Shown one piece after another: positions 1 to 64,000 of a DNA stretch of 64,000 nt. The translations under genes were made by a program, and so were the position numbers. Source of the DNA: Anaerolineae bacterium (GTDB taxonomy: Bacteria > Chloroflexota > Anaerolineae > S140-20); contig JALUTT010000170.1 of the NCBI GenBank assembly GCA_027021705.1, forward strand, positions 17,616-81,615. The letters run 5' to 3'. Under the pieces are notes generated by a model that saw only the letters and a program-made list of their open reading frames with translations, was not told where the DNA came from and made no database searches. Position 1 is the stretch's first letter; each line of letters opens with the position of its first letter.

Positions 1-168
1 CAGGCTGTTGGCCAGGGCCAGCCAGTGCCGGGCCAGGCCGTAGATCAACCGTTGTAACGCCAGGACCAGGCGGTATTGGCGATTGGAGAGGGACTTTTCA
101 CGTCCCTCCCGCTGCTGGGGCTGGAGAGAGGGAGCGAGCTTATCCGTCCCCTCGGCCTTGGGTCTCAC
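1..168 (-). CDS. 5' part of a membrane protein (DUF2085-like), runs off left edge
   Basis: Not in ORF track. GTG at 168 overlaps the TGA of the upstream gene (GTGA); reads MRPKAEGTDK...LQRLIYGLARHWLALANSL with no stop to the edge. Family call from recalled RHWLALAN motif. Confidence 0.55.
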   Translation of the reverse strand, partial: MRPKAEGTDKLAPSLQPQQREGREKSLSNRQYRLVLALQRLIYGLARHWLALANSL

Positions 169-1694
169 GCTTCGTCCTCGTCGCTTCCCGGTTCCTCAGC
201 TTCCCGCCGAACCCGCTCCAGCATGCTCTGCCAGCTTTCGACATCCATGTGTCCATCTTGCACGATAGCCACACCCTTGTCCCGAGCCAGTCGGAGGACG
301 TCGTCGGGCCAGTCCCGTCCGGCTGCTACCGGGAGAGCCAGGAGCCCCGTCTTGCGCAACACGGCTGCCCGCTCCAAGGCACGTGCTACGTCGGGTTCCT
401 CAACCCGCCACGAAGCCTCCACGACCAGCACCACCGGTTCCCCTGTTGCCCGGAGTCTCCCACCCCATAGCAGGTCGCTGGCCAGGGCATGGAGATACTC
501 TTCTTCGGAGATGCGACCGCTGTCCAACGCTTCTTGGAGGCGATCGGCCACGTCATTGGTGACATCTGTGCCGCGTCGCACCCAACGTCCGAAGATGCCG
601 GCGGCACGTTGGCGGTAAAAGACCTCTCGGGCATCTCCCTTCAGGTCCCTTACATCCTTCTTGAGGATCTTGATCTCCTCCCAGATGCGCTTACGATCCT
701 CGGCAGCTTCGGCGAAGCCCCGCCGACGCTCCTCGGCAGCTTCGGCGAAGCCCCGGGCCATCTCCTCCCGGATTCGCTTGCGGTCTTCGGCAGCCTCGGC
801 GAAGCCCCGCCGACGCTCCTCGGCAGCCTCGGCGAAGCCCCGGGTCATCTCCTCCCGGATTCGCTTGCGGTCTTCGGCAGCCTCGGCGAAGCCTCGGGCC
901 ATCTCCTCCCGGATCCGCTTGCGGTCTTCGGCAGCCTCGGCGAAGCCTCGGGCCATCTCCTCCCGGATCCGCTTGCGGTCTTCGGCAGCCTCGGCGAAGC
1001 CTCGGGCCATCTCCTCCCGGATCCGCTTGCGGTCTTCGGCAGCCTCGGCGAAGCGCCGCTCCATCTCCTCCCGGATCCGCTTGCGGTCTTCGGCAGCCTC
1101 GGCGAAGCGCCGCTCCATCTCCTCCCAGATCCGCTTGCGCTCCTCAGCGGCCTCGGCGAAGCCCCGCCGACGTTCCTCGGCAGCCTCGGCGAAGCGCCGC
1201 TCCATCTCCTCCCAGATTCGCTTGCGCTCCTCAGCGGCCTCGGCGAACTGCCGGGCCATCTCTTCCCAGATCCGCTTGCGCTCCTCAGCGGCCTCGGCGA
1301 AGCCCCGCCGACGTTCCTCGGCAGCCTCGGTGAAGCGCCGCTCCATCTCCTCCCAGATTCGCTTGCGCTCCTCAGCGGCCTCGGCGAACTGCCGGGCCAT
1401 CTCTTCCCAGATCCGCTTGCGCTCCTCGGCAGCTTCGGCGAAGCCCCGCCGGCGCTCTTCAGCGGCTTCGGCGAAGCCTTGCTCCACCCGCTTCGCAAGC
1501 CGTTCTAACGCCTCCTCGGTCTGCCGCTGAGCCTCGGCCAGGGCCTCAAGCGCACGGGGCAGGTTGAGAAAGACCTCCGGGAATAATGCTCGCAGGAGTC
1601 GCGCCCGCAGGTCGGGATTGGCCTCCAGAAGCTGTATCAGGTCATCGAAATCGCTTATGAAGAAGCTCATCTCCTTCAACGGTGTCTTTGCCAA
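165..1694 (-). CDS. Coiled-coil tandem-repeat protein with C-terminal PD-(D/E)xK-like domain
   Basis: 17 FAEAAE-anchored repeats; C-terminus SDLLWGG...VLVVEAS...DVARALERA. TTG at 1694 has AAGGAG 6 nt upstream; ORF track starts at 1754. Confidence 0.75.
   Translation of the reverse strand: MAKTPLKEMSFFISDFDDLIQLLEANPDLRARLLRALFPEVFLNLPRALEALAEAQRQTEEALERLAKRVEQGFAEAAEERRRGFAEAAEERKRIWEEMARQFAEAAEERKRIWEEMERRFTEAAEERRRGFAEAAEERKRIWEEMARQFAEAAEERKRIWEEMERRFAEAAEERRRGFAEAAEERKRIWEEMERRFAEAAEDRKRIREEMERRFAEAAEDRKRIREEMARGFAEAAEDRKRIREEMARGFAEAAEDRKRIREEMARGFAEAAEDRKRIREEMTRGFAEAAEERRRGFAEAAEDRKRIREEMARGFAEAAEERRRGFAEAAEDRKRIWEEIKILKKDVRDLKGDAREVFYRQRAAGIFGRWVRRGTDVTNDVADRLQEALDSGRISEEEYLHALASDLLWGGRLRATGEPVVLVVEASWRVEEPDVARALERAAVLRKTGLLALPVAAGRDWPDDVLRLARDKGVAIVQDGHMDVESWQSMLERVRREAEEPGSDEDEA
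680..1480 (-). repeat. Coding tandem array of 33-bp and 54-bp units
   Basis: Near-identical units such as cggcagcctcggcgaagc...; encode FAEAAEERRRG (11 aa) and FAEAAE(D/E)RKRI(W/R)EEM(A/E/T)R(G/R/Q) (18 aa). Confidence 0.95.
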
Positions 1695-1880
1695 GGGGAT
1701 CTCCTTGGAAAGGCGAGGGCGGTGGTCAACGTGAGTATGGAAAGTATACCACAAAAATGGGGAAAGAACACATGGGCAACCTCCGCCTTTGGCCTCTTTC
1801 GAGGCCGTGGGGAGATTGCCCGGTTGTCGGGCAAAGGCTGTTCAGGGGAGAAAGGGGACGCTTCCCACCTGACCAGGGCG

Positions 1881-2525
1881 CTACGGCGTCAAGACTTCCG
1901 CCAGGTAGTCGTTGATCTGAGCCGGGGTCATCGCCCCTACGTGGATGGCTCGGATAATGCCCTCCCGATCCACGAAAATGCTGGTGGGCAGCCCCATCGC
2001 CTGGTAACGTGATGATACCTCACCCTTGCTATCCAGCAGCGGGGTGAAGGTCAGACCGAACTCCTGGACGAAGCTGCGCACACTGCTGGCCGGTTCGGCC
2101 ACGCTGACGGCCAGGACGGTGAACCCTTTCTGATGGTTGGCCTCATAGGCATCCTGGATGGCGGGCATCTCCATCCGGCAGGGGGGGCACCAGGTGGCCC
2201 AGAAGTTGATCAAGACGACCTGACCCCGCAGGTCCGACAGGCGGACCGTCTTCCCATCCAGGGAAGGCAGCGCAAAGTCTGGGGCCGGATTTCCCACCTT
2301 CACCGATCCTGTCGAAGGGGCAACCTCGTTCGGGGCCTTTGTTGGGGAGACTTCGGTGGCACTGCTGCTTCCCAGGATCAGGTATACTCCTCCCGTCGCT
2401 AGGAAGAAGGCAAGGGCTCCCAGGACCAGGAGCATCCGACGGGAACCGGCGCGTCCGTTGGGCTGCACGCTTGTCCGCTTCCGGTGCGATGATCGGGTGG
2501 CCTTGTGCTGCTTCGCCTCTCCCAT
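1881..2525 (-). CDS. TlpA/ResA family membrane-anchored thiol-disulfide oxidoreductase
   Basis: TM helix, APDFAL, INFWATWCPPC, GLPTS. Confidence 0.92.
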   Translation of the reverse strand: MGEAKQHKATRSSHRKRTSVQPNGRAGSRRMLLVLGALAFFLATGGVYLILGSSSATEVSPTKAPNEVAPSTGSVKVGNPAPDFALPSLDGKTVRLSDLRGQVVLINFWATWCPPCRMEMPAIQDAYEANHQKGFTVLAVSVAEPASSVRSFVQEFGLTFTPLLDSKGEVSSRYQAMGLPTSIFVDREGIIRAIHVGAMTPAQINDYLAEVLTP

Positions 2526-2529
2526 CTGC

Positions 2530-3465
2530 TTACCCTCCGAAGAAAGCGATCACCCGCTCCTCCAGGCTGATGACCCAGAACTGTAGATCCACAAGCCACT
2601 GCTGGGCGCTGTTGGGCAGGAGTGACTGCACCGTCCGGCCCTGCACCATCAGCACCCCTAGCCCGATGAAGAGCAGACCGCTGACGATGTTGGTTGTGTG
2701 CAGCAGGAGCTCCCGACGTCCCAGGCGGACGACCCAGCCTTTGCCCCGCAGGATGCGCCAGAAGAGGCTGGTGCGAGGTTGATCCCCGAAGAAGGTGGAG
2801 ACCAGCATCAAGGGCAGACCCAGCCCCAGAGCATAGATGAAGAGCAATACGGTGCCCTGCAGGACCGTCTGGGCCGAGGCGGCCAGGGCCAGGATGGAGG
2901 CTAGGATAGGACCAACGCAAGGGGTGAGGGCGAAGCCGAAGGTCAGGCCGAAGAGGAAGGACCCCCCCAAGGTAGCTGAGGGATTGGTAGCGAAGTTGGG
3001 GCCGCTGAAGCCCATATCCAGCAACGTCATCAGGCCCAGGAGGATGATCACCGCGCCGCTGAGCATCGTCAGGGTCTGTAGGTGCTGGCGCAGAAAGCTG
3101 CCGATGAAGGAGGCCGAAGCGCCCAGGAGGGTGAAGACCAGGGCCAGCCCGACGAAGAAAGCGGTCGTCATCAGGGCGATTCGCCGGCGGTCCGACTGAA
3201 AGGTGAAGGCGAAATAGGCCGGCAAAATGGGCAGCGTGCAGGGGGAGGTGAAGCTGAGCACGCCGGCGATAAAGGCCAAGATGGTCAAGGCGACGAAGCT
3301 GGCATCGCCCAGATCGGCTGAGGGGCCCCCCTGCGTTTCGGAAGGAACTGGCCGGCCGAAGAGCAGGGCCACAACGATGAGGATGAAAGCCACCGCTGCC
3401 ATCGCCAGGATGATCCGCTTCAGCCAGGAGAGGTCCGTGAAGGAAGGCCCCGCCGACCTGAACAT
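2530..3465 (-). CDS. ccdA: Cytochrome c biogenesis protein CcdA (DsbD TM domain)
   Basis: SFTSPCTLPILP and TPCVGPIL motifs, multiple TM helices. Confidence 0.92.
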   Translation of the reverse strand: MFRSAGPSFTDLSWLKRIILAMAAVAFILIVVALLFGRPVPSETQGGPSADLGDASFVALTILAFIAGVLSFTSPCTLPILPAYFAFTFQSDRRRIALMTTAFFVGLALVFTLLGASASFIGSFLRQHLQTLTMLSGAVIILLGLMTLLDMGFSGPNFATNPSATLGGSFLFGLTFGFALTPCVGPILASILALAASAQTVLQGTVLLFIYALGLGLPLMLVSTFFGDQPRTSLFWRILRGKGWVVRLGRRELLLHTTNIVSGLLFIGLGVLMVQGRTVQSLLPNSAQQWLVDLQFWVISLEERVIAFFGG

Positions 3466-3466
3466 C

Positions 3467-3613
3467 CTACGACTTTTCCTCCTCGACCAGGCTCTCCAAC
3501 ATCCGCAGCTCTTTCTCCAGGTTCTTCTGGCGTTGGATCAAGCTGAAGACGTAGAAGAAGGTGAATCCCCAGAAGATCAGATAGGCGACGACCAGGTATC
3601 CAAGGGTTCCCAT
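3467..3613 (-). CDS. ccmD: CcmD family small membrane protein (48 aa)
   Basis: Not in ORF track. ATG at 3613 with GGAGGA RBS; MGTLGYLVVAYLIFWGFTFFYVFSLIQRQKNLEKELRMLESLVEEEKS (one TM plus charged tail), downstream of ccmC. Confidence 0.85.
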   Translation of the reverse strand: MGTLGYLVVAYLIFWGFTFFYVFSLIQRQKNLEKELRMLESLVEEEKS

Positions 3614-3833
3614 GGGGTTATCCTCCTTGCGTTGCAGGCCGGCATCGTTGCCACGCTCTGGAATTTAGACGCGGCATCCTTGCCAACCTTACTTCTTTTA
3701 GATGCAGAAAAGGCGACAAGGTTACATCGTTGGGATGCGGGTGAGGGCAAAGAAGTCCCCGGTTGCCTTTTGCAGCACCGGTGGGCATCCGCCCATCGGT
3801 GGTCTGTCCATCCGACAAGGCGGTCAGGCCGGC

Positions 3834-4535
3834 TCAGCGGATCAGAAGACGTTGGCGCAGGTAGGCCACCCGATCGCTCATCTTCTCCAGGCGGATCCGT
3901 GCCCGCAGCAGGACCAGGTACAGGACGGTGAAGGTCGCGATGGAGAAGAGCAGCGTGTGCAGCATCCGAGGGGTGATCGAGAAGCCACCTTGAGCTCCCG
4001 GCGCGTTGGGATTCAGGATGTCCGGATGGATGGTCCGCCACCAGCGGATGGCCATAAAGCTGAGGGGTACGGTGATGAAGGCGATGATTCCATAAACGGC
4101 GGCGAAGCGGGCGCGCCGACCGGGCTCTTCCAGCGCACCGCGCAGCATGAAGTAGGCCAAGTAGATCAACCACTGGATGGCACTGATGGTCAGACGGGGC
4201 TCCCAGGTCCACCAGGTGTTCCAGACGGGCCGGGCCCACAGGGAGCCGGTGATCAGCACCATCGTAATGAAGAGGGTGCCCACTTCGGCCGAGGAGAGGG
4301 CTAGGACATCCCAGCGCCGCTCCCGGCGGATCAGGTAGGCAATGCTGGCCAACATCGTGACGAAGAAGGCGAAGAAGCCGACCCAGGCGGCGGAGACGTG
4401 GAAGTAGAAGATGCGCTGCACATCTCCCATCGTCCTCTCGCGCGGCGCGTAGAGGAAGACCATCAACAGGGCCAGGGCGACCATCAGGGCCGCCAGGCCA
4501 GCGAGCAGGGGTTCCCAGTTCCTTGAGCGTGACAC
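3834..4535 (-). CDS. ccmC: Heme exporter protein CcmC
   Basis: RIFYFHV, WARPVWNTWWTWEPRLT (WWD-type domain), WWRTIHP. Confidence 0.95.
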   Translation of the reverse strand: MSRSRNWEPLLAGLAALMVALALLMVFLYAPRERTMGDVQRIFYFHVSAAWVGFFAFFVTMLASIAYLIRRERRWDVLALSSAEVGTLFITMVLITGSLWARPVWNTWWTWEPRLTISAIQWLIYLAYFMLRGALEEPGRRARFAAVYGIIAFITVPLSFMAIRWWRTIHPDILNPNAPGAQGGFSITPRMLHTLLFSIATFTVLYLVLLRARIRLEKMSDRVAYLRQRLLIR

Positions 4536-4574
4536 GGTTCCCTCCTGGGGTACGTGTTGCGTGGGACGTGTGGG

Positions 4575-5246
4575 TTACTCTTCCACGACGAAGTCGAAGA
4601 GCATCGTGCTGACTGTGACGATGATGACGTCGTAGACAACGAGCAGACGGAGCCAGTAGGCCACATCAGCGATAGGCAGGGCTTCCAGAAAGCCGCCAGT
4701 GGCCCGGACGGCGGCCATCAGCACGGGGACGGCGGCAGGCAGGAGCAGGATGGGCAACATCACCTCGCGGGCTCGGGTGTTGACGGCCATCGTGGCGAAG
4801 AGGGTGCCCACAGCAGCGTAGCCGGCTGTCCCTAAGAGCAGGGTCAGCAGCACGCCGGCCCGGAAGACGGGCAGGTTGAAGAGGACGGCGAAGACGGGCA
4901 GGACAACCGCTTCCACCAGGGTGATGAAGAAGAAGTTGCCGATGGCCTTGCCCAGGTAGATGGTGCTGCGGTCCATCGGGGCCAGCAACATCCCGTCGAA
5001 ACAGCGGTTCTGCTCTTCCTGGGCCATCGAGCGGCTGAGGCCCAGGCTCCCGGCGAAGGCCACGGTGACCCAGAGGACGCCGGGGGCCGTCTGTTGGGCC
5101 GTGGCTGCCCGCAGGTCCAGGGCGAAGCTGAAGATCAGCACCGTCAGCAAGGCGAAGACGAGCATCGAGCTGAGCATCTCTCGGGTGCGCAGCTCGGTGA
5201 TCACATCTTTGGTTAGGATGGCGAGGAGGCTGCGGAGGAAATTCAA
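4575..5246 (-). CDS. ccmB: Heme exporter permease CcmB
   Basis: KDVITELRT, PGVLWV, IYLGK, MLPILLLP; TTG at 5246 overlaps the upstream TGA (TTGA). Confidence 0.93.
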   Translation of the reverse strand: MNFLRSLLAILTKDVITELRTREMLSSMLVFALLTVLIFSFALDLRAATAQQTAPGVLWVTVAFAGSLGLSRSMAQEEQNRCFDGMLLAPMDRSTIYLGKAIGNFFFITLVEAVVLPVFAVLFNLPVFRAGVLLTLLLGTAGYAAVGTLFATMAVNTRAREVMLPILLLPAAVPVLMAAVRATGGFLEALPIADVAYWLRLLVVYDVIIVTVSTMLFDFVVEE

Positions 5247-6100
5247 AGACGCTCGCTCCAAGTTGTCTTTCGCCAGTGTGATGGTCCCAAATGCTCCACG
5301 AGACCCATGTCGCGAAGGATTTGAAGCTGTTGCCGGACCTTGGCCTGCACATTCCGATTGTTCGGGTAGTGTTGCCGGAAGACGGCTTCCCGGGCGTAGA
5401 GGTCCTGATTGGTGAACTCCCCGTCGGGCAGGTGGGTGTAAACCAACTTTAGCCAGCCGACAAGGTCATGGGCAAGGGGTGAGGGGCGTCGGAGATGCCG
5501 TACCTTCTCCCGAAACGCCCTGGTCAGGTCCCGGTCTGCTCGCCCGCCCTGCCGGGGACTGCGCCTCTTCCTCGTGCAAAGCGCTTCGTACAGCTCCAGG
5601 AACTCCTCATCGGGCTCGACGCGGTGGGGATCGAACTTGAGGCGGTTGTAGACCCCGTAGAGGTCGGAGATGATCTCCGTCTCCAGAGAGGCCTGGATGA
5701 CCATGTTGACTTCCACGTTGTCCTCCAACCCCCCTTGGGTCAAATTTGACGACCCCACGATGGCGACGACGTCTGCGTCGTTGCGCATCAGGTAGAGCTT
5801 CGGATGGTAAAGGGATGCGGTACCGGGATCGGTGTAGCAATACAGAGCCAATTGCGAAGCCCGGGACGTCTCGTACAGATGCCACAGTGCTTGGGGCTCG
5901 GTGACCGTCGCATCCAATCCGACGAGGAACTCTACGGCCCCTCCGGTCTGGAGCACCTTCTGGAGAGGAGGCCACACGCGATCCAGGCCCGATTGGGAGA
6001 GAAAGGCCACGGCGATCCTCACATCGCGGGAGCGTTCAAGAGCGGATTGCAGAACCGAGGCCATCGTCTGTTGAGCGTTGTCGGCGACGGTAATCTGCAT
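5243..6100 (-). CDS. PLD (HKD) family nuclease fused to DpnI-like winged-helix domain; candidate modification-dependent restriction endonuclease
   Basis: IAVAF, EFLVG, YHPKLY...IVGSSNLTQGGLEDNVE; C-terminal FTNQDLY...HYPNNRNVQAKVRQQLQILRDMGLVEHLG. Confidence 0.8.
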   Translation of the reverse strand: MQITVADNAQQTMASVLQSALERSRDVRIAVAFLSQSGLDRVWPPLQKVLQTGGAVEFLVGLDATVTEPQALWHLYETSRASQLALYCYTDPGTASLYHPKLYLMRNDADVVAIVGSSNLTQGGLEDNVEVNMVIQASLETEIISDLYGVYNRLKFDPHRVEPDEEFLELYEALCTRKRRSPRQGGRADRDLTRAFREKVRHLRRPSPLAHDLVGWLKLVYTHLPDGEFTNQDLYAREAVFRQHYPNNRNVQAKVRQQLQILRDMGLVEHLGPSHWRKTTWSERL

Positions 6101-6160
6101 CCTGGTGCCGCCTTTCTGGGAATTCCCCAAGCTGGATGACGGAGCTTTGCCGACGGGCGG

Positions 6161-6865
6161 TCACCCCGACACCACCCGCTCATACACACCGGGGAAAGCG
6201 TGCGGGTCAATCTCGCTCCGGGGGGCCTGGTAGACAACCTTGCCCCGGTTCAGGATGACGACCCGATGGCAGCGGTTCAGCGCCCGCTCGATGTTGTGGG
6301 TGGTGAGCAGGACAGTACGGCCGGCGGCGGCAACTTCCTGTAGGATCCCATCCAGGATGGCCGCTGCCCGCTGGTCTAGCCCTGTGTAGGGCTCGTCGAA
6401 GAAGACGAGGCGGGGTCGGTGCAGGACGGCCCGGGCGATGGCCAGCCGCTGTTGCATCCCCCGCGAGTAGGTGCGCACGGGGTCGTGCCGCCGCGCCGAC
6501 AGATCCACCATGGTCAGCATCTCGTCAATCCGCGCGTCCAGCTCCGAATTGTCCAGGCCGTAGAGCCGACCGTAGAAGCGCAGGTTCTCCTCGGCTGTCA
6601 GGTGGGGGTAGAGCAGGGTCTGGTGGGAGATGAGGCCGATCTGACGCCGGACGGCCGGCCCTGCCTTTTGCACATCGTAGCCGGCCACCTGCACCACCCC
6701 GGCCGTCGGTTTGCTCAGCGTGGCCAGGATGCGTAGCAGCGTCGTCTTGCCCGCTCCATTCGGCCCCAGGATGGAGACGAACTCCCCCGGCTCCACGTCC
6801 AGGTTCACACCCCGCAGCGCTGTGTGGACGCCAAAGGCCTTGACCAGTCCCCGCACGTGGATCAT
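6161..6865 (-). CDS. ccmA: Heme ABC exporter ATPase CcmA
   Basis: Walker A GPNGAGKT, YSRGMQQR, DEPYTGLD; ccm operon context. Confidence 0.93.
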   Translation of the reverse strand: MIHVRGLVKAFGVHTALRGVNLDVEPGEFVSILGPNGAGKTTLLRILATLSKPTAGVVQVAGYDVQKAGPAVRRQIGLISHQTLLYPHLTAEENLRFYGRLYGLDNSELDARIDEMLTMVDLSARRHDPVRTYSRGMQQRLAIARAVLHRPRLVFFDEPYTGLDQRAAAILDGILQEVAAAGRTVLLTTHNIERALNRCHRVVILNRGKVVYQAPRSEIDPHAFPGVYERVVSG

Positions 6866-8700
6866 CGTGCTTGCATCCGCTCGATCAGCTCCTCCACCAG
6901 CTCCGACCGCTCCCGACGGTACGTCGCTTCGTCCAGTTCGCCGGCCTCATAAGCGTCGTCTAGGTCGGCGATGGCCTCCAGCAGAGCCTGACGGTCGCTG
7001 GCGACGCGGACCCGGGCCAGCGCCTGGCGCGGCGACCATCCCTGCCAGATCAGGTAGGCAGCCACCACTCCCAGGGCCAGACCGATCAGCCCCAGTCCCA
7101 GGGCCTGGCGCTCGGTGGGGCCGGGTCGCCTGCTGGTCTCCCCCGCTGCCGTCGCCGTGGACGGTCGGGGCTTGCCTTTCATCTTCCACGAGACCTCCTG
7201 GCCCGGCGTGAGGGGACCTGTGCTGTAGTTGTAGACCACCTCCCCCTGCATCGGTACCGGCGTTGGCTCTCCCAATTGCTCGCTCTCAACAGTGATCCCC
7301 ACATCGGGTACCAACAGGTTGAGCGAGTTCACCGGATAGAGGAACCGACGGGTGATGACCAGCCCGTCCCGATAGGCTAGCGCATAGGAGAAGAGCAGTT
7401 CCGTTGTGCCCTCGCCAGGAAGCACGGGGGCCGTGTCTATGAACCCCTCGTCGGTCTCCGTGAAACGACCGGCCATCGTGCCCCGCTCGAAGCGCAGGTT
7501 GGTGGCTTCATCGGGCAGGGGGATCTGCAAGGAGCCGACATAGGTTCGGTCGCCTGCGTTGCTGACGATGTAGAGTTCGCCGATGCGCAGCCGGTCGGAG
7601 GCGGGGAAGTCGGCGAAGATGTGGACCCGATCGAAACGGATGGCGTCAGCCTGGTCGGTGGTCTCATACACGGTCAGGGTGACCTCGCCCTCGGGCTTGC
7701 TGACGGAGAGCTGGATAGCATCGCTGCCGTAGTTGACGCCTCGGTATTCCGTCGTGACCACGTAGGCAACTTGAGCTTCGGGGTCCAGGTCGGCGAAGCG
7801 GAAGGAACCATCGCTCTGGACGGTGGTCGAGAGGGTGCCGACCATCTTCACCTGCGGGCCGGCCTCGAAGGCGATGAGGGTGACGGTGATGCCCTGAGGC
7901 AGGACAGCCCCTGTCGTGCCGTTCACCACCTGTCCGGTGATGACGCCAGGACCGCCGGCGAAGGGGTCCTTGCCGGGCACGGCGAGGGCAGGCGGCGTGT
8001 AGTCGTAGCTGAAGGTGCGCAGGTAATCCACCACCTGCCAGCGGGCCTCCTCGTCGAGTTCGTCGGCAAAGGAGGGCATCCCTTTGGTGGGACGTCCCTG
8101 GGTCACGGTCTCGAAGAGCTCCTGTTGGCTCTTCTGGGCCATCATCGCCAGGTCGGTGAAGTCGGGCATTGGGCCGGGGGCTGCTGGCCCGCTCCCGGTG
8201 CCATCATCCCCGTGGCAGGCGGCACATCGGCCTTGGTAGATCCTCCGTCCTGCCTCAATCTGGTCCGAGGGCGTGCTCAACGTGTAGAGGTAGAAGACCA
8301 GGTCCCATCGCTCCTGCTCACTGAGGGGATTGCTGGAGGCTGGGCCAAAGGGGGGCATCGCCGTCCCCTGCCGGCCGTTGGTAATGGTCTCGAACCAACG
8401 GGCGGGTGTGGTGGCCCGAGCCAAGGCGGGATCGGTCAGGTCGGGCATCGGCAGCCCTACCGCCTGGGCCTGGGGACCATCCCCCTGGCCATTCTGACCA
8501 TGGCAGGGGAGGCAGCGTTGGGCAAAGATGCTCGCGGCTCGCTCGGGCGAAGGCTGGGAAGGGGGCCCCCCTTCCTGAGCGCGGGTCAGGGTCGGGAGTA
8601 GGGCAAGGGCAAAGGTGAAAGCAAGCCAGCCGGCGATCACCCTGCCGACCTGAAGCTTACCTTCTATCCAACGGGAACGGACTGACTTGTTCACGCTCAA
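6862..8700 (-). CDS. Membrane-anchored diheme c-type cytochrome with beta-rich middle region
   Basis: Signal peptide; CLPCH...MPPF and CAACH...MPSF class I domains; C-terminal TM then LEAIADLDDAYEAGELDEATYRRER. Confidence 0.85.
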   Translation of the reverse strand: MSVNKSVRSRWIEGKLQVGRVIAGWLAFTFALALLPTLTRAQEGGPPSQPSPERAASIFAQRCLPCHGQNGQGDGPQAQAVGLPMPDLTDPALARATTPARWFETITNGRQGTAMPPFGPASSNPLSEQERWDLVFYLYTLSTPSDQIEAGRRIYQGRCAACHGDDGTGSGPAAPGPMPDFTDLAMMAQKSQQELFETVTQGRPTKGMPSFADELDEEARWQVVDYLRTFSYDYTPPALAVPGKDPFAGGPGVITGQVVNGTTGAVLPQGITVTLIAFEAGPQVKMVGTLSTTVQSDGSFRFADLDPEAQVAYVVTTEYRGVNYGSDAIQLSVSKPEGEVTLTVYETTDQADAIRFDRVHIFADFPASDRLRIGELYIVSNAGDRTYVGSLQIPLPDEATNLRFERGTMAGRFTETDEGFIDTAPVLPGEGTTELLFSYALAYRDGLVITRRFLYPVNSLNLLVPDVGITVESEQLGEPTPVPMQGEVVYNYSTGPLTPGQEVSWKMKGKPRPSTATAAGETSRRPGPTERQALGLGLIGLALGVVAAYLIWQGWSPRQALARVRVASDRQALLEAIADLDDAYEAGELDEATYRRERSELVEELIERMQAR

Positions 8701-8878
8701 AGGCTATTCCCTTTCCTTGATGGCAAGCACGAATCCGATTTGCTTCTGGGGTCCCCTCAATGCTCAGGCTGGTGGCAGAAATGGGATGCCCTTGGTGCGA
8801 GACCTGCCAAGCCGGCATTGAGGTCAACGGAGGTTCGCTCCAAGAGGGGCTGCCTTTTCCGAATGGCCTCCTCCGGGC

Positions 8879-9460
8879 CTACTGGGCAGGCGCACCACAG
8901 CGGGCGCAGAACCGGTCATCGGAATCCAGAGGGGAGCCACACTGGGAGCAGACCGGCAGCGGGGTGCCACACCGGGAGCAGAAACGGTCTCCCGGATCCC
9001 CTCGATGCCCACAGGATGGGCAGGCAGGTCCCACCGCTGTTGACGTTTCGACGGTCGGCTCCCGGCCCCCGGAGGATGCCACAGCGGCGGGCTCCGCGAC
9101 CGGCTGGCCGCGCTGGCGTCGCAGTGCGGCGACCTGCCGCTCGATCTCGGCCTCCAGCGCTGCCCGCCCATCTCCACCGGTCAGTTCATCAATGCGTTTC
9201 AGAATCTCCACCCCCTGGGCAACGTACTGATCCCGCAGGGGTTTGTAGTCCTCTTCGGCGATCTTGCCGGTCTGGTAGTCGAAATCCAGTTCCCGGATGG
9301 CTGTGTAGATCGCCTCACGCTGCTCGTACAGTTCCTTCAATGGGTTCTCGTCGTCGGTGAGGGGAGCGGGTTCATCGGAGGACTGGAAGAGGGGGCGGAG
9401 AATCCAGGCGACGGTCACCAGCAGCAAGCCGGCTCCAAAAAGCAGGGCTCCAAGGTTCAT
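8879..9460 (-). CDS. CcmI-like N-terminus plus double zinc-ribbon protein
   Basis: TM, IRELDFDYQTGKIAEEDY, four CxxC pairs (CPSC, CSRC, CSQC, CARC); ATG 9460 preferred because the upstream extension is repeat-derived. Confidence 0.8.
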   Translation of the reverse strand: MNLGALLFGAGLLLVTVAWILRPLFQSSDEPAPLTDDENPLKELYEQREAIYTAIRELDFDYQTGKIAEEDYKPLRDQYVAQGVEILKRIDELTGGDGRAALEAEIERQVAALRRQRGQPVAEPAAVASSGGREPTVETSTAVGPACPSCGHRGDPGDRFCSRCGTPLPVCSQCGSPLDSDDRFCARCGAPAQ

Positions 9461-9464
9461 CGGT

Positions 9465-9563
9465 GCGTATTCCGTATTCCGTATTTCGTGTTTCGCATTT
9501 CGTGCTTCGTATGCCGTCCCGCCCTTCACGCTTCCTGGGCTCGTTTGGCGTTTCACGTCTCAC
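9465..9563. repeat. Degenerate heptamer tract (CGTATTC/CGTGTTT-like; TTCACGC-like)
   Basis: cgtattccgtattccgtatttcgtgtttcgcatttcgtgcttcgtat. Confidence 0.75.
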
Positions 9564-9586
9564 AGGCCGCGTGCTGCGGGGGGCGC

Positions 9587-10150
9587 TCACTGGGAGAGCA
9601 GGTCTCGGATGGCCTGATCCAGCTCGCCGGGCCTGAAGGGACCCACTTTGGTCAAGACGATGCGTCCCTCTCGATCTATGATGAAGGTCTCGGGAACGCC
9701 GGTGATGCGGTAGGCGTCAGAGATGCGGCTGCGCAGGTCTGGCCCGTTGGGGTAGGTGATGTTGAACTCCTCCAAGTAGGCCCGGGCCTTGCTCTCCGTG
9801 TCCACGTAGTCCACACCCAGGACGACGACCCCCTGGTCCCGGTACTTGCGCCACACCATCTCCAGCTCCTCGGCCTCTCGTCGGCATTCGACACACCAGG
9901 AGGCCCAGAAGTTGACGACGACGATCCGTCCGCGCAGTTGGGAGAGGGTGACCTCGCCGCTGGTGAACTCGTTCTCGTAGCCGCTGAAAATGGGCAGCGT
10001 GAAGTCGGGGGCCAGGCCCGACTCCGGCCGGGTCTGGGACTGGCGGACGAGCCCCCAGCCCAGCAGGCCCAGCAGGGCGAAGGTAACGACCCAGACCAGC
10101 AGACGACCTACGCGCAGACCGGTTTTTGGCTGCACCGCTTCTTCTGCCAT
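9587..10150 (-). CDS. TlpA/CcmG-like thioredoxin
   Basis: TM, APDFTL, VNFWASWCVEC, GVPETF; adjacent to ccmH. Confidence 0.9.
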   Translation of the reverse strand: MAEEAVQPKTGLRVGRLLVWVVTFALLGLLGWGLVRQSQTRPESGLAPDFTLPIFSGYENEFTSGEVTLSQLRGRIVVVNFWASWCVECRREAEELEMVWRKYRDQGVVVLGVDYVDTESKARAYLEEFNITYPNGPDLRSRISDAYRITGVPETFIIDREGRIVLTKVGPFRPGELDQAIRDLLSQ

Positions 10151-10154
10151 CGCC

Positions 10155-10652
10155 TCACTCCCACTCACGCAGCTCCCGCTCCAGGCGGGCGACGTAATCT
10201 TCGGGTAGGTCGCTGCTGGCCCGTACCGGTGAAGGTTCAACGGGGATGGTCGCGGTAGCCACCGTCCGTCTCCCCATCCAGCGTCGGAAGAGTTGGATCA
10301 TAATGCCGATGCCCGCCAGGGTCCCTACCACAGGCAGGATCCAGACCCAGAGGGCGAAACCTGCCTGGCGGGGGAGGGCCCGCACCCGGTCTCCATACCG
10401 CTCGGTAAAGTAGTTGATCACCTCTTGATCACTGTAACCAGCAGCCAGCAGTTCACCGATCTGCTCTCGCCAGTCAGCACAGGCTTGGGTCTCGCACACG
10501 TCCAGGGGGGTGTTCTCGCAGACGGGACAGTAGAGTTGCTTGGCCACACGGTTGATGTCGTCCTTGGTGACCTCGCCGCCTTGGGCATAGACGACGCCAA
10601 CCAAGAGCAGGCTGATGAGCGCAAGCCCTATCCATAGCCACCATCTCTTCAT
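10155..10652 (-). CDS. ccmH: Cytochrome c biogenesis protein CcmH
   Basis: LYCPVCEN, YFTERYGDRV, WVWILP. Confidence 0.92.
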   Translation of the reverse strand: MKRWWLWIGLALISLLLVGVVYAQGGEVTKDDINRVAKQLYCPVCENTPLDVCETQACADWREQIGELLAAGYSDQEVINYFTERYGDRVRALPRQAGFALWVWILPVVGTLAGIGIMIQLFRRWMGRRTVATATIPVEPSPVRASSDLPEDYVARLERELREWE

Positions 10653-10699
10653 TGGGGTTACCTCCTCCAGAGGTCGGAGCCTCCGGTGATGCGCCCCTT

Positions 10700-12694
10700 C
10701 TAAACCTGTTGGGGTGCGATGGTCAGGCGCGGCATCACCATCCGTCGCTCCGCCTCAAAATCGGGCCAGCCGGCCACCAAAGTCCCTACCACGAAGATCA
10801 GCCCTCCTAGCCACAGCCAGTTCACCAACGGGTTGATGTAGACGCGGAAGGTGGCTGTCGCTCCACCACTTTCCCAACCTGTCAGGAGCACGTAGACATC
10901 TTCGGCCATCGTGCTGCGCAAGGCCGGGATCGTCATCGTCTGCTGGGTGTTCTGATAGAACTCCCGCTTGGGGTGGACGGTCTTGAGCAGTTGGTCACCC
11001 TGGTAGATCTCCACCGTGGCTTCGGTGACTATCAAGTCTCCGGGGCCTGGGTAGGTACGTAGCGTCCGATAGACGGTTCGGAAACCGCCGATCTCCAGCG
11101 ATTCCCCAGGCCGCAAGGTCCCCTCGGTATCCTGCTGGAAGAACTCGGTGCCGATGATGCCCAGGGCCATGCAGACGACACCCAGGTGGACGATGTAGCC
11201 GCCGTAGCGCCGCCGATTCCGCCCGGCCAGCCGCCAAAAGGCCACCAGCCAAGGCTCCCCTCGGGCACGGCGCCGGGCGATCACGCCTCGGACGTACTCC
11301 CACAGGGTAGTGACGCCCACGAAGGTCACGAGGAGGAAGCCCAGCAGTGCCCCCCAGGAGTGCACTCCCCGCAGGAAGAGGCCGATGACAACGACCACGG
11401 CGATCAGGAAGGGCCACCATAAGCTGCGTCCCAGCCGCTGGGCGGCCGTCTTCCGCCAGGCCATCAGCGGGGCGATGCCCATCAGGGCCAACAGCAGGGC
11501 GAACTGGGGTGCAGTCACTCGGTCGAACCATGGGGGACCGACGGTGATCTTCTCGCCCGTCACCAACTCAGAAACCATCGGCGAGATGGTGCCGATGAAG
11601 ACCGAGAAGGTCAGGGTTATGAAGAGCATATTGTTGAGCAAAAAGGCCGCTTCCCGCGAGAGCAGGGCGTCCAGCCGGTTCTCCGACTTCAGATCGTCCA
11701 ACCGCCGCAGCAACGTGGCCACCGAGGCCACAGCCGTCACGGCGATGAAGGAGAAGAAGAGGGGGCCAACGGCTGACTGGGCAAAGGAGTGCACGGACGA
11801 GATAACGCCGCTACGGGTGATGAAGGTGCCGAAGATCACCAATCCGTAGGTGAGAATGATCAACACCATATTCCAGACCTTCAGCATGCCCCGCTTCTCC
11901 TGAATCATCACCGAGTGCAAGAAGGCGGTGCCGGTCAGCCAGGGCATGAAGGCCGCGTTCTCCACCGGGTCCCAGGCCCAATAACCTCCCCAACCCAGCA
12001 CGTCGTAGGCCCATCGCCCGCCCAGCAGCAACCCCAAACTGAGGAAGAGCCAGGCTGCCAGCGTCCAGCGGCGGGTCACCCGGATCCAGTGGGGATCCGT
12101 GCGGCGGGTGACCAGGGCGGCCATAGCGAAGGCATAGGGGATGACGAACCCCACATAGCCTAGATAGAGCGTCGGCGGGTGAGCGACCATTCCCGGATGG
12201 CGCAGCAGCGGGTTCAGCCCTTGACCATCGGGAGGGATGAAGGAGAGCTTTTCGAAGGGGTTGGCCACAAAGGTGGTCAGGCCGACGAAGAAGACCAGGG
12301 TGCCTGCGGTCACGAAGATGACGTGGGGCAGCAGCTCCCGGTCCTCATCCCACCGCCGAAGCATCACGATGAAGGTGAAGGAAGCCATCAGGAAGGACCA
12401 GAAGAGCAGCGATCCGTTCTGCCCTCCCCACAAGGCGGTCACCTTCAGGAAGAGGGGCATATCCCGGCTGGAAGTGGTGGCGACGTATTTGAGCTGGAAG
12501 TCTCCCACCACCAGCGCGTAGATGAGAGTGAGGGAAGAGAGGCCGAGGAGGGGGGCCAAGGTCATCGTAGCGTGCCGGGCGCTGTTGACCCACCGCTCCT
12601 CTCCCTTGAAGAAGCCGTACAGGGAAGCGATGGTGGCGTAGACGGCCCCCACCAGAGCCGTCACCATCGCGAGGTAGCCTACGTCAGGAATCAT
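10700..12694 (-). CDS. ccmF: Heme lyase CcmF
   Basis: LWGGQNGSLLFW, GLNPLLRHP, HPP, WGGYWAWDPVEN, TRSG...SVHSF. Confidence 0.97.
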   Translation of the reverse strand: MIPDVGYLAMVTALVGAVYATIASLYGFFKGEERWVNSARHATMTLAPLLGLSSLTLIYALVVGDFQLKYVATTSSRDMPLFLKVTALWGGQNGSLLFWSFLMASFTFIVMLRRWDEDRELLPHVIFVTAGTLVFFVGLTTFVANPFEKLSFIPPDGQGLNPLLRHPGMVAHPPTLYLGYVGFVIPYAFAMAALVTRRTDPHWIRVTRRWTLAAWLFLSLGLLLGGRWAYDVLGWGGYWAWDPVENAAFMPWLTGTAFLHSVMIQEKRGMLKVWNMVLIILTYGLVIFGTFITRSGVISSVHSFAQSAVGPLFFSFIAVTAVASVATLLRRLDDLKSENRLDALLSREAAFLLNNMLFITLTFSVFIGTISPMVSELVTGEKITVGPPWFDRVTAPQFALLLALMGIAPLMAWRKTAAQRLGRSLWWPFLIAVVVVIGLFLRGVHSWGALLGFLLVTFVGVTTLWEYVRGVIARRRARGEPWLVAFWRLAGRNRRRYGGYIVHLGVVCMALGIIGTEFFQQDTEGTLRPGESLEIGGFRTVYRTLRTYPGPGDLIVTEATVEIYQGDQLLKTVHPKREFYQNTQQTMTIPALRSTMAEDVYVLLTGWESGGATATFRVYINPLVNWLWLGGLIFVVGTLVAGWPDFEAERRMVMPRLTIAPQQV

Positions 12695-12739
12695 TGGATC
12701 CTTCTCCTTAAGATGTTGTCCCCCACAGCCTTCCCCGTC

Positions 12740-13264
12740 CTACCCTTTACTCTGGGAAGGTATATCTTCTTCGTAACGGGTCGGGCACTTCAGGAGCAGT
12801 TCGTCGGCGTAGAAGATCCCGTCTTCGCCGAGCTTGCCGGTGACGATCGCCTGGGCCTCGTGTTGCATCAAGTCCGGCTTGGGACCGTGATAGCGGACGG
12901 TGAGCCGAGGGACCTGAGGATCGCTGACTGCCTGGCGGAGGACAACGGCCAACCCACCGGCGGCTTCGATCTCCTTGTTGGAACCCGGGACGTGCGCGAT
13001 GGTGAACTCCAGATCCAGGTTCTGGGCATCGTACACGATGGTGTCCCCGATGACCGCACCGGAGACGCGCACCTGGCGGCCCTGAAGCTCATCACGCCGG
13101 GCCAGGAGTTCTTCGACGGTGAGGAAGTACTCGGCGTGGGCCCCGAAGCTGCTGACGATGAGGTAGGCCACCGCTGCTAGGATGATCAGACCACCCACGT
13201 AGAATTTGGCCCGGGATCTGCCGGCGGTCTGGAGTTCAGTCTTGGGCACAGTCGCTTCCTGCAT
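12740..13264 (-). CDS. ccmE: Heme chaperone CcmE (CxxxY variant)
   Basis: N-terminal TM, VRVSG, YHGPKPD, ELLLKCPTRY. Confidence 0.92.
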   Translation of the reverse strand: MQEATVPKTELQTAGRSRAKFYVGGLIILAAVAYLIVSSFGAHAEYFLTVEELLARRDELQGRQVRVSGAVIGDTIVYDAQNLDLEFTIAHVPGSNKEIEAAGGLAVVLRQAVSDPQVPRLTVRYHGPKPDLMQHEAQAIVTGKLGEDGIFYADELLLKCPTRYEEDIPSQSKG

Positions 13265-13384
13265 TGAGATCCTCCCACAGTCACTGGAGCAAAGCGTGAT
13301 CCTTCACGCCTTTACGCTTCACGGGTTACCTCGACACGGTTCCTTTGCCCGCGTAGACCTCCGAGGTCCGCCAGAGGTCCGAGT

Positions 13385-14389
13385 CTATGACACCCGCTGG
13401 TCCAGGGGCTTGGCCCGGGTGCCACAACGGGGGCAGAAACGGTCTTCCACGGCGAGAGGCGTGCCGCACTGGTGGCAGAAGCCTCCACCTTGGTCCGAGA
13501 CGGAGGTCCTCGGAAGGGCCGGCGCTTTGCGCCGACGTCCTCGCGAGCTCCGTCGTGGCCTCGGAGGTGGGGATGGTGCTGCTGTTGCCATTGTGCGCTG
13601 GGTCCACACCCACCAGATGCCCCCGACGACGATGAGGATCACGGCGACCCCGATCAGGGCTGCGCCCAGGATGGATCGGACGGAGATGCGCTGAGAGGAG
13701 GGGGTGGAAGAGGATGGCCCGGCCACCGGCTCACTCTGCACAGGCGGCGGCATCGCTGAGATGGTGAGGCGATCGTCGGGCTTTTGGTAGGCCACGGTGA
13801 CCTGGAGGGTCTCATCGGCCTGCAGGCTCCCAACCTGCCACCGATGGATGGTGACTCCTTCAGGCCCCGGCGCGGCTTCGGGAAAGGGAGGGGTCAGCGT
13901 GACATTCGTCGCGGAGAGGGGCTCCTTGAAGACGAGGACCATCTCCTGGATCGGGTAGTCACCCGGCCAGGTGAAGGTGTAGCGGCGCTCGTCGCCCTGG
14001 CGTTCCAGGGGTGCATAGTACTCGACTTGGAAGGCGGGCTGATCCATCGTAGCGCGGATGAGGAGCCAATCCCCTACCGGTTCGGTTTCGTAAGGTGCGT
14101 TGAGGAGCTCTCCGCGCTCGTTGGCCACGGCCACCGCTGTCGGCCCCCCCGCATCCGCGGGGATCCGCAGTTCCACTGTAATGGGCAGCGTCACCTCGTC
14201 CGCCAGTCGGCCCCGGTAGATGACCAGCATCGAGGACCGATCGTATTCCGGCCACAGCTCAACGATCAGCGAAACCAGGGAGACCGATGGCAACTGCGCC
14301 CACGCTAGGGCGGCTTGGGGGATCAGCATACCCCCGATGAGCAGGAGCGTCAAGATCACGGTCTGTCGTCGCATCACGGACCCGTTCAA
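13385..14389 (-). CDS. Secreted/membrane protein with C-terminal zinc ribbon
   Basis: Signal peptide, LWPEYD domain, TM, FCHQCG...FCPRCG. Confidence 0.8.
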   Translation of the reverse strand: MNGSVMRRQTVILTLLLIGGMLIPQAALAWAQLPSVSLVSLIVELWPEYDRSSMLVIYRGRLADEVTLPITVELRIPADAGGPTAVAVANERGELLNAPYETEPVGDWLLIRATMDQPAFQVEYYAPLERQGDERRYTFTWPGDYPIQEMVLVFKEPLSATNVTLTPPFPEAAPGPEGVTIHRWQVGSLQADETLQVTVAYQKPDDRLTISAMPPPVQSEPVAGPSSSTPSSQRISVRSILGAALIGVAVILIVVGGIWWVWTQRTMATAAPSPPPRPRRSSRGRRRKAPALPRTSVSDQGGGFCHQCGTPLAVEDRFCPRCGTRAKPLDQRVS

Positions 14390-14467
14390 CGTTGAGGGGC
14401 CGGCTGGGTGGGGGATTCATACCACCTAAATTGGCCAATCTGGACCGGCTCCGTTATGTTGGACCTG

Positions 14468-14496
14468 ATTATACCACACAACAGGGAGGGCTTCAA
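14468..14496 (-). promoter_or_regulatory. Sigma70-type promoter for ccm operon
   Basis: TTGAAG-17 bp-TATAAT with extended TG (TGTGGTATAAT) on the minus strand. Confidence 0.65.
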
Positions 14497-14557
14497 CCCG
14501 CCATTGTGCGGATTTTCTCTTACTCGAAAGGGTAGAAGGTGGTAAGGGAGGGCGGTG

Positions 14558-14568
14558 TGTGGTACAAT
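14558..14568 (+). promoter_or_regulatory. Extended -10 element upstream of metG
   Basis: TGTGGTACAAT. Confidence 0.5.
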
Positions 14569-14629
14569 ATCGGGGACGTCGTTCCGGCGCGAGCGGACCT
14601 GCGGCCTTCTGGCCTATCTGCCGTCGGTC

Positions 14630-14749
14630 GTATCTATTCAGCCTACCCTCCCGCAGGTCACCGGTCGAGGGCACTTTCAGCCCCGATGGGCTATTTGAAG
14701 CACGGTTTCGCGTCGGAAACGCGCCTAGCCTGCGGGAGGGTGACAGTTA
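14630..14749. repeat. REPIN/MITE-like element copy 1
   Basis: IR ACCCTCCCGCAGG (14645-14657) / CCTGCGGGAGGGT (14729-14741), 71-bp spacer; inverted relative to copies 2 and 3. Confidence 0.9.
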
Positions 14750-14799
14750 GTCGGTCTGGCTGCCGTCGGTTTGTCTGCTGCTCACAAGGGGAGGAGAAG

Positions 14800-16581
14800 A
14801 TGGCGCGCAACATCCTGGTGGCCGTTGCCTGGCCTTACGCTTCCGCCAACATCCACGTGGGAAACCTGGGGGGCGCTTACCTGCCGGCCGACATCTACGC
14901 CCGCTACCACCGACTGGCCGGCGACCGGGTCCTGATGGTCTCCGGCTCCGACAGCCACGGCACCCCCATCACCGTGGCCGCCGACCGGGAGGGCGTGCAC
15001 CCCCGCGATCTCTTCGAGCGCTACCACCGCCACTTCCTGGACCTCTTCGTGGCGATGGGGTTGAGCTACGACCTCTTCACCCACACCGACACGGAGAACC
15101 ACCACCGGGTGGCCCAGGACATCTTCCTGCGGCTGCACGAGAACGGCTTCCTCCTGCGCAAGCGGGAGAAACAGCTCTATTCCACCACCGAGGGCCGCTT
15201 CCTGCCCGACCGCTACGTGGAGGGCACCTGCCCCTTCTGCGGCTACGAGCACGCCCGGGGCGACCAGTGCGAGCACTGCGGTCGGCTGATGGACCCCCTG
15301 GAGCTGATCAACCCCCGCAGCCGCATTGACGGCAGCACCCCCATCGTGCGGGAGACAGAGCACTTCTACCTCAATCTGCCCGCCTTCAGCGAGGCCCTCA
15401 AAGCCTGGCTCCAGGCCGGCAAGGCCCACTGGCGGCCCCAGGTCCTCAACTTCGCCCGCAACATGGTCGAGCAGGGGCTCCAGCCCCGCCCCATCACCCG
15501 CGATCTGGACTGGGGCATCCCGGTTCCCCTCCCCGGCTGGGAGGGCAAGTGCCTCTACGTTTGGTTCGAGGCGGTGATCGGCTACCTCTCCGCCTCCATC
15601 GAGTGGGCTCAACACCGGGGGACGCCCGAGGTCTGGAAGGATTGGTGGTACGACCCCGAGGCCCGCACCACCTACTTCATCGGCAAGGACAACATCGTCT
15701 TCCACGCCGTCATCTGGCCGGCCCAACTGATGGGCACCGTCCGCCTCTACGAGGATGACCCCGACCGGCGTCTCAACCTCCCCTGGCACGTCCCGGCCAA
15801 CGAGTTCGTCACCCTGGAGGGGCGGAAGATCTCCGGCAGCCGCAACTGGGCCATCTGGGTGGACGATTACCTGACCCGCTACGACCCCGACCCGCTGCGC
15901 TACTACCTGACGGCCAACGCGCCGGAGACGCGGGACACCGACTTCTCCTGGGCCGACTTCCTGCGCCGCAACAACGACGAACTGGTCGCCACCTGGGGCA
16001 ACCTGGTCCACCGCACCCTCAACTTCGCCTACCGGAACTTCGAGGGGCGGATCCCCATCCCCGGCTTGATGGACCAGCGGGACGTGGAGCTGCTGGCGAC
16101 CATAGACGTCGCCTTCAAGCCCATCGGCCGGCTCATCGAGGTCGCCCAGTTCAAGGCCGCCCTGAGCGAGGTGATGGCTCTGGCCCGCCAGGTCAACGCC
16201 TACTTGGACGAGAAGAGCCCCTGGTTCCAGATCAAGGAGGACCGGCAGGCGGCCGGCACGACCATCTACGTGGCATTGCGGGCCATTGATTCCCTCAAGG
16301 TCCTCTTCTCTCCCTTCCTCCCCTTCTCCAGCCAGCGGCTCCACGAGATGCTGGGTTATGAGGGGACCATCATCGGCGAGCAGCGGATCGAACTCTACCG
16401 GGAGCGGGAGCGGACCCACCTGGCCCTGACCTACGACGGCAGCCGGTTGGCGGCGTCGTGGAAGGCCAGCGAACTGCCGGCCGGTCAGCCCCTGGCCAAG
16501 CCCAAGCCCCTCTTCAAGAAGCTGGACGAGTCCATCGTTGAGGAAGAGTTGGCCCGGCTGCGAGCCGGAAGTGCTGGGTAG
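14800..16581 (+). CDS. metG: Methionine--tRNA ligase
   Basis: VAWPYA..HVGN, SGSDSHGTPI, FLPDRYVEGTCP, TRDLDWG, YVWFEA, FIGKDN, KISGS; GAGGAG RBS. Confidence 0.97.
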   Translation: MARNILVAVAWPYASANIHVGNLGGAYLPADIYARYHRLAGDRVLMVSGSDSHGTPITVAADREGVHPRDLFERYHRHFLDLFVAMGLSYDLFTHTDTENHHRVAQDIFLRLHENGFLLRKREKQLYSTTEGRFLPDRYVEGTCPFCGYEHARGDQCEHCGRLMDPLELINPRSRIDGSTPIVRETEHFYLNLPAFSEALKAWLQAGKAHWRPQVLNFARNMVEQGLQPRPITRDLDWGIPVPLPGWEGKCLYVWFEAVIGYLSASIEWAQHRGTPEVWKDWWYDPEARTTYFIGKDNIVFHAVIWPAQLMGTVRLYEDDPDRRLNLPWHVPANEFVTLEGRKISGSRNWAIWVDDYLTRYDPDPLRYYLTANAPETRDTDFSWADFLRRNNDELVATWGNLVHRTLNFAYRNFEGRIPIPGLMDQRDVELLATIDVAFKPIGRLIEVAQFKAALSEVMALARQVNAYLDEKSPWFQIKEDRQAAGTTIYVALRAIDSLKVLFSPFLPFSSQRLHEMLGYEGTIIGEQRIELYRERERTHLALTYDGSRLAASWKASELPAGQPLAKPKPLFKKLDESIVEEELARLRAGSAG

Positions 16582-16585
16582 TCGC

Positions 16586-16746
16586 TTGGTCACTCGGTCG
16601 GGTGGTCGAGTGGTCGGATGGTCGGGTGGTCCTCAGTCCTTGGTCCTTAGTCCTCGGCCCGCCGCCAGGCCGCTAGGCCGCTAGGCGCTAGGCCGCCAGG
16701 TCGCTTGGTCGTATGCAGTCTCCACTCCTCAGTCCTCGGTCCTCGG
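16586..16746. repeat. Mixed 7/8-bp tandem repeats (GGTCGGGT, GTCCTCA, GCCGCTAG)
   Basis: ggtcgggtggtcgagtggtcggatggtcgggtggtc; gtcctcagtccttggtccttagtcctc; gccgctaggccgctagg. Confidence 0.75.
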
Positions 16747-18212
16747 TGCCTGATGCCCATCGCGCGGTTGGCGGTCGGTGGCCCGGTGGGGTGCTGCTCC
16801 TGATCCTCCTGGCCTACCTGGTCATCGGCTTCCTCTACGCGGCCAAGACGCCCGCCTGGCAGGTTCCCGACGAGCCGGCCCACTACAACTACATCCGCCA
16901 CCTGGCGGAGACGGGCCGCTTCCCCGTCCTGGAGATGGGGGACTACGACCAGGACTACCTGGCCCGCCTCGCCGCCGAGCGCTTCCCCCCGGACCTCCCC
17001 ATCGAGCCCCTGGAGTACGAGGACCATCAGCCGCCCCTCTACTACCTCCTGGCCGCGCCCCTCTACCGGCTGGCGGGGGGCAGGCTGCTCCCCTTGCGCC
17101 TCCTCTCCCTGCTGCTGGGGGCCGGCCTGATTCCCCTGGCCTACGCCGTCGCCCACACCCTCTACCCCCACCGCCCGGCCATCGCCCTGGGGACGGCAGC
17201 CTTCGTCGCCTTCCTGCCCCAGCACGTGGCGATGATGGCCGGCGTCAACAACGACGCTCTGGCCGAACTGCTCCTGGCTGCCATCCTCTGGCTGGCCCTG
17301 CGGGAGCGGCGGGGGGAGGGCCGGGGCCGGGGGGAGCGGCTGGGGCTGGGGCTGCTGCTGGGGCTAGGGCTGCTCACCAAGACGACCGTCTACGTTGCCC
17401 TGCCCGTCGTCCTGGCCGCCCTGGCCCTGCGCCGGTGGGGGGATCGCCGGGGGCTGGGGAGGGCGGCGTTCCTGGTGCTGGGGCCGGCCTTCCTGCTGGC
17501 CTTCCCCTGGTGGCTGCGCAACGTCGCCCTCTACGGATGGCCCGACTTCCTGGGGCTGATCCGGCACGACGCCGTCGTCGTCGGTCAGCCCCGCACGGCC
17601 GCTTGGATCGCCGGCCACGGCTTCGGAGGCTGGCTGAGGCGGGGTCTGCTCTTCACCTTCCAGAGCTTCTGGGGGCAGTTCGGCTGGATGGGGGTGGTGA
17701 TGGACGCCCGGCTCTATCAGGGGCTGGTCCTCTTCTCGGCGCTGGCCGCCCTGGGGTGGGGGCTGGCGGTCCTGGAGGCGAGGGGCCGGCGACCGACCGC
17801 CGGGCCGGGAGGGGGTGGGCTGCTTGCCTTCGCCGCCGGGCTGACGCTGCTGAGCTACCTGGGGTACAACCTCACCTTCGTCCAGCACCAGGGCCGTTAC
17901 CTCTTCCCGGCCCTGGTGCCCATCGCTCTGGCGGTAGCGCTGGGGTGGGAGCGGCTGCTGGAGCCACCGACGGCCCGGCGGGTGGCCGGGGGGCTGGTCC
18001 TCCTGCTGTTTCTGCTGGCCGGCGCGGGCCTCCTGCGGGGGGACCTGCCCCTCTGGCCGATGGGCTGGGTAGGGCTGGCCGCCGTCGGCCTGGGAGGGCT
18101 CTCCCTGGCCCCGGCGGGGCTGCGCCGCCTGACCTTCGCCCTCCCCTACCTCGCCCTCGCCCTCCTCGACCTCTACGCCCTCTTCCGCTTCATCCTGCCG
18201 GCGCTGGGCTAG
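16713..18212 (+). CDS. GT-C fold glycosyltransferase (ArnT/PMT family 39, DUF2142-like)
   Basis: PDEPAHYNY, HQPPLYY, VNND, QGRYLFP, many TM helices; start uncertain. Confidence 0.85.
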   Translation: MQSPLLSPRSSVPDAHRAVGGRWPGGVLLLILLAYLVIGFLYAAKTPAWQVPDEPAHYNYIRHLAETGRFPVLEMGDYDQDYLARLAAERFPPDLPIEPLEYEDHQPPLYYLLAAPLYRLAGGRLLPLRLLSLLLGAGLIPLAYAVAHTLYPHRPAIALGTAAFVAFLPQHVAMMAGVNNDALAELLLAAILWLALRERRGEGRGRGERLGLGLLLGLGLLTKTTVYVALPVVLAALALRRWGDRRGLGRAAFLVLGPAFLLAFPWWLRNVALYGWPDFLGLIRHDAVVVGQPRTAAWIAGHGFGGWLRRGLLFTFQSFWGQFGWMGVVMDARLYQGLVLFSALAALGWGLAVLEARGRRPTAGPGGGGLLAFAAGLTLLSYLGYNLTFVQHQGRYLFPALVPIALAVALGWERLLEPPTARRVAGGLVLLLFLLAGAGLLRGDLPLWPMGWVGLAAVGLGGLSLAPAGLRRLTFALPYLALALLDLYALFRFILPALG

Positions 18213-18221
18213 GTCCTGCTA

Positions 18222-18488
18222 CCCCTGAATCCCTGAAGCCCCTGAGGATTTGATGAAGGCACTGACGGCCCGGCCGCCCCATCCCAGTGCCCTCAGTCCT
18301 TTCAGTTGATTCGTTTATTCGTTCCCCCATTCGTTGGCTCATCGGTCAACGAATTGCCAACGAATAAACGAATGTGGTCCGACGAATGCGGTCCGTGGCA
18401 CCCGTTGACTCGTTGACTCGTTGACTCGCTGACTCGCTGACTCGCTGATTCGTTGATTCGTTCCCCCATTCGTTGACCGACTGAGTCG
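18222..18488. repeat. Octamer (TTGACTCG/TTGATTCG) and nonamer (CCCTGAATC) tracts between convergent genes
   Basis: cgttgactcgttgactcgttgactcgctgactcgctgactcgctgattcgttgattcg; duplicated attcgttcccccattcgttg. Confidence 0.85.
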
Positions 18489-18503
18489 AGGCGCAAGGGA
18501 AGG

Positions 18504-19916
18504 TCAGTAAGCGTTCCGATCCGTAAAGAGCTGAAACAGCGTGCGGACGATGATCTTGAAGTCCAGCCACAAGGACCAGTTCTCGATGTACCAGAGGTCG
18601 TATTTGGTCCGCTCGGCGATGGAGGTGTCCCCCCGCAGCCCGTTGACCTGGGCCCAGCCGGTGAGCCCCGCCTTCTCCCGGTGGCGCTCCATGTAGCGGG
18701 GGATGCTGCGCCGGAACTGGTTGACGTAGACGGGCCGCTCGGGCCGGGGGCCGACCAGGCTCATGTCGCCCAGGAGGACGTTGATCAACTGGGGAAGCTC
18801 GTCAATGGACAGCCGGCGCAGGATGCGCCCCAGCCGCGTGACCCGGGGATCCCCCGGCCGCGTCCAGCCGGGGCCGTCCGCCTCGGCGTCGGCCCGCATC
18901 GAGCGGAACTTCAGCATCATAAAGGGCCGGGCGTCCAGCCCCATCCGCTCCTGGGCGTAGAAGACCGGGCCGGGGGAGTCCAGCTTGATCAGGATGGCCG
19001 TCAGCAACATCAGCGGCGAGAGGAGGACCAGCGCCACGGCGCTGCCCACGATGTCCACCGCCCGCTTGACGGCCAGCCGCCAGCCCCGCAGGGCCACGTC
19101 CCGCACGGTGATCAGGGGCAGCCCCCCCAGGTCGCCGATGGAGACCTGGCTGGCCATGATCTGGAAGAGGTCGGGGAAGACCTTGATGCTGACGGAGCCC
19201 CGGTCGCACTGGGAGAGGAGCATCAGCAGCTCCTGGTGGGTGGCCTCGGGCAGGGCGATGATCACCTCGTTGACGTCGTACTGCTCGATCAACTCGCCCA
19301 GCCGGTCGGCGGTGCCCACCACCGGTGCGCCCACGATCTGGTTCTCCGCCCCGTTGGTGGCGACAACTCCCACCACCTCGTAGCCCAACTGGGGGGACCA
19401 CCGGATCTTCTGGAGGATCATCCGGCCCACCTCCCCCGTGCCCACGATAAGCACCCGGTCAGTCCCCCATCCCTGGGCCTGGAAGTGGGCCTTGACCTTG
19501 TGGTGGACCAGCCGCCCCCCGGTCACCAGGACGATGGTCAGCAACCAGGCGTAGAGGATCATCGCCCGCGAGTAGTCCAGCTCCAGGACGCTGTTCTTGA
19601 AGACGAAGCTGGTGATGGCGACCGAGAGGAGGGTGCCGACGGAGACGCCGCCGAAGATCTGGTAGAACTCGTCAATGCGGGAGACGGCCCGGGCCAGGTG
19701 GTAGAGGCGGGTGGCGAAGAAGACGACCAGGATGGTGATCACTTGGATCACCATCATCCCCACGTAGTTGGAGAAGGGGCCGAGGTTGACCGCCTTGCTG
19801 GGCCAGTCAATCCAGAGCCGGAGCCAGTAGGCCAGGTAGAAGGCCAGGGCGGTCATTCCCGCGTCCAGCAGCACCTGGAGGATGGTGAAGAAGGCCCGAA
19901 CCCGTCGCTTGCTCAT
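18504..19916 (-). CDS. Undecaprenyl-phosphate glucose phosphotransferase (WcaJ/GumD family)
   Basis: KRAVD, DSPGPVFY, KFRSM, DELPQLINVLLGDMSLVGPRPE, GLTGWAQV, DLWYIENWS. Confidence 0.95.
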   Translation of the reverse strand: MSKRRVRAFFTILQVLLDAGMTALAFYLAYWLRLWIDWPSKAVNLGPFSNYVGMMVIQVITILVVFFATRLYHLARAVSRIDEFYQIFGGVSVGTLLSVAITSFVFKNSVLELDYSRAMILYAWLLTIVLVTGGRLVHHKVKAHFQAQGWGTDRVLIVGTGEVGRMILQKIRWSPQLGYEVVGVVATNGAENQIVGAPVVGTADRLGELIEQYDVNEVIIALPEATHQELLMLLSQCDRGSVSIKVFPDLFQIMASQVSIGDLGGLPLITVRDVALRGWRLAVKRAVDIVGSAVALVLLSPLMLLTAILIKLDSPGPVFYAQERMGLDARPFMMLKFRSMRADAEADGPGWTRPGDPRVTRLGRILRRLSIDELPQLINVLLGDMSLVGPRPERPVYVNQFRRSIPRYMERHREKAGLTGWAQVNGLRGDTSIAERTKYDLWYIENWSLWLDFKIIVRTLFQLFTDRNAY

Positions 19917-19928
19917 CTTCCTCCTCCT

Positions 19929-20834
19929 TCAAGGACGCCGGCGCAGGGCCAGCCGCAGCCGCACCCAGCCATCCCGCAGGCCGATGCCCGCCAAGACGAG
20001 GAGGTGGAGCCAGCGGGGGGTGGTGGCGGCGTAGTGCTTCTCGTAGAAGATGCGCATCGCCCGGTTGAACTCGATCTGAGCGCGGGCACTGCGCCGGCTG
20101 GAAGCCCGCTTCACGTGGTGGACGATCACCTCCGGGTAGTAGTAGACCTTCCACCCCGCCTCTTTGATCCGCTTGGCCCAGTCCAGGTCCTCACCGTACA
20201 TAAAGAACGCCTCATCCAGGAGCCCCACCTGACGGATCGCCTCCCCGCGCACCAGCATACAGGCCCCGACAACGGCGTCCACCTCCGCCGTCTCGTCGGG
20301 GTCCAGGTAGGTCAGGTTGTAGCGCCCAAAACGGCGGCTGCGGGGGAAGAGCTTGCTCAGCCCCGTCATCCGCCAGAAGGAGACCTCCGGCGTGGGGAAG
20401 CTGCGCCGGCAGGCCAGGTCCAGCGAGCCATCCATCCGCAGCAGCTTGGGGCCGACGATGCCCGCCTCGGGGTGCCGGGCCATGAAGTCCAGCAGCCCCT
20501 GGAGCGCCCGAGGGGGAACGACGGTGTCCGGGTTGAGCAGGAGGGCGAAGGAAGGGGGAGGGGTGGGGGCGGGGGGCTCGCCGGGGGCGCGGAAGCCCAG
20601 GGCCCGCAGCCCCAGGTTGTTGGCGTAGGCGTAGCCGCCGTTGACGGGGGAGCGGATGAGGCGCACCTGGGGGAAGGTCTGGGCCACCATCTCGGCGCTG
20701 CCGTCCTGGGAGGCGTTGTCCACAACGCACACCTCAAAGGCGAAATCCCCCTCGCTGGCGAAGAGGGAGGCGAGGCAGTCCCGCAGCAGATCGCGGGTGT
20801 TGTAGTTGACGATCACAACCCCCAGGTCCGACAT
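19929..20834 (-). CDS. Glycosyltransferase family 2 (WbbL-like)
   Basis: VIVNYN, VVDNASQDGS, LLLNPD, FMYGEDLDW. Confidence 0.93.
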   Translation of the reverse strand: MSDLGVVIVNYNTRDLLRDCLASLFASEGDFAFEVCVVDNASQDGSAEMVAQTFPQVRLIRSPVNGGYAYANNLGLRALGFRAPGEPPAPTPPPSFALLLNPDTVVPPRALQGLLDFMARHPEAGIVGPKLLRMDGSLDLACRRSFPTPEVSFWRMTGLSKLFPRSRRFGRYNLTYLDPDETAEVDAVVGACMLVRGEAIRQVGLLDEAFFMYGEDLDWAKRIKEAGWKVYYYPEVIVHHVKRASSRRSARAQIEFNRAMRIFYEKHYAATTPRWLHLLVLAGIGLRDGWVRLRLALRRRP

Positions 20835-21000
20835 AGCGCCCCGTATTCTAACACGGCTGGAGAGGGCGGTCAACCACTCCCCCTTTACGCCCTCTTTACG
20901 TCAATTTTATGCCGTCCTTATGGTTTCCTTCTTCCTTATGAACTACAATGCGTTTGAACGAGCCCACCGTTGGCTGTTGGACAAGACCCTATCGCAGAAG

Positions 21001-22530
21001 ATGCTCCACCAATTCGTTCGACAGAACCGAGCCTTGCTGCGCAAGTTGGTGACCGGCTGGCAGGCCATCGGGGCGGAGGGATTCGCCTGGTATGGACCGA
21101 AGGGGGAGAGCCTCTACGTCGCGGGTGACCTGATGCAGAAGATGCTCCTGCAGGCCACCCTAGCCGGCTTCGGTCGTCTGGTCGTCGCCTTCCCCGACGA
21201 CCAGCCTCGCCTGCCGGTCCAGAAGATGCTGGAGGCCCAGGCCAGTATGCTCGAGAGCCTCCTACGCCGGGAGCGGGAGCTGGAGCAGATGACCGCTGAG
21301 TTGATGCGCTCCTACGACCAGCTCGTCGCCATGTACAATGTTTCCCAGGTCTTTCGGAGCCGACTGGAGCCTGAGGCGGTCCTCCTCTCCCTGTTGGAGC
21401 AAGCCGTCCACCTGACAGGGGCCCGGCGCGGCTGTATCGGGCTGGACCTCGAGGGGAGTGGCGAGGTGCGAGTCCTGACCTATCCGGAGGACCCGCCCGA
21501 GGACGAATCTCTGATCGCGCGGGTGCTCGCCTACGTGCGTCGGACGGGACGGGTCCTGCTGGCCAACGCGCCGGCCCACTACGCCGACCTGTGGCCGGCC
21601 GATCCCGCCCCTTTCCAGCGCATTGCCGTGGCCCCCATCCGGGTGACCGAGACGGTGGTCGGCTTCCTGGGCCTCTTCGACAAGCCCACCGACTTCGAGG
21701 CGGGCGACCAGAAGCTGCTCTCCGCCCTGGCCGATGAGGGGGGAGCCCTACTGGAGCGGGACCGGCTCTACCGGGAACTGGTGGCCCGGGAGCGTATGCA
21801 ACGGGAGCTGGAGATCGCTGCCCAGATCCAGACCGGCCTCCTGCCCAAGACGGTGCCCCAGGTCCCCGGAGCCGACATCGCCGGTGCTTCCTATCCGGCC
21901 ACCGAGGTCGGTGGCGATTTCTACGACTTCTTCACCCTACCCGACGGGGAGGTGGGGTTGGTGCTGGGCGATGTGACCAGCAAAGGGGTGCCTGCTGCCC
22001 TCTTCATGGCCGTCACCCGTGCCCTCCTGCGGGCGGCCGCCCCGATCCACACCTCCCCCCGGGCCGCGCTGGCCTGGGTCAACGCCGACCTCTACGACGA
22101 CCTGAGCGAGGCCGGGATGTTCGTCACCCTCTTCCTGGCCCGCTACCGCCCGGCAGAGCGTGAACTGGTCGCCGTCAACGCCGGTCACTCGCCCGTCATC
22201 CTCTATCAGGAGGGCGAAGCACGCCTCTGGGAGGCCGACGGCCCTCCTCTGGGTGTCCTGCCGGAACTGCTGAGTGAGGACCAGACGGTCCCTCTGGCTC
22301 CAGGAGACCTCTTGGTCCTGCTCTCCGACGGCTTCAACGAAGCCCGCAACCCGGCCGGGGAGATGTTGGGCGTTGAACCCCTGTTGGAAACGGTCGTCCT
22401 CCACGCCGGTGAGTCGGCCGCCGAGATTCAGGAAGCCCTCTTGCGACGGGTGGCCGAGCACGCTCAGGGGACGCCGGCCAGCGACGATCGAACCATCGTT
22501 GTGCTGAAAAGCGTCCGGCGCCCTGCGTAG
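21001..22530 (+). CDS. GAF domain PP2C/SpoIIE (RsbU-like) phosphatase
   Basis: EVGGDFYD, LGDVTSKGVPAA, NAGH, SDG, DDRT; start uncertain. Confidence 0.92.
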   Translation: MLHQFVRQNRALLRKLVTGWQAIGAEGFAWYGPKGESLYVAGDLMQKMLLQATLAGFGRLVVAFPDDQPRLPVQKMLEAQASMLESLLRRERELEQMTAELMRSYDQLVAMYNVSQVFRSRLEPEAVLLSLLEQAVHLTGARRGCIGLDLEGSGEVRVLTYPEDPPEDESLIARVLAYVRRTGRVLLANAPAHYADLWPADPAPFQRIAVAPIRVTETVVGFLGLFDKPTDFEAGDQKLLSALADEGGALLERDRLYRELVARERMQRELEIAAQIQTGLLPKTVPQVPGADIAGASYPATEVGGDFYDFFTLPDGEVGLVLGDVTSKGVPAALFMAVTRALLRAAAPIHTSPRAALAWVNADLYDDLSEAGMFVTLFLARYRPAERELVAVNAGHSPVILYQEGEARLWEADGPPLGVLPELLSEDQTVPLAPGDLLVLLSDGFNEARNPAGEMLGVEPLLETVVLHAGESAAEIQEALLRRVAEHAQGTPASDDRTIVVLKSVRRPA

Positions 22531-22544
22531 ATTCCCGGAGAGAG

Positions 22545-22665
22545 TAACTGTTCACCCTCCCGCAGGTTGGGCGCGTTTCCGATGAGAAACCGTGCTTCCA
22601 ATAGCCCATCGGGGCTGAAAGCGCCCTCGACCGGTGACCTGCGGGAGGGTGGGCTGAATAGATAC
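22545..22665. repeat. REPIN/MITE-like element copy 2
   Basis: CACCCTCCCGCAGGT (22553) ... ACCTGCGGGAGGGTG (22651); spacer differs from copy 1 at only a few positions. Confidence 0.9.
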
Positions 22666-22676
22666 CGGGGGGAAAG

Positions 22677-23054
22677 GTGATGCCTTACCGAATCCTGGTC
22701 ATAGACGATGAACCCCATATGGCCCGTCTGGCCTCCTACGTGCTCCAGACGGCCGGCTACGAGGTGCTCACCGCCGAGGACGGCAGGGATGGGCTCAAGA
22801 AACTGGCTCAGTTTGAGCCCGATCTGGTGATCTGCGACATCACGATGCCGGAGATGGATGGCTTTGAAGTCGTCAGCACCTTGCGGGCCGATCCCCGCTG
22901 GCACCACCTGCCCGTGATCATGCTGACAGCCCGAGGGCAGGAGCAGGACATGCAGCGGGCCGAGGAGGTGGGGGCCAACAGCTACCTCACCAAACCCTTC
23001 AGTTCCCGCCAGCTTCTGGGCGAAGTACAGCGCTACCTCAACGGGATCGGCTGA
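22677..23054 (+). CDS. Single-domain response regulator (REC)
   Basis: ILVIDDE, DITMPEMDG, MLTA, KPF. Confidence 0.93.
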   Translation: MMPYRILVIDDEPHMARLASYVLQTAGYEVLTAEDGRDGLKKLAQFEPDLVICDITMPEMDGFEVVSTLRADPRWHHLPVIMLTARGQEQDMQRAEEVGANSYLTKPFSSRQLLGEVQRYLNGIG

Positions 23055-23196
23055 GCGTCGCTTGGGGAGCGGCCAGGCTGTCCAGGGCGGCCCATCTGGA
23101 TCGCCGACCCGGTCCGACCGCCTGCCCCTACAGCCGGGAACCGTCCAGACCGCCGTCGGTAAACGGTCCGTTTGCCTTACCTTGGAGGGGGGACCT

Positions 23197-26100
23197 ATGG
23201 GCTGGCAGTATCCGCCTCACCTTTTTCCCCTGGTCATAGCAGCCGTCACCTCAGCCTCGCTCGCCCTGCTCAGTTGGCGACGGCGTGCCGTGCCCGGTGC
23301 CTGGGCGTTCCTCGGACTGATGGGGGCCGTAGCTGGATGGTCACTGGGATATGCGCTGGAACTAGCGAGCGCCGACGAGGCAGCCAAGCTCTTCTGGGCC
23401 AAGGCCCAGTACCTGGGCATCGTCCTCGTACCAGCGGCCTGGCTGGTCTTCGCCCTTCAGTACACCGGTCGGGGCAGGGGGGTAACGCGCCGCTTCCTCG
23501 CCTTGCTGTCCATCGAACCCCTCATCACGTTGGCGTTGGTCTGGACCAACGAAAGTCACGGGCTGATCTGGCGTGAGCTCAGGCTGATCACTTGGGGGAA
23601 CTTCTCGCTGCTGGAATCCGTCCACGGGGCGGCCTTCTGGATCCACACCGCCTACTCCTACCTACTGCTCCTGCTGGGCACGATCTTGCTCTTCCGCACC
23701 TTCGTCTGCTCCCCCACCCTCTACCGCCGGCAGGCCGGGGCCATCCTTGTCGGCATGCTGGTCCCCTGGGCTCAGAACGCTCTCTACCTCTCCGGCCTGA
23801 ACCCCTTCTTCCCCTATCTGGACCTCACCCCCTTCGCCTTCACCGTCACGGGCTTGGCGGTAGCCTGGGCTCTCTTCCGCTTCCGACTCTTCGACATCGT
23901 GCCGGTGGCCCGCGAGGCGGTGATCGAGAGCATGGAGGAGGGCCTGATCGTCCTAGATCGGCAGAACCGCATCGTGGACATCAACCCGGCCGCCGCCCGG
24001 GTCATCGGCTGCACCATTTCGGAGGCGATCGGCCGGCCGGCCAATCAGGTGTTGGTCAAGGTCCGGGACCTGGTACAGCGTTACTGGGATGTGATGGAGG
24101 CCCACACCGAGATCACGATGGAATGGGAGGGACGCTCTTGCTACTACGACCTGCGTATCTCCCCCCTGCGCGATGAGCGGGGTCGCATCACCGGACGGGT
24201 TGTGCTTCTACGGAACATCACCAAGCGCAAGCGGGCCGAGGAGGCGCTGCGGGCCCGGGAGCAGTTTCTCGCCCTCCTGAACGAGATCACCCGGGCCGCC
24301 CTGGAGATGCCCGACCTACCCACGATGACCCAGGTCCTCGCCGACCGGCTGGGGGAGCTCTTCCACGCCGACGGCTGCTACATCACCCTCTGGGACGAAG
24401 AGCGGGAGGTCCCCATCCCGGCAGCCGCCTACGGAGAGTGGCGGGAGCGCTACCGCTCGGTGACCGTGATGCCCGATGAGACGACGGTGACCGGTTCCGT
24501 CCTGGCGGCCGGCCGCCCGTTGGTCATCGAGGATGTCTTCGACAGCCCCTACCTCAGCCGGCGCATCGCCGAGATCTTCCCCGACCGCTCGCTGTTGGCC
24601 CTCCCTCTCATCGCCCGGGAGCGGAAGCTGGGAGCGGCCCTCATCGCCTTCAACGAGATCCACCACTTCACGCCGGAGGAGATCGGCCGGGGTGAGCAGG
24701 TAGCCCAGCAGATCGCCCTGGCCCTCGACAAGGCCCTCCTGCTAGAGGAGGTGCAGGCCCAGTGGCGTGAGGCCGAGACCCTGCGCCAAGCAGCCGCAGC
24801 CATCACCGAGACCCTGAGCTTGGACGAACGGCTAGAGCGCATCCTGGTACAACTGGAGCGGGTGGTGCCCTACGACAGCGCTTCCGTCCAACTGCTGCGG
24901 GAGGGCTTCCTGGAGATCGTGGGCGGACGGGGCTTCCCCGACCCGGAAGCGGTCATCGGTCTGAAGTTCCCCATCCCTGGGGACAATCCCAACACCATAG
25001 TCGTGCTAGAGCGCAGGCCCGTCATCCTGCGCGATGCCCGATCCGCCCATCTCCCCTTCCGTCAGCCGCCTCACGACCACATCCGCTCCTGGCTGGGCGT
25101 TCCCCTCATCGTCCACGACCAGGTGATCGGCATTCTGGCTGTGGATGGCGTGGAACCCAACCGTTTCGACGACCGAGACATCCGCCTGGTCATCCCCTTC
25201 GCCAACCAGGTGGCGGTGGCCATCGAGAACGCCCGGCTCTTCGAGGAGACCCGGCGGCTGAAGGTCTTCAACGAGAACATCGTCCAGAGCGTTGCCGAGG
25301 CCATCCTCATCGAGGACGCGCGAGGCGTGCTCACCTTCGCCAATCCGGCAGCCGAGGAGATGTTGGGATACACCCGTGAGGAGCTAATCGGCCTCCACTG
25401 GACCGCTCTCACGTCCGAGGAAGAGCGTGAGAAAGTGCGGCGGGAGAGAGCCCGGCATGCTCTGGGGGCCACAGGCCGTTATGAGACGGTCCTGGTGAAC
25501 AAGGAAGGTCGGCGAATCCCTGTCATCGTCAGCGCCCGCCCCTTCTTCGAGGAGGGCCGGTTCGTCGGCGTCCTCTCCGCCCTGACCGACATCACGGAGC
25601 GCAAGCAGGCGGAGATCGAACGGGAAAAGCTCATCGAGGACCTGGATGCCTTCGCTCACACCGTCGCCCACGACCTCAAAGCTCCGCTCTCCCTCATCGT
25701 TGGCTTTGCCGAGGTCCTCTTGGAGGACTACACGGCGATGCCGGCCGAGGAGCGGGAGGAGTTCCTCAGGACCATCGTCCAGGTTGGGCGCAAGATGAGC
25801 AACATCGTGGACGAACTGCTGCTCCTGGCCAGCGTGCGCAGCGCCGAAGTGGAGATGGCGCCTCTGGATATGGCGGCCATTGTGGCCGAGGCCCAACAGC
25901 GCCTGACCTACCTGATCGCCGAGCGCCAAGCCCAGATCATCCTCCCCGAGCACTGGCCGGTGGCCTTGGGCTACGGGCCGTGGGTCGAAGAGGTTTGGGT
26001 CAACTACCTCAGCAACGCCATCAAGTACGGCGGTCAGCCGCCCCGTATCGAGTTGGGGGCGACGGTCCAGCCGGACGGCATGGTCCGGTTCTGGGTGCGC

Positions 26101-26349
26101 GACAACGGCCCCGGCCTCACGCCGGAGGAGCAGGCCCGGCTGTTCACCCCCTTCACCCGTCTCGACCAACTACGTGTCACCGGGCACGGCTTGGGGCTTT
26201 CCATCGTGCGGCGCATCGTGGAGAAGCTGGGCGGAGAGGTAGGGGTCACCAGCGAGGTTGGACAGGGGAGTACCTTCAGCTTTACGCTGGTGGGAGTTCA
26301 GGATTGTCCGGTCTCGATTGTGCCGGTGGATAGGCAGCGAGCTTGGTAG
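23197..26349 (+). CDS. HisKA_7TM-PAS-GAF-GAF-PAS histidine kinase
   Basis: 7TM N-terminus, PAS/GAF motifs, VAHDLKAPL, NYLSNAIKY, DNGPG, GHGLGL. Confidence 0.93.
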   Translation: MGWQYPPHLFPLVIAAVTSASLALLSWRRRAVPGAWAFLGLMGAVAGWSLGYALELASADEAAKLFWAKAQYLGIVLVPAAWLVFALQYTGRGRGVTRRFLALLSIEPLITLALVWTNESHGLIWRELRLITWGNFSLLESVHGAAFWIHTAYSYLLLLLGTILLFRTFVCSPTLYRRQAGAILVGMLVPWAQNALYLSGLNPFFPYLDLTPFAFTVTGLAVAWALFRFRLFDIVPVAREAVIESMEEGLIVLDRQNRIVDINPAAARVIGCTISEAIGRPANQVLVKVRDLVQRYWDVMEAHTEITMEWEGRSCYYDLRISPLRDERGRITGRVVLLRNITKRKRAEEALRAREQFLALLNEITRAALEMPDLPTMTQVLADRLGELFHADGCYITLWDEEREVPIPAAAYGEWRERYRSVTVMPDETTVTGSVLAAGRPLVIEDVFDSPYLSRRIAEIFPDRSLLALPLIARERKLGAALIAFNEIHHFTPEEIGRGEQVAQQIALALDKALLLEEVQAQWREAETLRQAAAAITETLSLDERLERILVQLERVVPYDSASVQLLREGFLEIVGGRGFPDPEAVIGLKFPIPGDNPNTIVVLERRPVILRDARSAHLPFRQPPHDHIRSWLGVPLIVHDQVIGILAVDGVEPNRFDDRDIRLVIPFANQVAVAIENARLFEETRRLKVFNENIVQSVAEAILIEDARGVLTFANPAAEEMLGYTREELIGLHWTALTSEEEREKVRRERARHALGATGRYETVLVNKEGRRIPVIVSARPFFEEGRFVGVLSALTDITERKQAEIEREKLIEDLDAFAHTVAHDLKAPLSLIVGFAEVLLEDYTAMPAEEREEFLRTIVQVGRKMSNIVDELLLLASVRSAEVEMAPLDMAAIVAEAQQRLTYLIAERQAQIILPEHWPVALGYGPWVEEVWVNYLSNAIKYGGQPPRIELGATVQPDGMVRFWVRDNGPGLTPEEQARLFTPFTRLDQLRVTGHGLGLSIVRRIVEKLGGEVGVTSEVGQGSTFSFTLVGVQDCPVSIVPVDRQRAW

Positions 26350-26362
26350 CGAGGAGGGAAAG

Positions 26363-26749
26363 ATGGCCTACATTCTCTCGATGGAAGACGAACCTCACCT
26401 CCAGCGGCTCATCCAGTACACCTTGCAGACGGCGGGGCACCGCGTCGTCGTAGCCGAAGACGGCGAGCAAGGGCTCGCCCTGGTGCGGGAGCAGCCGCCC
26501 GACCTGATCCTGCTGGACCTGCTGATGCCCAAGGTGGATGGCATAACCGTCCTGAAGGTGCTGAAGGCGGATGCCTCGACTGCCCACATCCCCATCCTCA
26601 TCGTCACCGCCAGCGCCCAGCGACACGAGGCCGAGCGTGCCATCACCCTGGGGGCCGATGGCTACTTGATCAAACCCTTTCGGGTCACCGATCTGGTTGA
26701 GCAAGTTAACCATCTGCTGATGGCCATAGGAAGGTTCAGGGAACGATGA
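26363..26749 (+). CDS. Single-domain response regulator (REC)
   Basis: MEDE, DLLMPKVDG, VTA, KPF; GAGGAG RBS. Confidence 0.92.
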   Translation: MAYILSMEDEPHLQRLIQYTLQTAGHRVVVAEDGEQGLALVREQPPDLILLDLLMPKVDGITVLKVLKADASTAHIPILIVTASAQRHEAERAITLGADGYLIKPFRVTDLVEQVNHLLMAIGRFRER

Positions 26750-29700
26750 CGGTCCAAGAGCGCGTCTACGCCATCGAGGACCTGACCCAGGATCTCACCC
26801 AGGAGAAGGTCCGCTGGTTGATCAACGCCCACTGGGTCGCGATTACCACGGTGGTGGTGGTCACGCTGGTAGCTGGCTGGCTGCAGACCAACCCCCAGAT
26901 CTGGCTGACTGGTAGTGTCGCGGCCTTCATCGCCTATCTGGGTAACCTGCTGTTCGCCTTCGTCTACCGCCGGATACCGGAGCGCTTCCTTCCCCGCGCC
27001 ATCTTCGCCATCCTGGTGCTGGATGCGACGGTGATGACGGCAGGGCTCCACTACAGCGGCGGCGTGATGAGCCCCTACGTCTACCTCTACATCCTGCCCA
27101 TCCTGATGGGCGGCGTCCTCCTCTCCAGCCGGGCCGCCTGGCTGTTGGCCCTCTTGGAAGGAGGACAGATCGCCCTCCTGACGGTGATCGAGCAGTGGGG
27201 GCTCTGGTCTCCGACCAGCACGCTGGGAGGCCATCACGTCGGCCAGAGTTCGCCGATCCAGGCAGCCGAGGCGATCTTGGCCGTCTGGGGGATGTGCGGG
27301 CTCACCGCCTTCATCTACACCTACACAGCGAACCGGTTGCATCGTCAGGAGCACCATCTGCTGGGAGCCAACCGGGCGCTCCGAGCTCGTAGCCGGGAGC
27401 TGGAAGCGCTCAACCAGGTCTCCGACGCCATTCGGGACAGCCTAGATCCCCACGAGGTGATGACGCGGGCCCTACAGGCTGCCCTGGGGGTCACCGGTCT
27501 GGATGCCGGCTGGTTCATCCTGGGGGATGGTCACGAGGTGTGGGAGTTGCCCGTGGCCCATGGGCTGACCGAGCAGATGCTCCAGGCGGAGCGTGACACC
27601 CCTCCCACCTCGGACTGCATCTGCGTGCGGGCCTTCGATACCGGTCAGATCCAGCACGCCAGCGAGATGCTGGCCTGTCCCCGCCTCGCCTGGGATACCA
27701 TCGCTGGCAGCGGCCTACGCCGCCACATCAGTGTCCCCCTCAAGGCCGGCGACCAGGTGCTGGGCGTCCTCAACCTGGCTTCCTCAGACCACCGGCGGGA
27801 ATTCAGCCCTGAGGAACTGCGCATGCTGGAGATGATGGGCACCCAGATCGGCGCGGCTCTGACCAATGCCCGTCTCTTCCAGGAGACTCAGCATCGGGCC
27901 GAGGAACTGGAGCGCCTCTATCGGGTTGCTGTGGCGGCCAGCCGGTCCTTGGACCTAGAGACCGTTCTGGAGAGCGCGTTGGACGAGGCGCTCTCCATCC
28001 CGGTCCTCGAGAGCCGGGGAGGGATCTTCCTGCTGGATGAGGACAAGGGGGTGCTCCGACTCACTGCCCACCGGGGTCTCCCTTCCGACTTCGTTGCTGG
28101 CGAACAGGAGGTCCCCCTCGGGGAGTGCCTCTGCGGCCTGGTAGCCTTGACCAAGCAGTCTTGCATCACCAGGGGCGATGATCCCCGCCACACCCGAGTC
28201 TGCCCCTTCTCCTCCTGGAGCCACGTCAGCGTCCCCATCCTCAGCCACAACCGGCTCATCGGCGTCCTCTTCGTCCACGTCCGGCCTGGCTGCACCGTAA
28301 CGGCCCAGGAGCAGCGCCTGCTGGAGACCCTTGGGCAGCAGATCGGCCTGGCTGTGGTCAACGCCCGCCTCTACGCGGCGGAGCAGGAACGGCGACGGGT
28401 TGCCGAGACGCTGCGGCAGATGGCCGGGTTGGTCAGTTCCAGCCTCGCCCTGGAGGAGGTCCTGGACCTCGCCCTCCTCGCCCTGCGTCAGATCGTCCCT
28501 TACGCCACTGCATCCATCATGCTGCGCGAGGATGATGCGATGGTGGTGACGGCGGTGCGGGGCTTCGAGGAACCGGAAAGGGTGCTGGGACGGCGTGTCT
28601 CTCTGCAGGAAGGGACCCTCTCAGCCGACATCGTGCGCTACAAGGAGCCCATCCTCCTCGACGACGTGCGCCAGGACCCCCGCTGGCTCCCCTGGGAGGA
28701 GACGGCCCACGTCCGTGCCTGGTTGGGCGTCCCCCTCATCGTCCAGGACGAGGTGATCGGCCAGCTCTCGCTCGATGGCGATCGTCCAGGGCTGTTCCGG
28801 GAGAAACACCTGGAGGCCCTGACCATCTTCGCCCAGCAGGTGGCCAATGCCATCGAGAACGCCCGGCTCTACGAGGAGGTGCGGACGAAGGAGAAGGAAC
28901 TGGCCTATCAGATTGACCACGCCTCCGATCCCATCTTCAACCTGGATGCCGAGGGGCGGTTCACCCTCTTCAACCGGGCTGCCGAAGCCCTCTCCGGCTA
29001 CTGGCGGGAGGAGATCCTGGGGCGGCCCTACACCGACCTCTTCTGCCCCGATTACCACGATGGGGTGGCCGACCTGCTCGCCAAAACCGGCGGCGAGGGC
29101 TCCCGCCCCTACGAGGTCGAGATCCTCACCAAGGACGGGGAGCGGGTGCCGGTGGAGATCCGCCTGGCTCCCCTCTACCGGGATGGACAAGTGATCGGAG
29201 CCCAGGTCATCGCCCGGGACATCCGAGAGCGGAAGCAGTTGGAGCAGATGCGGGAAGACTTCATTGCCAGCGTCTCCCATGATCTGCGCACGCCGCTGGC
29301 CTCTATCACCGGCTTCACCGAGGTGCTGCTCTCCGAGGCTCCGGGACCCTTGACCGAGGTGCAGCAGGAGTTCCTGGACATCATCGCTGAGAGCGGTGAG
29401 CGACTGCTCAAACTGGTCAACCAGATCCTGGATGTCTCCAAGCTGGACAGCGGACGCTTCGAACTCCACCCGGCTCCCGTGGACCTGCGGCTGATGGTGA
29501 AGAGCCTGGTAGATCAGATCCGCCCCTTGGCGACGAAGAAGCAGATCGCCCTGGAGGTGGAGATCGCTTCGGACCTGCCCGTCATCACGGCGGACCCGGA
29601 CCGGATGGAACGGGTGCTGGCGAACCTGCTCAGCAACGCCGTCAAATTCACGCCTGAGGGGGGCTCGGTGAGGGTGCGCCTGATGCGCAACGGGGAGGCG

Positions 29701-29946
29701 ATCCGCTGTGAGGTTTCGGACACCGGTATCGGCATCCCTTCCGAGGACCTCCCCCATCTCTTTGAGCGCTTCCGTCGCGCCAGCAATGCCCAGAAGAGAC
29801 GGGTCAAGGGGGCCGGTCTGGGGCTCTACATCAGCAAGGCCATCGTCGAGGCTCACGGGGGGGAGATCGGCGTGGAAAGCCGGCTGGGGGAGGGAACGAC
29901 CTTCTGGTTCACCCTGCCCATCGGCGGGGATGGGGAAAACCGCTAG
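26746..29946 (+). CDS. Membrane histidine kinase with three GAF and one PAS domain
   Basis: TM N-terminus, Cys-rich GAFs, VSHDLRTPL, NLLSNAVKF, DTGIG, GAGLGL. Confidence 0.93.
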   Translation: MTVQERVYAIEDLTQDLTQEKVRWLINAHWVAITTVVVVTLVAGWLQTNPQIWLTGSVAAFIAYLGNLLFAFVYRRIPERFLPRAIFAILVLDATVMTAGLHYSGGVMSPYVYLYILPILMGGVLLSSRAAWLLALLEGGQIALLTVIEQWGLWSPTSTLGGHHVGQSSPIQAAEAILAVWGMCGLTAFIYTYTANRLHRQEHHLLGANRALRARSRELEALNQVSDAIRDSLDPHEVMTRALQAALGVTGLDAGWFILGDGHEVWELPVAHGLTEQMLQAERDTPPTSDCICVRAFDTGQIQHASEMLACPRLAWDTIAGSGLRRHISVPLKAGDQVLGVLNLASSDHRREFSPEELRMLEMMGTQIGAALTNARLFQETQHRAEELERLYRVAVAASRSLDLETVLESALDEALSIPVLESRGGIFLLDEDKGVLRLTAHRGLPSDFVAGEQEVPLGECLCGLVALTKQSCITRGDDPRHTRVCPFSSWSHVSVPILSHNRLIGVLFVHVRPGCTVTAQEQRLLETLGQQIGLAVVNARLYAAEQERRRVAETLRQMAGLVSSSLALEEVLDLALLALRQIVPYATASIMLREDDAMVVTAVRGFEEPERVLGRRVSLQEGTLSADIVRYKEPILLDDVRQDPRWLPWEETAHVRAWLGVPLIVQDEVIGQLSLDGDRPGLFREKHLEALTIFAQQVANAIENARLYEEVRTKEKELAYQIDHASDPIFNLDAEGRFTLFNRAAEALSGYWREEILGRPYTDLFCPDYHDGVADLLAKTGGEGSRPYEVEILTKDGERVPVEIRLAPLYRDGQVIGAQVIARDIRERKQLEQMREDFIASVSHDLRTPLASITGFTEVLLSEAPGPLTEVQQEFLDIIAESGERLLKLVNQILDVSKLDSGRFELHPAPVDLRLMVKSLVDQIRPLATKKQIALEVEIASDLPVITADPDRMERVLANLLSNAVKFTPEGGSVRVRLMRNGEAIRCEVSDTGIGIPSEDLPHLFERFRRASNAQKRRVKGAGLGLYISKAIVEAHGGEIGVESRLGEGTTFWFTLPIGGDGENR

Positions 29947-30052
29947 GGTGAAAGCTGCCCGATAGCGACTGGGGGTGATGGTTTTCCGGCGAAGCGGTGT
30001 ATAATCCCATGCAAGGGATCCCTGCGCACCGATAGCCATTCGGATTGGACCT

Positions 30053-30631
30053 GTGGACGAAACGGACCTGATTGCGCGTGCTGTCCAGGGGGACGAGGAG
30101 GCCCTGGCGGCTCTCTACAACCGTCACGCCCCAGCCCTCTACCGGCTGGCCTACGGCCTCTTGGGAGATGCGGAGGATGCCGAGGAGGTGGTCCAGGACG
30201 CCCTCGCCTACGCCCTGCGCCGGCTGGACCACTACGATCCCACTCGATCCGCCTTCACGACCTGGCTGCACACCATCACCGTCAGTCGCTGTCGGAACAA
30301 GCGCCGTCGCCGCTGGTTGCCCAGCCTGCGGCTCGCCGACTGGCTGGAGAGGGGCCGAGACCTGCCTGACCCCGATGCCGACCTGGAGGCCGTGGTAGTG
30401 GCCGACGAGGAGGCCCGCCAAGTCTGGGAAGCGGTGCAGCAACTCAGCCCCGTCGTGCGGGAAGTGGTCGTCCTCCGCTACTGGGGCGGTCACACCATCC
30501 CGGAGATCGCCCGCATCGTCGGCTGCCCGCCGGCCACCGCCCAATCCCGGCTGCGGCTGGCTCACGAGCAACTGCGCCGCCACCTGCACCCCCTTTCGAC
30601 CTCTTGGAGCCCAGCGGAGGAGGCGGGATGA
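30053..30631 (+). CDS. ECF sigma factor
   Basis: DAEEVVQD, FTTWLHTI, region 4 EIARIVGCPPATAQSRLRLA. Confidence 0.93.
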   Translation: MDETDLIARAVQGDEEALAALYNRHAPALYRLAYGLLGDAEDAEEVVQDALAYALRRLDHYDPTRSAFTTWLHTITVSRCRNKRRRRWLPSLRLADWLERGRDLPDPDADLEAVVVADEEARQVWEAVQQLSPVVREVVVLRYWGGHTIPEIARIVGCPPATAQSRLRLAHEQLRRHLHPLSTSWSPAEEAG

Positions 30632-33375
30632 AGAAGCACCTCACGGCCCAGCAACTCAGTGACCTGGCGGAGGGATTGGTCTCCCCTGATCACCGGGTCA
30701 CCCTGGAGGCCCACCTGGCTTCCTGCTCCCACTGTCGGGAGGCCCTGGCCGCCCACCAGGCCCTGGTCGAGCAGCTGCGCCGGGGGCTTCCCGCCTATCT
30801 GGAGCGGACTCCCTTGCCTCCCACCCTGCGCTGGGACACGGTGCGCCATCAGCTCCTGAAAGCTGCCTCCCCCAGGTTCGAACTTCAGAGGAGGATCGTG
30901 ATGTGGAGACGAATGCGCGCGGCTGTCGGTAGCCTCGTTGCCTTAACCTTGTTGCTGGGGATGATCCTCGTCCTGAGCGCCATCTTCCGCCCGATGAGCA
31001 CCACCCTCGCACCCGGCGAGGAGGGCGCCCCTCCAGGAGCGGTGCTCGAAATGAGCGGCGTCCTGCCCTCTAGTGCGGGGCTCTTCGGTCCTCGATCCGT
31101 CACCTTCACAGTGCGGGCTGCACTGCCGACGGTGCCCGAGAGCGTCCCCCTCTACCGGATGGAGCCCGTCCTGCGGGAGATCACCCCCGACGTACTCCGC
31201 CTCTGGGCCGGTCGCCTGGGGATGGGACCGGTGCAGATCTACCGGGGCGATCTCCCAATGGCCGGGCCCAACAGCCTCACCGGCTTCGACGAAAGGTGGA
31301 GATCCCTCACCCTGGGCGCTGAGGGGACCTTGGTCTTCCAGCGACGCGGTTTCCGGTCGAGTGAGATGACGGGGCTGGCGACTCCTCCCCAAGAAGGGGT
31401 GGAAGAGTCCGAAGCCAGGAGGGTGGCGACCGCCTTCATCACGCCGTTGATCCCCTACTTGGTCACCGTGGAGGGGACGGACTCTCCCCCGTCCGTGGGC
31501 TTCTCCCTCACCCCGCGGGAGGATCTCTCTCCCGCCGACACAGGCGTGTGGGCCTATCAGGTCGAGATCACCTTGGATGGCGTCCCCTTCGCCTCTGAAG
31601 CCCCCGGAAACATCGTGCTGGTGGGGGCGGATGGCGAGGTGATCACCGCCTTCCTCACCCCGGTTCGCCTCACCCCGGCCGGCAAGCAGGTCGCCCTGCG
31701 GCCCATCGAGGAGACGCTGCAGGCTTTCCTGCAGGGCGATGCCTCACTGCTGGATGGCAGTAGTTGGCGCGAGAAGCTTCCCTCCGACGCCATGCCTCGT
31801 TTCTTCCAACGCCCCCTCTCCTTCCAAGAGGGAGAGAGGGTCGCCGTGAGCGGATGGGTCCAGCGGCTCTCAGGGGTGGAGGGTGCGCCAGACCTGGTGT
31901 TGCTCCACACTGTCACCAATGGGGGGACTTTCGTCCTGGAGGGAGGGGATCCAGCGCTTTCGTCGGAGAGCGGTCCGGTCCGGGTGGAGGGGACGGTGAG
32001 CCGTACCGACGTCCCTGACGTGTGGCGACTCCGGGTGGAGCGGGTGATGCCGATGGCACCCGAGGAGAAGGGCAGTTGGGATGGGGTGGTGGAGCGGCGG
32101 GAAGACGGCCTCTGGTTGAAGACCTTGGAGGGGCAGCAGTTCCGCCTGCCCGATCCACCGGAAGGGCTGCCCGACGGTGCCCGGGTGTCGGTGATGGGGA
32201 TGCCGGCCCTGGATGACCCCCAGCGTCTGGAGTGGAGCCTCATTGTCCTCCTGCCCGAGGCGGAACTTCCGCCAAGGCGGGCGGTGCAGGTGGAAGCGCC
32301 CCCTCCCCCGCCTCCGCCGTCCCTGCCCACGCCGGCCCCCCTTCCGACGGCCATGGCTACGGAGACCCTCGAAGGGCCGGTGGTCAGCGCTCCTGTCTCC
32401 CCCACCGCGCCGCTGGCGCCATCGCCGGTGGCAGTCCAATCCAGCGAGGTCGTCGTCGTGCCGGTGGTTCCCCTGGCCCCCGGAGCCCCCTCTCCGGAGC
32501 CTCCCCCGTGGTGGGAGCACCAGCCGGGCGACGTGGTGACAGTGGTGGGGCTCCTATCTGTGAACGGCTTTCGCGAACCCGACGGTACCATCCAGGCCTG
32601 GGCCAACCTGACCATCGAAGGTCCCACGGAGGATGTTCCGAACTTCTTCCTGCCCCTGGCGGGCGAGGACCTGGAGGCCCTAGCCCCTTGGGATGGGCTA
32701 CACGTGCGGGTGCGGGGACAAATCCTCACCGAGGAGGAGGCCACGGAGAAGTTGGGCGAGCCCATCCCCGGCTCCGCTGGTCAAGTCCTCTGGATCGAGG
32801 AGGCCGAGCCGGCGTGGCCGGAGGAGACGAAGGACGTCTACACCGGCCCGCTGCGCATCGAGGAGGTGGAGGGCCGAGAGGTGGCCCTGCTGGAGGACAC
32901 GCTCACTGGCCAGACCTTTGCCCTGGCCGGCGGGGAAGGCGACTTGGACCTCTACCGCCGCTACGCAGGGCTGGAGGAGCCCATCGCCATCATCGGCATC
33001 CGGGTCCCTCAAGAGCAGGTAGGAGGCTACCCGGTCCTGCGGATGGCGCGGCTGGGCACCGGCGAGGGGGCGGTGGAGGACCTGCGGCGGCGGTTGACCG
33101 ATCCATTCGGTCCACCCATACCGGCGCCGTCCGGCCCCACCGAGGTGATCATCGAAGAAGTGAAGCTGGCCTACATAGTGCAGAGATTTCATCCAGATCC
33201 CTCCAGGGAAGGGGAACCGGTGGCCTTGCTCACCAAGCCCTTCTACCTCCTCATTGGCCGCTCCCCTGATGGACGGTATCGGGTGACGGTCCGGCTGCGG
33301 GCGACGGAGGAGGCCATTCCTTCGGAAACGCCATCGGTCTTCTTCCTGACGCCCACCACGGTCCCTGGGCCGTAG
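30628..33375 (+). CDS. zf-HC2 (ZAS) anti-sigma factor with large extracytoplasmic region
   Basis: ATGA overlap with sigma gene; HLASCSHC (HxxxCxxC), single TM, about 800 aa C-terminal region with a Pro-rich linker. Confidence 0.82.
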   Translation: MKKHLTAQQLSDLAEGLVSPDHRVTLEAHLASCSHCREALAAHQALVEQLRRGLPAYLERTPLPPTLRWDTVRHQLLKAASPRFELQRRIVMWRRMRAAVGSLVALTLLLGMILVLSAIFRPMSTTLAPGEEGAPPGAVLEMSGVLPSSAGLFGPRSVTFTVRAALPTVPESVPLYRMEPVLREITPDVLRLWAGRLGMGPVQIYRGDLPMAGPNSLTGFDERWRSLTLGAEGTLVFQRRGFRSSEMTGLATPPQEGVEESEARRVATAFITPLIPYLVTVEGTDSPPSVGFSLTPREDLSPADTGVWAYQVEITLDGVPFASEAPGNIVLVGADGEVITAFLTPVRLTPAGKQVALRPIEETLQAFLQGDASLLDGSSWREKLPSDAMPRFFQRPLSFQEGERVAVSGWVQRLSGVEGAPDLVLLHTVTNGGTFVLEGGDPALSSESGPVRVEGTVSRTDVPDVWRLRVERVMPMAPEEKGSWDGVVERREDGLWLKTLEGQQFRLPDPPEGLPDGARVSVMGMPALDDPQRLEWSLIVLLPEAELPPRRAVQVEAPPPPPPPSLPTPAPLPTAMATETLEGPVVSAPVSPTAPLAPSPVAVQSSEVVVVPVVPLAPGAPSPEPPPWWEHQPGDVVTVVGLLSVNGFREPDGTIQAWANLTIEGPTEDVPNFFLPLAGEDLEALAPWDGLHVRVRGQILTEEEATEKLGEPIPGSAGQVLWIEEAEPAWPEETKDVYTGPLRIEEVEGREVALLEDTLTGQTFALAGGEGDLDLYRRYAGLEEPIAIIGIRVPQEQVGGYPVLRMARLGTGEGAVEDLRRRLTDPFGPPIPAPSGPTEVIIEEVKLAYIVQRFHPDPSREGEPVALLTKPFYLLIGRSPDGRYRVTVRLRATEEAIPSETPSVFFLTPTTVPGP

Positions 33376-33439
33376 CGTGCGGTAGTAGGAGGGCCTTCCC
33401 AGCCGCTGGCGGCCGAGGAAAGCCACCCTACCTCATTAG

Positions 33440-33551
33440 TAACTGTTCACCCTCCCGCAGGTTAGGCGCGTTTTCGACGCGAAACCGTGCTTCCAATAGC
33501 CCATCGGGGCTGAAAGCGCCCTCGACCGGTGACCTGCGGGAGGGTGGGCTG
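33440..33551. repeat. REPIN/MITE-like element copy 3
   Basis: CACCCTCCCGCAGGT (33448) ... ACCTGCGGGAGGGTG (33546); same spacer family as copies 1-2. Confidence 0.9.
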
Positions 33552-33849
33552 GACAGCAGCCCGTTTTTAAAACGGACTGCTGTCAGGGGATTGAACGGAG
33601 AGGAGTGCTCCCGTAGAGGGCGATCCAGCCGGTCCGAATCCCCTTGGTCAGAATCCCCTTGATGGAGTACCAGTCCCTCCCCCCGGTGATGACCCATATC
33701 TTTGGAGATAGGGAGACGAGCCGTCCACGAATGGGGCACGAGTACACGAATTAAGGACCACCTCATTCGTGCATTTGTGAGAAATTCGTGGACGGCCTGC
33801 TACGGACCACCCTCTCGCTCGCTTGGGGGTAATCACCGGCCTCCCCGAC

Positions 33850-33878
33850 TTGACAAAATCGCCCTTTTCGGCTATAGT
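33850..33878 (+). promoter_or_regulatory. Sigma70 promoter
   Basis: TTGACA-17 bp-TATAGT. Confidence 0.75.
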
Positions 33879-34169
33879 TCCGGCGCTTCGGGCTGTCCTC
33901 TGTCTACTTCCTCAAGAGCGAGTCGAGCTGTCGAATCCTTCTTTGCTGCACTACTTCCACCGGATAGGCCCTCCGGCTGGTCAGGTAGGTTGCGGAATTC
34001 CCCTGAGGAGAGAAAAGGCGCGCAAGGGTCTCTTCTGCCATCGCGTGCTGGAGGTGTCCGGTGGCTAGAGGGTAGCCCTGGCTAGACCGACAGGCTACAC
34101 CCACCATAAGCTTGTCCGGGGGCGTGAGCTCACTCCTGCCGGACAGGTCCAATCTCAGGAGGTGCGCCT

Positions 34170-34679
34170 TTGGTCAGAGCGTTAACAAACAAAAGGATGG
34201 GACTGGTGCTTCTGGTGCTGGCCTTGTGGGCAGCGGCCGGCTGTGCCCAAGTGGAGGTGGTGGAGCGCTCCTCTTCCTCGCAGGGTGCCAACGGCCTCTT
34301 AAACCAGTCGGTGGTGCTGCACAACTTGGCCGTCCAATCCATTGCTTTTGAGCCTCCCCTGGATGAGATCGGCCAGGCGGCCTTGCGCCATGGTGTGGAC
34401 TTACAGGTCCGCATCATCAACACGGGCCTGACCCAGGAGCGCGATGTGCGGGTAGAGGTCCAGCTCAGCCTGGCCAGCGGCGAATCATTGGGGAGTCAGG
34501 AGGCACCCATCGAGCTCCTCAAGCCGGGCCAATCCCGGACGGTCCGCTTCCGGGTCAACGGGATCCTGCCCCAATACCCCCACTACGTCCTCACCGTCCG
34601 GGTTGCCCCCTCGCCAGGCGAGCAATTCACACAAGACAATGAAAAGGTCTACGACCTCTACGTGGAGACGAAGCCCTAG
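34170..34679 (+). CDS. Lipoprotein with CARDB/Ig-like domain
   Basis: AGGAGG RBS, lipobox AAGC, NLAVQSI...VRIINTG...LKPGQS...E...DN. Confidence 0.75.
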   Translation: MVRALTNKRMGLVLLVLALWAAAGCAQVEVVERSSSSQGANGLLNQSVVLHNLAVQSIAFEPPLDEIGQAALRHGVDLQVRIINTGLTQERDVRVEVQLSLASGESLGSQEAPIELLKPGQSRTVRFRVNGILPQYPHYVLTVRVAPSPGEQFTQDNEKVYDLYVETKP

Positions 34680-34711
34680 CGCCGCTGCACCAAACCGGTC
34701 TGGACGTTTCA

Positions 34712-34746
34712 GAAAAGACCGCCTCAGGCATTGCCTGAGGCGGCTA
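34712..34746. terminator. Hairpin between convergent genes
   Basis: ccgcctcaggca-t-tgcctgaggcgg preceded by gaaaag (U-tract on minus strand). Confidence 0.6.
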
Positions 34747-34853
34747 TTGTCCTTCCTGCGTCCAGCCTCATCTCTTCCCAGAGTTCGAGGCCTTCGCGAT
34801 GAAAGCCTCCTTTGGCACTTTTCCTCATCCTCTACACGTTCTGGCAACCCCCT

Positions 34854-35084
34854 CTAACGGCGGGGCGAGCAGGTGGCACAGGCGGCCGATGGTGTGCAAC
34901 CGCCACATCCGCCGCTGCCGGCGACCGCCCGTCCCTCGGCGTGGGCGGCAAAGAGGGAGATCATTCGATGAGTCTCCCGGGAGCCGCAGGACGGGCAGGG
35001 AAGCGGTGCATCGGCCTGAGACTTGGGGCGTAAGGTCTCGAAACGGGTCCGGCAATTCTCACAGAAGTACTCATAGATTGGCAT
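34854..35084 (-). CDS. FmdB family zinc-ribbon protein
   Basis: MPIYEYFCENC...CPSCGS; Cys-rich tail. Confidence 0.9.
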   Translation of the reverse strand: MPIYEYFCENCRTRFETLRPKSQADAPLPCPSCGSRETHRMISLFAAHAEGRAVAGSGGCGGCTPSAACATCSPRR

Positions 35085-35158
35085 CTTCCTCCCTCCTGAG
35101 AAACCACCCGGCAGGCCGGCAGGGCCAGCCTCCGCGCCAGCCGGTGGACTCAGTGTGC

Positions 35159-36337
35159 TCAGATCAATCCCATCTCTCTTCCAACCCTCTCGAAAACGTC
35201 CAGCACGAAGTCCAACTGTTCGTCGGTATGGGTCGCCATGTAGCTGGTGCGCAGGAGGGATTTGTTGGGGGGGACGCCCGGCGGGATGACGGCGTTGACG
35301 TAGACCCCTTCCTCGTAGAGGCGCTTCCAGGTCATCAGGGTGCGCATATCGTCGCCGATGATGATGGGGATGATGGGCGTCTGGCTTTCGCCCACGTTGT
35401 AACCCATCGCCCGGTAAGCCTGGCGCATCCGGTCGCCGATGGCGTTGACCCGCTCGATTCGCTCCGGCTCTTCCTGCATCACCTCCAGGGCGGCCAGCAC
35501 AGCGGCCACATTGGAGGGAGGCATGCTGGCGCTGAAGATGAGGGAGCGGGCGTGGTGTTGGATGTAGTGGATCACCGCTTCATCCCCGGCGATGAAGCCG
35601 CCCAGCGAGGCGAAAGACTTGCTGAAGGTGCCCATGATCAGGTCCACATCCTCGGTGACACCAAAGTGAGCCGCCGTGCCACGCCCACCTCCCAGCACCC
35701 CGATGGAGTGGGCATCGTCCACCATCAGCCGGGCGTTGTACTTCTTGCCCAGGGCGATGATCTCCGGCAAGGGGGCCAGATCCCCTCCCATGCTGTAGAC
35801 CCCGTCCACGACGATCAGCTTGCCCGCCTCGTGGGGCAGGGAGGAGAGCACCCGTTCCAGATCCGCCATATCGTTGTGGCGGAAGCGCTTCATCGTCCCC
35901 ATCGCCAGCCGACAGCCGTCAATGATGCTGGCATGGTCTTCCTTATCGGTGATCACGTACTCGCCCTTGCCCACCAGGGCGGAGATAGTGCCCAGGTTGA
36001 CCTGGAAGCCGGTGCTGAAGACCAGGGCGGCCTCCTTGTTTACGTACTCGGCCAGGCGGCGCTCCAGCTCCCGATGCATCTCCAGCGTACCGTTGAGGAA
36101 GCGAGAGCCGGTGCAACTGGTCCCAAATTGCTCCACCGCTCGAATGGCCGCCTGACGGACCTTGGGGTGGGTGGTCAACCCCAGGTAGTTGTTGGAACCG
36201 ATCATCACCAGGCGGTGATCTCCATCGTAGACCACCGTTCCCTCGCTCTCGGAGAAGGGGATGAAGTAGGGGTAGAGGCCGGCCGCTTGGGCCATTCGGG
36301 CCTCGGTGAACTGATGGCATTTGTCGAACAGGTCCAT
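35159..36337 (-). CDS. PLP-dependent alpha-oxoamine synthase, serine palmitoyltransferase-like
   Basis: GLYPYF, GSNNYLGL, GSRFLNGT, STGFQVNLG, DHAS, DDAH, GTFSKS. Confidence 0.8.
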   Translation of the reverse strand: MDLFDKCHQFTEARMAQAAGLYPYFIPFSESEGTVVYDGDHRLVMIGSNNYLGLTTHPKVRQAAIRAVEQFGTSCTGSRFLNGTLEMHRELERRLAEYVNKEAALVFSTGFQVNLGTISALVGKGEYVITDKEDHASIIDGCRLAMGTMKRFRHNDMADLERVLSSLPHEAGKLIVVDGVYSMGGDLAPLPEIIALGKKYNARLMVDDAHSIGVLGGGRGTAAHFGVTEDVDLIMGTFSKSFASLGGFIAGDEAVIHYIQHHARSLIFSASMPPSNVAAVLAALEVMQEEPERIERVNAIGDRMRQAYRAMGYNVGESQTPIIPIIIGDDMRTLMTWKRLYEEGVYVNAVIPPGVPPNKSLLRTSYMATHTDEQLDFVLDVFERVGREMGLI

Positions 36338-36649
36338 CGGGAGCTCCCTCCTTACACTGGTCGCCGGTGGCAGATAACCCGACCGGTGCGCCCTGGGGAC
36401 GCCCTGCTATCCGACCAGGGATTGTACTGAGGTTTTGACGTTTGTCAAGGTGGGGAGCAACGCGGTAGCGGAGTGGTGAGGCGGCGGGGCGATGAGGCAA
36501 CGGGGCAGTGAACCGGTGGGGGAGGAGGAAATGAGGCAACGAGGGATGAGGAAAGAGGTAAGGCGGCTTTCCCTAGCTGCCCGAAACTTGGGGGGGATCG
36601 CCGGAGAGAACAACGAGGCGACGAGGGATGAGGCGATTAGGGGAGAGCG

Positions 36650-37645
36650 ATGGAGCAACAAGCGATGAAGGTGTCGGCGGGGCGTGGGGAACCGGGGGAT
36701 TCCCGGGAGCCCGGTGCGGAGGCCGCCATTGTCCTGGAAGGGCTGCGCAAAGTCTACGGGCGCAAGGTGGCCGTCAGCCGCCTCACGCTCCGGGTGGAGC
36801 GGGGGGAGGTCTTCGGCTTTCTGGGGCCGAATGGAGCTGGGAAGACGACGGCGATCAAGATGATGCTGGGGCTGGTGCACCCCACGGCCGGTCGGGGCTG
36901 GCTGCTGGGCCGGCCCCTGGGCGACTGGCGGGTCCGGGAGCGGATCGGCTTCCTGCCTGAGGACTTCCGCTTTCACCCGTGGTTACGGGCTGCCGAGTTC
37001 CTCGACGTCCACGGTCAGCTCTACGGCATGCCGGCCCAGGAGCGGCGACGGCGTATCCCGGAGCTGCTGGAACTGGTCGGGCTGGCCGACGAAGCCCGCA
37101 CCCGTCTGGCCCACTTCTCCAAGGGTATGTTGCAGCGGATCGGCCTGGCCCAGGCCTTGCTCAACCGCCCCGATCTGGTCTTCCTCGACGAGCCGACCTC
37201 AGGGTTAGACCCCCTGGGGCGGCTGTTGGTGCGCGACGTGATCCGCCATCTGCGTGAAGAGGGGACCACCGTCTTCCTCAACTCCCACCTCCTGAGCGAG
37301 GTCGAGGTGACCTGCGATCGAGTGGGCTTCATCAAGGCGGGAGAACTGGTCCGCGTCGCCGACCTGCGCCGTCTGGTGGAGGGCGAGACCGAAGTGGAGC
37401 TGCGGGTTGGCGAGGGGGAGGCGACACCCGCCCTCCTGGAGGGGCTGCGCCGCCTGGGGGCCTGGAAGGTCCAGGCTCACGACCGCCGGGTGACGATGAC
37501 GGTGGACCGGGAGGAGAAGTTGCCGGAGATCGCCCGCTGGGTCCTCAGCCAGGGCGTCCACCTCTACGCTCTGACACCTCGCCGCCTCTCACTGGAAGAC
37601 CTCTTCGTCCGCATCGTCCAGGATCAACAGGAGGGAGCGCGATGA
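36650..37645 (+). CDS. ABC transporter ATP-binding protein
   Basis: GPNGAGKT, FSKGMLQR, LDEPTSGLDP, NSH. Confidence 0.95.
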   Translation: MEQQAMKVSAGRGEPGDSREPGAEAAIVLEGLRKVYGRKVAVSRLTLRVERGEVFGFLGPNGAGKTTAIKMMLGLVHPTAGRGWLLGRPLGDWRVRERIGFLPEDFRFHPWLRAAEFLDVHGQLYGMPAQERRRRIPELLELVGLADEARTRLAHFSKGMLQRIGLAQALLNRPDLVFLDEPTSGLDPLGRLLVRDVIRHLREEGTTVFLNSHLLSEVEVTCDRVGFIKAGELVRVADLRRLVEGETEVELRVGEGEATPALLEGLRRLGAWKVQAHDRRVTMTVDREEKLPEIARWVLSQGVHLYALTPRRLSLEDLFVRIVQDQQEGAR

Positions 37646-38496
37646 AGCTCTGGGGCATTGCCCGGTTCACCTTTCGGGAGGCCCGTCGTCGCCGGCTCCT
37701 CTGGGTGGGGCTGGGGCTGGGCATCCTCTTCTTGGGCCTCTTCGCCCTGGGGTTCTCGCTCATCTATCGGGAGATGCAGGCGGATATTGGACGCAGCCCG
37801 ACCGCCCAGGCGATGGTCGAGTTCGCCGTGGGCCAGTTCGAGATGGCTGCTCTCTTCGTCATCAACTTCCTCATCGTCCTGACGGCCATCCTGACAACTA
37901 TCACCGCGCTGCCGAGCGAGATCAACTCCCACACCATCTACGCCGTGGTCACCAAGCCGGTGCGCCGTTGGGAGGTGTTGCTGGGCAAGTGGCTGGGCCA
38001 CGCGATGATGCTGACCGCCTACGTGCTGTTGCTGGCCGGCGGCGTGATGCTCATCGTCTACGTCATCGCGGGCTACGTGCCCCGCCATCCCATCCGTGGC
38101 CTGGCCCTCCTGGTCCTGGAGGGATTGGTGCTGACCAGCCTGACCTTCCTCGGCGGGACACGTCTCTCCAGCTTGGTCAACGGCGTCGTCGTCTTCATGC
38201 TCTACGGTCTCGCCTTCATCGGTGGGTGGGTGGAGCAGTTTGGTAGTCTGCTGGGCAACCAGACGGCGGTGCAGCTGGGCCACCTGCCGGCCATCGTGAT
38301 GCCCAGCGAAGCTCTCTGGCGGCTGGCCTCTCACATGATGAGCCCGCCGCCTCCGTTGGGGGTGGGCTTCACGCCGGGCGGGTCCCTCTTCGCCTTTGGA
38401 CGACCACCGGCGGCCTCTACAGCCCGCTACGGGTTGATCTACGTTGTCGTCGTACTTTTCTTGGCCATCCTCTCCTTTCGCCGACGGGACCTGTGA
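37642..38496 (+). CDS. ABC-2 type permease
   Basis: TFREARRRR, TKPVRRWEVLLGK, C-terminal FRRRDL; six TM. Confidence 0.9.
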   Translation: MKLWGIARFTFREARRRRLLWVGLGLGILFLGLFALGFSLIYREMQADIGRSPTAQAMVEFAVGQFEMAALFVINFLIVLTAILTTITALPSEINSHTIYAVVTKPVRRWEVLLGKWLGHAMMLTAYVLLLAGGVMLIVYVIAGYVPRHPIRGLALLVLEGLVLTSLTFLGGTRLSSLVNGVVVFMLYGLAFIGGWVEQFGSLLGNQTAVQLGHLPAIVMPSEALWRLASHMMSPPPPLGVGFTPGGSLFAFGRPPAASTARYGLIYVVVVLFLAILSFRRRDL

Positions 38497-38763
38497 GACC
38501 AGAGCCCCGCGCCCTGGTATTTCCCCCCACGCTCCCCTTCCCATTTCCCCCAACGCACTCTCTCCGAGATCCCCACAACTTAGGATATGTTGCCATAGGG
38601 CTCAGTGCTCAAGCAAGACCCAGATTCCCGGGGTCTCCGCGCGGCGATCCTCCCTTTGGGATGCCCCCGACGAGGCGAGCACGTTGCCTCTCAGAGAGCC
38701 CTGTGTTCCGCCAGCCATAGCGTGGCCTGTGGAGAGGTGGTGAGCGGTCGGGCGGTTGGCGAA

Positions 38764-38928
38764 TGGGGTGGAAACCCACCAATCTTCCCTTGTCTCCCCT
38801 GTAGATACGATGGATATGGGGGTAGACCCCCACTGGATAATGGGTAATTCTACCCACAAAAAGTGACATCCATCACAATGCAGTGGTGACATCCCTCACT
38901 ATCCCTTGGTCCGGCTATCCTCTATACT
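38764..38928 (+). promoter_or_regulatory. Operator-rich promoter of the multiheme cluster
   Basis: 16-bp palindromes TGGGGGTAGACCCCCA (38817) and TGGGTAATTCTACCCA (38841); two GTGA-N6-TCAC boxes (38863, 38886); -10 TATACT (38923). Confidence 0.65.
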
Positions 38929-38980
38929 GGGCCTTGAGGCGCCACCCCAGGCCCGTTACCTGTAGCAGGAGGAGCGTGTT

Positions 38981-40225
38981 ATGAGACGTCAGGGGCTGTT
39001 CATCCTTGGGGCGTTGTTGTTGATGGCGCTCCTGGTCGTAGCCTGTGCCGGCCCTCAGGGACCCGAGGGACCGCCCGGTCCGGCAGGACCGCCGGGGCCG
39101 GAAGGGCCTCAGGGTCCTCCAGGCCCCCAAGGCCCTCCAGGGCCTCAAGGACCGCCAGGGCCACAGGGACCACCAGGAGAGGCCGCCGCTGCCGAATACG
39201 TCGGGAGCGACGTTTGCGCTTCGTGCCATGAGGAGATTTATGATGTCTTTATAAAGTCGGGCCACGCCTGGAAGCTGAATCCGGTCGTGGACGGCAAGCC
39301 CCCGGAGTACCCCTTCACCGAGGTCCCAGAGCCGCCGGAAGGCTACACCTGGGATGACATCGCTTACGTCATCGGGGGCTACAACTGGAAAGCCCGGTTT
39401 ATTGACAAAAACGGTTACATCATCACCGGCCCCGACGAGAATGCCACGACCCAGTACAACTTCGCCAATCCCGAGGTGGGCAAGGAGGCCGGCTGGGTGG
39501 CCTACCATCCCGGCCAGGAGAAGCCCTACAATTGCGGGCCCTGCCACACCACCGGTTACAAGCCGGAGGGCCACCAGGACGGCCTGGAAGGGATCGTCGG
39601 CACCTGGGCGGAGCCGGGCATCAAGTGCGAGCGGTGCCATGGCCCAGGCAGCCTGCACGTTGCCAACCCCTATACCGTGCGCATGGTCGTGGACCGCGAT
39701 TCCGAGCAGTGTGGTGAATGCCATCTGCGGGGCTCGCCCGAAGCGGTCAACGCCAAAGGTGGCTTCATCCAGCACCACGAGCAATACGAGGAGCTCTTCC
39801 AGAGCAAGCATATCACCCTGCGGTGCGTGATCTGCCACGACCCCCACGCCGGAGTGGTGCAACTGCGCAAAGCGGGCGAGCAGACCACACGCACCCAGTG
39901 TGAGAACTGTCACTTCCAGGAGGCCAAGTACCAGAACTCCGAGGTACACAAGGCCGTGGGGGTGACCTGTATTGACTGCCATATGCCGCGCATCGTCAAG
40001 AGTGCCTGGGGAGACGCCGAGAAGTTCACGGGGGACATCCGCACCCATATGATGGCCATTGACCCGGATCAGATCGAGCAGTTCACCGAAGATGGCAAGA
40101 CGGCGCTGTCGCAGATCGGGCTGAACTTCGCCTGCCGCCATTGCCACGTCGAAGGGGGGAAGGCGACCCCGAAGACCGACGATGAACTGCGCGAGAGGGC
40201 AACAGGCTATCACGCCCGGCCTTAG
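38981..40225 (+). CDS. Octaheme c-type cytochrome lipoprotein with collagen-like stalk
   Basis: Lipobox VVAC, 14 G-P-X triplets, 8 CxxCH (CASCH, CGPCH, CERCH, CGECH, CVICH, CENCH, CIDCH, CRHCH). Confidence 0.9.
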
Positions 40226-40339
40226 ACCGACCGATCCGGATCGTTGCCAAGAGCACGTCTGCGGGCCGGGGACTGCCTCCCGGCCCGCATTCCCATCTGG
40301 GCTCGCCGTCCAGCAGCGCAGGATAGTGGGTGGATAACA

Positions 40340-41452
40340 ATGAAGCGGTTTGCCGTGCTCCCAGGTCTGGTGGGGCTGGTTCTGGTGAGCCTCGCCCTCG
40401 TAGCCGCCCCCACAGCGGCTCAGCCGGCCCGGCCCACCCCGTCGGTCCCGAATGTGGGTGATGAGACCTGCCTGGCCTGTCACGACACACCGGGGTTGCA
40501 GATCACGCTCCCCTCGGGTGAGCCCCTCTACCTGACCGTGGACCGGGTGATCTACAAGACCTCGACCCACGGGCGGCTGGGCTATGCCTGCGTCCAGTGC
40601 CACACGGATATTGGCGAGTTCCCTCATCCGCCCCTACAGGTGACCAGCCGGCGGGAATTCACGTTGAAGCTGTACCGGTCCTGTGCTCGGTGCCACGAGG
40701 ACAAGTACGAGGCCACCCTGGACAGCGTTCACCAGGCTGCCCTGGCTGCAGGCCACCCGGAGGCTGCCGTCTGCACCGACTGTCACGGGGCCCACAACAT
40801 CGGGCCACCGGACAAACCGCGCAGCCACATCTCCCGAACCTGCCGCCGTTGCCATTCCCAGATCTATGACCTGTATGAGAAGAGCGTCCACGGCGCGGCG
40901 CTGATTGACGAAGGGAACCCTGATGTCCCCTCTTGCACCGACTGTCACGGGGTGCACAGCGTCGAAGGGCCCTCCACCAGCCCGTTTCGCCTCTTCTCAC
41001 CACAGATCTGTGCCCGCTGCCACGCCGATCCGAAGCTGATGGGGCGCTATGGCATCAGTACCGACGTCTTCGACACCTACGTCGCCGACTTCCACGGCAC
41101 CACCGTCATCCTCTTCGAGGCCATTGCCCCGGATCAGGAGACCAACAAGCCGGTCTGCATTGACTGTCATGGCGTGCACGACATCCAGACGACGGACGAT
41201 CCGGAGAGCCGGGTCATTAAGGAAAACCTGCTTGCCACCTGCCGGAAGTGCCATCCTGATGCCACGGCCAACTTCCCTACCGCCTGGCTCAGCCACTACC
41301 GGCCCAGTCCCGAGCACGCACCGCTGGTCTACTTCGTCAACCTGTTCTACGAGATCCTGATCCCCACGGTGATCGGGGCAATGGTGATCTTCAACGCTAC
41401 CGACATCTACCGACGGGTTGTCTGCCGCCTTCGGGAGCGCCGCCATGGGTGA
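40340..41452 (+). CDS. Nonaheme c-type cytochrome with C-terminal TM (CbcL heme-c domain-like)
   Basis: Signal peptide; 9 CxxCH; SVHG-type repeats; C-terminal TM helix. Confidence 0.88.
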   Translation: MKRFAVLPGLVGLVLVSLALVAAPTAAQPARPTPSVPNVGDETCLACHDTPGLQITLPSGEPLYLTVDRVIYKTSTHGRLGYACVQCHTDIGEFPHPPLQVTSRREFTLKLYRSCARCHEDKYEATLDSVHQAALAAGHPEAAVCTDCHGAHNIGPPDKPRSHISRTCRRCHSQIYDLYEKSVHGAALIDEGNPDVPSCTDCHGVHSVEGPSTSPFRLFSPQICARCHADPKLMGRYGISTDVFDTYVADFHGTTVILFEAIAPDQETNKPVCIDCHGVHDIQTTDDPESRVIKENLLATCRKCHPDATANFPTAWLSHYRPSPEHAPLVYFVNLFYEILIPTVIGAMVIFNATDIYRRVVCRLRERRHG

Positions 41453-42599
41453 GGTTCGTAAGTACCTGCGTTTCCCCCTCTCCTACCGCCTCGAGCACGG
41501 GCTGCTTATGCTCAGCTTCACGGTCCTGGCCATCACCGGCCTGGTCCAGAAGTACGCCGGCACCGGCCTTGCCGAAGGGGTCGTGGCCTTGATGGGGGGC
41601 ATCGAGCGCGTGCGCATCACGCATCGGGTCGCCGCCATCGTCCTGATGATCGAGACGGTCTACCACGTGGGGGCTGTGGGCTATCGCCTCTTCGTACACC
41701 GCGCCCGCCCCACAATCCTCCTGACGTTGGACGATGGGCGCATCGCGCTCCAAATGCTGCTGTACAACCTAGGCCTGCGGAAGGAACGCCCCCTTCAAGG
41801 TCGCTACACAGTAGAAGAGAAGATCGAGTACTGGGCCGTGGTCTGGGGAACGCTGATTATGGCGGTCACAGGGTTTATGATGTGGAACCCCATCGCCACC
41901 ACACGCCTCTTGCCTGGGGAGTTCGTCCCGGCGGCCAAGGCGGCCCACGGCAACGAAGCCCTTCTGGCCGTGCTGGCCATCCTCGTCTGGCACGTCTACC
42001 ACGTGCACCTCCGCCACTTCAACAAGAGCATCTTCACCGGCTACCTCACCGAAGAGGAGATGCGGGAAGAGCATCCCCTGGAGCTGACCACGGTGGAGAC
42101 GAGGGCCGCTGTGGAGAGCCCCAGGGTACTGGCCCGGAGGCGCTGGGCCTTCTTCTCCATCTACGGCACGCTGGCAGCCGCCATGTTGGTGGGCATCTAC
42201 CTCTTCGTCACTTTCGAGGAGACGGCCATCACGACGGTACCGCCGCCGGAACAGGTGGTGATCTACGCACCGCTGACGCCGACGCCTCTGCCGACGCCGT
42301 TGCCTACCCCCACGCCGCTGCCTCAAGTGGCCGCCTCCTGGAAGGGGGGGGTGGCCATGCTGCTCCAGGAGCGGTGTGGCAACTGCCACAACAGCACGGC
42401 CAGGTTGGGTGGCCTGGACCTCAGCAGCTACGAAGGAGTCCTGGTGGGCGGTGCCAGCGGCCCGGTCATCGTTCCGGGTGATCCCGCAGCCAGCCTGCTG
42501 GTGGTCCGGCAGGCGGCGGGGGACCATCCTGGCCAGCTCAGTGGTGAAGAGCTGGCCCTGATCCGCCAGTGGATTCAGGCGGGTGCACCAGAACAGTGA
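41445..42599 (+). CDS. Cytochrome b (FdnI/HydC-like) fused to monoheme planctomycete cytochrome C domain
   Basis: RLEH, THRVAA, EKIEYWAVVWGT, AHGNEALLA, WHVYHVH; PT linker; CGNCH...IVPGDP...WIQAGA. Confidence 0.87.
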   Translation: MGEVRKYLRFPLSYRLEHGLLMLSFTVLAITGLVQKYAGTGLAEGVVALMGGIERVRITHRVAAIVLMIETVYHVGAVGYRLFVHRARPTILLTLDDGRIALQMLLYNLGLRKERPLQGRYTVEEKIEYWAVVWGTLIMAVTGFMMWNPIATTRLLPGEFVPAAKAAHGNEALLAVLAILVWHVYHVHLRHFNKSIFTGYLTEEEMREEHPLELTTVETRAAVESPRVLARRRWAFFSIYGTLAAAMLVGIYLFVTFEETAITTVPPPEQVVIYAPLTPTPLPTPLPTPTPLPQVAASWKGGVAMLLQERCGNCHNSTARLGGLDLSSYEGVLVGGASGPVIVPGDPAASLLVVRQAAGDHPGQLSGEELALIRQWIQAGAPEQ

Positions 42600-42635
42600 G
42601 GGCGATGGGGAGTCGAGGACGAGAGGAGAAGGACG

Positions 42636-44333
42636 ATGGGTCGTATCCGGCAGGTGTTACGCAGCCTCTTCTTCCCCCCGCCAGGGACCCGGCTATGGCG
42701 GTGGCTATTGCCCTACGCCATCCTGGGCGTGATGACCCTGGTGGTGCTGATCCTCGGCGCGTATAGCTGGGAGTACACCAACTCTCCGGAGTTCTGTGGC
42801 ACAGCCTGCCACACCATGCCTCCCGAGTACACCGCCTACCTGGTCTCACCCCACGCCCGGGTGAAGTGCGTCGAGTGCCACATCGGACGCAGCTTCATCG
42901 CCACCCAGATTTCACGCAAGGCTGGGGACATTGAGCACATCGTCTCCTTGGCTTTCCGGCGCTACGAGTTCCCCATCTACGTCAGGACGATGCGGCCGGC
43001 GCGGGAGAGCTGCGAACGCTGTCACTACCCGGAGAAGTTCTCCGACGACAGCCTGCGCGAGATCAAGCGCTTCCGCGACGACCGGGACAACACGCCCTAC
43101 AGCATCTACCTCACGCTGAAGACGGGCGGTGGCAGCAAGCGCCAAGGACTGGGAAGGGGCATCCACTGGCACATCGAGAACCCCGTCTACTACCTGGCCC
43201 TGGACCCCGATGAGCAGGTGATCCCCTACGTGCGGGTGGTGGGCGACGATGGGTCCGTCACCGAGTATGTGGATGTCGAGGCCGACATCAACCCGGCGGA
43301 GATAGACCCGGCCGACCTGAAGGAGATGGACTGCATCACTTGTCACAACCGCATCACCCACCTGATCCGCCCGCCTGACGATATTGTAGACCAACTGATG
43401 GCGCGCCGAGTGATCTCGCCGGAGATCCCGGAGATCCACCGCAAGGCCGTCGAGGCGCTCAGCACCCGTTACGACTCCATCGAGATAGCGATGAACGCCA
43501 TTGCTGGCCTGATGGGCTACTATCAGACCTACTACCCGGATTTCTACGCGGCCAACCGGGATCAGATTGAGGCGGCCATTGCGGCCCTGCAGGAGGCCTA
43601 CCGACAGAGCGTCTTCCCGGAGCAGAAGGCCGATTGGACCACCCACGTCAACGAGATTGGTCACAAGTACTCACCCGGCTGTTTCCGTTGCCACGACGGC
43701 AAGCACTTGAACGCGCAACAAGAGGCCATCCGGCTGGAGTGCAACCTCTGTCACTCGATCCCCGTGGTGGTCGGCCCCAACGACTTCGTCGCCAGGATCG
43801 AGATCAGTCGGGGGCCGGAGCCTAAGTCCCACCTGCACGCCAACTGGATTGGCCTGCACCGCGACATCTTCGACGACACCTGCGCCAACTGCCATACCAC
43901 CGAGGACCCCGGAGGGACCAGCAACGTCTCCTTCTGCTCCAACAGCGCCTGTCACGGTACGGTGTGGGAGTACGCTGGCCTGGATGCGCCGGAACTGCGC
44001 AAGATCCTGGCCCAGCAGATCCCCCAGATTGCCCCGACCCCGACCCCCATCCCCGAAGGCATCGCCCTTACCTACGCCGATACCATCGGGCCGCTGCTCC
44101 GGGACCGCTGTGGCACCTGCCACGGGGAGAAGGGGATCCAGGGGCTCAACCTGACCACCTACGAAGGGCTGCTGAAGGGTGGGGCCGGCGGGCCAGCCAT
44201 CGTGCCCGGCGACCCGGACAAGAGCTTGCTCGTTCAGGAGCAGCGGGGGGAGCAACCCCACTTCGGTCAGCTGACCGACCAAGAGCTGGAATTGGTCATC
44301 CAATGGATCGAGGCTGGTGCACCGAAGGACTAA
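42636..44333 (+). CDS. NapC/NirT-domain multiheme cytochrome (ImcH-like) with C-terminal monoheme domain
   Basis: N-terminal TM, TNSPEFCGTACHTM, SPHARVKCVECH, GIHWH; 7 CxxCH plus CX3CH and CX4CH. Confidence 0.87.
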   Translation: MGRIRQVLRSLFFPPPGTRLWRWLLPYAILGVMTLVVLILGAYSWEYTNSPEFCGTACHTMPPEYTAYLVSPHARVKCVECHIGRSFIATQISRKAGDIEHIVSLAFRRYEFPIYVRTMRPARESCERCHYPEKFSDDSLREIKRFRDDRDNTPYSIYLTLKTGGGSKRQGLGRGIHWHIENPVYYLALDPDEQVIPYVRVVGDDGSVTEYVDVEADINPAEIDPADLKEMDCITCHNRITHLIRPPDDIVDQLMARRVISPEIPEIHRKAVEALSTRYDSIEIAMNAIAGLMGYYQTYYPDFYAANRDQIEAAIAALQEAYRQSVFPEQKADWTTHVNEIGHKYSPGCFRCHDGKHLNAQQEAIRLECNLCHSIPVVVGPNDFVARIEISRGPEPKSHLHANWIGLHRDIFDDTCANCHTTEDPGGTSNVSFCSNSACHGTVWEYAGLDAPELRKILAQQIPQIAPTPTPIPEGIALTYADTIGPLLRDRCGTCHGEKGIQGLNLTTYEGLLKGGAGGPAIVPGDPDKSLLVQEQRGEQPHFGQLTDQELELVIQWIEAGAPKD

Positions 44334-44362
44334 CCTCCTTCTCCGTCTCCCGGTCGGTGGTC

Positions 44363-44397
44363 GGACCGGGCACCGGAGGGTGCCCGGTCCCTCTTTT
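44363..44397 (+). terminator. Rho-independent terminator
   Basis: ggaccgggcacc-ggag-ggtgcccggtcc-ctctttt. Confidence 0.8.
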
Positions 44398-44550
44398 GGG
44401 GCGAGTGACCGGGCGATCCCCCCCCCGGGTCGGTGGTCTAGGGGCGCTCTGCCGCGCCGTCGAAGGGTCCTGTGCTTCCGGGTGTCCTGGGGGACAGGGA
44501 GATACCGGTGCGAAAAGAGCCTCTCTCTAAAATTTTTGGGGTTGGACAAC

Positions 44551-44579
44551 TTGACAACTTCGACCTCATGGACTACAAT
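44551..44579 (+). promoter_or_regulatory. Sigma70 promoter of tRNA operon
   Basis: TTGACA-17 bp-TACAAT. Confidence 0.85.
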
Positions 44580-44591
44580 TAAGGGCGAAGC

Positions 44592-44665
44592 GCCGAGGTA
44601 GCTCAGCCTGGTAGAGCACTTGACTGAAAATCAAGGAGTCCCCAGTTCAAATCTGGGCCTCGGCA
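44592..44665 (+). tRNA. tRNA-Phe(GAA)
   Basis: Acceptor GCCGAGG/CCTCGGC, anticodon arm cttga-ctGAAaa-tcaag, T-loop GTTCAAAT. Confidence 0.95.
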
Positions 44666-44673
44666 TTGTGCCA

Positions 44674-44745
<72 letters not shown>

Positions 44746-44770
44746 CCTGATCTCCCTCCGGGGAGCCACT

Positions 44771-44841
44771 GGCGGCGTCGCCAAGGGGTAAGGCAAGGGT
44801 CTGCAAAACCCTCATCGCCGGTTCGAATCCGGCCGCCGCCT
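44771..44841 (+). tRNA. tRNA-Cys(GCA)
   Basis: Acceptor GGCGGCG/CGCCGCC, arm agggt-ctGCAaa-accct. Confidence 0.95.
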
Positions 44842-44869
44842 CTGAGGGAATGCAACGGGAGGGGTCAAG

Positions 44870-44900
44870 GCCGGTAGCGATTTGCTATCGGCTTTCGTTG
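44870..44900 (+). terminator. Hairpin/terminator between tRNA-Cys and tRNA-Leu
   Basis: gccggtagc-gattt-gctatcggc-tttcgttg. Confidence 0.5.
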
Positions 44901-44906
44901 TTGTGT

Positions 44907-44988
44907 GGGGCGGTGGCGGAACGGTAGACGCATCGGTCTTAAAAACCGAGGGGCTCGGCCCGTGTGGGTTCGAATCCCACCCGCCCTA
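44907..44988 (+). tRNA. tRNA-Leu(TAA)
   Basis: Acceptor GGGGCGG/CCGCCCT, arm tcggt-ctTAAaa-accga, long variable arm. Confidence 0.93.
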
Positions 44989-45097
44989 CTTCCCCCGCTC
45001 CTCTTGCGAGGCCCTCCCCTTGTGACCCGCCCTCCCTCAAACCAAGTGGAACTGGCAAGGGCAACCGACCGGGGTTGCCTTTGCTTTAGGAGGCAAC

Positions 45098-46639
45098 GTG
45101 ACCCTTCTGGCCGTGCTTTACAGCATCGCCGGCGTCTGGCTGGCCCTCTACGGGCTGAACGCCCTGGTTTTGGCCCTGCTTTACCTGAGAGCGAGGCCTA
45201 CGTCTTTCCTCCGAGAGGAATCCTCCGTCCCCCGGCTCCCTTCCGATCCCCCACCGGTGACCATCCAGTTGCCCATCTACAACGAGCGCCACGTGGTCGT
45301 CCGACTGATAGACGCCGTCGCGGCCCTGGACTACCCGCGCGACCGCCTCCAGGTCCAGGTGCTGGACGATTCCGACGACGAAACGACGGCACTGGCCGCC
45401 CGACGGATCGCCTACCACCAGAGCCGGGGCGTCAGAATCGAACTGGTACGGCGGCCCGACCGGTCCGGTTACAAGGCCGGCGCGCTGGCCTACGGCCTCA
45501 CCCGGGCCTGGGGGGAGTTCATCGCCGTCTTCGACGCCGATTTCGTCCCGCCCCCTGACTTTCTGAAGCGCACCCTCCCCTACTTCCTGCAAGACCCCCG
45601 CTTGGGGATGGTTCAGGCCCGGTGGGACCACCTGAACGCCGAGTACTCCCCTCTCACCCGTGCCCAGGCGCTGGCCCTGGATGGCCATTTCATCGTAGAG
45701 CAGACGGCCCGCAACCGCCACGGGCTGCTGATGAACTTCAACGGCACTGCCGGCGTCTGGCGACGGCGTTGCATTGAGGAGAGCGGGGGGTGGCAGACAG
45801 ACACCCTCTCGGAGGACCTGGACTTGAGCTATCGGGCTCAGTTGGCTGGCTGGCGCTGCCTCTACCTGCCCTGGGTGGCCGTTCCTGCCGAACTGCCGCC
45901 CCAACTGGCGGCCCTCAAACGGCAGCAGTTCCGATGGGCCAAAGGGTCCATCCAGTGCCTGCTCAAACTGACCCCCTCTCTCCTCACTTCCCGGCTCACC
46001 CTGTCTCAGAAGATCGGGGCGATGCTGCATCTGAGTAGCTACCTGGCCCATCCGCTGATGCTGTTGTTGTTGCTGACGGCGCTTCCCCTCTTCCGATACG
46101 CCGGAGAGGTTCGCCTGCCGATGGCGATGGCCTACCTGGGCTTCGCCAGCCTTGGTCCGCCGCTGGTCTACGCCCTTGCCCAGGTGGCCCTGCACCGGGA
46201 CTGGCCCCGTCGTCTGGCCTACTTTCCCCTGTTGGCCCTGCTGGGGACCGGCATCGCGCTGAACAACACCCAGGCCGCCCTCCAGGCCCTGCTCCGACGC
46301 CCCAGCGGGTTCGCCCGCACGCCCAAGTTCCGCCTGGAGGGAGGGCAAGGCCGTTGGGAGCGCAGCGACTACCGGCTCTCCGTGGACTGGACGGTGGTGG
46401 GGGAGGTGTTGTTGAGCCTCTACGCGCTGCTGACGATGGCGGTCGCCTGGCGGAGCGGTAACGGGTACGCACTGCCCTTCCTGGCCCTCTACGCGGTAGG
46501 CTTCGGCCTCACCGCTTGGCTGGGGGTCTGGCAGGGGTGGGTCGTCCCGGCCCGTTCCCGCCGTCGCTTTCCTACCGTTCCCTCGCTCACTTATGGGTGT
46601 CCGCCGGGACAGGATCACCAGGAGTTGTCCGGGCGATAG
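45098..46639 (+). CDS. Processive GT2, cellulose synthase/CslA-like
   Basis: QLPIYNE, DDSDD, YKAGAL, FDADF, SEDLD, QQFRW (QxxRW). Confidence 0.92.
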   Translation: MTLLAVLYSIAGVWLALYGLNALVLALLYLRARPTSFLREESSVPRLPSDPPPVTIQLPIYNERHVVVRLIDAVAALDYPRDRLQVQVLDDSDDETTALAARRIAYHQSRGVRIELVRRPDRSGYKAGALAYGLTRAWGEFIAVFDADFVPPPDFLKRTLPYFLQDPRLGMVQARWDHLNAEYSPLTRAQALALDGHFIVEQTARNRHGLLMNFNGTAGVWRRRCIEESGGWQTDTLSEDLDLSYRAQLAGWRCLYLPWVAVPAELPPQLAALKRQQFRWAKGSIQCLLKLTPSLLTSRLTLSQKIGAMLHLSSYLAHPLMLLLLLTALPLFRYAGEVRLPMAMAYLGFASLGPPLVYALAQVALHRDWPRRLAYFPLLALLGTGIALNNTQAALQALLRRPSGFARTPKFRLEGGQGRWERSDYRLSVDWTVVGEVLLSLYALLTMAVAWRSGNGYALPFLALYAVGFGLTAWLGVWQGWVVPARSRRRFPTVPSLTYGCPPGQDHQELSGR

Positions 46640-46698
46640 AACTGTGCTACAATGAAACGGGTCGCTTACGAATTGCAGAATGAAGGAGGGAAACACCT

Positions 46699-47595
46699 AT
46701 GGGCAACAACGGACGCGGAAGAGGCTCAATGGAACTGCGGGGGTTGATGCCCACGCCAGAGGAGCGTTGGGCCTTGATGCGCAGTTACTTGGAGCTGGGG
46801 GAGAGCGACCTGGAGGCTATGGCTGCAACGGTGGAGCCTCTCTTTCGACGCGGGCCCGACCTGGTGAAGGAGAACTATGACTACCTGGCCCGCTTCCCGG
46901 AGACGGCGGCGGTGCTGGGCTGGGAGGACGGCATTGACGAAGAGCACCTGGAGGAACGACGTCGCTTCTTCACCATCTGGCTGGCTCGGTTGCTGGGGCT
47001 GGACCTGAGCGACGATATGGCCCGTTACATGTTCTACGCCGGTAAGGTCCACGCCGGCCACGGCCCCCGCCGCATCCACGTCCCCGACATCTTCGTCACC
47101 GGGGCCGTCAGCCGGGTGCAGGCCGACTTCGCCGCCACCATCCAGGCCCACATCTCCGACGCCGGTCTGATCGCCCGAGCCCTGGCCGGCTGGAACAAAG
47201 TGCTGACCATGCACCTGGACATGATGCTGATGGGCTACCAAGTGGCGCGGGCGGTGGATGAAGGCCCCAACCCGGTGCGGGTTACCCTCTTCGGACGGTT
47301 GCGCTCCCTCGTCGGCCGCCAGGAGATGGTCATCCGCACCGGCCCGAACGCCCGGGTGGCCGACGTGCTACGCAAGTTCTTCAACTACTACCCGGAGGCC
47401 CGCCACGAGGCCCTAGAGGCCCATCCCGAGCCCCTGGAGGAAGGAGAGTCGCTCTGGCTGGAGCTGACGGAAGTCTACGTGCCCCGCAAGTCGTGGCGGG
47501 TGCTGCGCAACGGGCGCGACCTGAACTACAACGGCGGTTTTGAGGCCCCCGTCGAGGCGGGAGATGAAGTCGCCCTCTTCCCACCAGGACGCTGA
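46699..47595 (+). CDS. Protoglobin/globin-sensor domain fused to MoaD/ThiS-like beta-grasp domain
   Basis: NYDYLARFPETA, AGKVHAGHG...IHVP; C-terminal VRVTLFG...LRNGRD...GDEVALFPPGR. Confidence 0.8.
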   Translation: MGNNGRGRGSMELRGLMPTPEERWALMRSYLELGESDLEAMAATVEPLFRRGPDLVKENYDYLARFPETAAVLGWEDGIDEEHLEERRRFFTIWLARLLGLDLSDDMARYMFYAGKVHAGHGPRRIHVPDIFVTGAVSRVQADFAATIQAHISDAGLIARALAGWNKVLTMHLDMMLMGYQVARAVDEGPNPVRVTLFGRLRSLVGRQEMVIRTGPNARVADVLRKFFNYYPEARHEALEAHPEPLEEGESLWLELTEVYVPRKSWRVLRNGRDLNYNGGFEAPVEAGDEVALFPPGR

Positions 47596-47599
47596 GGAA

Positions 47600-47947
47600 G
47601 GGGGTGCAAATCTTTGATCCACCCTTCCAGCGTGGGGAGGTCCTGGCCCCGTTGCGCTAGCGCATCCCGCCCTTGCGGGAAGAACGTCCTTTGAAGCAGG
47701 TCGTGCTGTTTGGCGCTTATGCGAAGGGGACGTAATCGCTGTCCGTGAAGTTGAACTCCCGAACGTTTGTGAAGGGGAGCCCCGCGAAGACGCCTACGCC
47801 CTGGTCAAACAGACCTTGGGCATCCGTCGCCTGGAGCTTCACGTCTACGCGGAAGGGGAGTATGAGCAGCTCAGGCCGACCATCGCCCGGATGATCAGGG
47901 TGGTATCCCGCTGCCGGAGAGCACCGAAGGGGCAGCGGATCCGTAGG
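47600..47947 (+). pseudogene. Degraded minimal nucleotidyltransferase (MNT-like) gene
   Basis: Fragments PLKQVVLFGAYAKG(T, stop) and GEPREDAYALVKQTLGIRRLELHVYAEGEY in different frames; DxD motif disrupted. Confidence 0.6.
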
Positions 47948-47994
47948 CGCTCCGGGGCCCACCGTTGGACGGCCTCGTGCCTGGGGACCCTGCG

Positions 47995-49569
47995 GTGACT
48001 TCTGCGGAAGAGGACAGACGCCAGATCGTCCGGGCGGCAACGGTGGTGATGACCGCCTTCATCCTCAGTCGGCTCTTGGGGCTGGTCCGGCAGCGGGTGA
48101 TCGGCCTCTACTTCGGCACCAGCGCCGACCTGGACGCCTACCTGGCTGCCTTCCGCATCCCTGATCTCATCTTTCAATTGATGGCCGGCGGAGCCCTCGG
48201 CTCCGCCTTCATCCCCACTTTCACCGGCTACCTGGCCCGAGGTGACCGGCCCGGAGCTTGGCGGCTGGCCAGCGCCGTCATCAACTTGCTGCTGGTCACG
48301 CTGACGGGGTCCGCCCTCCTGGCCGGCCTGACCGCCCCCTGGCTAGTCGCTACCCTCATCGCCCCCGGCTTTCCCCCGGCCCAACAGCAGCTCACCGTCG
48401 CGCTGATGCGGGTGATGCTCCTCTCGACCATCGTCTTCGGCGTCAGCGGTGTGGTGATGGGGGCGCTGAACGCCTACCAGCACTTCCTGTTGCCGGCCGT
48501 GGCTCCGATGCTCTACAACCTGGGGATCATCGGGGGGGCGGTCCTCCTCTCGCCCACGCAGGGGGTGATGGGGCTGGCGGTGGGGGTGGTGGTCGGCGCG
48601 GCGCTCCACCTCTTGGTCCAGGTGCCGAGTCTCCTCCGCTTCCAGGCTCGCTACACTCCTCTGCTCACCCTGCGGGACCCCGGTGTGCAAGAGGTGCTCC
48701 GGCTGATGGCCCCTCGGGTGCTGGGGCTGGCCGTCGTCCAGGTCAACTTTCTGGTCAATACCAACCTGGCTTCCCGGCTGGGGGAGGGGCCGCTGTCAGC
48801 CCTCAACTACGCTTGGCTGCTGATGCTGCTCCCTCAGGGGGTCTTCGCCCAGGCGGTGGGCACCGCCGCCTTTCCCACCTTCGCCGAGCAGGTGGCCCGG
48901 GGGGAGGTGCGGGCAATGCGCTCGGCCCTGGCAGCGACGCTGCGGGCCGTCTTCGCCTTGAGCATCCCGGCTGCTGTGGGACTCGCCCTGCTGCGAGAGC
49001 CGCTGATCGGGCTCCTCTTCCGGGGGGGGGCCTTCCAGGAGGCCTCCGTGCAGATGGTCGCCTGGCCGCTCCTCTTCTACGCCCTGGGGCTGGTGGGCCA
49101 CGCCGGCCTGGAGATCGTCACCCGTGCCTTCTATGCCATGCACGACACGAAGACGCCGGTGTTGGTGGGAGGGCTGGCGATGGGGCTCAATCTCCTCTTC
49201 AGCCTTGCCTTCCTGCGGCTCTTCGCCGCCCTGGGCTGGATGCCCCACGGGGGACTGGCCCTGGCCAACTCCCTGGCGACGCTGCTGGAGACGGGAGGGC
49301 TGCTTCTCATCCTCCGTGCCCGTCTCCAGGGGCTGGAAGGCCGGCGGCTGCTGGCCGCCGTGGTCCAGAGTGGGATGGCCGCCGGCGCGATGGCCGTGGC
49401 GCTGGTGGGGCTGCGGATCGGCTGGCAGAGGGCCGGCGTCCTCATCCACAGCCTGGGGGGAATGGCCCTGGGAGCCACCATCTATGGAAGTGTGATGCTG
49501 GCCCTGGGGAATGAGGAGGTCCAAGCCATCGGACGACGGCTAGGGGGGCGGTGGGAACTGCGTCAATAG
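47995..49569 (+). CDS. murJ: Lipid II flippase MurJ (MviN)
   Basis: SRLLGLVR, DAYLAAFRIPD, GGALGSAFIP, RAFYAMHDTKTP, GLALANS. Confidence 0.95.
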   Translation: MTSAEEDRRQIVRAATVVMTAFILSRLLGLVRQRVIGLYFGTSADLDAYLAAFRIPDLIFQLMAGGALGSAFIPTFTGYLARGDRPGAWRLASAVINLLLVTLTGSALLAGLTAPWLVATLIAPGFPPAQQQLTVALMRVMLLSTIVFGVSGVVMGALNAYQHFLLPAVAPMLYNLGIIGGAVLLSPTQGVMGLAVGVVVGAALHLLVQVPSLLRFQARYTPLLTLRDPGVQEVLRLMAPRVLGLAVVQVNFLVNTNLASRLGEGPLSALNYAWLLMLLPQGVFAQAVGTAAFPTFAEQVARGEVRAMRSALAATLRAVFALSIPAAVGLALLREPLIGLLFRGGAFQEASVQMVAWPLLFYALGLVGHAGLEIVTRAFYAMHDTKTPVLVGGLAMGLNLLFSLAFLRLFAALGWMPHGGLALANSLATLLETGGLLLILRARLQGLEGRRLLAAVVQSGMAAGAMAVALVGLRIGWQRAGVLIHSLGGMALGATIYGSVMLALGNEEVQAIGRRLGGRWELRQ

Positions 49570-49611
49570 GAGCGCGACGATGCTGTGCCCCTGCCTTGGA
49601 CGACGGTGGGC

Positions 49612-50316
49612 TCACGCCGTCCAGAAAGCCTTCTTCAGGTCGGTGAACTCCTCCACGGGCCCGTCGAACCGGTTGCGCCCCAGGTCCAGGACGTAGACGT
49701 AGTCGGCGATCCTCAGGGCGTTGCGGATGTCCTGGTCCACCAGGACAATGGTAATCCCCTCCTCGTCCCGCAGGCGGGCCAGCAGCTCGTAGACCTCCCG
49801 GGTCAACAGTTTGGCCAGCCCCGCCGTTGGCTCGTCCACCAGGATCACCTTGGGGTCCGTCATCAGCGTGCGCCCCAGCTCCACCATCCGCTGCATCCCC
49901 CCGGAGAGTTCCCCGGCCCGGGAGCGACGCCGCTCCCGCAGGATGGGGAAGCGCTCGTAGTTCTCCTCGATCTTGCGCCGGATGCGAGCCTTGTCGTTGC
50001 GGAAGGTCCAGGCCCCCAGTTCCAGGTTCTCCTCCACCGTCATCCAGGGGAAGACGCTGGGGCGCTGGGGGACGTAGGCCAGCCCCATCTGGATGCGCCG
50101 GTAGGTGGGGATCCCGGCCAGGTTCTGGCCGTCCAGGAGGACTTCGCCGGCGTTGGGCGTCAGGAAGCCGTAGATGGCCTTGAGCAGGGTGGACTTGCCG
50201 ACGCCGTTGGCCCCCAGGATGGCGGTCAGCTTGCCCTTCTCCGCCGTGACGGAGACCCCCTGCAGGATGTTTAGGTCCTTGTAGTAGCCGACGTACAGGT
50301 CGCGTACTTCCAGCAT
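49612..50316 (-). CDS. Branched-chain amino acid-type ABC ATPase (LivF-like)
   Basis: GANGVGKS, LSGGMQRM, DEPTAGL. Confidence 0.92.
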   Translation of the reverse strand: MLEVRDLYVGYYKDLNILQGVSVTAEKGKLTAILGANGVGKSTLLKAIYGFLTPNAGEVLLDGQNLAGIPTYRRIQMGLAYVPQRPSVFPWMTVEENLELGAWTFRNDKARIRRKIEENYERFPILRERRRSRAGELSGGMQRMVELGRTLMTDPKVILVDEPTAGLAKLLTREVYELLARLRDEEGITIVLVDQDIRNALRIADYVYVLDLGRNRFDGPVEEFTDLKKAFWTA

Positions 50317-50328
50317 CTCCCCCCCTCC

Positions 50329-51051
50329 TCAGTCCTCTTTCCCCAGGTAGGCTTCGATGACCGCCGGGTCTTCCTTCACCTCGTCGGGATCGCCGTCGGC
50401 GATCAGCTCCCCGAAGTTGAGCACCAGCAGCCGCCGGCTCAGGGTGAAGATGGTCTCCATGTCGTGGCTGATGATGATGAAAGCTTTGCCCTGCCGGTGC
50501 ACCGTGGTGATGAACTCCCAGATGGTCTCCCGGAGCTTGGGGTGGACACCGGCGAAGGGCTCGTCGAGGATGATCAGGTCGGGGTCGAGCATCAGCAGCC
50601 GGCCCAACTCCAGCAGCTTCTGCTGGCCCCCGGAGAGGCTGCGGGCGTACTCGTAGGCCAGGTGGTCCATGGTCAGGAAGCGGAGGATCTCCATCGCCCG
50701 GTCCACGAAGTCCTGACGGCGACCGGTGGGGTGCAGGGCCATCGCCGGCACCAGCATGTTCTCCAGCACCGTCATCCGACGGAAGGCGCGGGTGACCTGG
50801 AAGGTGCGCCCCAGCCCCCGGCGGGCCACCTCGTAGGGGGGCAGCCCGCTGATCCGCTCCCCGTTCAGGTAGACCTCGCCCCGGGTGGGCTTGTAGACCC
50901 CGTTGAGGATGTTGGTCAGCGTCGTCTTGCCCGCCCCGTTCGGCCCGATCAGGCCGATCAGCTCCGGCCCTCGCACGGAGAAGGAGACCCCGTTGAGGGC
51001 CTGAATGCCCCCAAAGTGGATGTGGACATCGCGAACGTCTAGCTCGATCAT
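50329..51051 (-). CDS. Branched-chain amino acid-type ABC ATPase (LivG-like)
   Basis: FGGIQAL, GPNGAGKT, RTFQ, VIEAYLG. Confidence 0.93.
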   Translation of the reverse strand: MIELDVRDVHIHFGGIQALNGVSFSVRGPELIGLIGPNGAGKTTLTNILNGVYKPTRGEVYLNGERISGLPPYEVARRGLGRTFQVTRAFRRMTVLENMLVPAMALHPTGRRQDFVDRAMEILRFLTMDHLAYEYARSLSGGQQKLLELGRLLMLDPDLIILDEPFAGVHPKLRETIWEFITTVHRQGKAFIIISHDMETIFTLSRRLLVLNFGELIADGDPDEVKEDPAVIEAYLGKED

Positions 51052-52037
51052 GCCTGCTCTCCTACCTGTTTCGCCTTCTGGGCGCGTCCCACGATGACCG
51101 CCTCTCGGGCCTGCTGCAGGACCAGCCGGTCAATCAGCGGGTAGATCAGCCCATTGCGGGCGAAGCGGAGGGTGAGCATCAGCAGCAGGCCGAAGGCGAC
51201 CAGCCGCCAGTTGCCGACCTCCCGCAGCAGTTCCAGGGAGAACTGGACCAGGATGGCCCCGATGGCCGCGCCCACCAAGCTCTCGATCCCCCCGATGACC
51301 GCCATAGCGATGACGATGCTCATCTGCCCCAGGATGAGGATGTTGGGGGTGACGAGGCCGATGTAGTGGGCCTCCACGCCCCCGGCCAGGCCGGCGACCA
51401 TCGCCGTGATGACGAAGGCGGCGATCTTGTAGCGGACGATGTGGACACCCATCGCGGCGGCGGCCTCCTCGTCCTCCCGGATGGAGCGGAAGAAGAGGCC
51501 GAAGCGGGAGCCGGCCAGCCAGTACATAAAGCCCAGAGAGGCCAGGAGCAGGATGAGCATCAGGTAGTAGTAGGGCACGCGCGACGTGGTCGCCAGCAGC
51601 GGCTCCAGGGAGAGCCCGTTCGGCCCGCCGGTGATCTTCAGCTCGGCGTTCAGGGTCAGCCGCAGCACCTCGGAGAAGGCGATGGTGAAGAGGGCCAGGT
51701 AGGCACCGCGCAGCCGGAGGCAGAGGGTGCCGATGATGAGGCCGACGAAGCCGGCCAGGACCGTGCTGGCGACGATGCCCACCGCCGGCGTCGTGCCCAG
51801 GTATTTGCCCATCAGGCCGGACCCGTAGGCTCCGATGGCCATAAAGGCCATGTGGGCGAAGGAGAACTGCCCGGCATAGCCGGCCAGGAGCGACCAACTG
51901 GAGGCCAGGATGGCGTAGAAGTAGGCCACGATGGCTACGTGCAGCCAGTAGGGGTAGTCGGACAACAGCAGCGGGGCGCTGAGGGCGATGAGCAGTGCGC
52001 CCCCGGTCAGAATCCACCGCCAGTCTATCCGTCTCAT
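51048..52037 (-). CDS. ABC permease (LivM-like)
   Basis: GYAGQFSFAH, LRLRGAYLALFT, TGGPNG, IREDE. Confidence 0.93.
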   Translation of the reverse strand: MRRIDWRWILTGGALLIALSAPLLLSDYPYWLHVAIVAYFYAILASSWSLLAGYAGQFSFAHMAFMAIGAYGSGLMGKYLGTTPAVGIVASTVLAGFVGLIIGTLCLRLRGAYLALFTIAFSEVLRLTLNAELKITGGPNGLSLEPLLATTSRVPYYYLMLILLLASLGFMYWLAGSRFGLFFRSIREDEEAAAAMGVHIVRYKIAAFVITAMVAGLAGGVEAHYIGLVTPNILILGQMSIVIAMAVIGGIESLVGAAIGAILVQFSLELLREVGNWRLVAFGLLLMLTLRFARNGLIYPLIDRLVLQQAREAVIVGRAQKAKQVGEQA

Positions 52038-52975
52038 TCCTCCCTCCCGAAGAGCCCTGTAGGTCGCAAGAGGAGCACCAGGGCGAAGATCACCATGCCG
52101 TAGGCGTCCCGGTAGGCGAAGGCCCGATTGGGGTCCGGCAGCAGCCCGGTGCCCAGGGCCTCCACGATGCCGATGATCAACCCGCCCAACATCGCGCCGG
52201 GGATGGAGCCCATACCGCCGAGGACGATGATGACGTAGGACTTGATGGCCGCCGGTGCGCCCACGGCCGGCACCCAGGCGAAGGTGGGCACCAGAGCGGC
52301 CCCGGACATACCGGCCAGCATCGTGCCCAGCCCGAAGGCCAACGTGCTCATAGTGAGCGGGTTCACCCCCACCACCGCGGCCGCCTGCTTGTCCTGGCTG
52401 ACCGCCCGCAGCCCTTTCCCCAGCCAGGTGCGGTGGATCAGGTAGAGCATCGCCAGCATCAAGACGACGGCAATGACGGCGGCCGTCAGGCGGGTGGCGC
52501 TGAGGGGGATGGTGCCCAGCTTCAGCGTCGCTGCCGTCGCCTTGATGGGTCCCAGTTCAAAAGTGGGAAGGTCGAAGTAGCGGCGGGTCTTCTTGGGGTG
52601 GGGGCCGACCAGCGCCAGGGTCAGGTATTGCAGGAAGAAGCCCAGGCCGAAGGTGACGAGGATGGCGTACTCGCCGGGGCGCTCGACCTTCTCCTCGGCC
52701 AGGGGACGGAGGAAGATGCGCTCGAAGACGGCCCCGATGGCGAAGGTTGCGGTCCCGGCCAGGAGAATGGCCAGCAGGGGGTGCAAGCCGGTAAAGGTGT
52801 CCAGCAGGTAGTAGGCGACGTAGCCCCCGATCATGTAGTGCTCGCCGTGGGCGAAGCTGACTACCCGGAGCACCGAGAAGATCAGGGTCAGCCCCATCGC
52901 CATCAGGGCGTAGATGAAGCCGATCAGCAGCCCGTCGGCGAGGAGCCTGAGGATGAAGGGGAAGTTGATCTCCAT
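52034..52975 (-). CDS. ABC permease (LivH-like)
   Basis: YALMAMGLTLIF, SFAHGE, VLGGMGSIPGA, RPTGLFG. Confidence 0.93.
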   Translation of the reverse strand: MEINFPFILRLLADGLLIGFIYALMAMGLTLIFSVLRVVSFAHGEHYMIGGYVAYYLLDTFTGLHPLLAILLAGTATFAIGAVFERIFLRPLAEEKVERPGEYAILVTFGLGFFLQYLTLALVGPHPKKTRRYFDLPTFELGPIKATAATLKLGTIPLSATRLTAAVIAVVLMLAMLYLIHRTWLGKGLRAVSQDKQAAAVVGVNPLTMSTLAFGLGTMLAGMSGAALVPTFAWVPAVGAPAAIKSYVIIVLGGMGSIPGAMLGGLIIGIVEALGTGLLPDPNRAFAYRDAYGMVIFALVLLLRPTGLFGREE

Positions 52976-53136
52976 AGCCGATGCCCTCCGAAGCTGTCTG
53001 GCGGTGCCCGGCATCGGACAGCGGAAGGGGTGCGCCCTCATCCATCTGGTGCCGAGCACCTGGGGGCTTCAACCGATGGGAGATGGGGGGCGACCAGCCG
53101 GTCACCCCCCGGATCTGTTGTGGCCCCCTCGGCCGG

Positions 53137-54545
53137 TTACGGCTTGGTGCCGTAGGGGATGAGGAAGGTGCCGTGGGTCTGGTAGCGCTCCGGCCAGACC
53201 ACGGCGGCCTCATCGGCGCTCTGCCCCTGCTCGAAGTACTGGAGGAAGAGGACGGCCGGCTCCGGCCACTGATGCCACATCCACTCCGGCTGATCGGGGG
53301 GCACCGGATTCTTCCGCCCGTAGGGGAAGTAGTAGTGGCCCTGGGCACCGATCATGTCCGTCTCTTCTAGGGCGTCAATGATGGCGTCGGGGTCCAGCGA
53401 GCCGGCTCGGTTGATGGCATCGGCCATGATCAGGAGGGAGTCGTAGGCCTCCAGGGCGTAGGACTCGGGGAAGCGGTCGAACTGCTTGCGGTACTCGGCC
53501 TCGAACTTCTTCGTCACATCGTTGGCCAGGGCCGGGACCAGGCCCACCTTGCGGAAGACGCAGTAGTTCCCGTCGGGCACGTTCTCCCAGAACTCGGGGT
53601 TGATGGCCACCTGGTTGGCGATGCAGACGGTCTCCTCGGTGGGCATCAGCCCCGCCTCGGCGGCCTGCTGCTCGAAGTTGTAGGAGGCCTCGCCGGTCAC
53701 CAGCGTCAGGACCACGTCGGGGTGCGGTCCAGAGCCTGGATGCGGGCGATGATGGGCGACCAATCCTGGGTGCCGATCTCGGCCAGGAAGATCTCCGAGT
53801 CAATCCCGCGCTCGGCCAGCCGCTCCTGGGTGGACTCGGCGGCGGGAACGCCGTAGTCGCTGTTCTCGGCCACGATGACGACGAACTCCGCCCCCAGGTC
53901 CTTGATGTAGTTGGCGTCGGCCTCGGCGACCATCGAGGAGGCCGGGGCGATGCGGAAGATCTCATCGTACTGGCTGCCCGTGATCTTGTCGTTCCAGGTC
54001 TCGGCGAAGACAACGGGCACGCGGTACTTGTGGGCAACTTCCATCATCGTTAGGCCCACGGCGCTGTGGTACTCGCCCACGATGGCGACGACGCAGTCCT
54101 GGGTGATCAGGCGCTCGGCCACCGCCGTCCCCCGCTCCGGCAGCCCCTCGGTGTCGTAGAAGACCAGGTCCACCGGCTTGCCCAGGACCCCGCCGGCCTC
54201 GTTGATGTGCTTGACGGCGATGTTGAGGGACCACTGCATCACCATGCCACCGACGACGGAGCCGGGGGCGGAGAGGGGACCGGTGGCTCCGATGAGGATC
54301 TTGTCCACCTCGTTGGGGTCGGTCGGGGCACAGCGGCCGGCCACCGGCGTCACCTCGACGACCTTTTCGACTTCCTTGGTGACCTCAACGATCTTCTCGA
54401 TCTCCTTGGTGACCTCGACGATCTTCTCGACCTCTTTGGTGACGACGACGGTTTCCTTGACGACCTCCGGGGTTGGCTGGGCGCAGGCTGCGAGGATGGT
54501 CATCGCCATGACCAGCAGCAAGAAGAGCGCGGCTTTGCGTTGCAT
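53137..54545 (-). pseudogene. LivK-like ABC substrate-binding lipoprotein split by a 1-nt frameshift
   Basis: ORFs 53706..54545 and 53137..53763 join as ...ALDRTP/DVVLTLV if one C is added to the C4 run (GGGG at 53719-53722 on +). Confidence 0.8.
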
Positions 54546-54694
54546 GAGACTCCTCCTTTACCTTTGGCGTGGAACGGGGATGGTTGTGATGGGGATGCGT
54601 GAGCAGTCAGTCCATGGGGAAAGACATTCGCTGGCTCATCTTTGCAGGGGGCCTCACCTCCTTTCCTCGGCGTGTGGAGCGTGAAAAACGAACT

Positions 54695-54820
54695 GGGAAG
54701 CGTGAGACGGGAAGCGTAAGACGTGAAGCGTGAGACGTGAAGCGTGAAGCGTGAGACGTGAAGCGTGAAGCGTGAAGCGTGAAGCGTGAAACGTGAAGCG
54801 TGAAGCGTGAGACGGGAAGC
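54695..54820. repeat. Heptamer tandem repeat (GTGAAGC/GTGAGAC), about 18 units
   Basis: cgtgaagcgtgagacgtgaagcgtgaagc... Confidence 0.95.
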
Positions 54821-54828
54821 GCAGGGCT

Positions 54829-55815
54829 TTACGGAAGCCGGACCTCCCCCCCAACGACTACGGCCCGGTCGTCAATGGTGACGGTGGGCTCGTAGAGCAC
54901 CATGTCCATGTGCACGGCGCTGCGGGTCTGCCCACCGTAGAAGATGTTATCACCCAGGGCGATGTGGACGTTGCCCCGGGCCTTCTTTTCCTCCTCGAAG
55001 TCGCCGTTGCGCAGGCTCCAACCGTTCAGGCCGATCCCGATCTCGGCAATGTTGTCGGCGTTCTCGATGGTCGCCAGGATGCGGCGCAGTTCGGCGGCCG
55101 TTCGCCCCCCTCCTTCCACCGCCGTTACACGCCCGCCGGCCACCCGGAGCGTGATGGGAGCGTCGGGCAGGCCCAGATAGCAGATGGGACCGTCCACGAC
55201 GATCACCCCCTCGGCCGTCCCCTCGTTGGGTCCCTGGGAGACCTCGCCGTCGGGGAAGGCGGCCTCCTGGCCCGGCTCGGTGGCGAAGCCGCACTCGATG
55301 ATGGGCGCAGCGTGGCCGATCTCCGCCACCAGGTCGGTGCCGGCGGGGGTGGTCACCCGGATGCGCCGCCCGCCCTCCCAGAGAGCGGCCAGCCGCTTTC
55401 CGTCGGCGTAGAGGGCTTCGTAGTCGGCCAGAGCGCCGCCGGTGGTGAAGTTCTCCAGCCCCCGGAAGACCATCGAGATGGTGCGCAACTGTCGGGCGTT
55501 GTAGAGGCGTTTGACCGCCTCGGCGTAGGTGGGGGCGCCGGAGAAGCGGGTCAGCCCGATCAGGCAGTCCGCCGCCTCCAGCCCCCGCTCGATCATCGGC
55601 GTCAGATCGTTGCTCCGCGACCGGTCGCGGGTGGGCATGATGGCGATGGTGTACTCCGCCCCCACGCTCTCGACGATGCCGGCCAGCAGGTAGGCCATCG
55701 TCATCTCGGAGCCGGGGTCACAGACGATCATCACGTTCTCCCCCGGCCGGACGGCCAGGAGGTGCCGGACGATCAGATCGGCACTGCGGGTGAGGTCAAT
55801 GGTCCGTGGGTCCAC
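54829..55815 (-). CDS. M29 aminopeptidase-like / NicX-like metallohydrolase
   Basis: GTG after AAGGAGG; TPAGTDL, FPDGEV, EGVIVVDG, IAEIGIGLN, EEEK, HIALGDN, HMD. Confidence 0.8.
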   Translation of the reverse strand: MDPRTIDLTRSADLIVRHLLAVRPGENVMIVCDPGSEMTMAYLLAGIVESVGAEYTIAIMPTRDRSRSNDLTPMIERGLEAADCLIGLTRFSGAPTYAEAVKRLYNARQLRTISMVFRGLENFTTGGALADYEALYADGKRLAALWEGGRRIRVTTPAGTDLVAEIGHAAPIIECGFATEPGQEAAFPDGEVSQGPNEGTAEGVIVVDGPICYLGLPDAPITLRVAGGRVTAVEGGGRTAAELRRILATIENADNIAEIGIGLNGWSLRNGDFEEEKKARGNVHIALGDNIFYGGQTRSAVHMDMVLYEPTVTIDDRAVVVGGEVRLP

Positions 55816-55862
55816 GTTGTTCTTGCCTCCTTGGTCCACGTCGTCAACGGCAAACCGGCTCG

Positions 55863-57069
<1,207 letters not shown>

Positions 57070-57092
<23 letters not shown>

Positions 57093-57456
57093 AGCGGGAG
57101 ATCTGCCTGTCTGCGGTTAGGATGGGAATCCCCTCCACCTGGCTCTGGGCTATCAGGATCCGGTCGAAGGGGTCGCGATGGTGAGGTGGAAGGTGGTAGA
57201 CCTGGAGGGCATGGATGAGCTGAATGGGAAGCACCTGAAACGCATTCTGCTCGATCTGCTCAATAATGAAACGCAAGGAACCCCCTGGCAATTCAATTCG
57301 TCCCAGCCTGGCTTTGATGGCGATTTCCCAACCGCTGCCGGCGCTGAACAGCACCTCATTGTAGCCGTCCCCGATGATCCGACGGGCGAGCTCCGAGAGG
57401 CGCGGATCATCTGTAATCCACCAGAGGAAGACGTGAGTGTCCAACAGCACCCTCAT
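57070..57456 (-). CDS. VapC/PIN toxin
   Basis: LLDTHVFLW, WEIAIK, HRDPFDRILIAQ, LTAD. Confidence 0.93.
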
Positions 57457-57686
57457 TGCTCAAAAGCCTCCAAGAGGTCTTCCGGTAAGGGAGCGTCAAA
57501 ATCGGGGTGGATGACCACCTTCCCGGCCGCGCTCCCCGGTTCCCGACGCGCGGGGGTCTTGGCAATGGGGACGAGGCGGGCAATAGGACGACCCGCCTTG
57601 GCGATCACGATCTCCTCTCCGGCCATCACGCGCAACAGCAGGCGAGACAGATGGGTTTTCGCCTCGTGGATATTGACAACCGTCAT
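57453..57686 (-). CDS. Phd/YefM family antitoxin
   Basis: VNIHEAKTHLSRLL...GEEIVIAKAGRPIARLVP, DFDAPLP. Confidence 0.93.
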   Translation of the reverse strand: MTVVNIHEAKTHLSRLLLRVMAGEEIVIAKAGRPIARLVPIAKTPARREPGSAAGKVVIHPDFDAPLPEDLLEAFEQ

Positions 57687-57727
57687 CGCTCCCTCCCTGG
57701 GTAACGGAGATCGAGTCAGGGATATTG

Positions 57728-57750
57728 TAGACTAAGTCTCTAGTCTAGTC
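57728..57750. promoter_or_regulatory. Putative antitoxin operator
   Basis: TAGACT-N8-AGTCTA palindrome directly upstream of the antitoxin. Confidence 0.55.
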
Positions 57751-57767
57751 AAATCCACCAGCGAATC

Positions 57768-58922
57768 TCACGCGAAAGCGCTCTCCCCGGTGAGCGCCCG
57801 ACCGATGATCAGCGTCTGGATCTGGCTGGTGCCCTCGTAGATGGTGGTGGCCAGGGCGTCGCGCAGGTGGCGCTCCACCGGATAGGCGTCGGTGTAGCCC
57901 AGCGCTCCGTGGATCTGGATGGCGGTGCGGGCGGCCCGTACCGCCAGTTCGGTGGCGTAGAGCTTCGCCATCGAGGTCTCCAGGGTGTTGCGCACCCCCC
58001 GGTTCTTCAAGTGGCCGGCCCGGTAGACGAGCATCCGGGCCGCCTCGACCTCGACGGCCATCCGGGCGATCATCTCCTGGACGAGCTGGAAGGCGGCGAT
58101 GGGCTTTCCGAAGGCGTGGCGCTGACGGGCGTAGGCGATGCTGGCCTCCAGGCAGGCCCGCGCCACGCCCACGCTGCCGGCCGCTACCCCGTAGCGTCCG
58201 TTGTCCAGGGCGCTCATCGCCACCTTGAAGCCCTGGCCCACCTCGCCCAGGACGTTCTCCTCCGGCACCCAGACGTCCTCCAGCGTCAGGTGGGCCGTGT
58301 GGGCTGCCTTCAGCCCCATCTTGCCCTTCACCCGCTCGACGGTGATGCCGGGGCTCTCCATCGGCACCAAAAAGGCGGTGATCCCCCGGTGGCCCCGGTC
58401 GGGATTGGTCTGGGCGAAGAGGAGGCAGAGGCCGGCCTCGCTGCCGCTGGAGACCCAGGCTTTGCGCCCGGTGATCCGCCAGCCGTCGCCCTCCCGCCGG
58501 GCCTGGGTGCTCTGGTGGACGGCATCGGAGCCGGCCGTGTGCTCGGTGAGGGCGAAGCAGCCCAGGTAGCGCCCCCGGCTCAGGTCGGGGAGGTAGCGCT
58601 CCTTCTGGGCCTCCGTCCCCCAGCGCAGGATGGTCAAAGCGACCAGCGAGTTGTGGACCGAGAGGATGGTGCGCACCGAGGAGCAGACGCGCCCGATCTC
58701 CTCGAAGACGCAGGCTTCGCCGATGAAATCGGTGCCGTAGCCGCCATAGGTTTTGGGGATGGTGGGGGTCAGCAGGCCCGTGGGGGCCAGCTTCTGGATG
58801 ATCTCGTGGGGGAAGCGCTCCTCCCGGTCGTTGCGAGCGGCCACCGGGGCGATCTCGGCCTCGGCGAACTCCCGGGCCAGGCGGCGCACCTCCTCCTGGG
58901 CAGGGGTGAGGTCAAGGTCCAT
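57768..58922 (-). CDS. Acyl-CoA dehydrogenase
   Basis: FALTEHTAGSD, GRKAWVS, GFKVAMSALDNGR, QIHGALGY, IYEGTSQIQ. Confidence 0.95.
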   Translation of the reverse strand: MDLDLTPAQEEVRRLAREFAEAEIAPVAARNDREERFPHEIIQKLAPTGLLTPTIPKTYGGYGTDFIGEACVFEEIGRVCSSVRTILSVHNSLVALTILRWGTEAQKERYLPDLSRGRYLGCFALTEHTAGSDAVHQSTQARREGDGWRITGRKAWVSSGSEAGLCLLFAQTNPDRGHRGITAFLVPMESPGITVERVKGKMGLKAAHTAHLTLEDVWVPEENVLGEVGQGFKVAMSALDNGRYGVAAGSVGVARACLEASIAYARQRHAFGKPIAAFQLVQEMIARMAVEVEAARMLVYRAGHLKNRGVRNTLETSMAKLYATELAVRAARTAIQIHGALGYTDAYPVERHLRDALATTIYEGTSQIQTLIIGRALTGESAFA

Positions 58923-59691
58923 CGCGGTATCCCATCTCCTTGGAAATCTGGTGGGCGGTTTGGACGACCTGGGGGGCGATCTCCTCGATGCGCTCGCGGG
59001 TGAGGCGGTAGGCCGGCCCGGAGACGCTGATGGCGGCCACAACCTCGCCCTCGTGGTTGTAGAGGGGGGCCGAGATGGCGTGGAGCCCTTCCTCCAGCTC
59101 CTCGAAGGCGGTGGCGTAGCCTCGCTCGCGCACCTGGATCAGTTCGGCCCGCAGGACCTGGGGGTCGGTGATGGTGTGGGGGGTCAGGGCTTCGAGGGAG
59201 CCGTCCAGCAGCCGGGAGAGTTCCTCCTCAGGCAGGAAGGCGATGAGGGCTTTGCCCACGGAGACGGTGTGGACCGGCATGCGGCGTCCCACCCAGCCGA
59301 CACGCATCACCAGCCGTCGGGGGGGGACGAACTGCTCCAAGTTGACGGCGTCGCGGCCATCGAGGATGCTGAGGCTCACCGTCTCGCCCAGGGCGTCGGC
59401 CAACCGGCGGAGGTGGGGACGGGCGACGCGGCGGACGTCGGCGTAGGCGATGACGTTGTTGGCCAGGCCGATGAGGTCCACCCCCAGGCGGTACTGCCCG
59501 GTCTTGGGGTTCTGGGCCACGAGGCCCCCGGCCTCCAGCGTGGAAAGCAGACGGAAGACGGTGCTCTTAGGCAGGTTGAGGCGTCGGCTGAGCTCCCCGA
59601 CACCCAGCTCCGGCTCTTCGACCGAGAAGGCTTTGAGGATAGCGATGGCCCGCTCGACCGACTGGACCGTCGGCCCCTGCTTCTCCGTCAT
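58912..59691 (-). CDS. IclR family transcriptional regulator
   Basis: VQSVERAIAIL, LPKSTVFRLLSTL, GKALIA, VRERGYA, AAISVSGP. Confidence 0.95.
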   Translation of the reverse strand: MTEKQGPTVQSVERAIAILKAFSVEEPELGVGELSRRLNLPKSTVFRLLSTLEAGGLVAQNPKTGQYRLGVDLIGLANNVIAYADVRRVARPHLRRLADALGETVSLSILDGRDAVNLEQFVPPRRLVMRVGWVGRRMPVHTVSVGKALIAFLPEEELSRLLDGSLEALTPHTITDPQVLRAELIQVRERGYATAFEELEEGLHAISAPLYNHEGEVVAAISVSGPAYRLTRERIEEIAPQVVQTAHQISKEMGYRDGP

Positions 59692-59727
59692 CTGCTGCCC
59701 CCCAAGAAGGGTCGGGTGTGCCGAATC

Positions 59728-59773
59728 GTGGAACAATGTGCCACATTATAGCACGCCTTGCGCCGCCTGTCAA
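59728..59773 (-). promoter_or_regulatory. Consensus sigma70 promoter with adjacent IclR-type operator
   Basis: TTGACA-17 bp-TATAAT on the minus strand (59773-59745); imperfect palindrome GTGGAACAATGTGCCAC (59728-59744) over the likely start site. Confidence 0.8.
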
Positions 59774-59812
59774 GACCCCAAAGCTTTTTCAGCGCTCTAC
59801 CCCTCGGGGGGA

Positions 59813-59914
59813 ACCCTCCCGCAGGTCCTCTCCACGGCCTAGAGCGCGTCGTAGGCTGCCTCCGACAAGCTATGGCGATCACCGGGCACCGCGGGGCCTG
59901 CGGGAGGGTGACAG
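59813..59914. repeat. REPIN/MITE-like element copy 4 (unrelated 71-bp spacer)
   Basis: ACCCTCCCGCAGG (59813) ... CCTGCGGGAGGGTGACAG (59897-59914). Confidence 0.85.
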
Positions 59915-59916
59915 AG

Positions 59917-59945
59917 TTGACAAAGCAGCCCGATGAGGGTATACT
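59917..59945 (+). promoter_or_regulatory. Sigma70 promoter
   Basis: TTGACA-17 bp-TATACT. Confidence 0.75.
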
Positions 59946-60137
59946 GAAGGTGCCAGGTTTGCGGAGGGGAGTTGCCACCTTGCCTGTCCTGAGCTCACGC
60001 AACCCCTATCAAGCCCTTGCGGTCCCGAGACGCGCTGGCTCTCGTCGGGGGAGAGTACAGGCGTCTCTCTTTTCTTCCGTCCTCTGGCCCCCGCTAGGGT
60101 ATGCCGGAGGTGAGTCTGGGAACCAGGAGAGGAAACC

Positions 60138-60389
60138 ATGGACTCTGCGATGATCGGCAAGATCGAGAAGGCGATCCGATACGCCCAGGAGCCGGAACGG
60201 TTCCAGTTCTTGCAATTTACGGTTACGGTGCGCGGTACACATCGCACGCACACCGTCTCTTACAACCACGGTCAATGGAGTTGCGGCTGTGATTTCTTTG
60301 CGATGCGTGGGGTCTGCAGCCACACGATGGCGGTGGAGAAGGTGTTGGGGGTGATGCTCCCCGACGGGATCCCTATGGCAATGGGATAG
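60138..60389 (+). CDS. Small SWIM zinc-finger protein
   Basis: MDSAMIGKIEKAIRYAQE...WSCGCDFF....CSH; AGGAGAGG RBS. Confidence 0.85.
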   Translation: MDSAMIGKIEKAIRYAQEPERFQFLQFTVTVRGTHRTHTVSYNHGQWSCGCDFFAMRGVCSHTMAVEKVLGVMLPDGIPMAMG

Positions 60390-60409
60390 CGCGGCAGGGC
60401 GGCGGGTCC

Positions 60410-60445
60410 AGCGGGCGGGGAGGGCCCCCGCCCGCTTTCTCTTCT
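60410..60445 (+). terminator. Rho-independent terminator
   Basis: agcgggcgggg-agggc-ccccgcccgct-ttctcttct. Confidence 0.7.
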
Positions 60446-60474
60446 GGAGCAAGTGTGGTAGAATGAAAGTCGTC

Positions 60475-60520
60475 ACCCTCCCGCAGGTCACGCGGTCCGT
60501 GGGAGAGCCTGCGGGAGGGT
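60475..60520. repeat. REPIN/MITE-like element copy 5 (short, 20-bp spacer)
   Basis: ACCCTCCCGCAGG-tcacgcggtccgtgggagag-CCTGCGGGAGGGT. Confidence 0.85.
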
Positions 60521-60546
60521 CCGCCTCAGTCTCAAGGGAGTCGTGG

Positions 60547-61542
60547 ATGAAACGTTGGCAATTCTGGGTCGGCGTGTTGGTCAGCGCCTTCTTCTTGGTG
60601 CTGGCCCTGCGGGGGCTGGAGTTGGAGAAGGTGGGCGCATCCTTGAAGCAGGGTCGCTACCTCTGGCTGGTTCCCGGCGTGGTCGTCTACTTCGGAGCCG
60701 TAGGGGCTCGCACCTGGCGCTGGCATTACCTGCTCCGAACGCTGAAGCCCATTCCCTTGCGAACCCTCTTTCCCGTGGTGACCATCGGCTATATGGGGAA
60801 CAACATCTACCCGGCCCGGGCCGGTGAGGTGCTCCGAGCCTACGTGCTCAAGCAGCGGGAGGGGATCAGTGTCAGCGCCTCGCTGGCGACGATCCTGGTG
60901 GAGCGGATCTTCGACGGGCTGGTGATGCTTCTCTTCGTCTTCCTGGCCTTGCCCACCGTGCCGGAGCTACCGGTCCGGCTGCGGCAACTGGTCGTCATCG
61001 CCAGTGGCCTCTTCCTGGGAGCCCTGCTCCTCTTCTTCGCTATGGCTGCCACGCCCCAGCGTGTCCAGCGCCTTTCCACACGGCTGCTCATCCCCTACCT
61101 GCCTGCCCGCTTCCGGCAGCCCGTCCAAGGACTGCTGGAGCGCTTTCTGACCGGGTTGAGCAGCCTGCGCAGCGGACGCGATGTGGCGATGATCTTCTTC
61201 ACGTCGGTGGTGATCTGGCTCTTGGAGACGCTGAAGTACTGGTTCGTGATGCACGCCTTCCCCTTCCAGGTGAGTTTCTTCGCCCTGATGCTGATGAACG
61301 GGGTGGTCAATCTGGCGACGACGCTTCCCTCGGGACCGGGCTACGTGGGCACCTTCGATACGCCGGGGATCGCCGTCCTCCAAGTCTTCGGCGTTGAGCG
61401 GTCGCTGGCGACCGGCTACACCTTGGTGCTCCACGTCGCCCTCTGGTTCCCCATCACCCTGCTGGGAGCTATCTACATGGTGCGGGAGAGCCTGAGCTGG
61501 AAGCAGGTTCAGGCGGAGATGGCCAGGGAGGGGGTGTCGTGA
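60547..61542 (+). CDS. Lysylphosphatidylglycerol synthase TM / flippase-like protein
   Basis: RTWRWHYLL, NNIYPARAGEVLR, VERIFD, PSGPGYVG. Confidence 0.9.
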   Translation: MKRWQFWVGVLVSAFFLVLALRGLELEKVGASLKQGRYLWLVPGVVVYFGAVGARTWRWHYLLRTLKPIPLRTLFPVVTIGYMGNNIYPARAGEVLRAYVLKQREGISVSASLATILVERIFDGLVMLLFVFLALPTVPELPVRLRQLVVIASGLFLGALLLFFAMAATPQRVQRLSTRLLIPYLPARFRQPVQGLLERFLTGLSSLRSGRDVAMIFFTSVVIWLLETLKYWFVMHAFPFQVSFFALMLMNGVVNLATTLPSGPGYVGTFDTPGIAVLQVFGVERSLATGYTLVLHVALWFPITLLGAIYMVRESLSWKQVQAEMAREGVS

Positions 61543-62831
61543 AGGTCGCCATCGTCGGCGCGGGCGTGGGGGGACTGGCCGCAGCCTACGACCTGGTGCG
61601 GGCCGGCTGTGAGGTTACCCTCTTCGAGGCGGCCGACTACGTGGGCGGGCTGGCTGCCGGCTTCAAGATCGCCCGCTGGGACTGGTCCGTCGAGCGCTAC
61701 TACCACCACTGGTTCGCCTCTGACCGCCACATCCTGGGGCTGATCGAGGAACTGGGCTGGCGGGATAAAGTCCTCTTCCCTCGCCCGGTCACCGTCGTCT
61801 ACCACCAGGGGCGCTTCTACCCCCTCGACTCGCCCCAGGCGGTCCTGGCCTTCCCGGCCCTGGGCTGGCCGGACAAGGTGCGTTTCGGCCTGGTGACCCT
61901 CTACCTGAAGCTCACCCCCCGCTGGCAGCCTCTGGAGCGCCAGACGGCCGACAGTTGGCTGCGCCGCTGGTACGGCCGGCGGGCCTACGCCACCGTCTGG
62001 GAGCCGCTCCTGGTCAGCAAGTTCGGCCCCTACTACCGGCAGGTCAACATGGCCTGGTTCTGGGCCCGGGTGAAGGCCCGCACCCCCCGCCTGGGCACCT
62101 TCGAGGGAGGCTTCCAGGCTTTCCTGGATGCCCTGGCCGACCGGTTGCGGGCCGAGGGGGTGACCATCCGGCTGCGCACGCCCGTGCAGCGGATCGAGCC
62201 CCGACCGGAGGGAGGGCTGCGTCTCTCCCTGCCCGAGGGTCAGGCCGATTTCGACCGGTGCCTGGTGACCACCTCGCCGGCGGTGCTGGCCCGTCTGGCC
62301 CCGTCCTTGCCCCCATCCTACCTGGACCGTCTGCTGGCGCTGAAGTCCATGGGGGCCGTGGTGATGGTCTTGGCCCTGAAGCACCGTCTCTCCGAGCAGG
62401 GCTTCTACTGGCACAACTTGCCCAAAGCCGCGGGCTTCCCTTTCCTCTCCCTGGTCGAGCACACCAATTACCTCTCCCCCGAGTTCTTCGGAGGAGACCA
62501 CATTGTCTACTGTGGGGACTACCTGGACCCGGATCACGAGTACTTCTCCCTGAGCAAGGAGGCGCTGCTGGAGCGGTTTCTCCCGGCCCTGCCCCGCTTC
62601 AACCCCCGTTTCCGCCCGGATTGGGTGCGCGATGTCTGGCTCTTCCGCACGCCCTACGCCCAGCCGGTGCCCGGCCTTAACCACTCCCGGGCGATCCCCG
62701 ACCTGGAGACCCCGCTGCAGGGGCTCTGGTTCGCCAGTATGAGCCAGGTCTACCCGTGGGATCGGGGTACCAACTTCGCCGTGGAGATCGCCCGCCGGGC
62801 CGTCCGGCGCATGCTGGAGCACAACGCATAA
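61539..62831 (+). CDS. FAD-dependent oxidoreductase (protoporphyrinogen/amine oxidase family)
   Basis: GAGVGG Rossmann motif, [22 protein letters not shown]. Confidence 0.88.
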
Positions 62832-62854
62832 GGACTCATCCAGAGGACACACCT

Positions 62855-62895
62855 CACGCTTCACGCCTTACGTCTTACGTTTTGTGCCTTACGTT
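62855..62895. repeat. Degenerate heptamer tract (CTTCACG/CTTACGT)
   Basis: ctcacgcttcacgccttacgtcttacgttttgtgccttacg; reverse complement family of the 54695 tract. Confidence 0.7.
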
Positions 62896-62913
62896 CTACG
62901 GAGGAATAGTACG

Positions 62914-64000
62914 ATGAAGCAGATCACCGTAGTCGGTGTCGGTTACGTTGGCCTGGTGACCGGGACGTGCCTGGCCGATCTGGGCAATCGGGTCGTCTGT
63001 CTGGACATCAACGAGGAAAGGATCGAAGGGCTCAAGCGAGGGATCATGCCCATCTACGAGCCCGGGCTGGAGGAGATGGTCCGGCGTAACATGAAAGCGG
63101 GCCGGCTCTCCTTCACCATCTCTTACGAGGAGGCGCTGCGGGAGGCGGAGTTCGTCTTCATCGCCGTGGGGACGCCGGAGGGCGTGGATGGGGAGGCCGA
63201 TCTGCGCTACGTGCGGATGGCCGCCCGCTCCATCGCCGAGGTGATGGACCACCCGATGATCATCGTCAACAAGTCCACCGTGCCCGTGGGCACGGGCGAC
63301 TGGGTGGCCGACATCATCCGGGAGAACCAGACCAAGCCGATTCCCTTCAGCGTTGTCTCCAACCCCGAGTTCCTGCGAGAGGGTTCGGCCATCAACGACT
63401 TTATGTACCCGGATCGCATCGTGTTAGGTTCTCTGGATCGGGAGGCGGCCGAGAAGGTGGCCCAGCTCTACCTGCCCCTGCGGGCGCCCATTATGATCAC
63501 CGACCTGCGCACGGCGGAGATGATCAAGTACGCCTCCAACGCCTTCCTGGCCACCCGCATCAGCTTCATCAACGAGATCGCCAACATCTGCGAGGCGTTG
63601 GGTGCCGACGTGCGGGAGGTGGCCGTCGGGATGGGCTACGACAAGCGGATCGGCCCCCATTTCCTTGACGCCGGGATCGGGTATGGTGGTTCTTGCTTCG
63701 CCGGAGACACGACCATCTTCGCCCTCAACGGCCATCGGGTGGTGGCCCGTCCTTTCGAGGAGCTTGTGGCCGGGGAGGGAGAAAGGGTGCAGGCAGGAGC
63801 GGTAGAGATCATCACGCCCCAGCGAGTCTCTCAGGTCCTGGCTTTCGACCTGACAACGGGGCGTGCAACCCTGGCCGACGTGCGCTGTTTCACCCGCCGA
63901 TGGTATGAGGGTCCGATGGTCACCCTCCGCGCACGGATGGGCCGGCGTCTGCGCGTCACGGCCGACCATCCCGTTGTCCTGTACGATCCATCGGCCCGGG
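62914..64000 (+). CDS. UDP-glucose/GDP-mannose 6-dehydrogenase, intein-containing, truncated by window edge
   Basis: Not in ORF track. GGAGG RBS, ATG 62914: [54 protein letters not shown]; open to the edge. Confidence 0.95.
63694..64000 (+). mobile_element. Intein (N-terminal splicing region)
   Basis: After GYGGS the expected CFPKD is replaced by CFAGDTTI (block A) ... [13 protein letters not shown] (block B, TxxH). Confidence 0.9.

Follow-up and report, generated by a model that had tools for sequence, protein, structure and literature searches.

The putative operon studied here is located in the genome of an Anaerolineae bacterium (assembly GCA_027021705.1), within a window of 64,000 nt that comprises the whole stretch of DNA analysed (contig JALUTT010000170.1, positions 17,616-81,615 of the forward strand). 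Its four open reading frames carry 27 haem c motifs in total (8+9+1+9), two of which are non-canonical, in agreement with the original prediction of four co-oriented genes with about 27 such motifs:

38981..40225, plus strand: g1, 414 aa, eight CxxCH motifs, octahaem lipoprotein
40340..41452, plus strand: g2, 370 aa, nine CxxCH motifs, N-terminal half of a CbcL-type protein
41445..42599, plus strand: g3, 384 aa, one CxxCH motif, FdnI-like dihaem cytochrome b
42636..44333, plus strand: g4, 565 aa, seven CxxCH motifs plus CX3CH and CX4CH, ImcH-type cytochrome

The reading frames of g2 and g3 share 8 nt, the overlap between a nine-haem gene and a cytochrome b gene that had been noted before, and the spacing is 114 nt between g1 and g2 and 36 nt between g3 and g4. 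No gene for a molybdo-enzyme, a hydrogenase, or another catalytic or Fe-S subunit was found within the operon.

The flanking regions were previously described as an operator-rich promoter and a terminator; both were recovered, as two pairs of palindromes upstream and a hairpin with a T-run downstream, the latter followed by four tRNA genes:

38817-38832 and 38841-38856, no strand: two TGGG-N8-CCCA palindromes
38862..38900, no strand: two GTGA-N6-TCAC palindromes, 23 bp apart (at 38863 and 38886)
38923..38928, plus strand: TATACT, putative -10 element lacking a consensus -35
44363..44390, plus strand: intrinsic-terminator-like hairpin of 12 pairs (10 G-C) with a T-run

The TGGG-N8-CCCA pair may serve as operators for a response regulator of the LuxR/NarL family; among 80 related loci, a HisKA_3 kinase is encoded in 48 and a LuxR regulator in 44. 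The GTGA-N6-TCAC pair represents candidate boxes of the CRP/FNR family, for which we assume the usual consensus. The center of the second box is about 31 bp upstream of the TATACT hexamer, which the sigma-70 scan did not call and which, having no consensus -35 element, suggests an activator-dependent promoter. The strict CRP/FNR-like form has eight copies in the 5.19-Mb genome, one of them at the g1 promoter. Both palindrome pairs were obtained in 0 of 1000 shuffles, the patterns themselves being derived from the same promoter. A check independent of this promoter covered 12 regions upstream of g1 orthologues, one of which was left out for N; GGGTA-N4-TACCC was present in two of the remaining 11 (shuffle mean 0.08, maximum 2) and TGTGA-N6-TCACA in three (mean 0.1, maximum 2).

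The g2 product contains a signal peptide, nine CxxCH motifs, and, at its C-terminus, a membrane helix without histidine. These motifs and nine further histidines are invariant in all 53 relatives, which points to nine bis-His c haems. The g3 product belongs to PF01292 and matches the FdnI profile (E 1.4e-15) with alignment of four FdnI histidines, which we take to be haem ligands; His18, His60, His74, His168, and His183 are invariant (50/50). Beyond the dihaem b core, g3 has a fifth helix, a Pro/Thr linker, and a C-terminal mono-haem domain. Read together, g2 and g3 give nine haems followed by six helices, as in CbcL (GSU0274) of Geobacter. The helix offsets (31, 85, 131, 197, 240, and 308) compare with 28, 94, 142, 220, 254, and 332 in CbcL, the fourth helix being placed by eye, and haem spacing matches only loosely; the comparison rests on the published positions of GSU0274 rather than on direct sequence alignment. 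In 98 of 120 long homologues the g2 and g3 domains form one chain in the same order, with the junction in the loop that follows helix 1. Judged from the sequences, g2 and g3 together make up a bc cytochrome of the CbcL type that is divided behind its first helix, as the original prediction of a split CbcL had it. A tie between the split and cells without an outer membrane is not cleanly borne out, since split and fused forms interleave in the tree. Nor is the split special to this locus: related loci hold 53 separate g2/g3 pairs in 40 loci, and the sole fused ORF crosses an N gap.

Like CbcL and its relatives MtoC and MtrH, g2 and g3 combine nine bis-His-type c haems (bis-His ligation is reported for CbcL; PMC9129911), six helices, and an FdnI-like dihaem b domain. 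Unlike CbcL, a single polypeptide with a histidine in the first helix, they are encoded by two genes, lack that histidine, and carry an extra C-terminal mono-haem tail. The first-helix histidine is likewise absent from relatives of g2 and from all 17 close fused homologues, whereas it is present in 76 of 81 distant ones. The two-gene bc layout with a multihaem subunit on a C-terminal helix is shared with CbcBA (GSU0593/0594). However, CbcA has seven haems and provides the fourth b-haem histidine, and CbcB is a hydrogenase-like protein with four helices, whereas g3 has five helices, all four ligand positions, and a higher score for FdnI than for HydC. A CbcBA identity was rejected on the histidine-free helix of g2 and on the five helices and complete ligand set of g3. 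A weak match of g2 is PDB entry 28pb, named 'Cytochrome c', which may be CbcA.

The g4 product belongs to the NapC/NirT/NrfH superfamily and comprises an NrfH-like N-terminus with a CxxxCHxM motif, one helix, seven haems in the ImcH register, an eighth CX4CH haem, a linker, and a mono-haem tail. Its haem intervals (24, 48, 107, 116, 20, and 47) follow those of ImcH (GSU3259; 24, 49, 106, 117, 20, and 38), the first five within one residue, and those of a published Anaerolinea homologue (23, 49, 107, 116, and 20). Five published ImcH landmarks were mapped by offset from the first cysteine, via published positions rather than by alignment to GSU3259. Three are identical, with His137, Lys173, and Tyr188 corresponding to His59, Lys95, and Tyr110 of g4 (kept in 74, 74, and 73 of 74 relatives), and two differ, Gln179 at haem 1 being replaced by His101 (73/74) and Glu127 in the helix by Asn49 (74/74). 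The CX3CH motif is kept in 74/74 and the CX4CH histidine in 72/74 aligned relatives. On this haem spacing and the kept Lys173 and Tyr188 positions, g4 is classified as ImcH-type, in line with the earlier description of an ImcH-like gene. ImcH has three N-terminal helices, whereas g4 has one, as do published members from Anaerolinea thermophila (ANT_RS10945) and Intrasporangium (PMC6295460, including Table S3). With ImcH and ANT_RS10945, g4 shares the CX3CH haem 1 right after the helix, the haem intervals, and the NrfH-like N-terminus; it differs from ImcH in the extra CX4CH haem, the tethered tail, and its location in one operon with CbcL-type genes.

Both g3 and g4 end in a domain that the original prediction had missed:

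42330..42596, plus strand: PSCyt1 (PF07635) mono-haem tail of g3, with His361 invariant and at the FoxE Met position
44067..44330, plus strand: PSCyt1 mono-haem tail of g4, with His542 kept in 72/74

The two tails are 50% identical. Their solved relative is FoxE, an Fe(II) oxidase, and both have histidine where FoxE has methionine; the tails are predicted to be bis-His. Among relatives, the Rieske/cytochrome b complex encoded nearby terminates in a form of this tail with a predicted Met ligand (35/35).

The g1 product has 17 cysteines, of which 16 form eight canonical haem motifs and one (Cys22) is the lipobox cysteine. Between the lipid anchor and the haem domain lies an element that had also been overlooked:

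39050..39184, plus strand: collagen-like stalk of 15 uninterrupted Gly-X-Y triplets (residues 24-68), over the PF01391 cut-off

A lipobox is present in 54 of 56 g1 homologues with at least five triplets vs. 6 of 54 stalk-less ones. The structural model of g1 (pLDDT 85.6) matches OcwA (Thermincola potens, 6I5B; Z 15.9, rmsd 3.3 over 281 residues), MccA (Wolinella succinogenes, 4RKM; Z 14.9), and OmhA (Carboxydothermus ferrireducens, 6QVM; Z 14.8), with the next match at 6.2, and OcwA is the best sequence match as well (E 2.4e-21). On this model, g1 is predicted to belong to the OcwA/MccA/OmhA fold clade. Its single His-His motif (His265-His266) lies between haems 4 and 5, as in all three proteins, and is invariant together with Lys137, so that one haem of g1 is likely to be open. 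Both OcwA and OmhA sit on the surface of monoderm cells. Their class has nine or eleven haems, two open sites, and a three-helix bundle, and g1 does not fit it: OcwA has nine haems and two open sites, whereas g1 has eight haems, one likely open site, a chain about 140 residues shorter, and, in the model, no helix longer than 8 residues and neither a three-helix bundle nor long C-terminal helices. The lipid anchor and the stalk distinguish g1 from all three proteins and would be consistent with a surface-exposed reductase. MccA binds copper through two cysteines and has a long-spaced eighth haem motif; these features are absent from g1, which has no spare cysteine and only canonical motifs. An NrfA or ONR identity was rejected for g1 and g4, neither of which contains the CxxCK motif of the active-site haem.

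No Omp85, LpxC, or MtrB was found in the genome (94.9% complete), consistent with the probable monoderm envelope proposed earlier. The cytochrome c maturation genes, predicted about 26 kb away, lie 25.7 kb upstream of the operon and are likely to mature its cytochromes:

3834..13264, minus strand: System I genes ccmE, F, H, G-like thioredoxin, A-like ABC ATPase, B, and C

Within 8 kb of g4 orthologues, ccmE and ccmF were found in 19 and 18 of 80 loci, respectively. Neither menB, menD, nor the futalosine family PF02621 scored over the cut-off in the genome, and the menaquinone ring pathway was thus not found.

Geobacter depends on ImcH to respire acceptors above -0.1 V. On the observed anatomy, family relations, and conservation of its genes, the operon is best explained as a regulated quinol-to-surface route delivering electrons to extracellular acceptors (Fe(III), humics, or partner cells), a reading whose chances appear evenly balanced and whose weak link is the extracellular acceptor; the quinol-oxidase core, consisting of the g4 and the g3/g2 steps, is highly probable. 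In the higher-yield branch, g4 would take electrons from quinol at haem 1, on the outer side of the membrane (Lys95 corresponding to ImcH Lys173), and protons would be released outside. In the lower-yield, lower-potential branch, g3 would oxidise quinol at the inner face via its FdnI-like haem pair, and the nine bis-His haems of g2 would take up the electrons. The mono-haem tails on flexible linkers may be tethered stand-ins for the soluble PpcA of Geobacter, which would be lost from a cell that has no outer membrane. The terminal reductase would be g1, a predicted trimer whose stalk could place it as far as about 13 nm from the membrane and in which haem 2 would be open, as in OcwA. Counting against this reading are the two changed ImcH landmarks, the missing first-helix histidine and loosely fitting haem spacing of g2, the tie with MccA in the g1 fold, the fusion of g2-family proteins to octahaems described below, the g1 homologues without a stalk, the relatives with g4 but no g1, and the lack of menaquinone ring genes over the cut-off. 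A quinol-to-surface multihaem chain in a cell without an outer membrane was similarly proposed for Thermincola (ImdcA-PdcA-CwcA-OcwA; PMC7911101), there with a decahaem carrier in solution and a cytochrome of the cell wall, here with two Geobacter-type quinol oxidases with tethered tails in one operon. Ardenticatena maritima, a related monoderm, is reported to exchange electrons with electrodes (PMC5808234). The operon would then be one variant of a system already known.

It is possible, though on the unlikely side, that g1 receives electrons from this quinol-oxidising core but spends them at the outer face on a soluble substrate (nitrite, NO, hydroxylamine, sulfite, tetrathionate, or polysulfide), serving respiration or detoxification in the manner of NrfHA or MccA and transferring none to solids. 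This is a real rival because the g2 family is also fused to tetrathionate-reductase-family (OTR) octahaems (9 of 120 long homologues); the C37 paralogue in the same genome adjoins an OTR-family octahaem gene. The g1 clade mixes surface iron reductases with the soluble sulfite reductase MccA, which ties with OcwA in the g1 fold, and the invariant His-His and Lys lie near the likely open haem. The NrfH-like start of g4, the occurrence of g1 beside g4 without g2 and g3 in 4 of 56 loci, and the many secreted homologues without a stalk (54 of 110 close homologues, most also without a lipobox) point the same way, and NrfA was not over the cut-off in the genome, so that its role could be vacant. Against this, g1 has neither the copper cysteines and long eighth motif of MccA nor CxxCK, and a long stalk or two quinol oxidases would be needless for a soluble substrate. 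OcwA also reduces nitrite and hydroxylamine, but its turnover of nitrite is low (kcat 1 per min) and sulfite is not reduced (PMC6703420).

We consider inward flow quite improbable; in that case, as has been suggested for MtoC, quinone would be reduced with electrons drawn from Fe(II), reduced humics, minerals, or partner cells. The Fe(II)-oxidising role of FoxE would suit this direction, whereas histidine in place of the FoxE methionine suggests a lower potential. Homologues of CbcL, MtoC, and MtrH occur in Fe(II) oxidisers without a distinguishing feature (PMC6295460), and A. maritima is reported to take up cathodic current (PMC5808234), but ImcH homologues in published reports are tied only to quinol oxidation. 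We give very little credence to g3 as a cytochrome b subunit anchoring a formate dehydrogenase or hydrogenase encoded elsewhere, from which the cluster would take electrons. FdnI is the best match of g3 among solved structures and NCBIfam families, its homologues are annotated 'formate dehydrogenase gamma subunit', and eight molybdopterin-family genes are present elsewhere in the genome. However, g3 scores 43 bits against the TIGR01583 cut-off of 115.85 (HydC, 19 bits), the b domain is mostly fused to a nonahaem domain (98/120), and the catalytic subunit missing from the operon is rare around its relatives (100 loci; a molybdo-enzyme gene in three, a NiFe large-subunit motif in none). The FdnI match is not diagnostic against CbcL, because the b domain of CbcL is itself FdnI/HydC-like (PMC6295460).

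Sediments, digesters, and aquifers harbour Anaerolineae in abundance, and the class is usually interpreted as fermentative. If electron export is true, the operon genes could be used to mark extracellular respiration in the class, and the operon would be a simple model for the replacement of soluble carriers in cells that have no periplasm. If the substrate of g1 is instead a soluble N or S oxide, the OcwA/MccA clade would gain a new, compact member whose electron source is known. A published survey of Chloroflexi reported one ImcH homologue and no CbcL homologue (PMC6295460); a split gene would escape a search requiring haems and helices in one protein. The gating residues of CbcL are Val205 and Phe525 (bioRxiv 2022.08.31.506072), and the natural variants described here, without the first-helix histidine and with histidine for glutamine at ImcH haem 1, could be used to probe potential gating in CbcL and ImcH. 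A broader and rather doubtful reading is that Anaerolineae rebuilt the potential-switching respiratory hub of Geobacter for a one-membrane cell, with a bis-His swinging arm shared by both quinol oxidases in place of PpcA, the Met-ligated form of this arm on the Rieske/cytochrome b complex of relatives, and collagen-stalked trimeric multihaem lipoproteins taking the electrons across the wall. If so, surface-respiring Anaerolineae would be many, the core being present in about a quarter of the sampled genomes: among 60 relatives, g4 was found in 18, g3 in 20, and both in 16. All five relatives with a full-length g1 carry g3 and g4, and g1 is absent from 13 of the 18 relatives with g4. At least 591 genome stretches encode a g4 relative.

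Four co-oriented genes with about 27 haem c motifs, two of them non-canonical, had been described in the original prediction, and forward-strand ORFs with 8, 9, 1 and 9 motifs are indeed present; the non-canonical motifs in g4 are one CX3CH and one CX4CH. The true start codons are as follows.

38981, + strand: g1, octahaem lipoprotein
40340, + strand: g2, nonahaem protein
41445, + strand: g3, cytochrome b with a mono-haem tail
42636, + strand: g4, ImcH-type cytochrome

The overlap between g2 and g3 is 8 nt, and the remaining intergenic gaps are 114 and 36 nt. Both the terminator and the operator-rich promoter attributed to the operon were recovered: a strong hairpin with a T-run lies 3' of g4 (44363-44390) and is followed by four tRNA genes, and two TGGG-N8-CCCA palindromes, two GTGA-N6-TCAC palindromes and a TATACT hexamer lie 5' of g1. 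The two palindrome pairs occurred together in 0/1000 shuffles, a post hoc test with patterns taken from the g1 promoter itself. The upstream regions of g1 orthologues (12 regions, one dropped for N, leaving 11) lend the palindromes modest support, with related boxes in 2/11 and 3/11 regions (shuffle means about 0.1, maximum 2). A sigma-70 scan upstream of g1 called no promoter. Judged by its sequence, the operon is real; its function is putative.

The ImcH-like assignment of g4 was borne out by the haem register and the landmark residues, compared by published positions and spacing. The protein has a single helix and an NrfH-like N-terminal start, and its haem intervals (24, 48, 107, 116, 20, 47) resemble those of Geobacter ImcH, GSU3259 (24, 49, 106, 117, 20, 38), and of A. 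thermophila ANT_RS10945 (23, 49, 107, 116, 20), a one-helix Anaerolinea ImcH homologue already in print (PMC6295460); the listing of that survey includes no Chloroflexi CbcL homologue. With the offset counted from the first Cys, ImcH His137, Lys173 and Tyr188 (published positions, bioRxiv 2023.05.03.539133) fall on g4 His59, Lys95 and Tyr110, conserved in 74/74, 74/74 and 73/74 relatives, whereas Gln179 and Glu127 are replaced by His101 and Asn49; the same source places proton release by ImcH on the outer side of the membrane. We regard g4 as a predicted ImcH-type cytochrome. At least 591 g4 relatives were found among at least 601 genome stretches, and locus counts use the best 80, 78 of which have Chloroflexota/Anaerolineae or subgroup titles. 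A 64% identical tailed g4 on a 2.6-kb contig titled Gammaproteobacteria (L096) is probably misbinned.

The split CbcL architecture proposed for the neighbouring genes also holds, since g2 and g3 read together match Geobacter CbcL (GSU0274) in their number of haems (nine) and of helices (six), and fused homologues keep the same order; the spacing fit is looser than that between g4 and ImcH. The pair is accordingly described here as a putative split CbcL-type protein. Besides its nine haem motifs, g2 has nine further invariant His (53/53 relatives), a set that matches the all-bis-His c domain of Geobacter CbcL (PMC9129911). Among the best 120 longer g2 homologues, 98 carry the g3 domain fused behind the g2 domain, and the junction of fused homologues falls within the loop that follows the first helix. 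Four His of g3 (18, 60, 168 and 183) align on FdnI His18, 57, 155 and 169, which we take to be haem ligands, and g3 scores far below the FdnI cut-off. A frameshift artefact was ruled out as the cause of the split, because the host genome contains three split copies (two further ones on contigs C18 and C37) and 53 separate pairs occur across 40 related loci. The sole fused ORF among these loci (L032) was discarded, as its reading frame crosses an N gap.

Geobacter CbcL has a His in the first helix (bioRxiv 2021.04.15.440034), whereas the subfamily of g2+g3 is without it: this residue is present in 0/17 close fused homologues versus 76/81 distant ones. In a midpoint-rooted FastTree of the b domain (215 residues; 75 of 148 rows, none of them from Geobacter), the His-bearing proteins form their own group (support 0.95) with two His-less rows among them, and the split and fused His-less forms are interleaved. 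A single fission event is therefore not supported; fission or fusion occurred more than once. The CbcBA system is composed of two genes by nature (bioRxiv 2021.04.15.440034, PMC13591261), but its ligand layout is not matched by g2+g3. The predicted model of g2 had no clear solved counterpart, with no Foldseek match at E<=0.001 and a best fold-comparison score of Z 8.7 at an rmsd of about 9. Two tandem split CbcL-type pairs precede g4 in 13 loci (L029, L034, L039, L041, L045, L046, L049, L064, L065, L067, L080, L085 and L092), where the first pair is without the fifth helix and the tail and forms a separate clade.

Both g3 and g4 end in a linker (53 and 29% Pro+Thr, respectively) followed by a PF07635 (PSCyt1) mono-haem domain, and the two tails are 50% identical. 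In FoxE, a solved relative, Met occupies the position of a tail His that is kept in 50/50 g3 and 72/74 g4 relatives. The tail was found in 1/120 of the best longer g2 homologues. A Rieske/cytochrome b complex is encoded near g4 in 45-48 of the best 80 related loci, and its multihaem subunit has the same C-terminal PF07635 domain, with Met-Pro in 35/35 full-length cases. One tethered output domain common to three putative quinol-oxidising complexes is the most distinctive feature found. The soluble Geobacter carrier PpcA takes electrons from both ImcH and CbcL (PMC13591261), and we infer that the tails may substitute for it.

The octahaem lipoprotein g1 carries 15 Gly-X-Y triplets after its lipobox. 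Of the homologues, 110 have at least 30 N-terminal residues; 56 of these 110 have at least five triplets, and a lipobox was found in 54 of the 56 versus 6/54 of those with fewer. The predicted collagen-like stalk and lipid anchor co-occur in the family, and stalk-less secreted homologues occur as well. The rise of a triple helix is 0.86 nm per triplet, and the g1 stalk in this form would be about 13 nm long. Hexahaem lipoproteins (L029:13812-14882 and 11 other loci) constitute a second family with a collagen-like stalk after the lipobox, so that this type of stalk serves more than one kind of cytochrome.

The predicted model of the g1 haem domain (pLDDT 85.6) is closest to OcwA of Thermincola (Z 15.9, rmsd 3.3, 281 residues), MccA of Wolinella (14.9) and OmhA of Carboxydothermus (14.8), the next fold scoring 6.2; Foldseek agrees on this fold, and the best sequence match is OcwA. 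Besides the eight motif His, eight other His, including His265-His266, are kept in 113-114/114 homologues, and His323 in 102/114. In OcwA, a His-His motif covers haem 2, which is open (PMC6703420). Judged by conservation, g1 may contain seven six-coordinate haems and one open haem. A g1-g2 fusion, suspected from an 822-codon frame in genome G056 and from 15-17-haem homologues, was rejected, as no more than 8 haem motifs lie in the frame and the homologues are fused to a domain of the tetrathionate-reductase-type octahaem (OTR) family. Seven proteins with 15-16 haems and a length of about 720 aa (P0167, P0168, P0172, P0174, P0178, P0182 and P0229; three carry Zixibacteria or FCB-group names) share 47-54% identity with the g1 domain and are probably tandem duplications.

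We give a roughly even chance to a scheme in which g4 and g2+g3 would be two quinol oxidases differing in yield, the tethered tails would carry electrons from both to g1, and the stalked octahaem would reduce extracellular acceptors at the surface. In Geobacter, ImcH operates above a potential of about -0.1 V, and CbcL, whose yield is lower, below it (bioRxiv 2021.04.15.440034, bioRxiv 2022.08.31.506072), and monoderm precedents have been described in Thermincola (PMC7911101) and A. maritima (PMC5808234). The expected lack of an outer membrane and porin agrees with the host genome (94.9% complete), where Omp85, LpxC and MtrB had no match and positive controls worked for Omp85 and LpxC. Reduction of a soluble N/S oxide by g1, the main rival, is possible but doubtful. 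It is favoured by the tie of MccA with OcwA in the fold match, by 9 of the best 120 longer homologues in which g2 is fused to an OTR-family octahaem and by an OTR-family gene adjoining the C37 paralogue (all under the TIGR04315 cut-off). All members of the g1 superfamily show some in vitro nitrite or NO reduction (bioRxiv 2022.02.24.481543); the g1 sequence contains no CxxCK motif and, in contrast to copper-containing MccA, no spare Cys to bind the metal.

Inward electron flow through the module is improbable and less likely than these main readings. Still less credible is g3 as a formate dehydrogenase anchor, given a molybdo-enzyme gene in 3/100 related loci and a NiFe motif in 0/100. The proposed extracellular electron transfer module is upheld in its ImcH-/CbcL-type core and the absence of outer-membrane genes and weakened by the soluble N/S oxide alternative. 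Every part of the operon taken singly is of a known kind; a literature search that covered few subscription papers and supplements found no print description of the operon or of its stalk, its tails or the split subfamily without the His.

Among 60 relatives (kin that are not independent), g4 (E<1e-80) is present in 18, g3 in 20 and both in 16; full-length g1 is found in five, all with g3 and g4, four of them on one contig. Gene order was counted in 56 loci with at least 5 kb upstream of g4: g2+g3 precede g4 in 37 and all four genes are present in 9, while g1 occurs without g2/g3 in 4 and neither in 14. The core is g3+g4, and g1 is accessory. The best 80 g4 loci also include genes for a kinase (48), a LuxR regulator (44), a decahaem lipoprotein (30), an NrfD-family protein (23) and ccmE (19). 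The operon has the look of a compact section of a more extensive respiratory island in Anaerolineae, one that is parallel to the Geobacter Cbc set. Upstream of the second ImcH/split-CbcL cluster of the host genome lies a NarQ/NarX-like kinase with two CxxCH (L101:370-1992, G000:C18:6369-7994); similar kinases occur in 48 of the best 80 related loci, with two CxxCH in 16/52 ORFs of their protein cluster. This haem-motif kinase could serve as a redox sensor for the palindromes 5' of g1. Sequence searches did not confirm an OmcS identity for the C18 genes. A third split CbcL-type pair (L102, G000:C37:17790-22649) sits between a multihaem gene and one for an OTR-family octahaem, and a strict CRP/FNR-like box (C37:25370) lies 5' of the gene preceding that cluster.

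The quinone pool is assumed, because searches of the host genome gave no hit above cut-off for menB, menD or the futalosine family, despite its several quinone-linked complexes; six UbiA-family genes are present. The quinone may be scavenged or synthesised by a novel pathway, or the assembly may lack the genes. The ccm cluster, predicted about 26 kb away, was located 25.7 kb from the operon. Between ccmA and ccmB lies a gene with PLD-like nuclease and DpnI-type winged-helix domains (PF13091, PF17726; window positions 5243-6130, - strand), possibly an inserted restriction gene. The ccm operon additionally encodes a 612-aa dihaem cytochrome c and two zinc-ribbon proteins (6862-9556 and 13385-14389, - strand), and similar genes were found again next to ccm in related loci. 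A Protoglobin fused to a ThiS/MoaD-like domain with a Gly-Arg end is encoded 2.4 kb downstream of the g1-g4 operon (46699-47595, + strand).
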